This document shows, one piece after another, positions 1 to 64,000 of a stretch of 64,000 nucleotides of DNA. Source of the stretch: Macrostomum lignano (Eukaryota). A model generated the notes under the pieces. That model was given only the letters and a program-made list of their open reading frames with translations. It searched no databases and had not been told where the DNA came from. The stretch covers positions 109,218 through 173,217 of the forward strand of contig NIVC01000343.1 in assembly GCA_002269645.1 (NCBI GenBank), read 5' to 3'. A program made the translations under genes and the position numbers. Each line of letters starts with the position of its first letter. Position 1 is the first letter of the stretch.

Positions 1-880
1 GCATCTCTCATCGGGTAACAGGGATTCCAGGCATCTCTCATCGGGTAACAGGGATTCCAGGCATCTCTCATCGGGTAACAGGGATTCCAGGCATCTCTCA
101 TCGGGTAACAGGGATTCCAGGCATCTCTCATCGGGTAACAGGATTCCAGGCATCTCTCATCGGGTAACAGGGATTCCAGGCATCTCTCATCGGGTAACAG
201 GGATTCCAGGCATCTCTCATCGGGTAACAGGGATTCCAGGCATCTCTCATCGGGTAACAGGGATTCCAGGCATCTCTCATCGGGTAACAGGGATTCCAGG
301 CATCTCTCATCGGGTAACAGGGATTCCAGGCATCTCTCATCGGGTAACAGGGATTCCAGGCATCTCTCATCGGGTAACAGGGATTCCAGGCATCTCTCAT
401 CGGGTAACAGGGATTCCAGGCATCTCTCATCGGGTAACAGGATTCCAGGCATCTCTCATCGGGTAACAGGGATTCCAGGCATCTCTCATCGGGTAACAGG
501 GATTCCAGGCATCTCTCATCGGGTAACAGGGATTCCAGGCATCTCTCATCGGGTAACAGGGATTCCAGGCATCTCTCATCGGGTAACAGGGATTCCAGGC
601 ATCTCTCATCGGGTAACAGGGATTCCAGGCATCTCTCATCGGGTAACAGGGATTCCAGGCATCTCTCATCGGGTAACAGGGATTCCAGGCGTCTCTATTT
701 TGGGAACAGGGGTTTCAGGCATCTCTAACCAGGGAGAAAAATTCCAGGTATCTCTAATTAGGGAACAGGAATTCGAGGTATCTCCAGTTAGAAAACAAGT
801 GTTCCAGGTATATTTAATTGGAGAACAGGGATATCAGGTATTTCTAATTAGAAAACAGGTGTTCCAGGTATCTCTAAGTA
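1..880. repeat. 30-bp minisatellite (gggattccaggcatctctcatcgggtaaca), degenerate after 690
   Basis: Direct inspection; probably intronic in the Vav-like gene. Confidence 0.95.
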
Positions 881-1004
881 GGTCGGTGTGCGTGTTGCTC
901 AGAGGCCAGCTCAATGGGCCTGACTACTTGCGTATTGCAGCAAACAATCGTTTTAAGCCAGCAAAGTTTCCGTAAAGCATATTTAAAGCAGAATTTAGAA
1001 CACT

Positions 1005-2726
1005 ATGGATCGGATGGATTCTCATCTCCACCCTTGTTGCGCCAGGCGTGGCCGTGCCCAGCAGCTCCCGGCCGCAGTCGCTGATATCGCCGGCGCCGCC
1101 GCGCAGTCCGGCGCTAGGCGCCGGTCCCGTTCGACGCGACACCATCAGCTACGTGGCACCGACGATGCCGGAGCCCACCGGCAGTCCCCGGTCGCCAATC
1201 TCACCAGGTCGGGTCGTCGCCGCCGCCGCAGCAGCCCCAGCGTCGGTGTGCAGCAGCCGAGAGCCTCCGTCGTCAGCAGCGGCCCGCCAGTCTGGTCGGA
1301 CTACTATGTCGGCGTCATGGTCAGGGATGACGCTAAAGACGCTCTCATGCCTATGCCGGTCGGCACCTATCTGGTGCGGGAGAGCCAGGGCAACGGAGAG
1401 TACGCAGTGTCCTTGCGTTGTAAAGACACTGTCAAGCACATGCGAGTGCTCAGATCTGCTGACGGCTATAAGCTGGGCGAGAATATGAATTTCGCCACAG
1501 TGCCAGAGTTGATTACCTATTATTCGTGAGTCTGCTTTGATGGTTTGGCAATTTGCTTTAACTAGTAACTGGCATTTCGGGCATAACTGATTGGGAAACT
1601 GGGACTCCAGGCATCTCTAATTAGAGAACGGGGACTCCAGGCATCTCTAATTAGAGAACGGGGACTCCAGGCATCTCTAATTAGGGAACGGGGACTCCAG
1701 GCATCTCTAATTAGATAACAGGGACTCCAGGTATCTCTCATTAGGGAACGGGGACTCCAGGCATCTCTAATTAGGGAACGGGGACTCCAGGCATCTCTAA
1801 TTAGAGAACGGGGACTCCAGGCATCTCTAATTAGGGAACGGGGACTCCAGGCATCTCTAATTAGGGAACGGGGACTCCAGGCATCTCTAATTAGGGAACG
1901 GGGACTCCAGGCATCTCTAATTAGATAACAGGGACTCCAGGTATCTCTCATTAGGGAACGGGGACTCCAGGCATCTCTAATTAGATAACAGGGACTCCAG
2001 GCATCTCTAATTAGAGAACGGGGACTCCAGGCATCTCTAATTAGATAACAGGGACTCCAGGCATCTCTAATTAGGGAACGGGACTCCAGGCATCTCTAAT
2101 TAGGGAACAGGGACTCCAGGCATCTCTAATTAGAGAACGGGGACTCCAGGCATTTCTATTTAGGGAACGGGGACTCCAGGCATTTCTATTTAGGGAACGG
2201 GGACTCCAGGCATCTCTAATTAGGGAACGGGGACTCCAGGCATCTCTAATTAGAGAACGGGGACTCCAGGCATCTGAAAAATCTCATATTTTAATTAACT
2301 GGTATCTCAGGCATTAAAAACAGGGATTAACACTCATCCAGGGCCCTAAGTTATCAGGTTTGCATTCAGCAGCTGTCAAAAACCATCTCTTTATTTATAC
2401 TTATTCCCCTCTCCAGCTCGAACAGCCTTCGTGAGTGCTTCCGCGAGCTGGACTGTTTACTAGAAATTCCCTACAAAGCCCAGCAGCGCCAGTCGGCCCG
2501 CCAGTCGGTGCGCAGCTCCTCCGGCAGCGTCATCGGCTGGGCGCCGGTGATTCGCGAGTACAGTGCCCCGCCTTCGGCTGGTCACATCAGCCTGAGCGCC
2601 GGTGAGGTTGTCGCCGTGCTGTCGCAGGAGGGCAGCCTCTGGTCCGGGCGGAAGCTCAACAGTCAGGTTGGACTTTTCCCTGCCGACTGTGTTGGCCCAA
2701 TCAGTGCTCAGCCCTCCGCGGAGTGA
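1005..2726 (+). CDS. vav: 3' part of a Vav-like gene (linker, SH2, C-terminal SH3); 5' exons lie upstream of the window or are unresolved
   Basis: SH2 exon (WSDYYVGVM...GTYLVRES...YAVSL...VKHMRV...FATVPELITYY) ends at a phase-2 donor GTGAGT at 1526. The acceptor ctccag ends at 2416. Exon 2417-2726 reads SNSLRECFRELDCLLEIPYK followed by an SH3 domain (ISLSAGEVV..LWSG..VGLFPADCV) and TGA. The SLxExFxxLDxxLxxPYK segment between SH2 and SH3 matches Vav. The 5' boundary and linker frame are uncertain. Confidence 0.75.
1595..2275. repeat. 30-bp minisatellite (gggactccaggcatctctaattagggaacg), same family as 1-880
   Basis: Direct inspection; lies in the Vav-like SH2/SH3 intron. Confidence 0.95.
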
Positions 2727-2804
2727 CGCCTGGCAACTGGTCAGGGACCGGTGATTGTGTGCGTGACTAGCTTGCGTAATGTTGCTAATTGGGCGGGGGG
2801 TGGG

Positions 2805-4115
2805 GCAATGCTTCAGAGGGCGCTGCTCCCCACCCCAATGCTTCAGAGGGCGCTGCTGCCCCCCCCACACCCCAATGCTTCAGAGGGCGCTGCTGCCCCC
2901 CCCCCACCCCAATGCTTCAGAGGGCGCTGCTCCCCACCCCAATGCTTCAGAGGGCGCTGCTGCCCCCCCCACACCCCAATGCTTCAGAGGGCGCTGCTGC
3001 CCCCCCCCACCCCAATGCTTCAGAGGGCGCTGCTGCCCCCCCCACCCCAATGCTTCAGAGGGCGCTGCTCCCCCCCACCCCAATGCTTCAGAGGACGCTG
3101 CTGCCCCCCACCCCAATGCTTCAGAGGACGCTGCTGCCCCCCCCCACCCAATGCTTCAGAGGACGCTGCTGCCCCCCCACCCAATGCTTCAGAGGGTGCT
3201 GCTCCCCACCCCAATGCTTCAGAGGGCGCTGCCCCACCCCAATGCTTCAGTGGGCGCTGCCCCCACCCCAATGCTTCAGAGGGCGCTGCTGCCCCCCCCC
3301 ACACCCCAATGCTTCAGAGGGCGCTGCTGCCCCCCCCCCACCCCAATGCTTCAGAGGGCGCTGCTGCCCCCCCCCACCCCAATGCTTCAGAGGACGCTGC
3401 TGCCCCCCCACCCCAATGCTTCAGAGGACGCTGCTGCCCCCCACCCCAATGCTTCAGAGGGTGCTGCTCCCCACCCCAATGCTTCAGAGGGCGCTGCTCC
3501 CCACCCCAATGCTTCAGTGGGCGCTGCCCCCACCCCAATGCTTCAGTGGGCGCTGCTCCCCACCCCAATGCTTCAGTGGGCGCTGCTGCCCCCCACCCCA
3601 ATGCTTCAGAGGGCGCTGCTGCCCCCCACCCAATGCTTCAGAGGACTCCGCTGCCCCTTCAATGCTTCAGAGGACTCCGCTGCCCCCCCCCAATGCTTCA
3701 GAGGACTCCGCTGCCCCCCCACCCCAATGCTTCAGAGGACTCCGCTGCCCCTCCCCAATGCTTCAGAGGACTCCGCTGACCCCCCCAATGCTTCAGAGGA
3801 CTCCGCTGCCCCCTCCCCAATGCTTCAGAGGACTCCGCTGCCCCCCCCCCAATGCTTCAGAGGACTCCGCTGCCCCCCCCCCAATGCTTCAGAGGACTCC
3901 GCTGCCCCCCCCCAATGCTTCAGAGGACTCCGCTCCCCCCCCCCAATGCTTCAGAGGACTCCGCTGACCCCCCAATGCTTCAGAGGACTCCGCTGCCCCC
4001 CCCCCAATGCTTCAGAGGACTCCGCTGCCCCCCCCCCAATGCTTCAGAGGACTCCGCTGCCCCCCCCCCAATGCTTCAGAGGACTCCGCTGCCCCCCCCA
4101 ATGCTTCAGAGGACT
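2805..4115. repeat. About 30-35 bp C-rich minisatellite (caatgcttcagagggcgctgctg-Cn-accc)
   Basis: Direct inspection; starts about 80 nt after the Vav stop codon. Confidence 0.95.
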
Positions 4116-6415
4116 CCTGCTTCCTGCATGGCTGGATTGCGCAGCCAAAAAATGAAATGCCTCAAACTTTGAGGCATTTTGACTTCCACTTTTTATTTTT
4201 TCACATCTAAGAAATGCTTTGCAATTGTTCTGTTTTGCCGCGAGCCTATGTCGTAAATATCCATTACGTCATCACCAGTAATTGTTTGTGGTTAAAATCT
4301 TAGATTTCGATCTAAAGCATAACTCTTTGTTTACATTTTTTTCATTGAATAACATACATGTGATTCTTATACTATTTACATAAATATAGATGGCCTATGT
4401 AATGATTAATTTTTTCTGTTTTTTTTTAAAACAAGCTACTTTTTTTTAAACAAAAACTCCGATATTGTTCATATATATTGTCGAAGCCCACCCAGTTCAG
4501 ACTAAGCTAGTGGATTTTACATGTAATTTTTTTTTTTTAACAAAATCAAATATCCTTCTTACCTACTAAGAGTAGGAAGAGACGCACTTTATTTTTTTAA
4601 CTATTCGCCCTTTATATATTACTCTGGTCAGTGACAAGTCTAGCTTATATTCGCACTGCTTTGTAGATAACCTGGTCACAGACAAATAATATGTAGTAAT
4701 AACAATGATCAATTAGCATAGCATATTATAGGTTTGAAAGCTTGTATAATAATATTTTTACAAATGCCATCCTAAATCCAGTGCTTTTAACTATAGTATT
4801 TGTCAGTCTGCTGCTTTCTGCGTCCTTTAAAACATTTGTTCTTCATTAATTTCAATTTTATCTGTACCTCTTTAATTTTAAAGTTTTTTTTTTAATTAAT
4901 ACCCTGGGTGTTGAATAAATTCGTATCCAGAAATTTTAAACCAGAAGTTTTACTAAAGCAACTTTGCTAATTACTTTACTATCAGTAGTCTGTTGCCTAT
5001 ACATTTTATCTAGGTGTATGCTCCTTATATTATTCCCTATTCCTTATATAATCATCCCTGCTCAGAATTCTTGTTGCCAAGGCTCGTTCGGAACCGCGGC
5101 GAAATCGGATTTTCTACTCGAGCTCACGGCCGCCCCCTTCCCCAGCTCCATCACCCTGCCAAGCAGCGCATCTCATTCTGGATTAAGAAAATTTTTATAT
5201 TAATTCCTTCCCCTTCTCTCCCAGATCTCTGGCTGCGAATGAGGAGTACTCGCTGATCAAATCTGGCGTGCCCAGCTCTCTGTGTCCTCTCGTGTATAAG
5301 TCTGGCTAGTTGGCCGTAAAACTGCATTTCTAGGCTAGGGTGTAAGCGGCTTGGATTAAATCTAAATTGCTTCGCCTGAAAATCTTTGAGAGGGCTGTAA
5401 TGCTCAGTTGTGAGAGTTGGTTTCAGCTTCTGTACAACATCAATGCTGTTGAGTTTCCCTGGCTCTCGTGCAGAATTGTGTGGATCCAGATTCGAACCCA
5501 GGTAGCTTCACTATCAATCAGATACAATTAAAAAGACCGAATTCAACTGCAAGCATACTATATAGCTAATATCTATTGAGAATCTATTGGCGTCTGGGAC
5601 TGGGTGCTTGTGACAACCTGTTTATTTTGATAATAGATTTAATTGCATGCGTCACGTAAGCTTTCACATTATGCTTATACATAACAATACGTACGTTGAA
5701 TATTAAGCTACTGCGTTCTAACTTTTAATAGCAGTTCACGACAGCTGTTCATAGTTTACAAAAATGCCAGTCGTGAACTGCTATTTTGTTTGAATGAATA
5801 GAAAATGAAGTTTAGAAACAGAAGAGTTTTCAGAGGCCATATGTTGCTAACTGCTCAATGCAAAGCAGTTTTACTTATTTTGCATCGTTTTGCTGGGCTG
5901 GGGGCTTAATTTAGGGTGCGGGAAAAACACTCGTGCTACTGCTGCTAAAGCGGCTTAAAATTGATTGCTTTCACAACAGCAGAAAAATGAGAAAAAGAAC
6001 AGGGCTAAAAAGCAAAAGCGCGTTGAAATACGAAAGAACCAAGCTGGAGGGGGGCTGCTCTACCCTGCAGCTACAACCTGCAGAATTGAAGCGATTGCGA
6101 TTATAAATTAATGGGCTTTGAATCTAGCAACGCACACTACGCAACGGAAAATCAATGATGGTACAGTGTAATAGGAAGTGTTCAGCTGACGTGTACACGA
6201 CTTGGTGCTTGCAGAAACACAGACACACTTTAGTATAATGAATGTTGTGCCCTCTGCAGGCAAGCAATATATATACAGAGCCATCGAGTAGCCATCAGAT
6301 ATCTTGGCTGAAGATTTTAATTAAGATAACTGTCTTAGTCAGACCCTCCCTGAAATTTCGGGACCCAAATAGCGGATCTCCGCACGCATCCAAGACCTAC
6401 ATGCATGCACAATCT

Positions 6416-6665
6416 ACCTAGTGGTTAGAGCGTCGGACTCATGACTGAAAGGCCGGGGGTTCGATTCCCGACCCAGTCGGGACAATTTGTGTCCTTGAGC
6501 AAGACACTTGACTCTGCATTGCTTCAGTTCACCCAGCTGTAAAATGGGTGCCAGCATTAGCTGGGGTAATTGAGGCTGTGTGTGGCGACCCCTCAGTCTT
6601 TGAATTGATCAGCCGTACGCAGCCTTCAGATGCGCCGCGCAATAGCTGCGGCTGAGCTGTCGGTT
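6416..6665 (+). mobile_element. tRNA-derived SINE, family A (CORE-like), copy 1, slightly 5'-truncated
   Basis: A-box remnant CTAGTGGTTAGAGC and B-box GGTTCGATTCC. The central gtgtccttgagcaagacacttgac..cagctgtaaaatggg resembles the MIR/CORE consensus. Closely similar to 18822-19084. Confidence 0.8.
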
Positions 6666-6847
6666 CTGCGACCTTCTTAACGACCTTCTGGCAACTTTAC
6701 ACTGTATCAGGCCTTGAGTCCCTGGGACTGGCATTAATGGCTTTGACCAAAAACAAAATAAGTCGTAACAAAACCTGCCTAGCAACAAGCATGCAAACGG
6801 CTGAGGTCTATGAGCGTGACGCGTGAGCCATCCCTGAGTGCTGGATC

Positions 6848-9800
6848 TTACGACACGTTCGTGTCGTTGGGAATGACACCCGGCACAATCTCGTTGCCCT
6901 CTTTGGGGTAGTAGACCACGATCGACATCACTATGGTGACGAAGTAGATGACAAAGAACAGCCTGTCGAGCACCATGGCAACCGAGCGCCACTCTTGCAC
7001 GGTGCGACCGACCCGTTCTTTGCCTTCGTGCAGTCGTTGAATGTAGCGCAGAGCTTTGACAATGTCTCGCAGGTCCTTGGCCAGGGTGTTCAGCTTTCGT
7101 CTGGCTATCGGCTCCATCGCTAGCAGGGCTGGCGCCATCAGCGGCTGCTGCTGACAGTTCAAGTAGCCTAAAGGATTTGACTGCGACAGCAGCAGCTGCT
7201 GCGACATGTTCGGCTGCACCGAGGCGCCGTTGACCCGGCCGTAGCTGTAGGGAGGTGCCGAAGAGAGCAGCTGCTGCTGCTGCTGAGTCTGCTGCATCTG
7301 CCGTAATTGAAACTCTGTCTGTTGCTTTTGCTGCTGCTGTTGCTGTTGCTGCTGCGGCTGGGGCTTGGCCGCCAAGGTCACAAAGAGCATGCGAGCTCCG
7401 TGCTCGATGGCCAGCTGCGGGCGAGCGTGCGGTGCAGGGGCGGTTCGACTGAACACAAAAGCTTCGAACAACACAGGCATGTACACTTCACTGTGCCTTG
7501 GGGGTTGGCCCTCTAGGCCGTTAATTGCACGAGCAGAGCCAAGCCGAGATTCCAATTTTGCCCCAAATTAAAGTGACTGCACTTGGAATATCCTCTGCAA
7601 CATAAGAGCGGCGCCAGACCACTGGGTTACGGCCCCTTCAAACTAGCTAACCATGGTGTAAGGAATTCCCGCTGTATTTGGCAATACTGCGTTCGCAACA
7701 CAGCGGCTCACCTTTTTGAGCCAGCGCGGCACCTCCTGCCTGTTGTCGCCGCGGAAGTGAAAATTCACCACAATGACAGACAGGAAGGTGGATAGGGTGA
7801 TGATGCCCATGTTGAGGCAGTAGTACTGGCCTGCGCGTGGGCGGGGAGTTGGAGAGATTTGCGGTTTATTTCGACCGAGGCAAAGTAAAAAGATGGTTAA
7901 AATACAAAAATAGAAAGCTTTTTCGTTCCCGGATGCAGTCACGCAAGCGGTGCCATCCGATCCACAAAGTCTGCCCTCATTAACCACTGTCTGTCTCTGT
8001 ACTCTGTCAATCATTTTTCTGAGCAACACCGCACTGCATTTCGTTTGAGTTACTTGAAATTTGAAATTTATTCAAAATTGATTAACCTGACAACATTCAC
8101 TATTTTGAAGTTGAAAATTCCTAATTCAGAGATCTGACAACATAGTGGAAGTCCTGACACTCTCGTCGGAGACCCTGACAATCTCTTTTAGGGAATCTGA
8201 CATCCTCTCGTAGGGAATCTGACATCCTCTCGTAGGGAATCTGACATCCTCTCGTAGGGGATCTGACATCCTCTCGTAGGGGATCTGACATCCTCTCGTA
8301 GGGAATCTGACATCCTCTCGTAGGGAATCTGACATCCTCTCGTAGGGAATCTGACATCCTCTCGTAGGGGATCTGACATCCTCTCGTAGGGGATCTGACA
8401 TCCTCTCGTAGGGGATCTGACATCCTCTCGTAGGGGATCTGACATCCTCTCGTAGGGGATCTGACATCCTCTCGTAGGGGATCTGACATCCTCTCGTAGG
8501 GGATCTGACATCTTCTCGTAGGGAATCTGACATCCTCTCGTAGGGGATCTGACATCCTCTCGTAGGGAATCTGACATCCTCTCGTAGGGGATCTGACATC
8601 CTCTCGTAGGGGATCTGACATCCTCTCGTAGGGAATCTGACATCCTCTCGTAGGGGATCTGACATCCTCTCGTAGGGGATCTGAAATCCTCGTAGGGGAT
8701 CTGACATCCTCTCGTAGGGGATCTGACATCCTCTCGTAGGGGATCTGACATCCTCTCGTAGGGAATCTGAAATCCTCTCGTAGGGAATCTGACAACCTCT
8801 CGTCGAAGACCCTGACAGCCCAACCAGCCCGAATTCGACTGCTCAAACCGAACTCACCAATCAGCGGGAACGAGTCCGATGCAGAGGGAGTCTGGCCCTC
8901 GAGCAGCAGCATCAGCAGGAAGAATGCAACGAAGATGTTCATGCCTGAGCATTGCGGAATCGATTGAGTCATTAGCAACCATCACTAACCACGAGCTACA
9001 TAAACAACAAGATCAGAATGAAGCTGCATTCAGTCCAAAATCGTGCAGATTTCTCTGAGAGGTGGTTTTTTCTCTGCATAATGCGTTTTTGCCAAGTTTC
9101 TCAAGCTAAAGCTTCAAATAAGTTTAAAATATTTGTTTGTTTCCTAATCCGTTTAATAAAAAATAAAATTATAAATCAACCTCAACTGAGACGTTTTACA
9201 AGCTCGAAGCTTCACAAGCTCCTAAGGTGAGCTATTGTTAATTTAGTGGTAAAATATCCGCTTGTGCCCGTCACCAGACCAGGTTTTCTAGTGTGGATAC
9301 CCTTCCACCTTTTCTATTATACTTGTCCATTGTGCAGCCAGCAGGTGGCGAGCTCACCGAGCACCATCTTGGCCGGAGTCTCCGGCGGCAGCCAGAACAG
9401 CACCAGAGTGAGGGAGGACAGCAGGCAGCAGGGCAGGATGAGGATCAGGGTGGAGAAGGCGGTGTTTCGCCGGATCCACAGCCAGAACGTGATGTCTACG
9501 TAGGGCTCCGGGCAGCAGGGGTAGACCTGCTCCTTGAACTTGGCCGAGTGGTTCAGTATCTCCCACTCTGGACTGTCCACCATGCCCTCAACGTCGAAGG
9601 CGGTCATGTTTCGATAATAGGTGATGTTCACCCGCCAGCTGTGTGAATTTAGGGAAAGTTCTAACTGTCTCCGTGTATAAATTATAACAAAAATATGCCA
9701 AAAAGTGGGCTGCTTAGTTCAGTTGCTAAGGATATCTTGGAATGCTCTGAAACCGGTTGCTAAGGGCGCTAGGAGGGTTTCTTGGAATGGGCTGAAAATG

Positions 9801-12800
9801 GTTGCTAAGGGCGCTAGTAGGGTTTCTTGGAATGGGCTGAAAATGGTTGCTAAGGGCGCTAGTAGGGTTTCTTGGAATGCTCTGAAACTGGTTGCTAAGG
9901 GCGCTAGTAGGGTTTCTTGGAATGCTCTAAAACTGGTTCCTAAGGGCGCTAGAAGGGTTTCTTGTAAGGCTCTGAAACTGGTTACAACAGTTGCTAACGA
10001 CGCTTTGAGGGCTTCTAGACGGGTTTCTAAGGCCATCAGACAGTCAGTCAGCTCACCACCACATCAGCAATGCCCCCCCCCAACTCACCCATCGTAAGTC
10101 CATGGGCCGAACTTCAACCAGCAGACCTGCTTATCAAATGGGAAATATTTGATTTTGATTTCGCACGCGCTCTTGTAGATGGCCATCGGGTGCCACTCCA
10201 CCGTGCCGTTGTGGTGCACCTTGGCTGCCGAATCGCGCCTCTCCTCCAACCTCTCGTCGGCGCTGTTGCCGAGGGGGGGGTGATTCAAGATTAGCCAGAA
10301 ATCAATCAGAGGGAGACACTGACCCCATATTTTGAGAATCATATATTTGAAATTAGCTGGTCTGGGAACCGATAATTGGCTGGTGTCTCTTGGTTGGCGC
10401 CCCTGCCTCTTGGTTGGCGCCCCTGCCTCTTGGTTGGCGCCCCTGTCTCTTGGTTGGCGCCCCTGTCTCTTGGTTGGCGCCCCTGCCTCTTGGTTAGCGC
10501 CACTGTCTCTTGGTTGGCGCCCCTGCCTCTTGGTTGGCGCCACTGTCTCTTGGTTGGCGCCCCTGCCTCTTGGTTGGCGCCCCTGTCTCTTGGTTGGTGC
10601 CACTGTCTCTTGGTTGGCGCCCCTGTCTCTTGGTTGGCGCCCCTGTCTCTTGGTTGGTACCCTTATCTCTTGGTTGGCGCCCCTGTCTCTTGGTTGGCGC
10701 CCCTGCCTCTTGGTTGGCGCCCCTGCCTCTTGGTTGGTGCCACTGTCTCTTGGTTGGCGCCCCTGCCTCTTGGTTGGCGCCCCTGCCTCTTGGTTAGCGC
10801 CACTGTCTCTTGGTTGGCGCCCCTGCCTCTTGGTTGGCGCCACTGTCTCTTGGTTGGCGCCCCTGCCTCTTGGTTGGCGCCCCTGCCTCTTGGTTGGCGC
10901 CCCTGCCTCTTGGTTGGCGCCCCTGTCTCTTGGTTGGCGCCCCTGTCTCTTGGTTGGCGCCCCTGTCTCTTGGTTGGTGCCACTGTCTCTTGGTTGGCGC
11001 CCCTGCCTCTTGGTTGGCGCCCCTGTCTCTTGGTTGGCGCCCCTGCCTCTTGGTTGGCGCTCCTGTCTCTTGGTTGGAGCCCCTTGCCAGTTTTATTTAT
11101 TGATAGCTCTTGGGAGAACGCATTTTTTGAGACTAATTGAGGGTCCGCACCCCCTGGTCCCCTCTGAGGATACCAATGCCCCCGATGTACATAATCATTA
11201 GTATGTTAAGCATTCAAAGCATTCAGAGCTCACTAGTTGTACAGCGCAATGTCCGGCAGCCACAGTTTTCTGGTGGGAATGTGCAGCAACTTGATGCCTG
11301 ACTCCTCCTCAGGCTCCCAGCGCAGGTGATAGTCAACCCATTGCTGCGGGTACAGGTGAGGACGGGAGGCAGTTGCTACCCTTTCTGGGCCATTCGAGGA
11401 CTCGGGATTATCGCTCAAGAAATGATTTATGAATTATGAGCGCAAGTTGTGGGATTCTGGGATGAAAGAAGCACAAGAGATGATGAAGGTTATGAAAAAT
11501 GATACAAGACATTGAAGACACGAGAGCTGAGGTAGAATAAACAGAAATCTGGGATAGAGTGCACACAAGAATGAAGATTTATAATAGATATAGCACACAA
11601 TAGTCAAGATGGAACAGGTACGAGAATCGAAATATAACAGATATAACACCAGAATCAAAGATATAACAGATGATATATAGCACACCAGAATCAGGGATAC
11701 AACGGATATAACAGATGTAACACACTAAAATCAAAGATATAACACACTAGAATGTAAGATATAACAGATATAGCACACCAGAATCAGGGATATAACAGAT
11801 ATAGCACACCAGAATCAGGGATATAACAGATATAACACACCAGAATCAGGAATATAACAGATATAACACACCAGAATCAGGGATATAACAGATATAGCAC
11901 ACCAGAATCAAGGATACAACAGATATAGCACACCAGAATCAGGGATATAACAGATATAACACACCAGAATCAGGAATATAACAGATATAACACACCAGAA
12001 TCAGGGATATAACAGATATAGCACACCAGAATCAAGGATACAACGGATATAACAGATGTAACACACTAAAATCAAAGATATAACACACTAGAATGTAAGA
12101 TATAACAGATATAGCACACCAGAATCAGGGATATAACAGATATAACACACCAGAATCAGGGATATAACAGATATAACACACCAGAATCAGGGATATAACA
12201 GATATAGCACACCAGAATCAAGGATACAACAGATATAGCACACCAGAATCAGGAATATAACAGATATAACACACCAGAATCAGGGATATAACAGATATAA
12301 CACACCAGAATCAGGGATAAAATAGATATAGCACACCAGAATCAAGGATACAACAGATATAACACACCAGAATCCAAGATATAACAGATATAACACACCA
12401 GAATCAAAGATATAACAGATATAAAACATTTGAAGCAAGGATATAACAGGTATAAAACACCAGAATCAAGGGTAAAACAGGTATAACCCCAGAATCAAAG
12501 ATATAACAGATATAGCACACAGAATCAAAGATACAACAGGTTCGCCACTCACATAGAGCGATATAACGCTGATCGTGAGCACCTGCTCCATCTCGTTCAG
12601 GTCCAGGATCTGCACCAGGCGCAGGCCGAACTGCACTGTGATCTGCTGTATGGGGATCTTGCTGGAGTTCGCGCCCTTCTCCCTCGGCCGTAGAATCTTC
12701 GGCGTCGCGCCGTCCGGGTCGAAGTCCACCACAGGGCGGCTCTTCTTGTCGTAGTCTCGCAGCAGCTCCTGGATGAGGTTCTTCTCCGCCATCTTCACCC

Positions 12801-15016
12801 TTTGACCGCCGTGGTGCCCGGCGGTTGACACCGGAGAAGAGTCGCCGTCTACAGGCCGCGGTGGCGCAAGCAGCAGCAACAGCAGAAGCAGCCCCTGCCT
12901 GGACAGCGATTGATGAAGCTCTGGAGGGTTGAAATGGGATGCTGCGACTAAACATGGTGTAGTGAGAGCCCAGAATTTGAGCATACGGAATGCGATAGAT
13001 TTGGAGTGGAATAGAAGACATCAGACTGAATGGCACAAACAGACAGTGAGACATCAGATAGAATGGCATGAACAGACAGTGAGACATCAGATAGAATGGC
13101 ACAAACAGACTGTGAGACATCAGGTAGAATGGCACAAACAGACTGTGAGACATCAGGTAGAATGGCACAAGTAGACAGTGAGACATCAGGTAGAATGGCA
13201 CGAACAGACTGTGAGACATCAGATAGAATGGCACAAGTAGACAGTGAGACATCAGGTAGAATGGCACAAACAGACTGTGAGACATCAGATAGAATGGCAC
13301 AAACAGACTGTGAGACATCAGGTAGAATGGCACAAACAGACTGTGAGACATCAGATAGAATGGCACAAACAGACTGTGAGACATCAGGTAGAATGGCACG
13401 AACAGACTGTGAGACATCAGGTAGAATGGCACAAGCAGACTGTGAGACATCAGGTAAAATGGCACAAACAGACTGTGAGACATCAGATATGGGCCACACG
13501 CGAGGTCAACAATAACGCCAGTCTTATTGCAAAGAAATTTAATCCTTTTTTTACACATAAATTTTACGAACTCAGCTGATACCGGGGGGAGCACACACTT
13601 GACAAGCCATAAAGTTTGCATGGAGAAATGCGGCACAAAAGTGAAGTTTTCTTGCTGACGCAGGCTCCGGGGGGCCTCACTCTGATTAATGAGCAACAGG
13701 CTGCTAGAAAATCAACTGCGACTTGCTCCGAGACTTGCCCGGAGGTGGCTGCATCGACAATGAGCAAATGTTGATGAGGAGCCTTCAGCAAGCAGGGGGG
13801 GGCAGCAGGAAGCGCCAAAGCTGGTGCCACTTTATTAATCCCCTCCTCCAGAACATGGGGCCTGGCAGCCAGTCTCAAATCAATTCCCATTGGGATTCGG
13901 TGGGGCTCGAGCAGCTGCTGCACTTTTAGTTGTCGGCAAGAGCTGTTAGAGTCTTCCCCCACCAATCTGTGCGGTCAGTCGGTGCCAGCTAGCTGAATTC
14001 TATCGATCAGTTAATTGACAGGCGCTGTTCTCTGCCGAAGTTATAAATCTGGCTTCTGACAAGATTAGAGATTTTGACGGCTCTGTGACCTGATTCTGTT
14101 AATACTGACTAGTCATTCAGATTGTCAAAATGCCACTTTGCCACCCTCGATCTTTACCTTGTTCACCCTCTGCCAGTCACTTGATGGTCACACCTTGTCG
14201 GTCACTTGATGAATAACCTTCGTCATTCACTTGATGTTATTAGTACGCTCCGTCAGTCACTTGATAGATAACCTCCGTCAGTCAGTCACTCAATGGCTCA
14301 ACCTCCGTCAGTCACTCAATGGCTCAACCTCCGTCAGTCACTCAATGATTCAACCTCCGTCAGTCACTCATTGATTCAATCTCCGTCAGTCACTCATTGA
14401 TTCAATCTCCGTCAGTCACTCATTGATTCAATCTCCGTCAGTCACTCATTGATTCAATCTCCGTCAGTCACTCATTGATTCAATCTCCGTCAGTCACTCA
14501 TTGATTCAATCTCCGTCAGTCACTCATTGATTCAATCTCCGTCAGTCACTCAATGGCTCAACCTCCGTCAGTCACTCAATGATTCAACCTCCGTCAGTCA
14601 CTCATTGATTCAATCTCCGTCAGTCACTCATTGATTCAATCTCCGTCAGTCACTCATTGATTCAATCTCCGTCAGTCACTCATTGATTCAATCTCCGTCA
14701 GTCACTCATTGATTCAATCTCCGTCAGTCACTCATTGATTCAATCTCCGTCAGTCACTCATTGATTCAATCTCCGTCAGTCACTCAATGGCTCAACCTCC
14801 GTCAGTCACTCAATGATTCAACCTCCGTCAGTCACTCATTGATTCAATCTCCGTCAGTCACTCATTGATTCAATCTCCGTCAGTCACTCATTGATTCAAT
14901 CTCCGTCAGTCAAAAGTGCTCAATCTCCGTCAGTCAAAAGTGCTCAATCTCCGTCAGTCTTTCAACCTCTTCCTCTTACCTGTGGAATTTCTCCACCTGA
15001 GCAGCAGCCGCCGCAT
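6848..15016 (-). CDS. Nicotinic acetylcholine receptor alpha-type subunit, predicted anion-selective (ACC-type), about 580 aa, 8 coding exons
   Basis: Exons 15016-14980, 12920-12553, 11343-11234, 10262-10089, 9638-9358, 8944-8858, 7830-7712, 7414-6848. All are GT-AG, phase-consistent, total 1743 nt. Features: signal-peptide-like [18 protein letters not shown], Cys-loop [15 protein letters not shown], loop C YPCC, TM1-TM3, and VLDRLFF TM4. Exon 1 is the least certain. Confidence 0.92.
7477..7640 (-). mobile_element. Degenerate, 3'-truncated SINE family B copy in the last nAChR intron
   Basis: The reverse complement aligns with 29271-29425 (attccaagtgcag..taatttgggg..aattaacggcc..cagtgaagtgtacatgcct). 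Confidence 0.75.
8188..8795. repeat. 22-bp minisatellite (gggaatctgacatcctctcgta), nAChR intron 6
   Basis: Direct inspection. Confidence 0.95.
9720..10030. repeat. 45-bp minisatellite, nAChR intron 4
   Basis: 15-aa periodicity in translation; unit gggtttcttggaatg..gttgctaagggcgctagta. Confidence 0.9.
10380..11085. repeat. 20-bp minisatellite (tggttggcgcccctgyctct), nAChR intron 3
   Basis: Direct inspection. Confidence 0.95.
11625..12535. repeat. About 30-bp minisatellite (gatataacagatatagcacaccagaatcagg), nAChR intron 2
   Basis: Direct inspection. Confidence 0.92.
13015..13490. repeat. 33-bp minisatellite, nAChR intron 1
   Basis: Unit agaatggcacaaacagactgtgagacatcagrt; 11-aa periodicity. 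Confidence 0.95.
14270..14960. repeat. 26-bp minisatellite (ctccgtcagtcactcattgattcaat), nAChR intron 1
   Basis: Direct inspection. Confidence 0.95.
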
Positions 15017-16879
15017 GGTTGCTGGGGCGCAGCAAGTGAATTAGCAGCAGCAGCAGCAGTAGCAGCCAGGTGGCAGGTGTGCTTGTGAGGGCAAGATCTG
15101 CAGAGTTTCAATCTCAGTGCGGCCAGCAGCCACCGCGGGGCGCCGCCCTCGCTCAGCCGCAGATCAGCGCGAATTCCAGCTCCAGTCCAGACCGGGCAAT
15201 TGCCGATACATACAGAGGGCGCACAACCGGCTAGGCCGTTGCTGTACCCGGCTTGCTGGCTCATAAAAGATCCCCAATCGCAAAGCGGACCTTCCCCAGC
15301 TCTCAGCCTTCCCTATCCCACCGCCCGCCTCCAACCTCAACCAATCCGATTTTTTTTCAACAAAAAAAGTTTAGCAGGCCGGGCGAGAAGGATGAAGGGA
15401 GAGACAGGGGGGGCTGGTGCGAGACACGTGTGGAATTGGAGAAAGAGAAAAATGGAGAAAACCGGCCCGGAGAAGAGAAGGGAACAGAGGCTGCTGCTCT
15501 CTTTCCACTTCCCGTACTCGCTCCGGACTTCTCCCCTCTCATCCTTCCCTTAACTGCTCCAAGCCCCTGCTCCGTCCACCTCACTCAATCTCTCTCTCTC
15601 TCTGCTTAAGCCTCGGTTAAGACTAAGAAGGAAGATCTGGGGGGGGGGGGAGCGGGGAGATGGGAGAGCAACCAGTCGACGATGGAGATGTACTTACTGT
15701 TCCCAGATTCCTCCTCATCCTGCATCCCGACTCTTGCCGGCCTCAAGCCCTCCGTTTTGTCGAACTCTCCCACCCCCTCATTTGTAGCCACACACGCGCA
15801 CACAGCTGCGGTGCAAGGCAGGCAGAAAAGTGGATAGGGATGGCCCAGCAAATGCTGGTTGCCTGAGGATAGAATTGTTGGGAGGGTTGGGGTCAGAGTA
15901 AGGGCCTGGACTGAGCGCTGCTGATGAGGTGCTTACACGAGGCAAACGGTTGAGAGAATCTAGGAGGCACGGATTGCATAGAGCGAGAAGTGAAAGTTCC
16001 TCTTCTTTCTCTTCATCCGCAGCGCACTCGTGGCCTGGACAGTTAGCAAGACGTGTGTAGTATCACAATTTTTCTATGGAGAAGCTTGCGAATAGCGACC
16101 GCGGACTCTCGACCATTGAACAGTTTTTACGCGGGGCTGTGATAACCTATATTTTATCCCCAGTCGCAAAGACACCACTGGGGGTGTGGGGGCGAAGTCC
16201 GCACATTTGTACCATAGACTAAATGCCTAGATTAAAATGCCTAGATTAAAATGCCTAGATTAAAAGTTTCAGAAATTTCCGGACGCCCCTCGTAGCTATG
16301 CACTGATCGAGTTAACTTTTCACACCAGCCAAGAGCCTGAGAGATGATGGATTATGACTGAACTTGGATTTGAGCGGATCGATTCTTTTTAATCCACATC
16401 CACTAATTCTGATTCTTTTTAAGGCCTATAGACCATAGACAAAAATTGTTTTAGCAATTTCATTTGTGCGATTAAAACAACGATTTATTTGATATTAATT
16501 TATTAAAAAACAATAGAAAAGAACTTGAAAATGTACGAAAATGCACAGCGTAAATTAATTTGATATATTTAACTTCTGCAATGATAAATTGATTAGAAAT
16601 AAAATTAACCGCCAAATATACTGAAATACATTGCACCAGTACGCGTACTACAGCAGACAGCATTAAACTTTTATTACCTGTGACAGCAGGTAACTGTGGG
16701 CTACTTTAATACGGCTTATTATTTATCAGCTGAAAAAGTGGGAGTACAAGACCAACACTATTACAGTTCATATGCATGTACAGTAGTGATGCAGTACTGA
16801 AGCTGTACACACAGCAGTCAAATTACATTATAGGGACTCAGCTCAAGCTTTAATCCCTGTTTAAAAACTGCAATTCAAA

Positions 16880-17392
16880 TATGCTCAAACAATAATCCCA
16901 ATATGCTCAAACTGTAATCCCTATGCTCAAACTGTAATCCCTATGCTCCAACAAGAATCCCTATGCTCCAACAAGAATCCCTATGCTCCAACAAGAATCC
17001 CTATGCTCCAACAAGAATCCCTATGCTCCAACAAGAATCCCTATGCTCCAACAAGAATCCCTATGCTCCAACAAGAATCCCTATGCTCCAACAAGAATCC
17101 CTATGCTCCAACAAGAATCCCTATGCTCCAACAAGAATCCCTATGCTCCAACAAGAATCCCTGTGCTCCAACAAGAATCCCTATGCTCCAACAAGAATCC
17201 CTATGCTCCAACAAGAATCCCTGTGCTCCAACAAGAATCCCTGTGCTCCAACAAGAATCTCTATGCTCCAACAAGAATCCCTATGCTCCAACAAGAATCC
17301 CTATGCTCCAACAAGAATCCCTATGCTCCAACAAGAATCCCTATGCTCCAACAAGAATCCCTATGCTCCAACAAGAATCTCTATGCTCAAAC
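16880..17392. repeat. 20-bp minisatellite (ctatgctccaacaagaatcc) immediately after the CABIN1 stop
   Basis: Direct inspection. Confidence 0.95.
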
Positions 17393-17409
17393 AGTTTTAA
17401 AACAAAAGA

Positions 17410-20400
17410 TCAAAGGCTACCGCCGCCGCTCTCGCAGAACTCCAGCGCCTGGTCCAGAAGCGGCCTGTCCGGACGGACCGCGGCAGCGCCGCACCTGGCG
17501 AAGGCGGCCGCCAGCAGTCGATCGTAGACAACGCCGCCGCCGCCAGCAGCAGCGGCCGAGGCCAGCTTCCGACACTTCATCAGCTGAAGCAGCTGGGCCC
17601 GGCTGACAGTCGGAGGCGAGCGCTCGTCTGCCAGCAGGTCGGCCATGGCCGCCAAGCTGCGGTCGGTCAGCCAGCGCAGGTCGTCGTCAACAAGGCAGCC
17701 GCGGTTCTCGGTGCTGCGCAGGCAGGTATGCAGCGGCAGCAGGCGGTCCCAATCGGCCGCCTCGATGGCCAGCTCGAGGGCGCGGCGCATGTGGGCGGCG
17801 AAGCAGCCGGACCTATCGATGTCGTCGCTTGGCAGACGCCAGACGCCGTTGAACAGATTGGCCGGGCGGCGGTCCTGGGGGAAGGGGGGTTGGGGAATTA
17901 AACTGAGGAATAATACTTTAATTCCGAGTCCTTCTAAGAACCCAATCTCAAATTTTCAGTCGTAATTCGAGCTCAAAATCCCAGTTTAAATCGCAAATCT
18001 AATCTCAACTCATAATCGTAACTCAAAATTCGAAACCGACCGAACTCGAACTCAAAATCCCCATTTTGAAATCAAAATCCCCGACTCGAACTCAAAATCC
18101 CCAAACTCGAACTCAAAATCCCCAAACTCGAACTCAAAATCCCCAACTCGAACTCGAACTAAAAATCCAACTCGAACTCAAAATCCCCAACTCGAACTCA
18201 AAATCCCCAACTCGAACTCAAAATCCCCAACTCGAACTCAAAATACCCAACTCGAACTCAAAATCCCCAACTCGAACTCAAAATCCCCAACTTGAACTCA
18301 AAATCCCCAACTCGAACTGAAAATCCCCAAACTCGCACACCTGGAACAGTCCCGGACAGGGCATATGAGCCAGCCGCTGCCAGCCTACTCCTGGGTCGCC
18401 GGGCCCCAGCAGGAGGTCGCGGGCCTCCCGCCGCTTCCCAACTCGAAGCCGAAGCCGGGCCAGCAGGCAGGCAGCTTTGTAGTGATGCGGCAGTCTCGCC
18501 AGCAGGTCGGCCAACTGTTCGGCTGCCATAGCAACGCAGCGAGCCAATCTCCTGGCCAGAAGTTCGTCCGGACGAGGCGCGGATTCGCCGCAGATTCCAG
18601 CGGCGCCGGACACGAGCGAGTGCACAGCGGACACCACGTCTAGCTGGTCGTTGAGCAGTTGGCGAACCTCGGCTCGACTGTCGACCTCCGCTAGCTGCGA
18701 TTTGGCCGAGACGCCGCCATGGTGGGCACTGGAGTCCTCGGCCGCGCTGCAGCCGCTGTCTTCGATCCTGGCCCGCTTGCTGGCTCTGCGGGAATCATAA
18801 ATATAATGAAATATATATATAGGGGGTTTTAGCCTAGTGGTCAGAGCGTCGGACTCACGACTGATAGGTCGGGGGTTCGATTCCTGATCCTACTCGGAAC
18901 AATCTGTGTCTTTATAAGCAAGAAACTTAACTCTGCATTGCTCCAGTTCACCCAGCTGTAAAATGGGTGCCAGCATTAGCTGGGGTAATTGAGGCTGTGT
19001 GTGGCGACCCCCCAGTCCTTGGTCTGAACAGCCGTACGCAGCCTTCAGATGCGCCGCGCAATAGCTGCGGCTGAGCTGTCGGTTGCAAATATATACGAGT
19101 ATAAATACTACGTACGCAGGGTGTACAGGCTCCCATCGTCGGGGCTGTACACTCTCTCTGCCTTGGGGAGGTTGGCCGGAGCTACTCTGCCACCACCCTC
19201 GTGATCTTCAACACAGTCAACTCGCCTGGTTCTGCCGCTGCCGCCGCCGCCGCCGGCATGTCGACGCTTCGATCCTTCGCCGCCGCCGCCGCCAAGAGCG
19301 TCCCGACGTTGAAAGGCAGACTTGGACAGTTCAATCAATCGCGCTTCAATCCAGCTAAGATTGACAGACGCTGTAGTCGGTGAACTGACAGCAGATTTCG
19401 GCCTAGGCAGAAACATGAGCAGCTGCTTGCAGACAATGGCCAGCTGTCTGTACTGCATCTCCAGGGCTTCCACAGCCAGCCGGGGAGTGCTACCGTAGGA
19501 GGTGCTGATTCGTTTGGGATAGCGGGCGCCGCTCTGTCGCAGCTCGTTAGCCGCGGCGGCGTAGTAACCAAGGCAGATATCGGGATGATCGGCCGACTTC
19601 TCGCAGCACTTGCCCAGCATGTAGTTGTACAGCCAGTTCTCGCATTCTTCCCCGGCATCGCGCAGCTCTGGATGGTTGGCCGCAGAGGCCGCCTGAGAAA
19701 TTTGAGATTTTAAATTTTGATCTTGAACTACTAACAGTAGTTTTGACAAATGGAACTGTGATTTGAATAATCATATTACTCAATATACACCAAATAATAT
19801 TTTTACTACCAGTCAGATATACTAAAAATGAAAACTATATTCTAATGCAGGGCCTTTTTTACCTCAAGGAGAGGAGAGGTGAGGAGAGGAGAGGAAAGAA
19901 GAGAGGAGAGGAGAGAGAGGAGAGAGGGAGAGGAGAGGAGAAGAGAGAAGAGGAGACGGGAGAGAGGAGAGGAGAGAGGAGAGGAGAAAGGAGAGGGGAG
20001 AGGAGAGGAGAGAGGAGAGGGGAGAGGAGAGGAGAGGGGAGAGGAGAGAGGAGAGGAGAGGAGAGGGGAGAGGAGAGGAGAGAGGAGAGGAGAGAGGAGA
20101 GGGGAGAGGAGAGGAGAGGGGAGAAGAGAGATGCGAAAGACTAACCATGATCGGGCCGGACTTTGCAGACCCTGTTCCAATGGCAATTCAAATGAAAATT
20201 GAAAAACCTGCAATCGGCTCTATTGGTTTACTCTGCAATCGGCTTCACAACCGATTCCCATCTCAAGCGCGTCACCTGCAACCTACCTGTAGAAAAGACT
20301 CCCTAGCCAGCCGCAGCATAGGCAGACGCCACTCAGCGGCCAGCTCCAACTGCTTGCCCCGCCGGCCCAGCTGGCTGGCGTGCGAGTGCAGCTCGTAGGC

Positions 20401-23400
20401 GAATAGTCCGCGCTCAGTCAGCAGCTTCGGGCACAGCGGATTAATGCGCAGAGCCTGATCGAACGAGCGCAGACAGGCTAGGGAATATTTGCGGCTAACA
20501 GTGCTGCTGTTGCTGCCGTCCTGTAGGTTCAGCTTCTGTTGGAGTCGGCTGCACCGGGCCAGGGCCATGCCTGCGGTGGGAGGTGTGCTTTGATTTTTTA
20601 TACGGGCAGTGTATTATCCCGATTGTTTATTTTCAGGATTAACTGGCTGGCTGTTCGAATGATGTTCAAGTTTATTAGCCTTTCTCGTGTTGGCTTATGA
20701 GCGATTCTTGGGTTTGGTTTATGAGCGATTCTTGGGTTTGGTTTATGAGCGATTCCTGGGTTTGGTTTATGAGCGATTCTTGGGTTTGGTTTATGAGCGA
20801 TTCTTAGATTGGCTTACATGTATGAGCGATTCTGGGTTTGGTTTATGAGCGATTCCTGGGTTTGGTTTATGAGCGATTCTTGGGTTTGGTTTATGAGCGA
20901 TTCTTAGATTGACTTACATGTATGAGCGATTCTTGGGTTTGGTTTATGAGCGATTCTGGGTTTGGTTTATGAGCGATTCTGGGTTTGGTTTATGAGCGAT
21001 TCTTAGATTGACTTATGAGCGATTCTTGGGTTTGGTTTATGAGCGATTCTTAGATTGACTTACATGTATGAGCGATTCTTGGGTTTGGTTTATGAGCGAT
21101 TCTGGGTTTGGTTTATGAGCGATTCTGGGTTTGGTTTATGAGCGATTCTTAGATTGACTTATGAGCGATTCTTGGGTTTGGTTTATGAGCGATTCTTAGA
21201 TTGACTTACATGTATGAGCGATTCTTGGGTTTGGTTTATGAGCGATTCTGGGTTTGGTTTATGAGCGATTCTTAGATTGACTTATGAGCGATTCTTGGGT
21301 TTGGTTTATGAGCGATTCTTAGATTGACTTACATGTATGAGCGATTCTTGGGTTTGGTTTATGAGCGATTCTGGGTTTGGTTTATGAGCGATTCTTAGAT
21401 TGACTTATGAGCGATTCTTGGGTTTGGTTTATGAGCGATTCTTAGATTGACTTATGAGCGATTCTTGGGTTTGGTTTATGAGCGATTCTTAGATGTATGA
21501 GCGATTCTTAGATTGACTTATGAGCGATTCCTGGGTTGGTTTATGAGCGATTCTTAGATTGACTTATGAGCGATTCTTGGGTTTGGTTTATGAGCGATTC
21601 TTAGATTGACTTACATGTATGAGCGATTCTTGGGTTTGGTTTATGAGCGATTCTTAGATGTATGAGCGATTCTTAGATTGACTTATGAGCGATTCCTGGG
21701 TTGGTTTATGAGCGATTCTTAGATTGACTTATGAGCGATTCTTGGGTTTGGTTTATGAGCGATTCTTAGATTGACTTACATGTATGAGCGATTCTTGGGT
21801 TTGGTTTATGAGCGATTCTTGGGTTTGGTTTATGAGCGATTCTTAGATGTATGAGCGATTCTTAGATTGACTTATGAGCGATTCTTGGGTTTGGTTTATG
21901 AGCGATTCTTAGATTGACTTACATGTATGAGCGATTCTTGGGTTTGGTTTATGAGCGATTCTTAGATGTATGAGCGATTCTTAGATTGACTTATGAGCGA
22001 TTCCTGGGTTGGTTTATGAGCGATTCTTAGATTGACTTACATGTATGAGCGATTCTTGGGTTTGGTTTATGAGCGATTCTTAGATGTATGAGCGATTCTT
22101 AGATTGACTTATGAGCGATTCCTGGGTTGGTTTATGAGCGATTCTTAGATTGACTTATGAGCGATTCTTAGATTGACTTACATGTATGAGCGATTCTTGG
22201 GTTTGGTTTATGAGCGATTCTTGGGTTTGGTTTATGAGCGATTCTTAGATGTATGAGCGATTCCTAGATTGACTTATGAGCGATTCCTGGGTTGGTTTAT
22301 GAGCGATTCTTAGATTGACTTACATGTATGAGCGATTCTTAGATTGACTTATGAGCGATTCTTGGGTTGGTTTATGAGCGATTCTTAGATTGACTTATGA
22401 GCGATTCTTGGGTTTGGTTTATGAGCGATTCTTAGATTGACTTACATGTATGAGCGATTCTTAGATTGACTTATGAGCGATTCCTGGGTTGGTTTATGAG
22501 CGATTCTTAGATTGACTTACATTTATGAGCGATTCTTAGATTGACTTATGAGCGATTCCTGGGTTGGTTTATGAGCGATTCCTGGGTTGGTTTATGAGCG
22601 ATTCCTGGGTTGGTTTATGAGCGATTCCCAGGTTGGTTTATGAGCGATTCCTGGGTTGGTTTATGAGCGATTCTTGGGTTGGTTTATGAGCGATTCTTAG
22701 ATTGACTTATGAGCGATTCTTGGGTTTGGTTTATGAGCGATTCTTAGATTGACTTACATGTATGAGCGATTCTTAGATTGACTTATGAGCGATTCCTGGG
22801 TTGGTTTATGAGCGATTCTTAGATTGACTTACATTTATGAGCGATTCTTAGATTGACTTATGAGCGATTCCTGGGTTGGTTTATGAGCGATTCCTGGGTT
22901 GGTTTATGAGCGATTCCTGGGTTGGTTTATGAGCGATTCCCAGGTTGGTTTATGAGCGATTCCCAGGTTGGTTTATGAGCAATCGCCGCCAACTCACCAG
23001 CCCAAGAGTCGAAGCGGTCGGGACTCAACGCCAGATCTCTCAAATAGTGCTTGATAGCCGGCAGGAAGCGGTTGGATTTCAGGCAGCAGTCGGCCAGCAG
23101 GTAGTGAATATCGGCAGTCAACCGTTCATCCGGCGTCAACGGCCGATTAGACTCAGGCAAAGTGTCCACTCCGCCGAATAGGAAGTCGTTAACAGCGTTG
23201 GCGTCAACACGCAGCCGGTCGGGCAGGCCAGCGGCGGCCAAGTCGAAGCAGCGCTCCAGATCGGCCGGCAGCGAGGCCAGCCTGGTGGAATCGAACTCGG
23301 GGAATTTGTCCGGCAGATAGTAGCGCATCAGGTGTCGCCCGGTCTCCCAGTCGATGCTAACCGGCGGTCCGCCGCATCGATGATCCCGGATCCGGCCGCG

Positions 23401-26400
23401 GCGGGAGTAGCGGCCCCGCCTGCCCAGGCCGTAGAGGCAGTGGAAGGCCTGGTCAACGGCCAGGTAGCCCGGGTGGTCCGGTGGCGGCTGTTGGCGCAGC
23501 AGCAGCGGCACCAGACTAGCCACGGTGTAGTTCAGTAGTCGGCCATTGCTTCGCTGACAGCCGGCATTGCAGGCAGGCTGCTGACTTGGCGCCGCCGCCG
23601 CCGCCGCCACTGCCGCCGACGTCTCGTGCATCAGCTGGTGGGCCAGAATCAGCAGGCGGCCCGCAGATTCCAGCAGATTGGACTGACGCTGCCGCAGCTC
23701 CGCGCGTATTCTAGCTTCATCAACTTCGCCTGGGACCTGCATTTGACCGGATCCAGCGTCCGATGCTTTGACAGTTGCAGCTTCCGATGCGTTGACAGTT
23801 CCAGCTTCTGATGTGTTGACAGTTGCAGCTTCCGATGTGTTGACAGTTGCAGCTTCCGATGTGTTGACAGTTGCAGCTTCCGATGTGTTGACAGTTCCAG
23901 CTTCCGATGCGTTGACAGTTCCAGCTTCCGATGCGTTGACAGTTCCAGCTTCCGATGCGTTGACAGTTCCAGCTTCCGCTGCTTGACCAGTTCCAGCTTC
24001 CGATGCTTGACCAGTTCCAGCTTCCGATGCTTGACCAGTTCCAGCTTCCGATGCTTGACCAGTTCCAGCTTCCAACACGGGCTTCTCAGCAGCTGCATCA
24101 GAATCAACTTCCATAGCCTCGGCCACAGCTTCAATAACGCAATGGGCAGATACATGTACAGTATCCATGGACGTGTCATTTATCTGCTTCTCAGTTTCCT
24201 CAATCAAAAATACAAAGTGCCGGTGCAGGTAAATCCAAGCTTCCGCATCTGTGAGCGGCACTCGATGGCGCAGGCACCGGACAATGAGATCGGCGCACGC
24301 AGCCAGCTGAGCGCAAGTCTCGGCCAAGTCGGCTGGCCGGGCGCCCAGATGCTCCTGGCAGGCCAGCAGATTGCGAAACGCGAATGCCACGGTTGATGCT
24401 CGAACTGGGCGGGATTCGTCGGTTGCGGCCAGCAGCCGGAGCAGGCGGGCGCCGTGCGAATAGCACTGGGCGAGGTCGCCGAGGCGGTAACAGGAGCTCA
24501 CGAACATCTCGCAGATTTGCCTGCCAAGGATCGGGCGTTACAGAGATGGTTTTCAGGGGTGTTACAGGGATGGCTTTGAGGGGTGTTACAGGGATGGTTT
24601 TCAGGGGTGTTACAGGGATGGTTTTCAGGGGTGTTACAGGGATGGCTTTCAGGGGTGTTACAGGGATAGTTTTGAGGGGTGTTACAGGGATGGTTCTGAG
24701 GGGTGTTACAGGGATGGCTTTGAGGGGTGTTACAGAGATAGTTTTGAGGGGTGTTACAGGGATGGCTTTGAGGGGTGTTACAGGGATGGCTTTGAGGGGT
24801 GTTACAGGGATGGCTTTGAGGGGTGTTACAGGGATGGTTCTGAGGGGTGTTACAGGGATGGCTTTGAGGGGTGTTACAGGGATAGTTCTGAGGGGTGTTA
24901 CAGGGATGGTTTTGAGGGGTGTTACAGGAATGGGTTTGAGGGGCGTTACAGGAATGGCTTTGAGGGGTGTTACAGGGATGGCTTTGAGGGGTGTTACAGG
25001 GATGGCTTTGAGGGGTGTTACAGGGATAGTTTTGAGGGGTGTTACAGGGATTGTTCTAAGAGGTGTTACAGGGATGGTTGTGAGAGGTGTTACAGGGATG
25101 GTTTTGAGGGGTGTTACAGGGATGATTTTGGGGTTACAGAGATGATTTTGCGGGTGTTACAGAGAGTATTTTGTGGGTGTTACAGAGATGCTTTTGAGGG
25201 TTACAGAGATGATTTTGCGGGTGTTACATGAATAATGTTGGGGGGCCATACAGGAATGATTTTGGGGGTGTTACATCTTAATATTTAGGGATTTTTTAAG
25301 GCATTTTTCAAGGGGTTTTATTACGGGGCAAGACTGTTCAGGTGTTACAGGGACAGGATAAGATAGCTAATTAACTAAGATGTCACACCTGGCCCGTTCA
25401 GCACCGATTTCAGCAGTTGAAGCCGCATCGCTACAGCGCTCGCGAGCGTACAAAGCCGGTCGAAGAGCGGCCACCACGGCGGCCGAGTTGCCCGACCGAG
25501 CGGCAGCGGAGGCCAGCGCAAACTCGCGACCAGATTTGGCTGCCCGACGCAGCCGACGGAGAGCCGCCAAGTTGACAACTGGCCAGTCGGGCGAGTTGGG
25601 CGAGACCAGCGGCGAGTCCAGGCCGGCCGCCAGGTAGCCGAACGCCGCCTGATCGTCCAGTCCGCGCCGACACGCGGCGGAGAGCCGCAGCCGGGCCCAG
25701 GCCAGGCGCAGCAGCAGACGAGCCGGCGGCGACGCCAGGCGCAACAGCAGGCAGGCGATCGAGTGCGCCAGAGACTCCAAATTTGGCCAGCTGAGATCAG
25801 TGCTCACCCAATTGGCGGCATCCTTGACGCGGCGACGGTCCAATCGGAGCTCCAGGTGAGCCAGGGCCACCAGACAGAGCGACTCGGCTGGCAGGCAGTG
25901 CAACCCGCTGACGGACACGTTCGGATTCTCGGCCAGAATGCCGAGGCGCGGCCCGCTTAGGCGGAGGAAAGCTGCGGGCAATTCAGCGGGCCAGCGGAGT
26001 TCGAACTGTTCGGCGAGGAGGCCGCAGAACACGGCGGCGGCGTCGGCGGGGGTGTACAGCTCGGCAGACTCGGACAGTCGAGAAAGGAGCTCGTCCAGCC
26101 GGAACGGGCTCAACAGCTGGACAGCTGCCAATGCAGCGGAAGCGGCGGCATCAGCTTCACAATCGCCGTCATTGTCGTTGTCATCGTCGGAGCTGTCGCC
26201 GCTGCGGCCGGCGCAGTATCGTCTAGCAAAGTAAACGCCCGACAGTCGGCGAACGCAGCTGGGCAAGCAGCAGCGGCCGGAGGCGTCGAGCAGTCGCTGA
26301 AGTCGATCGGCAACCGCCGCGGCAGCCGAGGCGGCGTCAGACGAGCCAGCGGCAGCTGCCAGTTCGTCGTCATCGTCGTCGGAGTCCTCAGCGGTCGAGT

Positions 26401-28359
26401 CGCCGCCGCCGCTAGCGGAAGCGGAAGCGGAATTGGCGGAGGCGGCAGCCAAGCGGTTGGACCGGCGACTGCACAGCAGCTCAGCCGGGAAGGCCTGGCC
26501 CAGACTGGCCGTTGAAGACTTTGCCATCGAGGCCAGCTCAGCGGACGATGCGGGAGTAGCCAGTGGAGGTGGCGGAGGAGGCTCAGAAGCTTCATCATCC
26601 TGGACAGCAGGCAGCTGATCATCGGACTCCGAAACCAGCGCTGCGGGCACCAGGCGGATCAGCCTGTAGGCTCGGCAGCTGCCCCAGCTGTCTGCATCGT
26701 CAACTGTTGAAGTCGCGCACAGTTGCTCGAGCAGAGCCGCCATTGCAGTCCAATTGGAGGCTTCCGTCGGGCTAACTGGCACGAGTTCCGGCACTGACGG
26801 CTTCGCGGCAGCTGCTTCGGCAGACTGTGGATTTGTTCGCGCCTGCAGTATCGGTTTTGGGAGAGTGTAGCATTAGCTTAATGAGTCTCTAGCTGGAAGC
26901 TTAATGAGGCTGTATAGCATTAGCTTAATGAGTTTTTAGCTGGAGCCTAATGAGTCTGTAGCATTAGCTTAATGAGTCTTAGCTGGAAGCTTAATGAGTC
27001 TTTAGCTGAAAGCTTAATGAGGCTGTATAGCATTAGCTTAATGAGTCTGTAGCTGGAAGCTTAATGAGTCTTTAGCTGGAAGCTTAATGAGGCTGTATAG
27101 CATTAGCTTAATGAGTCTGTAGCTGGAGCCTAATGAGTCTGTAGCTGGAGGCTTAATGAGTCTGTAGCTGGAAGTTTAATGAGTCTGTAGCATTAGATTA
27201 ATGAGTCTGTAGCTGGAAGCTTAATGAGGCTGTATAGCATTAGCTTAATGAGTCTGTAGCTGGAGCCTAATGAGTCTGTAGCTGGAAGTTTAATGAGTCT
27301 GTAGCATTAGATTAATGAGTCTGTAGCTGGAGCCTAATGAGTCTGTAGCTGGAAGTTTAATGAGTCTGTAGCATTAGATTAATGAGTCTGTAGCTGGAGC
27401 CTAATGAGTCTGTAGCTGGAGCCTAATGAGTCTGTAGCTGGACGCTTACAGACGAACCAATAAACAGATGAAACATTCACCTGATGCTCCGCTCGCACAG
27501 CCATCAACTCTTTCCTATCAGCCTCCCACTCGCTCTCATCTACAGTTTTCAACTGAATCGCTGCAGCCAGCTTGGCCAGGGCCGAGCCCGCTGGCAGGCA
27601 GTTTGAAGCTGACGGTGCGCAGCGCAGATACTCGGCAACGCAGAAGGCGGCCCGACGGTGGCTCGGCAGGCGGTCCAGCAGCCGACCGCAGGCGGCTAGC
27701 CAAGTCTCTGGCTCGCCCATACAATAAGCAACAGACAGGCTGAGATCCAGAGCCGGCAGATGGTCGGGATTCAATTTCAAACAGGCGCGCAATGCGGAGG
27801 CGGCCAGGCGCAGGTCGCAGCTGAGGTAGGCCGACCAGGCCAGGTGAAAGGCGGCCGCAATGTCGCGCGGATCGGCCTCGACAGCGGCTGAAAGATGGCG
27901 CACGGCGAGGTCGAACCGCCTAGCCCAGCAGTGATGCTGACCGAGCTGACGGTGGCAGCTGGCGAGGATCTGGCGCAGGTGCTCCGATAGGTGAGCAGCC
28001 GCGGGACCGTCAAGGAAGATCCGGCTAGCAGTGATGGCCTCGAGAGAGCGCATGGCCTCTTCAACTGCGGGGCCGCCGCTGTCGCTGCCGGAGCCGGCGC
28101 CAATTTGCGCTAGACGCGCAAGCGCGCGCTGAAAACTGCGCGTCACAAGCGCCTCCTCGGTTTCGCGAGTGCCCGACGCGACAGCGGATTCATCCATAGC
28201 GGAGGAATTAGCCGACGATGAGGCATGGTTTGACTGGTGCCTGTGCTGCTGCTTGTTGCTATGCTGATGGTGCTGCTTGGCCTGCACAGCTCCAGATGCC
28301 GATGAAGCCGAGCTTGTGGGCGCCTGCGGCGGCGCCCCGTTCAAAGCGGCTATTCGGAG
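17410..28359 (-). CDS. CABIN1: Calcineurin-binding protein cabin-1 (HIRA complex TPR subunit), about 1877 aa; start Met not encoded in the first large exon
   Basis: Exons 28359-27481, 26842-25389, 24520-22998, 20570-20287, 19692-19112, 18785-18341, 17874-17410, total 5631 nt. CABIN1-like motifs: LRIAALN at the N-terminus, [86 protein letters not shown]. The exon 5 donor is uncertain. Confidence 0.9.
18000..18335. repeat. 20-bp minisatellite (aactcgaactcaaaatcccc), CABIN1 intron 6
   Basis: Direct inspection. Confidence 0.9.
18822..19084 (+). mobile_element. tRNA-derived SINE, family A, copy 2, inside CABIN1 intron 5
   Basis: A-box TAGCCTAGTGG and B-box GGTTCGATTCC. The 3' half is almost identical to 6530-6665. 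Possible TSD aaatatata. Confidence 0.8.
19868..20130. repeat. (GGAGA)n polypurine microsatellite, CABIN1 intron 4
   Basis: Direct inspection. Confidence 0.95.
20692..22982. repeat. Composite minisatellite (core ttatgagcgattc with alternative spacers), CABIN1 intron 3
   Basis: Direct inspection. Confidence 0.95.
23765..24075. repeat. Coding 24-bp tandem repeat in CABIN1 exon 3 (EAGTGQAS/EAGTVNAS/EAATVNTS)
   Basis: In frame within ORF 22927-24507. Confidence 0.92.
24530..25350. repeat. 24-bp minisatellite (aggggtgttacagggatggctttg), CABIN1 intron 2
   Basis: Direct inspection. Confidence 0.95.
26865..27442. repeat. About 22-23 bp minisatellite (ttaatgagtctgtagc plus tggaagc/attagc), CABIN1 intron 1
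   Basis: Direct inspection. Confidence 0.93.
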
Positions 28360-28464
28360 CTGAAGGCGTGCAACACGGAGGTTCCTTAGTTAATACTGCT
28401 ACTAGGCTCTCTTAAACAGGGCGCAGTCATCACAAGCCCGAAAGTTTGCATCGCCGAAAAGATT

Positions 28465-28750
28465 TAGATCTATTAGGTCTTATGAAATTAAGATCTTATA
28501 AAATTTAGGTCTTGAGAAGTTTAGGGGTTATGAGATTTAGGTCTGATGAAATTAAGATCTTATAAAATTTAGGTCTTGAGAAGTATAGGGGTTATGAGAT
28601 TTAGGTCTGATGAAATTATTATTAAGATCTTATGAAATTTAGGTCTCGAGAAGTTTATGGGTTATGAAATTTAGGTCTGATGAAATTAAGATCTTATGAA
28701 ATTTAGGTCTTAAGAAGTTTTATGCTTTGTGACATTTAGGTCTTATGGCC
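28465..28750. repeat. Degenerate short-period repeat (ttatgaaatttaggtc) upstream of the CABIN1 acceptor
   Basis: Direct inspection. Confidence 0.8.
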
Positions 28751-29270
28751 GAACAAATCACTCCCCTCTTAAACCGGGTGCAGCTTGTACTTTTATTCTG
28801 TACATTCTGTACAATCACAGCATGGCATTAAACTAAAGCTAGAGTCTATTTATTATCTTCATACTAACCGCGGCCAACTCTGCTTAACTCGTAACCCACC
28901 AGTATAACAAAGGAAGCAAATGCAGAGAATTAAAAAGCGAAAGTTAAAAGTTCAGAACAGCAACATTGTTATTGTTAAAATGGACACTCGAGTATTGAAA
29001 GCTGTCTATTTTCCCAGTCGAAAAAATCTCGCAAACAAAAATCAATACTCCACACTGATAGCGCATAAACAAATTAATATATAATAAGGAATCATCAGAA
29101 TGCATCATCTATCATATCAGTAAGCTCCACACTAGTTGAGTACATTGGGAATTAAACCACGTTTTCTTAGAAATTAATCAAGAACAGACTTTCTTAGATT
29201 TGGCTTGTAAAATGCTAAATATCTTAATTTTACTGTTTTAACATACTACTGATGTAAGTAGGCCAACTCT

Positions 29271-29644
29271 GGGGGGCCGTAGCCCAGCGGTAGCGCAGCT
29301 GCTCTGGTGTGCCGCGACCCAGGCTCGATTCCAAGTGCAGCCACATTAATTTGGGGCTGGATTGGAATCTTGGCTTGGCTCGCTTGTGCAATTAACGGCC
29401 TTGAGAGCCAACCCCCCCAAGGCGCAGTGAAGTGTACATGCCTAACAATTGATAAAAGTTAGGGCCGCTGTACACTCCTGTGTGAGTGTGTGCCTGCGTA
29501 CGTATCCGCGCGCTTGTATGCCTGCTCAGGGGAGTCGGCGGAATGGGCAGTAATGCCTCTCGCCGGTTGTGTGCCTATGACGCTTAAATTGCGCCAGGGT
29601 GCACACAACCCCCCTGCCTCTAAAAAAAAAAAAATAAATAAAAA
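29271..29644 (+). mobile_element. Full-length tRNA-derived SINE, family B, with A-rich tail and 15-bp TSD
   Basis: A-box TAGCCCAGCGG, B-box GGCTCGATTCC, A-rich tail. TSD aagtaggccaactct at 29256-29270 and 29645-29659. Confidence 0.88.
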
Positions 29645-30336
29645 AAGTAGGCCAACTCTCAAACACATGTATTTGCAGAAAACACAGACAAAAACGCAAA
29701 GTTAAACGCGCATACACAGCAAATAGTTTACAACCGTATTAATTCTCTATCTTTATGCTTATATCTTTATCTTTGGTCCCTAGCGCGCAGTAGTAATATT
29801 ACTAATACAATATAGCTACTACAATTGCTACAGAATGTTTTGTATTTAAGTAGTTTGGCCACTTCCAAAAACAAAAACAAACGGATAAAATTATTTTAGA
29901 AAATTACGCGTATACAAGCCGTTTGTTTCTTGGAATTTTTTGAAGGCCTGTCAATGCTTATAGCTAGCTTATATTGAACAAAAACTCATATTAATTTTAT
30001 AAGAAATCAATCGGCCATATGTCGGTAATGCATTTCCAAGAAACGTGCGCACTGCACCACAATAGCAAACATCGAATGACACAATACAAGAAGACAAAAT
30101 AGCGTTAACGACTCCTTGGAATAATACGGTTCGCACGAAAAAACAACAATAAATTTATACGGTAAAATATATTCCTTATATACTACTACCATATAAGCCA
30201 TTTGTTACAGCAATTCAGTAGTATAATAGTAGAACAAGAAAAATAAAACTCTAACACAAAAGATTACATAAGAAGCAAATTTTCAATTGAAAGCAGGGGC
30301 GCTTACTCAATAAGAAGAAAAGCGCGACGATATTGA

Positions 30337-33300
30337 TCAGTTAAAGAGTAAATTGTGCGGATCGATATTGTGCAGATATTCAATATGCCGCAGCACATCT
30401 TTTCGCGTGATAATACCCAATAGACGGCCATTGTGCGTCACCAGAGTCTGTCTAAGGCCCAGCTTTCGAAACATCTCCAGGACAACTTCCATTGGAGTCT
30501 GGTCTGTCACTGTGATTGGCGACTGAAAGCGGTTTGCATTGAAATTATTCACTTTTATTGAGTCAGTTAACACTCTAGTTTGTGAAATGTCTAGTTTGTG
30601 AAGTCTAGTTCGTGAAATATCTAGTTTGTGAAGTGACTAGTTTGTGAAATATCTAGTTTGTGAAGTGACTAGTTTGTGAAATATCTAGTTTGTGAAATAT
30701 CTAGTTTGTGAAATATCTAGTTTGTGAAGTGTCTAGTTTGTGAAGTGTCTAGTTTGTGAAGTGACTAGTTTGTGAAATGTCTAGTTTGTGAAATATCTAG
30801 TTTGTGAAGTGACTAGTTTGTGAAATATCTAGTTTGTGAAATATCTAGTTTGTGAAATGTCTAGTTTGTGAAATATCTAGTTTGTGAAGTGTCTAGTTTG
30901 TGAAATATCTAGTTTGTGAAGTGACTAGTTTGTGAAATATCTAGTTTGTGAAATGTCTAGTTTGTGAAGTGTCTAGTTTGTGAAATGTCTAGTTTGTGAA
31001 GTGACTAGTTGGTGAAATGTCTAGTTTGTGTAGTGTCTAGTTTGTGAAATGTCTAGTTTGTGAATTGTCTAGTTTGTGAATTGTCTAGTTTGTGAAGTGT
31101 CTAGTTGGTGAAATGTCTAGTTTGTGAAGTGTCTAGTTTGTGAAATGTCTAGTTTGTGAAATGTCTAGTTTGTGAAGTGACTAGTTTGTGAAGTGACTAG
31201 TTTGTGAAATATCTAGTTTGTGAAATGTCTAGTTTGTGAAATGTCTAGTTTGTGAAATGTCTAGTTTGTGAAATGTCTAGTTTGTGAAGTGACTAGTTTG
31301 TGAAATATCTAGTTTGTGAAATGTCTAGTTTGTGAAATGTCTAGTTTGTGAAATGTCTAGTTTGTGAAATGTCTAGTTTGTGAAGTGACTAGTTTGTGAA
31401 ATATCTAGTTTGTGAAATGTCTAGTTTGTGAAATGTCTAGTTTGTGAAATATCTAGTTTGTGAAATGTCTAGTTTGTAAAGTGACTAGTTGGTGAAATGT
31501 CTAGTTTGTGAAGTGTCTAGTTTGTGAAGTGTCTAGTTTGTGAAGTGTCTAGTTTGTGAAATATCTAGTTTGTGAAATATCTAGTTTGTGAAGTGTCTAG
31601 TTTGTGAAGTGTCTAGTTTGTGAAATGTCTAGTTTGTGAAATGTCTAGTTTGTGAAGTGACTAGTTTGTGAAATATCTAGTTTGTGAAATGTCTAGTTTG
31701 TGAAATATCTAGTTTGTGAAGTGTCTAGTTTGTGAAATATCTAGTTTGTGAAATATCTAGTTTGTGAAATATCTAGTTTGTGAAATGTCTAGTTTGTGAA
31801 ATATCTAGTTTGTGAAGTGTCTAGTTTGTGAAATATCTAGTTTGTGAAATGTCTAGTTTGTGAAATGTCTAGTTTGTGAAATGTCTAGTTTGTGAAATAT
31901 CTAGTTTGTGAAGTGTCTAGTTTGTGAAATATCTAGTTTGTGAAGTGACTAGTTTGTGAAATGTCTAGTTTGTGAAATATCTAGTTTGTGAAGTGACTAG
32001 TTTGTGAAATATCTAGTTTGTGAAATATCTAGTTTGTGAAGTGACTAGTTTGTGAAATGTCTAGTTTGTGAAATATCTAGTTTGTGAAATGTCTAGTTTG
32101 TGAAATGTCTAGTTTGTGAAATATCTAGTTTGTGAAGTGTCTAGTTTGTGAAATATCTAGTTTGTGAAATATCTAGTTTGTGAAATGTCTAGTTTGTGAA
32201 GTGTCTAGTTTGTGAAATGTCTAGTTTGTGAAATGTCGAGTTTGTGAAATATCTAGTTTGTGAAGTGACTAGTTTGTGAAATATCTAGTTTGTGAAGTGA
32301 CTAGTTTGTGAAATGTCTAGTTTGTGAAATATCTAGTTTGTGAAGTGACTAGTTGGTGAAATGTCTAGTTTGTGAAATATCTAGTTTGTGAAGTGACTAG
32401 TTTGTGAAATATCTAGTTTGTGAAGTGACTAGTTGGTGAAATGTCTAGTTTGTGAAATGTCTAGTTTGTGAATTGTCTAGTTTGTGAAATATCTAGTTTG
32501 TGAAATGTCTAGTTTGTGAAATGTCTAGTTTGTGAAATGTCTAGTTTGTGAAGTGACTAGTTTGTGAAATATCTAGTTTGTGAAATGTCTAGTTTGTGAA
32601 TTGTCTAGTTTGTGAAGTGTCTAGTTTGTGAAATGTCTAGTTTGTGAAGTGACTAGTTTGTGAAATGTCTAGTTTGTGAAGTGTCTAGTTTGTGAAGTGT
32701 CTAGTTTGTGAAATGTCTAGTTTGTGAAATGTCTAGTTTGTGAAATGTCTAGTTTGTGAAATGTCTAGTTTTCGAAGCGGCTAGTTTGTGAAAAATCTAG
32801 TTGTGAACTCCTGTACTTTAACGCTATGTTTGTGCGGCAAATTGCAGTACATACCAAGTCAACAACCCGTCTCAGCTTGAGCTCAGGCGGCTGGTCCGAC
32901 CGTCTGGCGTCGCCGCCGTGGGTCAGACGTTCGGTGAAGTACACCAGCGACTCGCTTACTATGCCATCCTCGTGCTTGCGCGAGTACTCTTGAATAAATT
33001 TGCGAAAATTGGATTCATAATTTAATTTTTTTTCTGAGCATCAATGTTCAATACTACTTGCAGTAGAAATATATGAACATGGTAACTGTGTGGGGTCTAA
33101 CTCCACAACCATAGACACAATCTGCCATTGTCCGACTCCACAGCCATAGACACAATATGCCATTGTCTAACTCCACAACCATAGACACAATATGCCATTG
33201 TTTGACTCCACAACCATAGACACAATCTGCCATTGTCTGACTCCACAACCATAGACACAATCTGCCATTGTCTGACTCCACAACCATAGACACAATCTGC

Positions 33301-36300
33301 CATTGTCTAACTCCACAACCATAGACACAATATGCCATTGTTTGACTCCACAACCATAGACACAATATGCCATTGTTTGACTCCACAACCATAGACACAA
33401 TCTGCCATTGTCTGACTCCACAACCATAGACACAATCTGCCATTGTCTGACTCCACAACCATAGACACAATATGCCATTGTCTGACTCCACAACCATAGA
33501 CACAATATGCCATTGGTTGACTCCCCAACCATAGACACAATATGCCATTGACTGACTCCCCAACCATAGACACAATCTGCCATTGGCTGACTCCACAACC
33601 ATAGACACAATCTGCCATTGGCTGACTCCACAACCATAGACACAATCTGCCATTGGCTGACTCCCCAGCCATAGACACAATCTGCCATTGTCTGACTCCA
33701 CAACCATAGACACAATCTGCCATTGTCTGACTCCACAACCATAGACACAATCTGCCATTGGCTGACCCCTCAACCATAGACACAATCTGCAATTGTCTGA
33801 CTCCACAACCATAGACACAATCTGCCATTGACTGACTCCCCAACCATAGACACAATATGCCATTGTTTGACTCCACAACCATAGACACAATATGCCATTG
33901 TGTGACTCCACAACCATAGACACAATCTGCCATTGGCTGACTCCCCAACCATAGACACAATCTGCCATTGGCTGACTCCCCAGCCATAGACACAATCTGC
34001 CATTGTCTGACTCCACAACCATAGACACAATCTGCCATTGGTTGACTCCACAACCATAGACACAATCTGCCATTGGTTGACTCCACAACCATAGACACAA
34101 TCTGCCATTGGTTGACTCCACAACCATAGACACAATATGCCATTGTGTGACTCCACAACCATAGACACAATCTGCCATTGGCTGACTCCACAACCATAGA
34201 CACAATCTGCCATTGGCTGACTCCCCAACCATAGACACAATCTGCCATTGGTTGACTCCACAACCATAGACACAATATGCCATTGTCTGACTCCACAACC
34301 ATAGACACAATCTGCCATTGGCTGACTCCACAACCGTAGACACAATCTGCCATTGGCTGACTCCACAACCATAGACACAATATGCCATTGTCTGACTCCA
34401 CAACCATAGACACAATATGCCATTGTCTGACTCCACAACCATAGACACAATCTGCCATTGGCTGACTCCCCAACCATAGACACAATCTGCCATTGGCTGA
34501 CTCCACAACCATAGACACAATCTGCCATTGGCTGACTCCACAACCATAGACACAATCTGCCATTGTCTGACTCCACAACCATAGACACAATATGCCATTG
34601 TGATCAATGGGATCCATGCTTATTATAATCAATACGAAGAGAGAATTTCTCACCAATTGCCAAAGCCAATTCCTGCTTAGTAACAAAGCCAACCAAATAG
34701 TGCGAATGCTCGGAAACAACAATAGGAAAGCCGTTAACATCGGAGTTAGTTAGCAGACGTTCCACAGCTTCCACAGTCATAGAGTCTTGATAAAGTAATT
34801 TAAGCGCCGGTTCGCCAGGCCTGGGCCGCATAATGTCTGCGGCTATAGTGGTATGCGTGAACTCGTCCTTATTATCTAGGAACGGATAGCCGTTCAACCG
34901 GACGTGCTCCTCATAGATACCGTGCTTAGTGATGGCTTCGCCAACGCATTTGGATGTGACAGCCGCTATCATTAGTGGCACAATGTACTGCAGGCCGCCC
35001 GTTAGTTCAAGCATGATGGCTACCAGAGACAGAGTCATTCTGGTCACTCCGCCCAGAGCCGCGGCAGCCCCGATCATGGCGTACAGGCCGCTGTTGATGC
35101 ACGGCTGGCCGACTCGGCAGAACAGGCGGAACGGGAAGGCCTCCATGTTGGAGACGGCCACCTGTTCTAGAAGGTTGCCAAGGACGCGACCGGCTATGGC
35201 GCCAACAGCTAGGGACGGGATGAACAGGCCGGATGGAACCTGCAGGGGGTGAGACCGGCCGGGCTATTAGCAGCATCAGCTGTCTGCCTACCTACCACTT
35301 TCACCTGTCTACTGATTTGTTTAGCAACTGGCCTCTCACAGCTGACCTCTCTTTACTCTATCTAGCCTCAATTAGTCTCAATCATCACTCTACTCAATCA
35401 CTCTACTCTATCTAGTGTCATTTAGTCAGTCTCTACTCTATCTGGTCTCATTTTAGTCACTCTCTATTCTATCTAGTCTCAGTTCTAGCCAGTCTCTACT
35501 CTATCTAGTCTCAGTTCTAGTCAGTCTCTACTCTATCTAGTCTCAGTTCTAGCCAGTCTCTACTCTATCTAGTCTCAGTTCTAGTCACTCTATTCTATCT
35601 AGTCTCAGTTCTAGTCACTCTATTCTATCTAGTCTCAGTTCTAGTCACTCTCTATTCTATCTAGTCTCAGTTCTAGCCAGTCTCTACTCTATCTAGTCTC
35701 AGTTCTAGTCAGTCTCTACTCTATCTAGTCTCAGTTCTAGTCACTCTATTCTATCTAGTCTCAGTTCTAGTCACTCTCTACTCTATCTAGTCTCAGTTCT
35801 AGTCACTCTCTATTCTATCTAGTCTCAGTTCTAGTCACTCTATTCTATCTAGTCTCAGTTCTAGTCACTCTCTACTATATCTAGTCTCAGTTCTAGTCAC
35901 TCTCTACTCTATCTAGTCTCAGTTCTAGTCACTCTCTACTATATCTAGTCTCAGTTCTAGTCACTCTATTCTATCTAGTCTCAGTTCTAGTCACTCTATT
36001 CTATCTAGTCTCAGTTCTAGTCACTCTCTACTATATCTAGTCTCAGTTCTAGTCACTCTCTACTCTATCTAGTCTCAGTTCTAGTCTCTCTCTACTCTAT
36101 CTAGTCTCAGTTCTAGTCACTCTCTACTCTATCTGGTCTCAGTTCTAGTCACTCTATTCTATCTAGTCTCAGTTCTAGTCACTCTCTATTCTATCTAGTC
36201 TCAGTTCTAGTCACTCTCTATTCTATCTAGTCTCAGTTCTAGTCACTCTCTACTCTATCTAGTCTCAGTTCTAGTCACTCTCTATTCTATCTAGTCTCAG

Positions 36301-39300
36301 TTCTAGTCACTCTATTCTATCTAGTTTCAGTTCTAGTCACTCTCTACTATATCTAGTCTCAGTTCTAGTCACTCTATTCTATCTAGTCTCAGTTCTAGTC
36401 ACTCTATTCTATCTAGTCTCAGTTCTAGTCACTCTCTACTATATCTAGTCTCAGTTCTAGTCACTCTCTACTCTATCTAGTCTCAGTTCTAGTCTCTCTC
36501 TACTCTATCTAGTCTCAGTTCTAGTCACTCTCTACTCTATCTGGTCTCAGTTCTAGTCACTCTATTCTATCTAGTCTCAGTTCTAGTCACTCTCTATTCT
36601 ATCTAGTCTCAGTTCTAGTCACTCTCTATTCTATCTAGTCTCAGTTCTAGTCACTCTCTACTCTATCTAGTCTCAGTTCTAGTCACTCTCTATTCTATCT
36701 AGTCTCAGTTCTAGTCACTCTATTCTATCTAGTTTCAGTTCTAGTCACTCTCTACTATATCTAGTCTCAGTTCTAGTCACTCTATTCTATCTAGTCTCAG
36801 TTCTAGTCACTCTATTCTATCTAGTCTCAGTTCTAGTCACTCTCTACTATATCTAGTCTCAGTTCTAGTCACTCTCTACTCTATCTAGTCTCAGTTCTAG
36901 TCTCTCTCTACTCTATCTAGTCTCAGTTCTAGTCACTCTCTACTCTATCTGGTCTCAGTTCTAGTCACTCTCTACTCTATCTGGTCTCATTTTAGTCACT
37001 CTCTATTCTATCTAGTCTCAGTTCTAGTCACTCTCTACTCTATCTAGTCTCAAGCACCACTCTACTCATCACTCTACTCTATCTAGTGTCATTTAGTCAC
37101 TCTCTACTCTATCTGGTCTCATTTTAGTCACTCTCTACTCTATCTAGTCTCAGTTCTAGTCACTCTCTACTCTATCTAGTCTCAGTTCTAATCAGTCTCT
37201 ACTCTATCTAGTCTCAGTTCTAGTCACTCTCTATTCTATCTAGTTTCAGTTCTAGTCACTTTCTACTCTATCTAGTCTCAGTTCTAGTCACCCTCTACTC
37301 TATCTAGTCTCAGTTCTAGTCACTTTCTACTCTATCGAGTCCCGATTCTACATGCTACAGCCACAGTTGAAGCAGTGCCAAGCTACTATACACTATGCTG
37401 TTATGCGATTTAGCACAGCAGTAAGATAATGCGTTGTTTTTCTCAGGCACACCCAAGTTCTTATCGGACTTACAGCAACAGTTTCACTGCCACTTTTTCT
37501 TTCCAAAAGGTAAAAGACTTCATACTCGTAAACGCGTGCTTGGTGAGAAATGCTAAATTATTCACTAATGCTACTAGCTTGCAGAGCGCAGGCCACAGAC
37601 CCCCTACATAGCTGACAGTTTAGATTAGCACAGGAGTGCTAATTTTCTAATGTAAAAATTTACAAAGGCTGCAGCCACTTCTGAAATTGACTCACTAGAC
37701 TCTGCTTGACCCTGAGACCTAAAAAGATCCAGACAAGGTTTAAAAAGCTATGGGTTAACAGTGCCGCAGCTAATAATGCAAGTTTAAACAGAGCCAAACA
37801 TCTTAATAAAAAAGCCTAAAGATACTTTAAAAATCCTAAAACGACAATAAACTGACACAAACAGATCTCCAGAGACCTGAACAAATGTCAAGCGACATAG
37901 AGGCTTAAAGCGATACAGATAGAACTAAAGTGATCCAAATAACATCTAGTGATCTAAACAGCATAAGCAAGCTAACCAGACCTAAAGCAATCTAAACAGA
38001 CCTAAAGAAAGCCAAACAGACCTAAAACAATCTTAACAGACCTAAAGCAAACAAACAAGCTAAGCAGACCTAAAGCAAGCTAAACAGACCTATGAGACCT
38101 AAATAGACCTAAAGCGACCTAAACAGACCTAAAGTAACCTAGACAAACTTAAAGCGACCTAGACAGACTTAAGGCAACCTAAAAAGATCTAAAGCAACCT
38201 AAACCGACCTAAATAGACCTAAAGCAACCTAAATAGACCTAAAGCAACCTAAGCAGATCTAGATCTAAAGCGACCTAATCATACCTAATAGTAAAGCTAA
38301 CCAAACATACTCCCAAGATCCTCAAAAAAGATTCGGCAATAAAGGCCCCACAACAAACCTTAATGCCAAAGGTGAAAATGGTGACAATAATTTTGAATCC
38401 AAAAGCTAGCAGCAGTTTCCACATGGCGCTATAGATTCCCGGTCCGGCGGGCGCGGAGCCGGAGAAATCGTTAGTAGTATTCCGCTTATAGTCGCACAAT
38501 TCGTTAACATCCTCGGGGCCGCACTTGCTAAACAGCAGTTTAATCAGCTGACTAGTGTTCATTCTGGTGTAAGGATTGGGAAACGCTAACAGTGCCGTGA
38601 CGCAGGTGACAGCGAGCACCTCGGCTACGGGGAACTGGCCCAGTCGACCGAACTTCCTCTGCCGGCAGACCCAAACGTTCGCTCGGATAAAAGCAGCGCC
38701 GAACACTCCGCCAACAATGCCTAGCAAGATGAATGGGCCAATTTCTAGTACGGACCAGGTTGAGTTGTACTCAATGTAGAACAGCACCAGGTGATCGTTG
38801 CCAAACGGATTAACTAGCTTCAGCACCGAAGCTGCAACCATGCTGCAAAAGAAGCTGCGCCACAGAGTCTTCAATGGGAAATAGTAGCTGGCCTCTTCAA
38901 GGCTGAACAGCACGCCGCCAAGCGGAGCGCCGAATGCGATGCTGACGCCGGCGGCAGCGGCGGCCGATAGAACCTCCCGTTTCTTGGCCTCATTGCGGCC
39001 GTACTTAGGAAACAGGTGAGCGATGATGTTGCCGCAGCAAGAGGCCATGTGAACCATTGGGCCCTCCTTGCCCAGACTGAGGCCTGAGGATACCGACAGC
39101 ATGATGCCAACAGATTTTATCAGCAGAGTCCATTTGCCCAGGTAGCCGCGAATGATAAAACCGGATAGGATGGTTTTGATCTCCGGGATGCCCGAGCCGC
39201 AGGCGTACGGGGCGAACATGCGGACCAGCATGGCTGCCAGCAGGGCGAACAGCAGCGACCAGAACACGTACAAGACGTAGCGCAAGATGTAGGCGCCGGC

Positions 39301-39435
39301 GTCTTTGTTCTTGTTGCCCACCAGCTCCGCCCAGGTGTACCACTGCATTGCCGAGCCGGGTGAGAGGCTTGCTTTGTACATTAAAATAACACTGGGGATT
39401 GACAGATACTAACACATGCAGATATAGGCAGAGAT

Positions 39436-39494
<59 letters not shown>

Positions 39495-39509
39495 CAGACA
39501 GACAGACAC

Positions 39510-39544
<35 letters not shown>

Positions 39545-41974
39545 CTAAGACAGACACTAAGACAGACAGCAGAGACAGACACTAAGACAGACAGACACTA
39601 AGACAGACAGACAGACAGGCAGGCAGGCAGACAGACAGGCAAAGCTGAAGAAGCGGCCACTCACCTGAGCACAAGCTTGCTCATCATCGAAGCCGGTATC
39701 GTTGGCTGACCAGCAGCACTGCTCTTTATTAAACCAGAATGCTTCAACGCAGATGCCGCTGCGCAGGTCAGACATCCAGTTGGTGCCGATGTCCACAACA
39801 CCGGCAACTAGACCTGGCCATTGTGTATCATGAATGCAATGGTATTAAAATGAAGGATATTAGTAGCAGTCGCTGATCAATTCCAGGCACTGCACTCACC
39901 CGCCGCAACCGCAATTAGGCCGACGCACAGCCAGCCGGAAACGCTGTCAAAGGCGGCGGCCAGTCGGCCCCGATAGTTCACCCGGCGTCGACGTTGAACT
40001 TCACGATTCCGACGCCGATGCCTGCCAATGTCGCGCAGCCAATCGATGGTGTCGAAGTCGGCGTATTGATGCTCGGCGCCATCTTGGCCGCCGGTCAGGT
40101 CCACATCAGCGACACCGACAGTGACTGTGGAGCCTGCATGGCCAATACGATAGTATCGTTAGAGATGTATCACAATACACACGCTAGATGCAAAAGCACA
40201 AGCGAGTCTTATAAAAACTTAAAAGCTGAAGGTTGGAATTGAAAGACGGATTGTTAAATGACTGGATGAAGAACCGGAAGGAGGCTGCAGATAGCTGAAG
40301 GTCCGGAAGGAGGCTGCAGACAGCTGAAGGTCCGAAAGGAGGCTGCAGACAGCTGAAGAATTGGAAGGAGGCTGCAGACAGCTGAAGAATTGGAAGGAGG
40401 CTGCAGACAGCTGAAGGTCCGGAAGGAGGCTGCAGACAGATGAATAACCGGAAGGAGGCTGCAGACAGCTGAAGAATTGGAAGGAGGCTGCAGACAGCTG
40501 AAGAATCGGAAGGAGGCTGCAGACAGCTGAAGGACCGGAAGGAGGCTGCAGACAGCTGAAGGACCGGAAGGAGGCTGCAGACAGCTGAAGAATTGGAAGG
40601 AGGCTGCAGACAGCTGAAGAATTGGAAGGAGGCTGCAGACAGCTGAAGGTCCGAAAGGAGGCTGCAGACAGCTGAAGAATTGGAAGGAGGCTGCAGACAG
40701 CTGAAGAATTGGAAGGAGGCTGCAGACAGCTGAAGGTCCGGAAGGAGGCTGCAGACAGATGAATAACCGGAAGGAGGCTGCAGACAGCTGAAGAATTGGA
40801 AGGAGGCTGCAGACAGCTGAAGAATTGGAAAAGGCTGCAGGCAGCCGAAGGACCGGAAGGAGGCTGCAGACAGCTGAAGGACCGGAAGGAGGCTGCAGAC
40901 AGCCGAAGGACCGGAAGGAGGCTGCAGACAGCTGAAGGACCGGAAGGAGGCTGCAGACAGCTGAAGGACCGGAAGGAGGCTGCAGACAGCCGAAGGACCG
41001 GAAGGAGGCTGCAGACAGCTGAAGGACCGGAAGGAGGCTGCAGACAGCTGAAGAATTGGAAGGAGGCTGCAGACAGCTGAAGGTCCGAAAGGAGGCTGCA
41101 GACAGCTGAAGGACCGGAAGGAGGCTGCAGACAGCTGAAGGACCGGAAGGAGGCTGCAGACAGCCGAAGGACCGGAAGTAGCGGCCGGATCGACTTTAGC
41201 AAAAAGAGAAACAAACAGAGCTCAATAAATAGCTGCCATGGACCCCTACCGCGCGAGTCCAACCGACCAAGCGATTTAAAGTTAAATGAAAACAGATCGT
41301 CCGGTCCATCTACTTCGACGTCGTTGTCCTTGAACGGATTGGCTAATTGCTCTTCGGCCTCGTCAGCATTATTGATTTCGGCTAGCGACATTTCTAGCTT
41401 GTATATAGTTCAGTCAGTCAGACTGCTAATCTCAGTCGATCTAATTTATAAACCGCGAGCACACTGCTGTGCCTCAGTCCTCAATAATATATTTGCTAGT
41501 ATCAGCTGGTACAAAGAGTACATACTTTATCTTTGCCCCTCACTTTCTTCTGCAGTTTGTAGGCGACATTGGTCGCATTAGTTAAACAGGAGAAGAGAAC
41601 CAACACTGTCGCAGTTCGGCAAGGTACGTACAAAGTGTGCACGTACACAGCGATAGTGTATCTTATATTAAAAAAGTGGACAAGCTAAAATAGTGTACAG
41701 ATGTATATACTCTACTAAGAGTAGAAATATCTGCTTTTTACGATCCTCTAACGCAAAATAAAAACCAATTAAAAGCAAGCTCACGCTGCTGTTGACTCTT
41801 TCTCTGCCGCATCGGAAGTGATGTACCGCCGCCCCAGAACTGGCCAACACTTTCGCCATTGTTCACTAGCGCGTCAGTTTCAATTGCTTCAAGCTCGTCG
41901 TCAGATTCGATTGCGGCAGCCCAATCAGCGCCGCTGCCAACGATAAATGACGAAGTAGTAGCTGGCGACGTCAT
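30337..41974 (-). CDS. CLCN3: CLC-3/4/5-like endosomal 2Cl-/H+ exchanger, about 868 aa, 8 coding exons
   Basis: Exons 41974-41785, 41393-41250, 40133-39900, 39813-39665, 39342-38359, 35239-34654, 32988-32855, 30522-30337. All GT-AG, phase-consistent, total 2607 nt. Motifs: DFDTIDW, GSGIPE, GKEGP (gating Glu), LFSLEE (proton Glu), GLFIP, and two CBS domains. Confidence 0.95.
30575..32805. repeat. 16-bp minisatellite (ctagtttgtgaartrt), CLC intron 7
   Basis: Direct inspection. Confidence 0.97.
33095..34600. repeat. 35-bp minisatellite (ccattgtctgactccacaaccatagacacaatmtg), CLC intron 6
   Basis: 35-aa periodicity in the three-frame translation equals 3 x 35 nt. Confidence 0.97.
35380..37340. 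repeat. 30/32-bp minisatellite (ctagtctcagttctagtcactctctactctat), CLC intron 5
   Basis: Direct inspection. Confidence 0.97.
37950..38290. repeat. Degenerate about 20-bp repeat (acctaaagcaacctaaacag), CLC intron 5
   Basis: Direct inspection. Confidence 0.8.
39432..39640. repeat. (GACA)n microsatellite, CLC intron 4
   Basis: Direct inspection. Confidence 0.95.
40270..41180. repeat. 29-bp minisatellite (gaaggaggctgcagacagctgaag plus aattg/gaccg/gtccg), CLC intron 2
   Basis: Direct inspection. Confidence 0.95.
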
Positions 41975-42094
41975 TCAGCCAATGCTGACGGAGCCTCTGG
42001 CTGTTGGCAGCGCTTGCGGTACAGCAAGTTGCAGTTGTGCACTTTTATGAAATTTTTTAACACTAGTACCATCTGTCACCTCAGTAAGAAACCA

Positions 42095-43510
42095 CCTCCT
42101 ACCAGAGACTTAATTGAGGCGCCACCTCCCATCAGTCAATTGAGTGAGGCGCCACCTCCCATCAGTCAATTGAGTGAGGCGCCACCTCCCATCAGTCCCT
42201 TTAATGAGGCGCCACCTCCCATCAGTCCCTTTAATGAGGCGCCACCTCCCATCAGTCCCTTTAATGAGGCGCCACCTCCCATCAGTCCCTTTAATAAGGC
42301 GCCACCTGCCATGAGTCACTTCAATGAGGCGCCACCTCCCATCAGTAACTTCAGGAAAGCGCCACCTGTCATGAGTCACTTCAATGAGGCGCCACCTCCC
42401 ATGAGTCACTTCAATGAGGCGCCACCTCCCATCAGTAACTTCAGTGAGGCGCCACCTCCCATCAGTAACTTCAGTGAGGCGCCACCTCCCATCAGTAACT
42501 TCAGTGAGGCGCTACCTCCTACCAGAGACTTCAGTGAGGCGCCACCTCCTACCAGAGACTTCAGTGAGGCGCCACCTCCTACCAGAGACTTCAGTAAGGC
42601 GCCACCTCCCATCAGTAACTTCAGTGAGGCGCCACCTCCTACCAGAGACTTCAGTGAGGCGCCACTTCCTACCAGAGACTTCAGTGAGGCGCCACCTTCT
42701 ACCAGAGACTTCAGTGAGGCGCCACCTCCCATCAGTAACTTCAGTGAGGCGCCACCTCCCATCAGTAACTTCAGTGAGGCGCTACCTCCTACCAGAGACT
42801 TCAGTGAGGCGCCACCTCCTACCAGAGACTTCAGTGAGGCGCCACCTCCTACCAGAGACTTCAGTAAGGCGCCACCTCCCATCAGTAACTTCAGTGAGGC
42901 GCCACCTCCTACCAGAGACTTCAGTGAGGCGCCACTTCCTACCAGAGACTTCAGTGAGGCGCCACCTTCTACCAGAGACTTCAGTGAGGCGCCACCTCCT
43001 ACCAGAGACTTCAGTGAGGCGCCACCTCCTACCAGAGACTTCAGTGAGGCGCCACCTTCTACCAGAGACTTCAGTGAAGCACCACCTCCTACCAGAGACT
43101 TCAGTGAGGCGCCACCTCCTACCAGAGACTTCAGTGAGGCGCCACCTCCCATCAGTAACTTCAGTGAGGCGCCACCTAAGAGACTTCAGTGTGGCGCCAC
43201 CTCCTACCAGAGACTTCAGTGAGCCGCCACCTCCTACCAGAGACTTCAGTGAGGCGCCACCTTCTACCAGAGACTTCAGTGAGGCGCCACCTCCTACCAG
43301 AGACTTCACTGAGGCGCCACCTCCTACCAGAGACTTCAGTGAGGCGCCACCTCCTACCAGAGACTTCAGTGAGGCGCCACCTCCTACCAGAGACTTCACT
43401 GAGGCGCCACCTCCTACCAGAGACTTTAGTGAGGCGCCACCTCCTACCAGAGACTTCACTGAGGCGCCACCTCCTACCAGAGACTTCAGTGAGGCGCCAC
43501 CTCCTAACTT
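42095..43510. repeat. 30-bp minisatellite (gaggcgccacctcctaccagagacttcagt) between PCGF3 and CLC
   Basis: Direct inspection; one frame slip near 43175. Confidence 0.95.
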
Positions 43511-45161
43511 GCCGGTAAAGACAGCTAAAATACCCAAAGAGCTAAAAAAATAAAAGGCCAGTAGACGAGAAGCATACAACAAACACTGAATGTAATCATT
43601 TATTTACTATATAGTTAACAATTACAATCATGTCTAACGGCTCTTGTCTATATACAATATAGGTAAAAACAGGATTACATGCAATTGTTAATAAGAATTA
43701 GCATTCAATAAATAAAAAAGACAAATGGGTTAACTAAAATTCCAATAATAATTGTCTACAGACTATGAGACACACGGAATTAAAAAATTGAGTAAAAATG
43801 AAATGAATTTTATTGATACAAGCAGTCGGTACACACTAAGCGAACAAGGAAAATAATCAAGATGCTAAGTGTTCTATCTATGTGCTCATATTTATAGAAA
43901 CAGAACTTGAAAGTACACAATTTACACACAGCAAGCTGACGAGATTTGCTATTTGAAACTAGACATTATGATGAAGAAGCAAAGCTATGAGCATTAAAAA
44001 AGCAAAAGAAAAACAATGCTACTGGCCGCTTGCTCAATATAGCTTTTTTCATTTAATAATTCAAGCATTCATTTTTAGATACTGCTAAACCTATTCCATC
44101 AATGTTTCTACTTTCCTCTATGGTCAAAACACAGTCTATGGCACAGAGCACAGGGCAGCTAAATTCAGAAGTCATGCCCACCAAGCAAATAGAGCTGCAG
44201 AGTCCACTACATGCCAATCATCTAAAGGATTGGCGTTCCCATGGTAACTACAGAGAATCACTGAGTCAGGCATGGTTACCAATCACGGTTGAGCACACAT
44301 GCGGTTTGACAGTTTAGTCACAGTTTCAGTTGCAGACTTGTTTGCTATGTGCATCACAAAATACAACATCTTTATCTAATGGTTCCGGTTCTTCAACTGC
44401 TCAATGTCTGAGATTCAATGCTCTGGCCATATACAGTTTTGGTCATAGACAATCGTCGAAGCACTAGATGAATATACCAATACCATAGACCAGGGGTCGG
44501 CCCGCTCAGGGTTTGTCTCTTCTCCCTGCTCTTCTCTCTTCTTACTTCTCCTTTTGTCTCCTCACTTTTTTAGTCTCGCCTCGCCTGTGGCCCCTCGCCT
44601 CTCCTTTCTGCATCTCTCTTCTCTCATCTCTATTCTCTCTCCTCTCTGCCCTAGGGTCAGTCAGGTGTATTCACTGTTAACACAGCTTGTTGTTACTGTT
44701 CTAATCGACTTCTAACAGCCGATTTTAAATATAAACCTGCTGTCTATGGTTCAATATACTATTAATAACGAGGAACCAAAAAAGCAACAAAAATGCCAGA
44801 AGAATAAAAAAAACGCAGAACTCACAATAATAAGCGCCGTCGCTGATAATGATAATTTTATAACGATATTTTTACGACTGCAGGGAAAGACTTCAACAAC
44901 AATAAATTACTAAGCATTTAGTTGATAGAGAAGAAAGCAAGCAAGCAAACAATTAACAGCAAGTTTAACAAGCTGAAACATTTTAAATAATTAATTCATA
45001 CAGGCAATCAATAAGTTTACCATATCATATGGTGAATAGTAAATTTAGCATTAATAGTATATAGGATATAAGTACAAAACTATTGTGCATGACTACATAG
45101 GACAAATAATAAAGCATAATTTTTGGCACATTCGCTCGCACTTTACTACTTAATTAGCCGA

Positions 45162-48100
45162 TCAGAACTGCAACTTCATGCAATAATGCAACGTCAATGG
45201 CTGCGGCCGAGACGACCTAGTGATTATAACAAATTTCAGCGAATGATCCTTCCCTAGCAACTGATTGTCGCAGGTGATGTCAATCTCTTTAAATCGGCTG
45301 GCATCTTCGAATACTTGCATTGCTATGTACTTTTTCACGTGGGTGACAGTTGCCAGGGTTGATAAGCGGACGAACATGCGATCGATCTGTTTCAGCTCGG
45401 GCTCGGCTGTTACTAGGCGTAGGCTCACCTGCAGTTAGAAACAATATTCTCTGCCTGCTGTATTCTAAGGGAAATTAGGGATGAGAACCCATTTGGGTTT
45501 AAATAGGATTCTTTAAGGGATTAGAACTTGATTGTCGGATTAAAGCTAGTAGGATTAAAGAAGGATTAAAGGGAAATTTGCATTAGGATTAAAGGGGAAT
45601 TCACAGTAGGATTAAATGGGAATTTATATTAGGATTGAAGGAGAATTCACAGTAGGATTAAAGGGGAATTCACAGTAGGATTAAAGGGGAATTTACAGTA
45701 GGATTAAAGGGGAATTCACAGTAGGATTAAAGGGGAATTTACAGTAGGATTAAATGGGAATTCCCAGTAGGATTAAAGGGGAATTCTCAGTAGGATTAAA
45801 TGGGAATTCACAGTAGGATTAAATGGGAATTCACAGTAGGATTAAAGGGGAATTTACAGTAGGATAAAAGAGGAATTCACAGTAGGATTAAATGGGAATT
45901 CACAGTAGGATTAAATGGGAATTCCCAGTAGGATTAAAGGGGAATTCTCAGTAGGATTAAATGGGAATTCACAGTAGGATTGAAGGGGAATTCACAGTAG
46001 GATTGAAGGGGAATTCACAGTAGGATTAAATGGGAATTCACAGTAGGATTGAAGGGGAATTCACAGTAGGATTAAAGGGGCATTTACGGTAGGATTAAAT
46101 GGGAATTCCCAGTAGGATTAAAGGGGAATTCACAGTAGGATAAAAGAGGAATTCACAGTAGGATTAAAGGGGAATTCGCAGTAGGATAAAAGAGGAATTC
46201 ACAGTAGGAATGTAGGATTAAAGGGGAATTCACAGTAGGATTAAAGGGGAATTCGCAGTAGAATTGAATGGATATTTACTGTGGGATAAAGGATTCTCTG
46301 TAGGATGTCTATTATCTATCTTAGGAGATTCTTCGAGAAATGGGAATACGATTTATTGGAAAAACATTTAGAGTCAAGCAGACACTCTTACCTGCTCGCC
46401 GCCTCTATGATAATTGTTGGCAGCCTCGCTGGTGATGCCTGGCCGATGCCGCGAATCGGCGTCGTCAACGCCGCTGTCTCCGTTGCTATGGTTACCGACG
46501 CGTTGATAGCCAGCGGAAGAAGTCGACGCTGCACCGCAGGCTGCGGCATTCGACGAAGCCGCAGTGGCGCCGCCAGCAGTATGGAATTTCTCTGTCGCAC
46601 TGTCCTCGCGATTCGGCGGTTCGAGTCCCCGACGACGGTAGAACTTCTCTTCCCGTTCGCGCTCCCGCTGCAGGAGGTTCGGTACCAGCTTGTACACCAC
46701 GTCTTGTAGGGTGCGGTCCAAGCTGCGGGCGGCGGGGGTGTGAAAACAGCACTCAACCAGGGAAGCCTCTATGGTCGCTGCGCTCTCCAGGAAGGGACAC
46801 TCACCCGCCCCACCCCACTCCGCTATACAAGTTTAGGGGAAATCGATTTCTCGCTAGAGCAGTTTGTACGCGAACTTTTGTAACACCTCTCGTATCTCAT
46901 AGCTTACTAACTGGAAAAAGAATATCTACACAGCCGGAGCTTCTGGAAAATGGATCTCTGCAATTCCCCGAAAGTGGACAGCAGCAGAGTTGGAGAAGTT
47001 GCGCTGCGATCCAAAGCACAACTACCGGATCTGCTTGCTGCATTTTTCGGAAAGGTTCTTTGTAACAAACTCTCAGGACTCCAACTCCATCCGTAAGCGC
47101 TCCGGCATTTGCAGATGCAGATGGACAAGCAAAGAAGCTGAAAAATCAACGGTTGGTTCACTTCTGATGCCGTACCCAGCATCTTTCCAAACGCGCCATT
47201 CTACTTCATCGAAACTGTTCCTGAGAAGCGACCTACCACAATGACATCTGCTCAGACTCGGCGAGAGAGTGTCATGCGTCGCTGCGATGATGAGGCACAA
47301 ACATTTTGAAGTCAAAACTATCTGAGAAATGAGCTATAGCTCTGATGTATACTCGTAGTAGACTTTGCTTTTGTTTTATAGTCATACAAAGTGCTATTTG
47401 TATACAGCTTGCCCCAGCAATTTTCAGTTAATTTCACTCTCTTTTGCTTAACTATCACCTAAGGGTAACCATTTCATTTTTTATTTCATATGTTTGCATG
47501 GCCAGAAGGGTTGTAAGGTATTTTTCTCGCACTAACAAAACGGAAGTTTTTTGAATAATACAACTTAACCTTTTTGGAGACCTTAAGTTCTGAATGTTTT
47601 GCGTTGAATAGTGCAAACCACATCTTTCTGACTTTTAGTAAAAAGTTATCAATCATAGAAATGAAAAAACGTTGCATTTTCCTATTCATTCACTGCTTTC
47701 CAATTGGGTTTTTACTCCTAAACTTGTATGCTGCCTAAACTAGTGTCCCTTCCTGGGGAGCGCAGCGACCATAGAGGCTTCCCTGACTCAACCCTCTAGA
47801 TACTCGATGGACTGCTTCTGTACAACCCGATATTTGAGGCCTGCTGTACACCTAGATATTCAATAAACTGCCGCTATACACCTTCCATGTGTTCAATAGA
47901 CAGTTGTACACCTTTTAGATGTTCACAAGAGACTGTTACTGTACACCTTATAGATATTCAAGAGACTGCTACTGTACAACTAGATATTCAAGGGACTGTT
48001 ATTGTACACCTAGATATTCAACAGATGGTGGTCTACACCTACATGACGTAATATTTTCAAGAGATTGATGCCGCTGCCCACTTACAAACTGACATGAACA

Positions 48101-48479
48101 TTTCTATCCCCTACACATAAACGCTTTACCGCCTAACTTAGTTGCATACCTGATGTAGTGCAGCGGATGACTGTGATGAATCAGTATGCCACAATCTGGA
48201 CAGGTGTTCTTTGTCTCCAAATATTTTACAATGCAAGACTTGCAAACTGAAATGATTTAAATAGGTTTAATAAATTTGTCAAGCATGACTAATTAGTAAA
48301 ATTCTACACAGGAAAAATAGAAAGTACATAAGCTCACATGTATGCAGACACTCAGTTACAGTAGCCGCTTCAATTAGATAGCCTTTGCACAATTTGCAAG
48401 TAATCAAATGGTTCAAGCTTTTCAGCTTCACCCGCTTGTTCTTGGCAGTTTGGCCCGGGTTTTGACCTTTTCTCTTCAT
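45162..48479 (-). CDS. PCGF3: Polycomb group RING finger protein, PCGF3/5-like (RING plus RAWUL), 278 aa
   Basis: Exons 48479-48338, 48246-48150, 46722-46392, 45428-45162, total 837 nt, phase-consistent. Sequence: ITCKLCKGYLIEAATVTECLHT|FCKSCIVKYLE..TCPDC..IHHSHPLHYI|SLDRTLQDVVYKLVP, with RAWUL ATVTHVKKYI..LLGKDHSLKFV. Confidence 0.92.
45540..46300. repeat. 23-bp minisatellite (gtaggattaaaggggaattcaca), PCGF3 intron 3
   Basis: Direct inspection. Confidence 0.95.
46758..47785. mobile_element. Non-autonomous TIR element (P-like, CAGGG ends) in PCGF3 intron 2
   Basis: About 44-bp terminal inverted repeat (TIR) cagggaagcctctatggtcgctgcgctctccaggaagggacact, with one mismatch in the right copy. 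Flanking duplication actcaac(c), 7-8 bp, at 46751 and 47786. Confidence 0.8.
47820..48060. repeat. Degenerate about 30-bp repeat (ctgtacacctagatattcaa..), PCGF3 intron 2
   Basis: Direct inspection. Confidence 0.7.
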
Positions 48480-50084
48480 CGCAGCTCAAGCATGGCCTTG
48501 GCGAGGGTTGCTGCAAGACAGGAGAAGCTTAAAGATTTTAAATATGAATTACATATTGTAGATGCAAGTAAGGTCCACATTCAGGATGGCAAAATTACAC
48601 TTGATAAATCATGACAATGAATATGATATAAAAACCTAGGTTTTGTGTATTATATTTGCATAGGATATATTTTCCTGTTATATTTCGTGTTATATTTTCA
48701 TTATTTTCAGTTAAACATAACAAATATATGCGCATTTGACAGACTATTCTGCCTATTTATTAGGTTGCCAGGCATTTCAGTGTCTATACTCTTTGCTATC
48801 CAATATATTGGTATCTCTATTTGTTTTTCAAGACATTAGTTTACCTTTTCAACCCTAAGAATTTACCTGGCTATTTACCTAGCTGCATTGTTATCCAGCC
48901 AGATCAACTGGGTGTTGCACATGTATAGTGATGTATAAGCAAGAGAATTAATGATTCATAATATATTAATGTTTCCCTAGTTAGTACCAATTTTATTTGT
49001 GCCATCTGAAGCAGCATAACTTGGTCAGCCATAACTTAGCTTATAAAATACTTAGAAAAGCCATTAAAATATTAATAAAAAAATCAAATATGACTTTATC
49101 CGATGACTATTGATTTGGATACAATAGTTGCTAATAAGGCCTAAATAATCACTATCCTAACAAGTAGCTATTGTATATATATTTTAAATAGATATTGCAA
49201 CTATTAAGTCAATAATTAAATCTACTTTATGAAAAATGAATTGTCTCAATCTTCTTCTATCTATTTTTCATCTGTCTCTGACTTGAGAAAAAAAACTAAA
49301 CTGATTTTTATGAAACTTGCACTGTTTGATAAGAAATTTTCTATGACAATATCAATATACATGTCTTGGCTAAAAAAATTGAAAGATCCTAAAGGGATTA
49401 AATACTTGAAAAACATGTTATTTTCAAAGATCAAGCAAAAGTTTTTACAATAGCAGTAAATATTTCTGAAATTGATCAATACCTAGATAGATACCTACTA
49501 ACAAAGCTTTTTAGTATTTGAATTAGAAATATGCCACTGATAACCAATTGAAGAGTTGAAGAGAGAATTAAAGAATTGATAAATACATGTAAAAAAAGCA
49601 AGCTTTCAAAAAGTGTACAACAATTATGAGTGTTACCTCTTAATACAACAGTAACTTTGTTAGACAATGGAAGGAAAGATGGATGCCATTGAGGTGAGAT
49701 TGAGGTTGATATTAATGTTGAGCATAGTGCACCCTTGAGTGATTGAGGCCTCAATAGTAGCAGTTAGTCTATATAGTCCAATGCCTAATAACTTTCTGTC
49801 AGAGGAGTGAGAGGGATATGATGGTGCTAAATGACCTAAACTGCTATAGCAAAGGAATCCTTAAATTCTAGAACTGGTACAAAAACTATCCACTACTAGA
49901 ATAGCCAATACTAGGGATTAATGTAGTGTGAATAACAAAAACAACAATAGTAGCAATAGTAGTTCCAATGAGAAAACTCACCTAAGACTACATATATATA
50001 GTATATAGTAGTTTTGCTAAACATTGCAATGCAAAAATTGTTACTAAGTACACCTTAAAATAGTAGCATCATCTGTGCTATCCT

Positions 50085-50760
50085 GGCTTTGATTGATAAG
50101 ACCCTGTCTACTAGTGGGTATGTTCTTATGTCAAAGCATCTTTTGCACTAGGCCTTAGGGGTATGTCAATGGAAAGCCAAATTCAAGTTAACTTTTATTT
50201 GAAATGCCTTGCTCAAGTAAATATAGCTGACATTGTCTGTAACAACTATATAGCTATACTTGTACTAACACTAGACAAGATCTACATGTACTGGCAAATA
50301 GATGTCTATAAGCAGCTTCAGTTGCAGGTATAAGCAGAGAGATTTCTGCAGAAACTAGTGTTCTTAGTAGATCAGAAGTACAAGTCTAGTGTTTTTTACT
50401 TGGCTTTTCTGAAAGGTATTGGAATTTTAAGTTGTCAATCTGTCTGGACTCTTGACAAAACTTGAATTACATTGTTTGCTTTGATAGATATTTTGCAAGC
50501 AAGGTGACTTGCTTTGTTGCAATTTCATGCTGGGTTCTATCTAGAAAGATTCTAATGAAATGTAGAATACCTTTAAAGAACTCCTATGGAATTTACAAAA
50601 TGGACACAAACATTCTAAGCTGCATTCAATTTCTGAAAATCAAGGTGGCTATTATAACAATCTAATAAAGTGCCATCTAGATGCTAAACTCACTATAGCA
50701 TAGCTGATATCTCAGGTAGCCTCCCAAACAAGCTGTTCAATAGGCATGAGTCATCTATAT
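50085..50760 (+). pseudogene. Heavily mutated piggyBac-like transposase relic
   Basis: Fragments in colinear order IDKTL (cf. IDE), YVNGKPN (cf. QYxxxKP) and NYIVCFDRYFAS (cf. YFDNYFTS), broken by stops and frameshifts. Confidence 0.35.
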
Positions 50761-51539
50761 ATTATTTATTAGCCTAGCAAAGGTACACTGCTCAATATGC
50801 CTATTAACAGCCATGTTTCTATGTGACAGTTTTTTAGCCACTATGCACAGATAAGCCATTGCCCATTTGCACTAGCTGAAACAACTGCTAATCACCATTG
50901 ATGCCATTGGCACAAGCTTTGTTGCCATTACTACTATTAGAATAGCCTTCACTACCATTAGTATAGCCTCCATTGCCATTTGCACAACCTTTGCTGCTAC
51001 CACTACCATTGGTATGACATTTGCTACTACTGCTATTAATATGGCCTTTGCTATCATTGTAGTAAATGGGTTGTCTTAGTAGATAGTCCAGTTTTTAAAA
51101 AGCAAGCAACTTTTGGGCAATATGGCAATGTTTGTTTCTATGAGACACTAACCACTTAACAGACATTGCAAATAGGACAAAATGTCTATTTTTTTAGACA
51201 ATAATTTTTTAGACAAGAAAGCTATCTACTAACACTTACCACTATCATGATTTTTTAGGGTCCAATTAACAGATAGAAAGCCAAGGCTGGAGAGAAAATG
51301 TTTAAAAATCTCCTACCCTTAAACTCTCCTCTAGTGCTATACATGTGCTTATAGTGCATAGTGGGACATGAAGCTATAAGAAATTGCAAGCTTGATATAG
51401 GTCTACTATAGAACTGGCAATCCAACAATTGATAGGCCTAGTTATGGACTCTTGAATAGTAGAAAGTCTAGACAAGAAACAGAAAAAGAAAATGTTAATT
51501 TAGCATATGACATAGTCAAGCCTAAAACAAATGAGTGGA

Positions 51540-52336
51540 CAAGGACTACTTAACAACTCAGGATGTTACACTTGCAAATGGTAGAAATTCTAGAAAAGGC
51601 CGCTTGCTCCGCTGTGTCTATGGCAATGAAGCCTTTTCACTAACAAACTCTCATACTCTCAGTGCAAGGTTTAAACAAAGTGAAGCAACAATTTTAGTTT
51701 TTCGTCCAAATTCTTATCTTATCAGATGTTCTTTTTGTTCAAAATGCCAATGAATGCTGCGTCCCAGGATGCAGAAGCAATTATAAAAGCGGCGAAAAAT
51801 GCACTGTTTTTGGCTTTCCAAAGGAAGAAGCTGAAGCTGATGCATCTGTAGAAGGCTAGCATCTACATGGGAGTTGGGTTTTCAGCACAGGCTGCAGCGC
51901 AGTCAACTGGAAGCAATTTTCAACAGGATGTGCAGCTATGAAATCTCTGCAAGCCTTGCAGCTCATTCTCACATAGCTGCACTGCCGACTTTGCAAACTG
52001 AAACCTAGCTGAATGTCTCTTTAAAACATCTTTATGTTCATCTGGATCTATTTTGCCTTATACAGTTGTATACAGAGTTCCATCAGTTGCATATTCTACT
52101 CTTTAATTGTAAGGTACTTCTTGTACCAACTATATTTGTATTTATTAATTTTATATTTGTAAATATATATATATATATAGCAAACAGTTAATGAGCACCT
52201 ACCACTAGATAGGTTAGCACTTGCTTCTTTATCAAAAAAGCTTATGAAAAGCCATAGAAACAGCTAAAGCAAGCGGCCTTTTCTAGAATTTCTACCAATT
52301 GCAAGTGTAACATCCTGAGTTGTTAAGTAGTCCTTG
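51540..52336 (+). mobile_element. Internally deleted P-superfamily element retaining the start of a THAP domain
   Basis: About 70-bp TIR beginning CAAGGACTAC. 8-bp TSD tgagtgga at 51532-51539 and 52337-52344. Internal CCVPGCRSNYKSGEKCTVFGFPKEE near 51757-51830. Confidence 0.85.
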
Positions 52337-52788
52337 TGAGTGGATAGCATTTTTCTTCTGTCCTGGACCTAGAGCTCTTTCTACTTTCTACTTTGAGACT
52401 TTTCAAGCCAGGCCAAGGATTTGTTCCTCTGGTCTTTATGTGGGTGGGGTGGGGAAAAGATGAAGTACACATTTAGTGCTTCAGTTTCTTTTTTGTGCAC
52501 TATAGAACTAAGTCTTAGTTAAAGAGCAAGTATATACAAGGTTTCTAGGGATTTCAGTTTACAGATTGGGCTTCATGTGACTCAACCCTAACATGCCTGT
52601 TTATATCCCATTCTCCTTTCTTTTTATTTGTGAATGTACTCTCTCATTCTTTCCACCCTCTTATACAGAGAGAAAATAATAGGAATATAGTTTTCCTACA
52701 AGTCTACAATCCTAAAATCTTCATCTACCTTACTGATTCAATTCAATTCAAAGTTTTTAATTCACTAGCCTTTTTTATTACTAAAATA

Positions 52789-54900
52789 GCATAGGCTACA
52801 AGTGTTGTGCATTTGGCTGCACAAGTGGCTACAAAAATCATCCGCAACAAGATGAGACTAAGGTGACATTCTATTCTTTTCTAAAAGATGAAGCTCTTAA
52901 AGCTTTATGGTTGAAAGCCAACCCAAGAAAAGATTTTGTATTATCTAAGCACTCCAGAATGTGCTCCCTGCATTTTGTGCCTAGTGACTTCATTGAAGAA
53001 CATTCCAATAGCAATTTTTGCAGATCAAATAACTTTGCCATGAAGAAGCTAATAAAAAGGTACTTTAAGAAGGATGCAATACCCACTATCTTTCCTAATG
53101 CACTGTCTTACTTGTCCTTAAAGCCAGCAACTGTTTGAAATTCTGCTTCCATTGCAACTGTCTCTGGTCACCTAAAGAAGGAAGTCTAACACTTAAAAGC
53201 CATGGGAGAGGCATTTGAAAATAACAATAACATTAGCTCCCTGAGTCTGAAGGAGGTGAAAGGTTGACTGGCTAAGGAGAACAAAAAGCCTGAAGGATTT
53301 CAGATTATCATCATAGATGGGATTTTGATGATCTACTTTTTAGCATATATCAGTGGCATTCTAAATGTGACCAGTTCAATCTCAGTTTATGCTGATTTTA
53401 AGTGCAGGTAAGTTGTGGCAAAGAAGTCATTTTGCCTAGGCCTTACCATGACATCCTGTCAGATAGACTAAGTACTTTGTCTCAATTATTGAATCTCTTA
53501 GCTTACTTAAAAGCATAGTGTAGTGATAAAAAATATGCATCAGATCAATTTTTGGACTCTGCTATCACAAACTTAAAAAGATATATAGGAACTCTAGTGG
53601 AGGGATGTGACAAACATAAGAAGCTTAGCTTAATTCTTGAACAAATTGAGTTGGCTTCTTTAACAAAGTACCATTGGAATTACTCACCCAAGCTATTGAT
53701 TTTAGCCTATCTTGTCCATGCCTCAAGTTTAGCAGCCTACTAAGTTCTACTAGAAGATGTACTATGCCTACTATCTATTAGAACTCTACAGATGATTATT
53801 AAACATGTACAAGGCAAGTCTAGACTAGACAATTTTGCCTATTTAAACCTTCAAATCTCTAACCTAAACAATTTCAAAAGAACATGTTGCTGATTATTGA
53901 CAAAATATACATTGCAAAATGTATAGAATATAGCAGTGAGGAAGTCTACAGTCTTATAGGTGATAGTGCATCCTTTCACGCACCATTCTGGAACTAAAAA
54001 ATATTGAATGGGTCTCTGTGCAACTGGCAACTACTGTGTTCTCAGAGTACAAGAAACGTGCTCATATACTATTCTAGACATAGTGGAAAGCCTGAATGGA
54101 ATGGGATGGCCCCTTTATATTACTTGTTTTAAAGCTTTAGAATGTGCTAAATGTAAAATCATCTGTTAAAGGAAAGCATACACGAGATATAAGTATGGAC
54201 CCCATGTGCTTGTCTTTGGACTGGAAATTAGTGTTTCTTAAAGATTTTGCCAATTTTTTGCAATGGTAGAAGTCTAGTGGTCAGTTGGGATTAATGGCAG
54301 AAAAGTTCCTCACTTTGAGGCAAGCTTGTCTTACTTTTTTGGACTATGCTAGTTTCTTTATTGATCATCTAGGATTCAATTACGTTTTTTAGGTCAAATA
54401 CAATCAAATGCATTGGAATCTCAATTTGGCTAGCTGTGATAGCTAATTGGTGCAAATTACTTTGTGTCAATGAAACAAGTTTTGGAGGATAACAGAAAAT
54501 TCTGCATAGTCTCACTTCTGAAGTTTTCAAATATAACACTACTGGATATCAAAAAAGCAGCTGCACTTTCAGTGGAAGAATGCCAGATAGAAAAAACAAC
54601 AGAACTGGAAAATGTTGCTTATTCTTTATCCGAGGCTATCAAACTCAATATAGAACTATCAATTGATGATCTAAATATAATTTTCTACATAACTAGTACT
54701 GTTGCTTGCTTTACTATTGCAGTAACAAAGCGGAAGTGGTATGTTGACTTGCTTATTGATATAGATGAGAACTTAAGAACTGACAAAGCCAATCTATGCC
54801 ATTTCATTTTTCTGGATAGCGTCAACAGAGGTGACAAAAGTCATTTTGGTTAAAAAGTTTTCACCACATTTAGAAGGCACCATATAGTTATAGTTCATTA
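52789..54900 (+). pseudogene. Decayed THAP/P-element (THAP9-like) transposase
   Basis: THAP domain GYKCCAFGC..FYSF..W..CSLHF..DF..DAIPTIFP, followed by P-transposase-like YSPKLLILAYLVHASSLAAY..L.SIRTL. Many stops and frameshifts. Confidence 0.75.
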
Positions 54901-57349
54901 CCTGTGTTAATGAAAAGTTCCAGCACTTCTGGCACTTTGAATACCAAAGGTTACTTTTTTAAAGCGGCACTTTTTTCCGGTTCTTTTTTAGAATGCTGGA
55001 CTTTGGTAATAGAAGTTGTTTTTTGATAAGTCTGGTCTTCCAGTACTTGAAAATGAAATTTTAGGTGCCAAACAGCTAATTTAGCATTAAATATTTCCCA
55101 ACAGTACAAAAAATTCACCAAATACTTGTAGTGCAATTATTAAAAATTATTACCTTTAATTAAGGTAGTTATACAATTATACAAAGGTAATTATATAATT
55201 ATTACCTTTTAAAAGTAAAAAGGTAAAAAAAGATAATCCTAGATCATGTGGTTTCTACTTTAAGTTTTAAGAGTATATTGTGTATATACCAACTGATTGA
55301 GCACCAAAGCAATTGATTGTTACTTGTTGCTTTTTTTAAGTTTGCACACTTGTTACTTACATGCACTTGTTGTACATAATATTATTGAAAAATTACCTAA
55401 GTTACCAATGTTTGAATTTTATCTATTAGCATAGATGTTTTGGCAAAAAGCCTTTTACCAAAATGATTAATGATTGACTGACTGATTGACTAATGTCCAA
55501 AAAGGGCCTACCTATTTACATATACCTCCTTTATGGCATGAGCTATGTTTATTTTTTGTGTATAGAATGTGCATATGTACCTTAAATTTTAAAATTGCAC
55601 CCTGAAATTGAAACGTAGGTATAGTCTTATAACCTATTTTTCTATTAAAGCCGTATTCACAGTGCCTTAAAATAAGAAAAGAGAGATTGCACTTTGAGCC
55701 TTTAAATCACACCATGAAAGTGAGCATAGGGTGCGATTTTGCACCTTGTCTCTGGGGAAAAAGAAAACCCTGGATATGAGTATAATTGATATTCAAATGC
55801 TTGCAAAATGAGCTTTTCAAAAGCAAGTAGACCTATACAAATGACTAGGACCTAGCCAAATAACCCAGAAGAAGTAAATCAACCTGTTGACCATAGAAAT
55901 AAAAAAACATATATTAAACTACTTTTAACTCTCTTTCATTTGAAAAAGGCTATTATTGGCATTGATTTTCATTTTGAAAGAATAGGGGGGGCCTAATTAA
56001 TTTAAATTTAAAAAAATATTTTATATAGGGGGCCTACATAGTCATAAGGCTTGGCCAATAAGGCCGTTAGGGGTCCCTTTTGCTAGATGCTTAAGTAAAC
56101 ATTCTTCAAATAGGCTCAAGCAAGGTAAAATTGGTAAACTCAAAGTAGACAACCTTATTTATTAGCTCAACTCATGTGTTAGACCTAGTATGACTAGGCC
56201 TAACCTGCCTAACTAGGCCTAACCTATAGACATTGTGGCTCCAGTCCAAGGTTTATCTGAAGGGGCCTATATACATTTAAACATTCCATAAAATAAATGA
56301 ATATTGCCAAATAAAATCTCAAAAAGGCCTTAATGCAAGGATTGTATTTAAATATTTGTATATTTTTCAAAATTCAGGGTGCAAAACCCAGGCCTAGCGC
56401 CTAGTCTATACTACCCTAAGACTAATGGTCCCAGGTCAATTCGGTGACAAGACATTTCGGTGACAACAACTTCGGTGACAACTTGGGACGTTTCGGTGAC
56501 ACCAGTGGTCAATTCGGTGACAAGCTTTTTAGACTTGATTTGACTATTTTTCGTTGTTAAATATTAAAATATAGCTGTCACTATAAACTCTTATTAAAGT
56601 ATTGATGGTTCGTATGCTATCAATTATCATTTTGTTTGAGTGCGTTTCGAGGCATAATCACTTATAGCGCGCACTTAATTTTATCCATACTTTTCATTTT
56701 TCAACTCAAATCAACTGTCAACGATCCAATTGATGATTCGATTTTTTGTACTACATCTACTACATGTACATGTATGGTAGATGTACATGTACATGTACGT
56801 CTTAAAAGCCATTGAACGAGTTTAGAAAACAACTGTATACCTATAGCGTAGCTTATGACTGTATATACGAGTATGTTATGTGCTAATTCAGGGACTAAGG
56901 CAAGGGGCGCCAATAGGGGCGGACCCGCGGATAGAGCTTGATAGAACTTATTGACCCCCCTAAAACCTAAAAACTTATTAACCCAAAAACTTATTGAGCA
57001 CCATTTAAACTAGATTTTTCGCCTCCTACACGCATTTTTGCACCCCTAGCTTAAAATAAATTAGCGCCCCTCATACTCATGTTGGCGCCCAAAACTTGGA
57101 CCGACGCCCCCCCTTTCGGCCCCCAAATGAAATTCTAGATCCGCTACTGTATGTGCGCCTCACAGAGTATAGGTTACGAGTGTGGGTGAGTTGGCTTGAA
57201 ATTATATTGTAATTAGTTTTGGCGCTTATTGACAACTGTCCTGTGCGTGTACAGTAAACTTATGGTCGCGGCTCGTGACCATGTCAACATAAACACGTAC
57301 ATGTGTATAAATGTAAAGTCATTTTAGTCCCTTAAAGCCATTTTAAGGG

Positions 57350-58026
57350 AAGTTCGAAGATTCGCTCCCGATTTCTCACCCGCGAGATTCGTTCTCGACT
57401 ATGAGCAGCCAGCCTGGAAGGCGGTTCGATGCATCTTTCCGCAGGCTGAAGTGCAGGGCTGCAATTTCCACTGGACCCAGGCAGTCTGGCGAAAAGTTCA
57501 GAACGTGGGTCTGCAGCAGTCCTATCGTGATGATGATGGCACAGAACGGTTCGTCCGGAAGTTGATGGCACTGCCGTACCTGCCACGTGACGAGATTAAC
57601 GAGGTGTTTGAAAGCCTCCGAGCTTCGCAAGCTGCTCAGGTAGACGAAAGGCTGCAGGAACTATGCGAGTACATTGGCAGTACATGGTTGGGCGAAGGCA
57701 GCAACTGGAAAGCGGATGACATTTGCGTGTTTGGTCAGCCCATCAGGACCAACAACGACCTGGAGGGCTGGCACTATCGCCTAAACCGTAAAGCTGGGAG
57801 GCGCAACCTCCAGTTCTATCTATTGCTGCAACTGCTCCACGAGGAAGCTATCCTGGTGCCACTCCAGGCTCACCTGCTGTCCAGAGGGGTACTGCGTCGA
57901 GAGCAGCGGCAAGGATACCGCACAGTTCAGTCTCGTTTATTTCGCTACTGGGCGGAACATGAACAAGGTACTCGAAGCACTCGGCGGCTGCTTAAATCCT
58001 GTGGTCGTCTCTTTAATCCGAAGTGA
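57350..58026 (+). CDS. C-terminal half of a MULE transposase (partial; first catalytic Asp not found)
   Basis: FVLDYEQPAWKAVRCIFPQAEVQGCNFHWTQAV..LMALPYLP..RTNNDLEGWH; these are the Mutator D(F/Y)E, CxxH and TNNxxE motifs. Confidence 0.8.
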
Positions 58027-58151
58027 CATGACGACTGTGTTGCACCAAAGACTACATATGTACTAGACATATACACTAGACTGTACATGTACTAGAATCG
58101 AAGGCCGGATATTTAGGGAACTATACTACTCGTGTATACCATGTACTCTCG

Positions 58152-58270
58152 CAGTAGCGCAACCAGAAATTTGTTGAGGGGGGGGGCGAATCATTCGCTT
58201 GGTCCCCTTTGATTTTTTCCGGTGTCCCCCGAAGGAGGGGCAACCGCCCCCCCCCCCGGTTGCGCCACTG
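58152..58270. mobile_element. Small TIR element (cagtagcgcaacc ... ggttgcgccactg)
   Basis: 13-bp TIR with one mismatch around G/C runs; no TSD found. Confidence 0.4.
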
Positions 58271-59056
58271 TGAGTATTCTGACAGTGATCAGAATAAATG
58301 AGTATTCTGATTCGTATACTCATTATATTAAATACTGTACTGTACATGTTGTGTCGACTTGTGTTGACGCCTTTTTTGGTGCAAATATGTTTACTGCTTA
58401 GTTCTCTGTCCTTACTAAAATACACTGCTAAATAACTCAACTATCATTCAGCTCATTATACTATCGATTCATATACTTGCACTGCACTGTAACTACTGCT
58501 TTGAAATAGCTTGATTTAGTAACGACAATAAATTTGTTTACGAAAATCAGACACCAAGAAGAAGCTATAGCTTTTGACTATACATCAAAGGGGGGAGGGG
58601 GCGGGGGGCGCGGTCGGTCCAAGTTTTGGGCGCCAACATGAGTATGAGGGGCGCTAATTTATTTTAAGCTAGGGGTGCAAAAATGCGTGTAGGAGGCGAA
58701 AAATCTAGTTTAAATGGTGCTCAATAAGTTTTTGGGTTAATAAGTTTTTAGGTTTTAGGGGGGTCAAATGAGTTCTATCAAGCTCTATCCGCGGGTCCGC
58801 CCCTATTGGCGCCCCTTGCCTTAGTCCCTGAATTAGCACATAACATACTCGTATATACAGTCATAAGCTACGCTATAGGTATACAGTTGTTTTCTAAACT
58901 CGTTCAATGGTTTTTAAGACGTACATGTACATGTACATCTACAATACATGTACATGTAGTAGATGTAGTACAAAAAATCGAATCATCAATTGGATCGTTG
59001 ACAGTTGATTTGAGTTGAAAAATGAAAAGTATGGATAAAATTAAGTGCGCGCTATA

Positions 59057-59135
59057 ACTTCCATGTCGCCAGCCGCATCTCAGCCGCGTCAAAATTTTAA
59101 ACGCAGTCCTGAGATGCGGCTGGCGACATGGAAGT
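59057..59135. mobile_element. 79-bp hairpin insertion with 9-bp TSD, nested in the right MULE TIR
   Basis: 27-bp perfect arms acttccatgtcgccagccgcatctcag. TSD cgcgctata at 59048-59056 and 59136-59144. Absent from the left TIR. Confidence 0.85.
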
Positions 59136-59600
59136 CGCGCTATAAGTGATTATGCCTCGAAACGCACTCAAACAAAATGATAATTGATAGCATACGAACC
59201 ATCAATACTTTAATAAGAGTTTATAGTGACAGCTATATTTTAATATTTAACAACGAAAAATAGTCAAATCAAGTCTAAAAAGCTTGTCACCGAATTGACC
59301 ACTGGTGTCACCGAAACGTCCCAAGTTGTCACCGAAGTTGTTGTCACCGAAATGTCTTGTCACCGAATTGACCTGGGACCAGACTAATATTGGGTCCATT
59401 AAATATCTATCAAGAATCAACAGGTCATGAGGATAGGGCTTAATTTATCGACGACGTTATTACATTATCAATCAGACCGGATATGAAAGATAATCGTTGG
59501 TGGTGCTTCTTTACGTACTTTAAAATTAACTCAATGTCAACCTTATGCCTTTTTTTGACGGAATTTTTAAAAAGTACGCAAGTTACCTATTTAAGCATTT

Positions 59601-59987
59601 GGGTCTCCCTAAAACACGCTCCGCACCGCCCTGCAGCGCTACACATTAAAACAAATTGGACTATAACTGAAGACACTTTAAAATGCGTTTTCTGTTAAGC
59701 TTCAAAGTTTTTATTAAATTAGGTTTTTTTTACTATGAAATATAAAATTCGGTGAATAATAAGTGATATTATTAATATTAATAATAATAATAAAATATTA
59801 ATAGTATAATTTAATAATGAAAACGGGAATATAAAAAATAATAACAATATTTATAATTATAATTAAAGATATTTATTCCATTACTCGTACAACAAATAGT
59901 TTTCTTTGCAATCAAATACTGCATTGACAAAAAATGTTATAATGTGTAGCGGTTCGGGGCGGTGCGGTGCGTGTTTTAGGGAGACCC
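59601..59987. mobile_element. MITE, 387 bp, with AT-rich interior
   Basis: About 50-bp imperfect TIR gggtctccctaaaacacgc..gctacacatta. 8-bp TSD aagcattt at 59593-59600 and 59988-59995. Confidence 0.8.
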
Positions 59988-62404
59988 AAGCATTTAACTT
60001 GTCATGCTTGTCATTTCTTAGTAAAACAAAACTTTTTCGTATGAAACGACTTTCGGGATTATCAAATTGCTTTTCTTTGTCTTTATTTTTAACAAGCCCA
60101 TTTAGCGCAGCCACAAATGCATCTATTTGCTCTTGAGAATTAGATTCCTTCTCTTGTTTGAAGGCAAGATAATTCTGGTCTGGTTTACGAGACTTCTTCA
60201 CCTTTGTATTTTCAGCCGCAGGCTCTACATCCTGTCAGCCGAGCAGCAGTAATACACACTTGGAACACTTTATATCAAAACTAAGTTTAAAAAGCCTAAG
60301 CTAGCAATGACCTCGATTGTGCGATGTAATACTATTATATCTATATATTAATTTAACACTCTCTCTTAAGCGTTGGATCCCTTAAAAGTATTAAATTTTC
60401 GTGCAATCCCTACAGGTAGGAATATATAAGTGAAATTCTAAGTAATTACTTTAAATTTATGTGCCGAATCATATGTTCTACGTATGTGAAAACTTGAGCA
60501 CGTCTGATGATGTTGGGAAAGGCCCTGTACTTCGTATTTGTGACAATGAGAGATTGTCGACGTGCCAAAAATCTGAAAGCTTATTATCTCGCTAATCGCC
60601 AGCCAGCAGCCGGATGCCAAGCAGTGCATGGCGCCTTCCTACATACCAGGCAGCAGTGTGCCGACGTATATGTATCTGAGCTTCTCACTCAGTGGAGTTG
60701 TTGGTCCGACAATGAACGGGCCTTGGTCATTGAGCAACCGCGCTCGACAAGGACGACTAAAGTAACAAACGTCTACTTAAGTAGTCCTTCCCGCTCTGTT
60801 GATTAAATCCGCAAAGAAGAACAGCGGCAGTCGGAGGGCTTTGCCAAAGCCATGCAGAGTGCAGCTGCATTTTTCTGTCAGGACCAATCACGATGTCGCT
60901 TCTACAACTGCAAATCGAAATCCTGGGTCTGCTAACACTTGCGATGTGGACCCGGTGTGCATGTCCACCTTATATAGAGGTCTCGGTAAGCCAGGCCTGA
61001 CCGGAAGGGTGGCGATTGTTAATAGGAGCGACGCATTGCGTTGGTCGCTCGTGAACAATCGATCGTCCCGCCAGGAGCAGCGGCCTGCCGAAGGCAAAAA
61101 AAGGGGTCATCAAACAGTTGCTTGATGCATTCGTCGCAGAGGGCGGCTCACGATTTCGTACAGCGGACAACGTTGCTGTTGCTATTACTGGCGTAGAGGT
61201 GCGGTACTGCACATTCGGCGATGCATTCGTGCTCGAGGATCTGTTGTAGGTTGCCCCCCCCCCTCATCTAAACTGCGACAAACCCGGCCCCTGTGTCGGC
61301 GCCACGCCACTGCTAATAATAATACTAATAATTATGACTATGACGCTCGATTATGACAATCAATTATGACGTAGGAACGCTCTAGGGAGTTGGCAGCCGG
61401 CGAGCGAGCTATAAAATGCTATAATTGATTGTTGCTATAACAATTTGTAACGCCACGCGTATGTGTAGTTGCTATTAATATGCATATGCTATTCATATTT
61501 AAAAATTTGAACGCCATCATTTTTTGTAAGCGACATGTTTCGCCTCGCGTCAGGTATCGACCGTATCGTCCCACTCTTAAAAAATCTTCAGCCCAAGATT
61601 TAAGTGGCGGTCCAAAATCTAGATTTTAAGCTTAGGAGATTAGAGAAGACCACTGACTAATATTGACCCGCTTTCATCCAAATAGTTGAATAAAAATAAA
61701 TGAACAAATAATCGTTTGTATTTTTTCAGAGCCTCTCGATGCCTCTTGCCAAAATAAACTACAGCACCTTGTGCTTCAGCATATGCTTCAGAACTTCAGT
61801 TCATATATGCGCACTGCTTGTTCTTGACTTTGATGAGGACGCACTTTTTTCCAAACTTTACGCTCGCGCATGGGCTCCAAACTTACTAGCCTACTAACAA
61901 CAGGCTATGGGCATTTTTTCTTCTCTTTATGTAATTTTCCTAGAATTCAGTTATATGATTTTGCCATACTTGTAGTTTATAATAACATAGGTGCGGCTTT
62001 TGGGTCATAAATCATTGCTTTCGAGCTGGCCTGACAGCCACCTGCGCCTCACTCAATGCTGAGACTGGCGCCAGATGGTCCGAGAGGATGCGGGCGGTAG
62101 CTTTTTTTCTCATCATTTTGACAGGCCATCAAGATTTATGAGGTCAGGGCCTATTGTTCGTGTTCACTCAAGCGTGTGACAGCTTTGACAGTTATGCGTT
62201 TTACCCCTAAAAGTACGTTGGGATTAGCGATTAGCGATTTCTCTTCATTATCTTCAGTTTCTATTTAATAAGAGCTTTCTAATGTATATTTTTTTCATTA
62301 ATTTTTGTCATTCCTACGCGAAAGGTCTTAAATCATTATGATTTTGAGTGATTTATGACCGCACCTGCCGTATTTTTATGGCCCCGAGGGAACTGATAGG
62401 ATCT

Positions 62405-62545
62405 TCTGGTCACGTGATTTTGAGTGGCAACAAGCTCAGCCAATTAGAAAATTCGACGTGCGTTATAACAAATCGGCTCAGCCAATCAGCGTCGAGGTGT
62501 TACATTATAACAAATTGCGGTCCAGTTTGCGGCTATTTAAACTGG
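62405..62545 (+). promoter_or_regulatory. Promoter-like cluster: E-box, two CCAAT boxes, TATA-like element
   Basis: tcacgtga at 62410, ctcagccaat at 62435 and 62477, ctatttaaa at 62533; no transcript assigned. Confidence 0.3.
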
Positions 62546-63074
62546 TGTTTTTGGCCCGCTCGGACTCAACCTCCTGCTCCGCCTCCTGGGACTTTGGCTT
62601 AACTTAGAACTCCCCGAGCTCGACCGTCGTCTCTTGATCCCCGGATCGCGACTCCCCCATCATCATCAAGGACGAATCCCCCGGTCGTCAGCAGCGAACA
62701 TCAAGATTAAGAACATCAAAGTGCTAAGCCCCCTCTACTCGGAAGCCCGATTTCGAAAGTTCCGGTTTGGTGAGCCAGGACGCACGGGCTGTATGGTGGC
62801 AGCGGGTTAGTTAATCTGTGGATTAGCTGATCTATACCTTCAAAATTCTCCCTGCTTGTCTCTCGCTGTCCCTCTCTTAGCTATAGGACCTAGACTGCTC
62901 GCCACAAGATCAAGCTACCATGGGGCTGACCATGTGACAGGAGTGGGGGCCAGGACTCTAATTTATTTATTTCTGAGACCTGAGGCCCGAAGGCTTCCCG
63001 AAAGGTGCCGAAAAGGCCGAAACCCATCAACTTTTTGATTATTTTATACGATAACTCGACACACTGCATGGATA

Positions 63075-63138
63075 GGCAGGCAGGCAGGCAGGCAGGCAAG
63101 CAGGCAGGCAGGCAGGCAGGCAAGCAGCAGGCAGGCAG
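63075..63138. repeat. (GGCA)n microsatellite
   Basis: Direct inspection. Confidence 0.9.
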
Positions 63139-64000
63139 AGGCGTATACGGCGACTGCTACGTGCGTCTCGTCACCTTCGACTTCTCGGGACGATGATGGC
63201 GTCGCCTTCAAAGTGACGCGCAGCGTAACCAGCGACACCGGTCGGAATCCCACACCGTATGCGCTCAGGTACGATTGCAATGAAGAGAAAGTGCAGTGGG
63301 CGACAGGATATTACATGTATAAGGGTCATGGAAACCGAAAATGGTCAACTTCGTAGTGAACTCGGAGTCTGATGGAACTGGATGCATGGCGAGGCTGGAC
63401 AAGTCCGTGTAGCTAACACCGCTACACTGGAGACTGTCCAGGGTTACTGCAAGCACATTTTAACGTGCCAATAAGCCTCGATGAGTCGAAGAAGGCGAAG
63501 GCGAAGGATCGGGTGAAGGCGCGACGAATCGTTATGGGTCACGTCCAAGCTGCCGAAAATTAGAGAGAGGCCGACTTCCGGAAACTGTGAAGAGTTTGAT
63601 CGAGTGGTGATCAGTCACTCGAAAACTCCCACTTCCAGACACTTAAGCCTGGGAACAAAGTCAATGATCACTTACTGTTGCGGGCTCCTCTTCTTTGTAG
63701 CGCGCGTCTGTAGAGCTCGTCTCCTTGAAGCTTCTTTCTTCTGAGTAGTCTTCTTGATTTCTAAAATCGGCCGAAAGTGAGAGCGTAACAATTAAATCGA
63801 CGTCGCAGTATTCCTCGAGTGCAGAAATCAATATCAACGATGCGCCCTAATAACAAAATCAACTTCTATAATAATACGAGGTCCTCCAAAAAGGGCGTCT
63901 TCTTCTAGAACTAACGGAATCGGAGTCGTGTGCTCCTATCGGTTAATCTAGGAAAAAATAAAATCAATAACTCGATAATCCTCTAAGTGTATCGGAATCG

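What the first reader, a model, noticed from the sequence alone, without database searches (positions are those of the whole stretch)
28340..28370. CABIN1 start codon appears to be missing; an AUG-ending spliced leader would supply it in frame
Seen: on the minus strand a clean acceptor (ccttcag, ending at 28360) is followed in phase 0 by CTC CGA ATA GCC GCT TTG AAC = LRIAALNG. The first in-frame ATG is about 54 codons downstream. Knowledge: human CABIN1 begins MIRIAALN, and flatworm spliced leaders end in AUG, which can act as the initiator Met. Inference: SL trans-splicing here gives M-LRIAALNG, exactly restoring the conserved N-terminus. I scanned 28360-30337 by eye for a cis ATG|GT mini-exon and found only one (30192-30188, weak donor GTAGTA), about 150 nt after the CLC stop.
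Basis: partly seen in the sequence, partly recalled or inferred. Interest (0 to 1): 0.8.

Follow-up and report, generated by a model that had tools for sequence, protein, structure and literature searches.

The report
Flatworm cabin-1 start codon from spliced leader
The cabin-1 gene of the flatworm Macrostomum lignano has no start codon of its own before its conserved first amino acids, and most probably gets its AUG from the trans-spliced leader RNA, a mechanism already known in flatworms, so this is a tidy new example, not a new phenomenon.

Summary
On the minus strand, CTTCAG (AG at 28361-28360) is followed in frame by CTC CGA ATA GCC GCT TTG AAC (LRIAALN). An in-frame TAA lies 10 codons upstream. 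The first genomic in-frame ATG is codon 55 (28197).

The window is Macrostomum lignano, GenBank NIVC01000343.1. The gene is the cabin-1 orthologue, E 1e-41 to Bemisia tabaci cabin-1. Other cabin-1 N-termini in the database begin MLRICALN, MAPAKIKALN and MFASLN, so a Met directly before LRIAALN is expected.

The published M. lignano spliced leader (SL) is 35 nt and ends in ATG. It is added to 30-39% of genes at [T/C]TNCAG acceptors. CTTCAG is the only such motif in the 1978-nt spacer.

All three long database models of this gene or its duplicate are 5'-partial. They begin 1, 5 and 7 codons after the acceptor, and none has an upstream exon. The only ATG|GT in the spacer (30192-30190) has a poor donor and lies 146 nt after the stop of the upstream chloride-channel (CLC) gene.

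No SL-junction read could be examined, so trans-splicing at this site is inferred (about 0.8). Use of the SL AUG as initiator has been known in flatworms since 2006. This is a new member of a known kind, of modest interest.

The parts
28360..28366 (-). 3' splice acceptor cCTTCAG. CTTCAG occupies 28365-28360 and the AG is 28361-28360. Proposed SL trans-splice site.
   Evidence: Sequence. Matches the published M. lignano SL-acceptor motif [T/C]TNCAG (PMC8629364). It is the only such motif on this strand in the 1978-nt spacer. Identical in the duplicate locus L001 at 5980-5985.
28389..28395 (-). Candidate branch point TATTAAC, with the branch A about 30 nt upstream of the AG.
   Evidence: Read from the sequence. 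This is inference only.
28390..28392 (-). In-frame TAA stop, 10 codons upstream of the first exon codon. It closes the reading frame upstream.
27481..28359 (-). First coding exon of cabin-1 (293 codons, LRIAALNG...RAEHQ), ending at donor CAG|GTGAAT.
   Evidence: 100% match to PAA85158.1. TPR_2 hit. Colinear with Bemisia cabin-1 residues 10-208.
28339..28359 (-). Codons for LRIAALN, the conserved cabin-1 N-terminal motif, lacking its Met.
28195..28197 (-). First genomic in-frame ATG (codon 55), context tccgctATGg. Fallback start.
28224..28226 (-). Out-of-frame ATG that opens a 27-codon ORF overlapping the codon-55 ATG. It would intercept ribosomes that had skipped the SL AUG.
17410..28359 (-). 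Cabin-1 gene (GenBank BOX15_Mlig027893g1, PAA85158.1, annotated 5'-partial from 28338). Eight matching blocks found.
30338..41974 (-). Upstream same-strand CLC-3/4/5-type chloride channel gene. Its stop codon is at 30340-30338. Possible upstream cistron.
28792..28854 (-). The only two AATAAA signals in the spacer (28854-28849 and 28797-28792). Candidate CLC poly(A) signals, about 430-490 nt before the acceptor.
   Evidence: Their function is inferred.
30190..30192 (-). The only ATG|GT in the spacer, with donor gtagta. Rival cis mini-exon end.
   Evidence: The donor departs from GT[G/A]AG (PMC8629364) and from 5 of 6 donors of this gene at position 5.

Best explanation
The pre-mRNA of M. lignano cabin-1 is SL trans-spliced at the CTTCAG acceptor ending at window 28360. 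The 35-nt leader (...TTTATTGCATG) is joined to CTCCGAATAGCC..., so the leader's terminal AUG becomes codon 1 and the protein starts MLRIAALNG. That restores the conserved cabin-1 N-terminus, and the gene itself carries no initiator codon for it.

Shown here: the sequence anatomy, the species, the gene identity, the N-terminal conservation, and the absence of any upstream exon in the existing gene models.

Inferred: that the SL is actually joined at this acceptor, and that translation starts at the SL AUG.

A secondary and weaker inference is that cabin-1 is the downstream cistron of a CLC/cabin-1 transcription unit.
For: (1) Species. The window is identical to NIVC01000343.1 of M. lignano.
(2) Its SL ends in ATG, is added to 30-39% of genes, and uses acceptors of the form [T/C]TNCAG. 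SL genes are enriched for genes conserved with human. The terminal ATG is conserved in two sister species and is described as a likely start codon (PMC10468722).
(3) CTTCAG directly abuts the LRIAALN codons and is the only such motif in the spacer.
(4) In-frame TAA lies 10 codons upstream with no ATG between.
(5) An in-silico join gives an open ORF from the SL AUG, which is also the first AUG of the mRNA.
(6) Other cabin-1 N-termini are MLRICALN, MAPAKIKALN and MFASLN. Orthology is E 1e-41.
(7) Three models are all 5'-partial with no upstream exon: PAA85158.1 starts at codon 8, PAA88095.1 (duplicate locus) at codon 6, and A0A1I8JR48 (older assembly) at codon 2. The GenBank annotation came from an SL-aware RNA-seq pipeline.
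(8) The duplicate locus has the same acceptor and likewise no ATG, so this is not an assembly error.
(9) An out-of-frame ATG at 28226 sits before the codon-55 ATG.
(10) No copy of the SL lies in the window, so a leader would have to come in trans.
(11) The mechanism has precedent. In S. mansoni the SL AUG is in frame in 28% of trans-spliced mRNAs, and more than 40 cDNAs need it.
Against: No read, cDNA or peptide showing the SL joined to CTCCGAATAGCC was available here.

The annotated 5' ends (28338 here; 15 nt into the exon in the duplicate) do not coincide exactly with the acceptor. I attribute this to peak-based boundary cutting in the TBONE pipeline, but could not verify that.

The two M. 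lignano copies are about 97% identical everywhere, so their agreement says nothing about selection.

The codon-55 ATG has a good context (G at -3, G at +4).

One ATG|GT exists upstream, at 30192.
Confidence: 0.8

Rival explanations
1. A cis-spliced upstream exon ending in ATG supplies the Met. It would be either the 30192-30190 ATG|gtagta mini-exon or an exon further upstream, within or beyond the CLC gene.
For: One ATG|GT exists at 30192-30190 and is also present in the duplicate locus. The phase would be correct.
Against: The donor gtagta departs from GT[G/A]AG and from this gene's donors. It lies 146 nt after the CLC stop, probably inside the CLC 3'UTR, because the only AATAAA signals are at 28854 and 28797. 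That leaves no room for a promoter. None of three RNA-based gene models has an upstream exon. Its presence in the duplicate is uninformative at 97% overall identity.
Confidence: 0.07
2. Translation of the main product starts at the genomic ATG 28197 (codon 55). LRIAALN and the low-complexity stretch after it would then be 5'UTR.
For: Good Kozak-like context tccgctATGg. Codons 8-54 are low-complexity (Q/H/S-rich) and not alignable to other cabin-1 proteins.
Against: An untranslated region would not keep the 7-residue N-terminal cabin-1 motif in frame, open for 54 codons, directly after a splice acceptor. An out-of-frame ATG at 28226, with a 27-codon ORF overlapping 28197, precedes it. On an SL-spliced mRNA the SL AUG comes first.
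Confidence: 0.08
3. Non-AUG initiation on an unspliced 5' leader, for example at the in-frame AGG (28386) or ATA (28353).
For: The frame is open from 28389. AGG and ATA differ from AUG by one base.
Against: These are among the weakest near-cognate codons. The leader carries out-of-frame ATGs at 28451 and 28430. The strong acceptor placed exactly at the conserved residue would be left unexplained.
Confidence: 0.02
4. Artefact or decaying copy: an assembly error removed the ATG, or this duplicate is a pseudogene.
For: M. lignano is a hidden polyploid with many duplicated loci. The older ML2 model is riddled with frameshifts.
Against: Two independent loci of Mlig_3_7 and the ML2 model all read ...CAG|CTC CGA ATA.... 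The ORF is intact over 1791 codons and eight matching blocks.
Confidence: 0.02

Closest known systems
Flatworm SL 3'-terminal AUG used as initiator methionine (Cheng, Cohen, Ndegwa & Davis 2006, J Biol Chem 281:733; called 'slORFs' in PMC9851317)
   Same: The leader ends in AUG. The acceptor sits directly before a conserved residue 2. There is no genomic AUG, and homology to orthologues requires the SL Met.
   Different: That work was shown experimentally in Schistosoma mansoni. Here the case is in the free-living macrostomid M. lignano, for cabin-1, and rests on genome anatomy and gene models, not on SL-cDNA or translation assays.
SL trans-splicing in Macrostomum lignano (Wasik 2015; Wudarski 2017, PMC5730564; Ustyantsev & Berezikov 2021, PMC8629364)
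   Same: Same species. The acceptor fits [T/C]TNCAG. The gene is conserved with human, like 70% of SL genes there. A same-strand upstream gene sits close by, as in their operons.
   Different: The papers read here do not list this gene, and no paper in the searchable library names its locus tags. None of the papers read analyses dependence of ORFs on the SL AUG in this species.
CABIN1 / Hir3, subunit of the HIRA histone chaperone complex
   Same: TPR-rich N-terminal exon, conserved central and C-terminal blocks, and an N-terminal x-I-x-A-L-N motif.
   Different: Low-complexity Q/H/S insert after the motif and a coding minisatellite in the third coding block. The model ends at 1791 aa, with no region matching the C-terminal third of insect cabin-1.

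Membership tests
SL-AUG-dependent trans-spliced gene (flatworm slORF) | Host organism has an SL RNA whose leader ends in AUG | tested here: met
   The window is M. lignano NIVC01000343.1. The published SL is CGGTCTCTTACTGCGAAGACTCAATTTATTGCATG.
SL-AUG-dependent trans-spliced gene (flatworm slORF) | 3' splice acceptor at the 5' end of the first coding exon, of the type used for SL addition | tested here: met
   CTTCAG fits [T/C]TNCAG and is the only match in the 1978-nt spacer.
SL-AUG-dependent trans-spliced gene (flatworm slORF) | SL AUG in frame with the main ORF, and no genomic in-frame AUG upstream of the conserved N-terminus | tested here: met
   The in-silico join gives MLRIAALN with an open frame. 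An in-frame TAA lies 10 codons upstream. The first genomic in-frame ATG is codon 55.
SL-AUG-dependent trans-spliced gene (flatworm slORF) | Orthologue N-termini require a Met at that position | tested here: met
   P0238 starts MLRICALN, Bemisia cabin-1 starts MAPAKIKALN, and P0243 starts MFASLN.
SL-AUG-dependent trans-spliced gene (flatworm slORF) | cDNA or RNA-seq reads with the SL joined at this acceptor | not testable with these tools
   No read or transcript collection for M. lignano could be queried. The only indirect support is three 5'-partial models that start 1-7 codons after the acceptor.
SL-AUG-dependent trans-spliced gene (flatworm slORF) | Translation initiates at the SL AUG | not testable with these tools
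   Needs Ribo-seq, N-terminal proteomics or a reporter assay.
CABIN1 / Hir3 family | Sequence homology along the protein to named cabin-1, including the TPR N-terminal region | tested here: met
   BLASTP against Bemisia tabaci cabin-1 gives E 1e-41, 5e-17 and 8e-13 in three colinear blocks. TPR_2 scores 28.6 bits against a cut-off of 27.
M. lignano operon (downstream cistron) | Same-strand upstream gene with a repeat-adjusted intergenic distance under 1 kb, and the downstream gene SL trans-spliced | tested here: inconclusive
   The CLC stop lies 1977 nt upstream on the same strand. Removing the 374-nt SINE-like insertion and the 275-nt tandem repeat leaves about 1.3 kb from the stop codon. From the AATAAA at 28797 the distance is only about 430 nt, or about 160 nt without the repeat. 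The real poly(A) site is unknown.

The most novel reading that the evidence does not exclude
Cabin-1, a subunit of the HIRA histone H3.3 chaperone complex, is in M. lignano strictly dependent on SL trans-splicing for its start codon, in both genomic copies. It is expressed as the downstream cistron of a chloride-channel/cabin-1 operon. Production of full-length cabin-1 would then be gated by trans-splicing, and any unspliced or alternatively started mRNA would give at best an N-terminally truncated protein lacking the conserved ALN motif.
Probability: 0.3. Interest if true: 0.4.

Novelty: new member of a known kind. Interest (0 to 1): 0.3.

Why it matters
It explains why GenBank lists this conserved chromatin gene and its duplicate as 'hypothetical protein, partial'. 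The complete N-terminus is M + LRIAALN, and the Met is encoded by the SL RNA gene elsewhere in the genome.

It is a clean case for correcting gene models in Macrostomum and other flatworms, where SL-trimmed RNA-seq pipelines leave SL-AUG-dependent ORFs 5'-incomplete. It would also serve as a test case for tools that add the SL before ORF calling.

It does not reveal a new mechanism.

Tried and rejected
- Word-indexed protein searches with exon 1 and with the conserved central part of cabin-1 found nothing. The exhaustive representative search was needed.
- Exact look-ups of prokaryote-style ORFs from the window found nothing.
- The two PDB sequence searches, with exon 1 and with the C-terminal block, found no solved cabin-1 relative, only generic TPR proteins and one chance hit.
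- Rfam and ARAGORN found nothing in the window.
- No SL copy lies in the window, which rules out a local cis copy of the leader such as the one reported upstream of Mlig013257.g1.
- No paper in the library names the locus tags Mlig027893 or Mlig012606. No supplementary text was held for PMC8629364, and the three small files held for PMC5730564 were not opened.
- I first suspected a trematode from the GC- and Ala-rich coding sequence. That was rejected once the CLC exon hit M. lignano and the cabin-1 exon matched PAA85158.1 at 100%.
- A dN/dS test between the two M. lignano copies was dropped because they are about 97% identical in coding and non-coding DNA alike.
- The alternative acceptor AATAG|CC (AG at 28351-28350) was rejected. 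The SL-ATG joined there reads ATG CCG CTT TGA.

Full report
**What is in the sequence.** On the minus strand the window reads ...gtgttgcacgccttcag|CTC CGA ATA GCC GCT TTG AAC GGG. The AG is at 28361-28360 and the first exon base is 28359. Reading the same frame upstream gives TAA at 28392-28390 and then ten sense codons, none of them ATG. The first genomic in-frame ATG is 28197-28195, codon 55. The exon runs 293 codons to a donor CAG|GTGAAT at 27480. The only ATG|GT on this strand between 28340 and 30600 is at 30192-30190 (ATG|gtagtagta), 146 nt after the stop codon of the upstream gene.

**Which organism and which gene.** The upstream same-strand gene is a CLC-3/4/5-type chloride channel (Pfam Voltage_CLC E 4.5e-61). 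Its best database match was a Macrostomum lignano protein.
- An exhaustive HMMER search with exon 1 found a 100% identical protein, P0121. This is PAA85158.1, 'hypothetical protein BOX15_Mlig027893g1, partial [Macrostomum lignano]'.
- It is encoded on NIVC01000343.1 of assembly GCA_002269645.1.
- The retrieved locus is base-for-base identical to the window, and window coordinate + 109217 gives the record coordinate.
- The protein is the cabin-1 orthologue. BLASTP against Bemisia tabaci 'calcineurin-binding protein cabin-1' (XP_018916793.1) gives three colinear blocks with E 1e-41, 5e-17 and 8e-13. The N-terminal TPR block aligns to exon 1, and TPR_2 passes Pfam's cut-off in exon 1.

Retrieved sequences make the same point.
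- A 221-aa cabin-1 N-terminal fragment (P0238) starts MLRICALNESGSD.
- Bemisia cabin-1 starts MAPAKIKALNDNSS.
- P0243 starts MFASLNRESD.

M1 and the L-N pair are invariant in the four-sequence alignment. A Met directly before LRIAALN is thus what homology predicts, and the genome does not encode it.

**Does the host supply an AUG in trans?** Yes, according to the literature.
- The M. lignano SL is a single 35-nt sequence, CGGTCTCTTACTGCGAAGACTCAATTTATTGCATG.
- It is added to 30% of genes in the deduplicated annotation. The top motif at SL acceptors is [T/C]TNCAG, and the cis donor consensus is GT[G/A]AG. 70% of SL genes are conserved with human (PMC8629364).
- The genome paper gives 38.8% trans-spliced genes (PMC5730564).
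- The leader and its terminal ATG are conserved in M. cliftonense and M. hystrix, where the authors call it a likely translation start codon (PMC10468722).
- Use of the flatworm SL AUG as initiator Met was shown in Schistosoma mansoni by Cheng et al. 2006. As summarised in PMC9851317 and PMC12582326, it is in frame in 28% of trans-spliced mRNAs and required by more than 40 cDNAs.

**How the locus fits.**
- The acceptor CTTCAG fits [T/C]TNCAG. It is the only occurrence of that motif on this strand in the whole 1978-nt spacer.
- It resembles the six cis acceptors of the same gene, five of which are CAG|.
- A UACUAAC-like TATTAAC lies 30 nt upstream (read from the sequence).
- Joining the published SL to 28359 in silico makes the SL AUG the first AUG of the mRNA. 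It is in frame and open through the exon, giving MLRIAALNGAPPQ....
- No copy of the SL lies in the window, so the leader has to come in trans.

**Independent support from existing gene models.** Three long models exist.
- PAA85158.1 (this locus) starts GAPPQ, at codon 8.
- PAA88095.1 (the duplicate locus on NIVC01000202.1) starts LNAAPPQ, at codon 6.
- UniRef A0A1I8JR48 (older ML2 assembly, with frameshifts) starts RIAALNAAPPQ, at codon 2.

None has a Met. The two GenBank models are flagged partial in their titles, and none has an upstream exon. No gene is annotated between CLC and cabin-1 at either locus. The GenBank annotation was built from deep RNA-seq by a pipeline that trims SL from reads and cuts transcripts at SL signal peaks. 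Models that begin a few codons after an acceptor and lack a start are what such a pipeline would produce for an SL-AUG-dependent gene. I cannot explain the exact offsets of 15 and 21 nt other than by peak-based cutting.

The duplicate locus has the identical acceptor and LRIAALN codons and likewise no ATG. That excludes a local assembly error. Because the copies are about 97% identical in spacer and exon alike, it gives no evidence of selection.

**Rivals.**
- *Cis mini-exon at 30192.* It has a donor (gtagta) that departs from the consensus and from this gene's donors at position 5. It lies 146 nt after the CLC stop, upstream of the only two AATAAA signals in the spacer (28854, 28797), so probably inside the CLC 3'UTR with no room for a promoter.
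- *Initiation at codon 55.* The context is good (tccgctATGg). However, an out-of-frame ATG at 28226 opens a 27-codon ORF that overlaps it. This reading would also leave the in-frame, acceptor-abutting N-terminal motif unexplained.
- *Non-AUG initiation.* This would have to use AGG or ATA.
- *Pseudogene or artefact.* This is contradicted by an intact 1791-codon ORF in two loci.

**Operon idea (secondary).** CLC and cabin-1 lie on the same strand. The spacer contains a 374-nt SINE-like insertion that is absent from the duplicate locus, and a 275-nt tandem repeat. From the AATAAA at 28797 to the acceptor is about 430 nt, or about 160 nt without the repeat. That is within the published operon criterion of under 1 kb repeat-adjusted distance. 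Without the poly(A) site this remains open.

**Verdict.** The decisive datum, an SL-junction read at 28359, could not be obtained here. I put SL trans-splicing with use of the SL AUG at about 0.8. The mechanism is textbook for flatworms and the SL of this species is published. This is a new, well-documented member of a known kind, useful mainly for correcting a 5'-partial gene model. Interest 0.3.

Noticed in passing
window 29271-29644: A 374-nt tRNA-derived SINE-like insertion. It has A-box- and B-box-like motifs, a poly(A)-rich tail on the + strand, and is flanked by a 15-nt target-site duplication AGAGTTGGCCTACTT. It is absent from the duplicate locus L001 (NIVC01000202.1), so it inserted after the duplication. 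ARAGORN does not call it a tRNA.
   Followed up: partly
window 28473-28747: A 64-nt tandem repeat of 4.2 copies, 87% matches, lying between the AATAAA signals and the cabin-1 acceptor. The duplicate locus has fewer copies, which makes its spacer shorter.
   Followed up: partly
window about 23650-24000 (minus strand, third coding block of cabin-1): A coding 24-nt minisatellite (EAGTGQAS / EAGTVNAS units). The GenBank model PAA85158.1 skips 120 nt of it (23886-23767), and the duplicate copy has a different unit count. This is either an annotated pseudo-intron inside the repeat or a mapping artefact.
   Followed up: partly
window about 19224 (minus strand): Intron 5 of cabin-1 appears to use a GC donor (ACCAG|GCGAGT...CGCAG|AGCC). 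This is required to reproduce the annotated protein ...TRASKRA....
   Followed up: no
window 1-4200, 8100-8900, 10000-11200, 12900-13500, 16900-17600, 33000-34600, 40200-41200, 42100-43600: Very many long minisatellite arrays, open in several frames on both strands, in introns and spacers. This fits the highly repetitive M. lignano genome. They generate many spurious long ORFs.
   Followed up: no
window 46900-47240 and 52785-53135 (+), 57328-58023 (+): Open frames that look like THAP-type zinc-finger domains, and one that looks like a transposase. They are probably mobile-element remnants in the AT-rich right half of the window. This was judged by eye only.
   Followed up: no
protein P0272 (PAA85154.1, Mlig012606g2): A third cabin-1-like model of 1017 aa, starting at an internal Met, is recorded on the same 291-kb contig as this gene. 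It is not encoded in the window, where the matching blocks are only 88-99% identical. A further partial copy may therefore lie elsewhere on the contig.
   Followed up: partly
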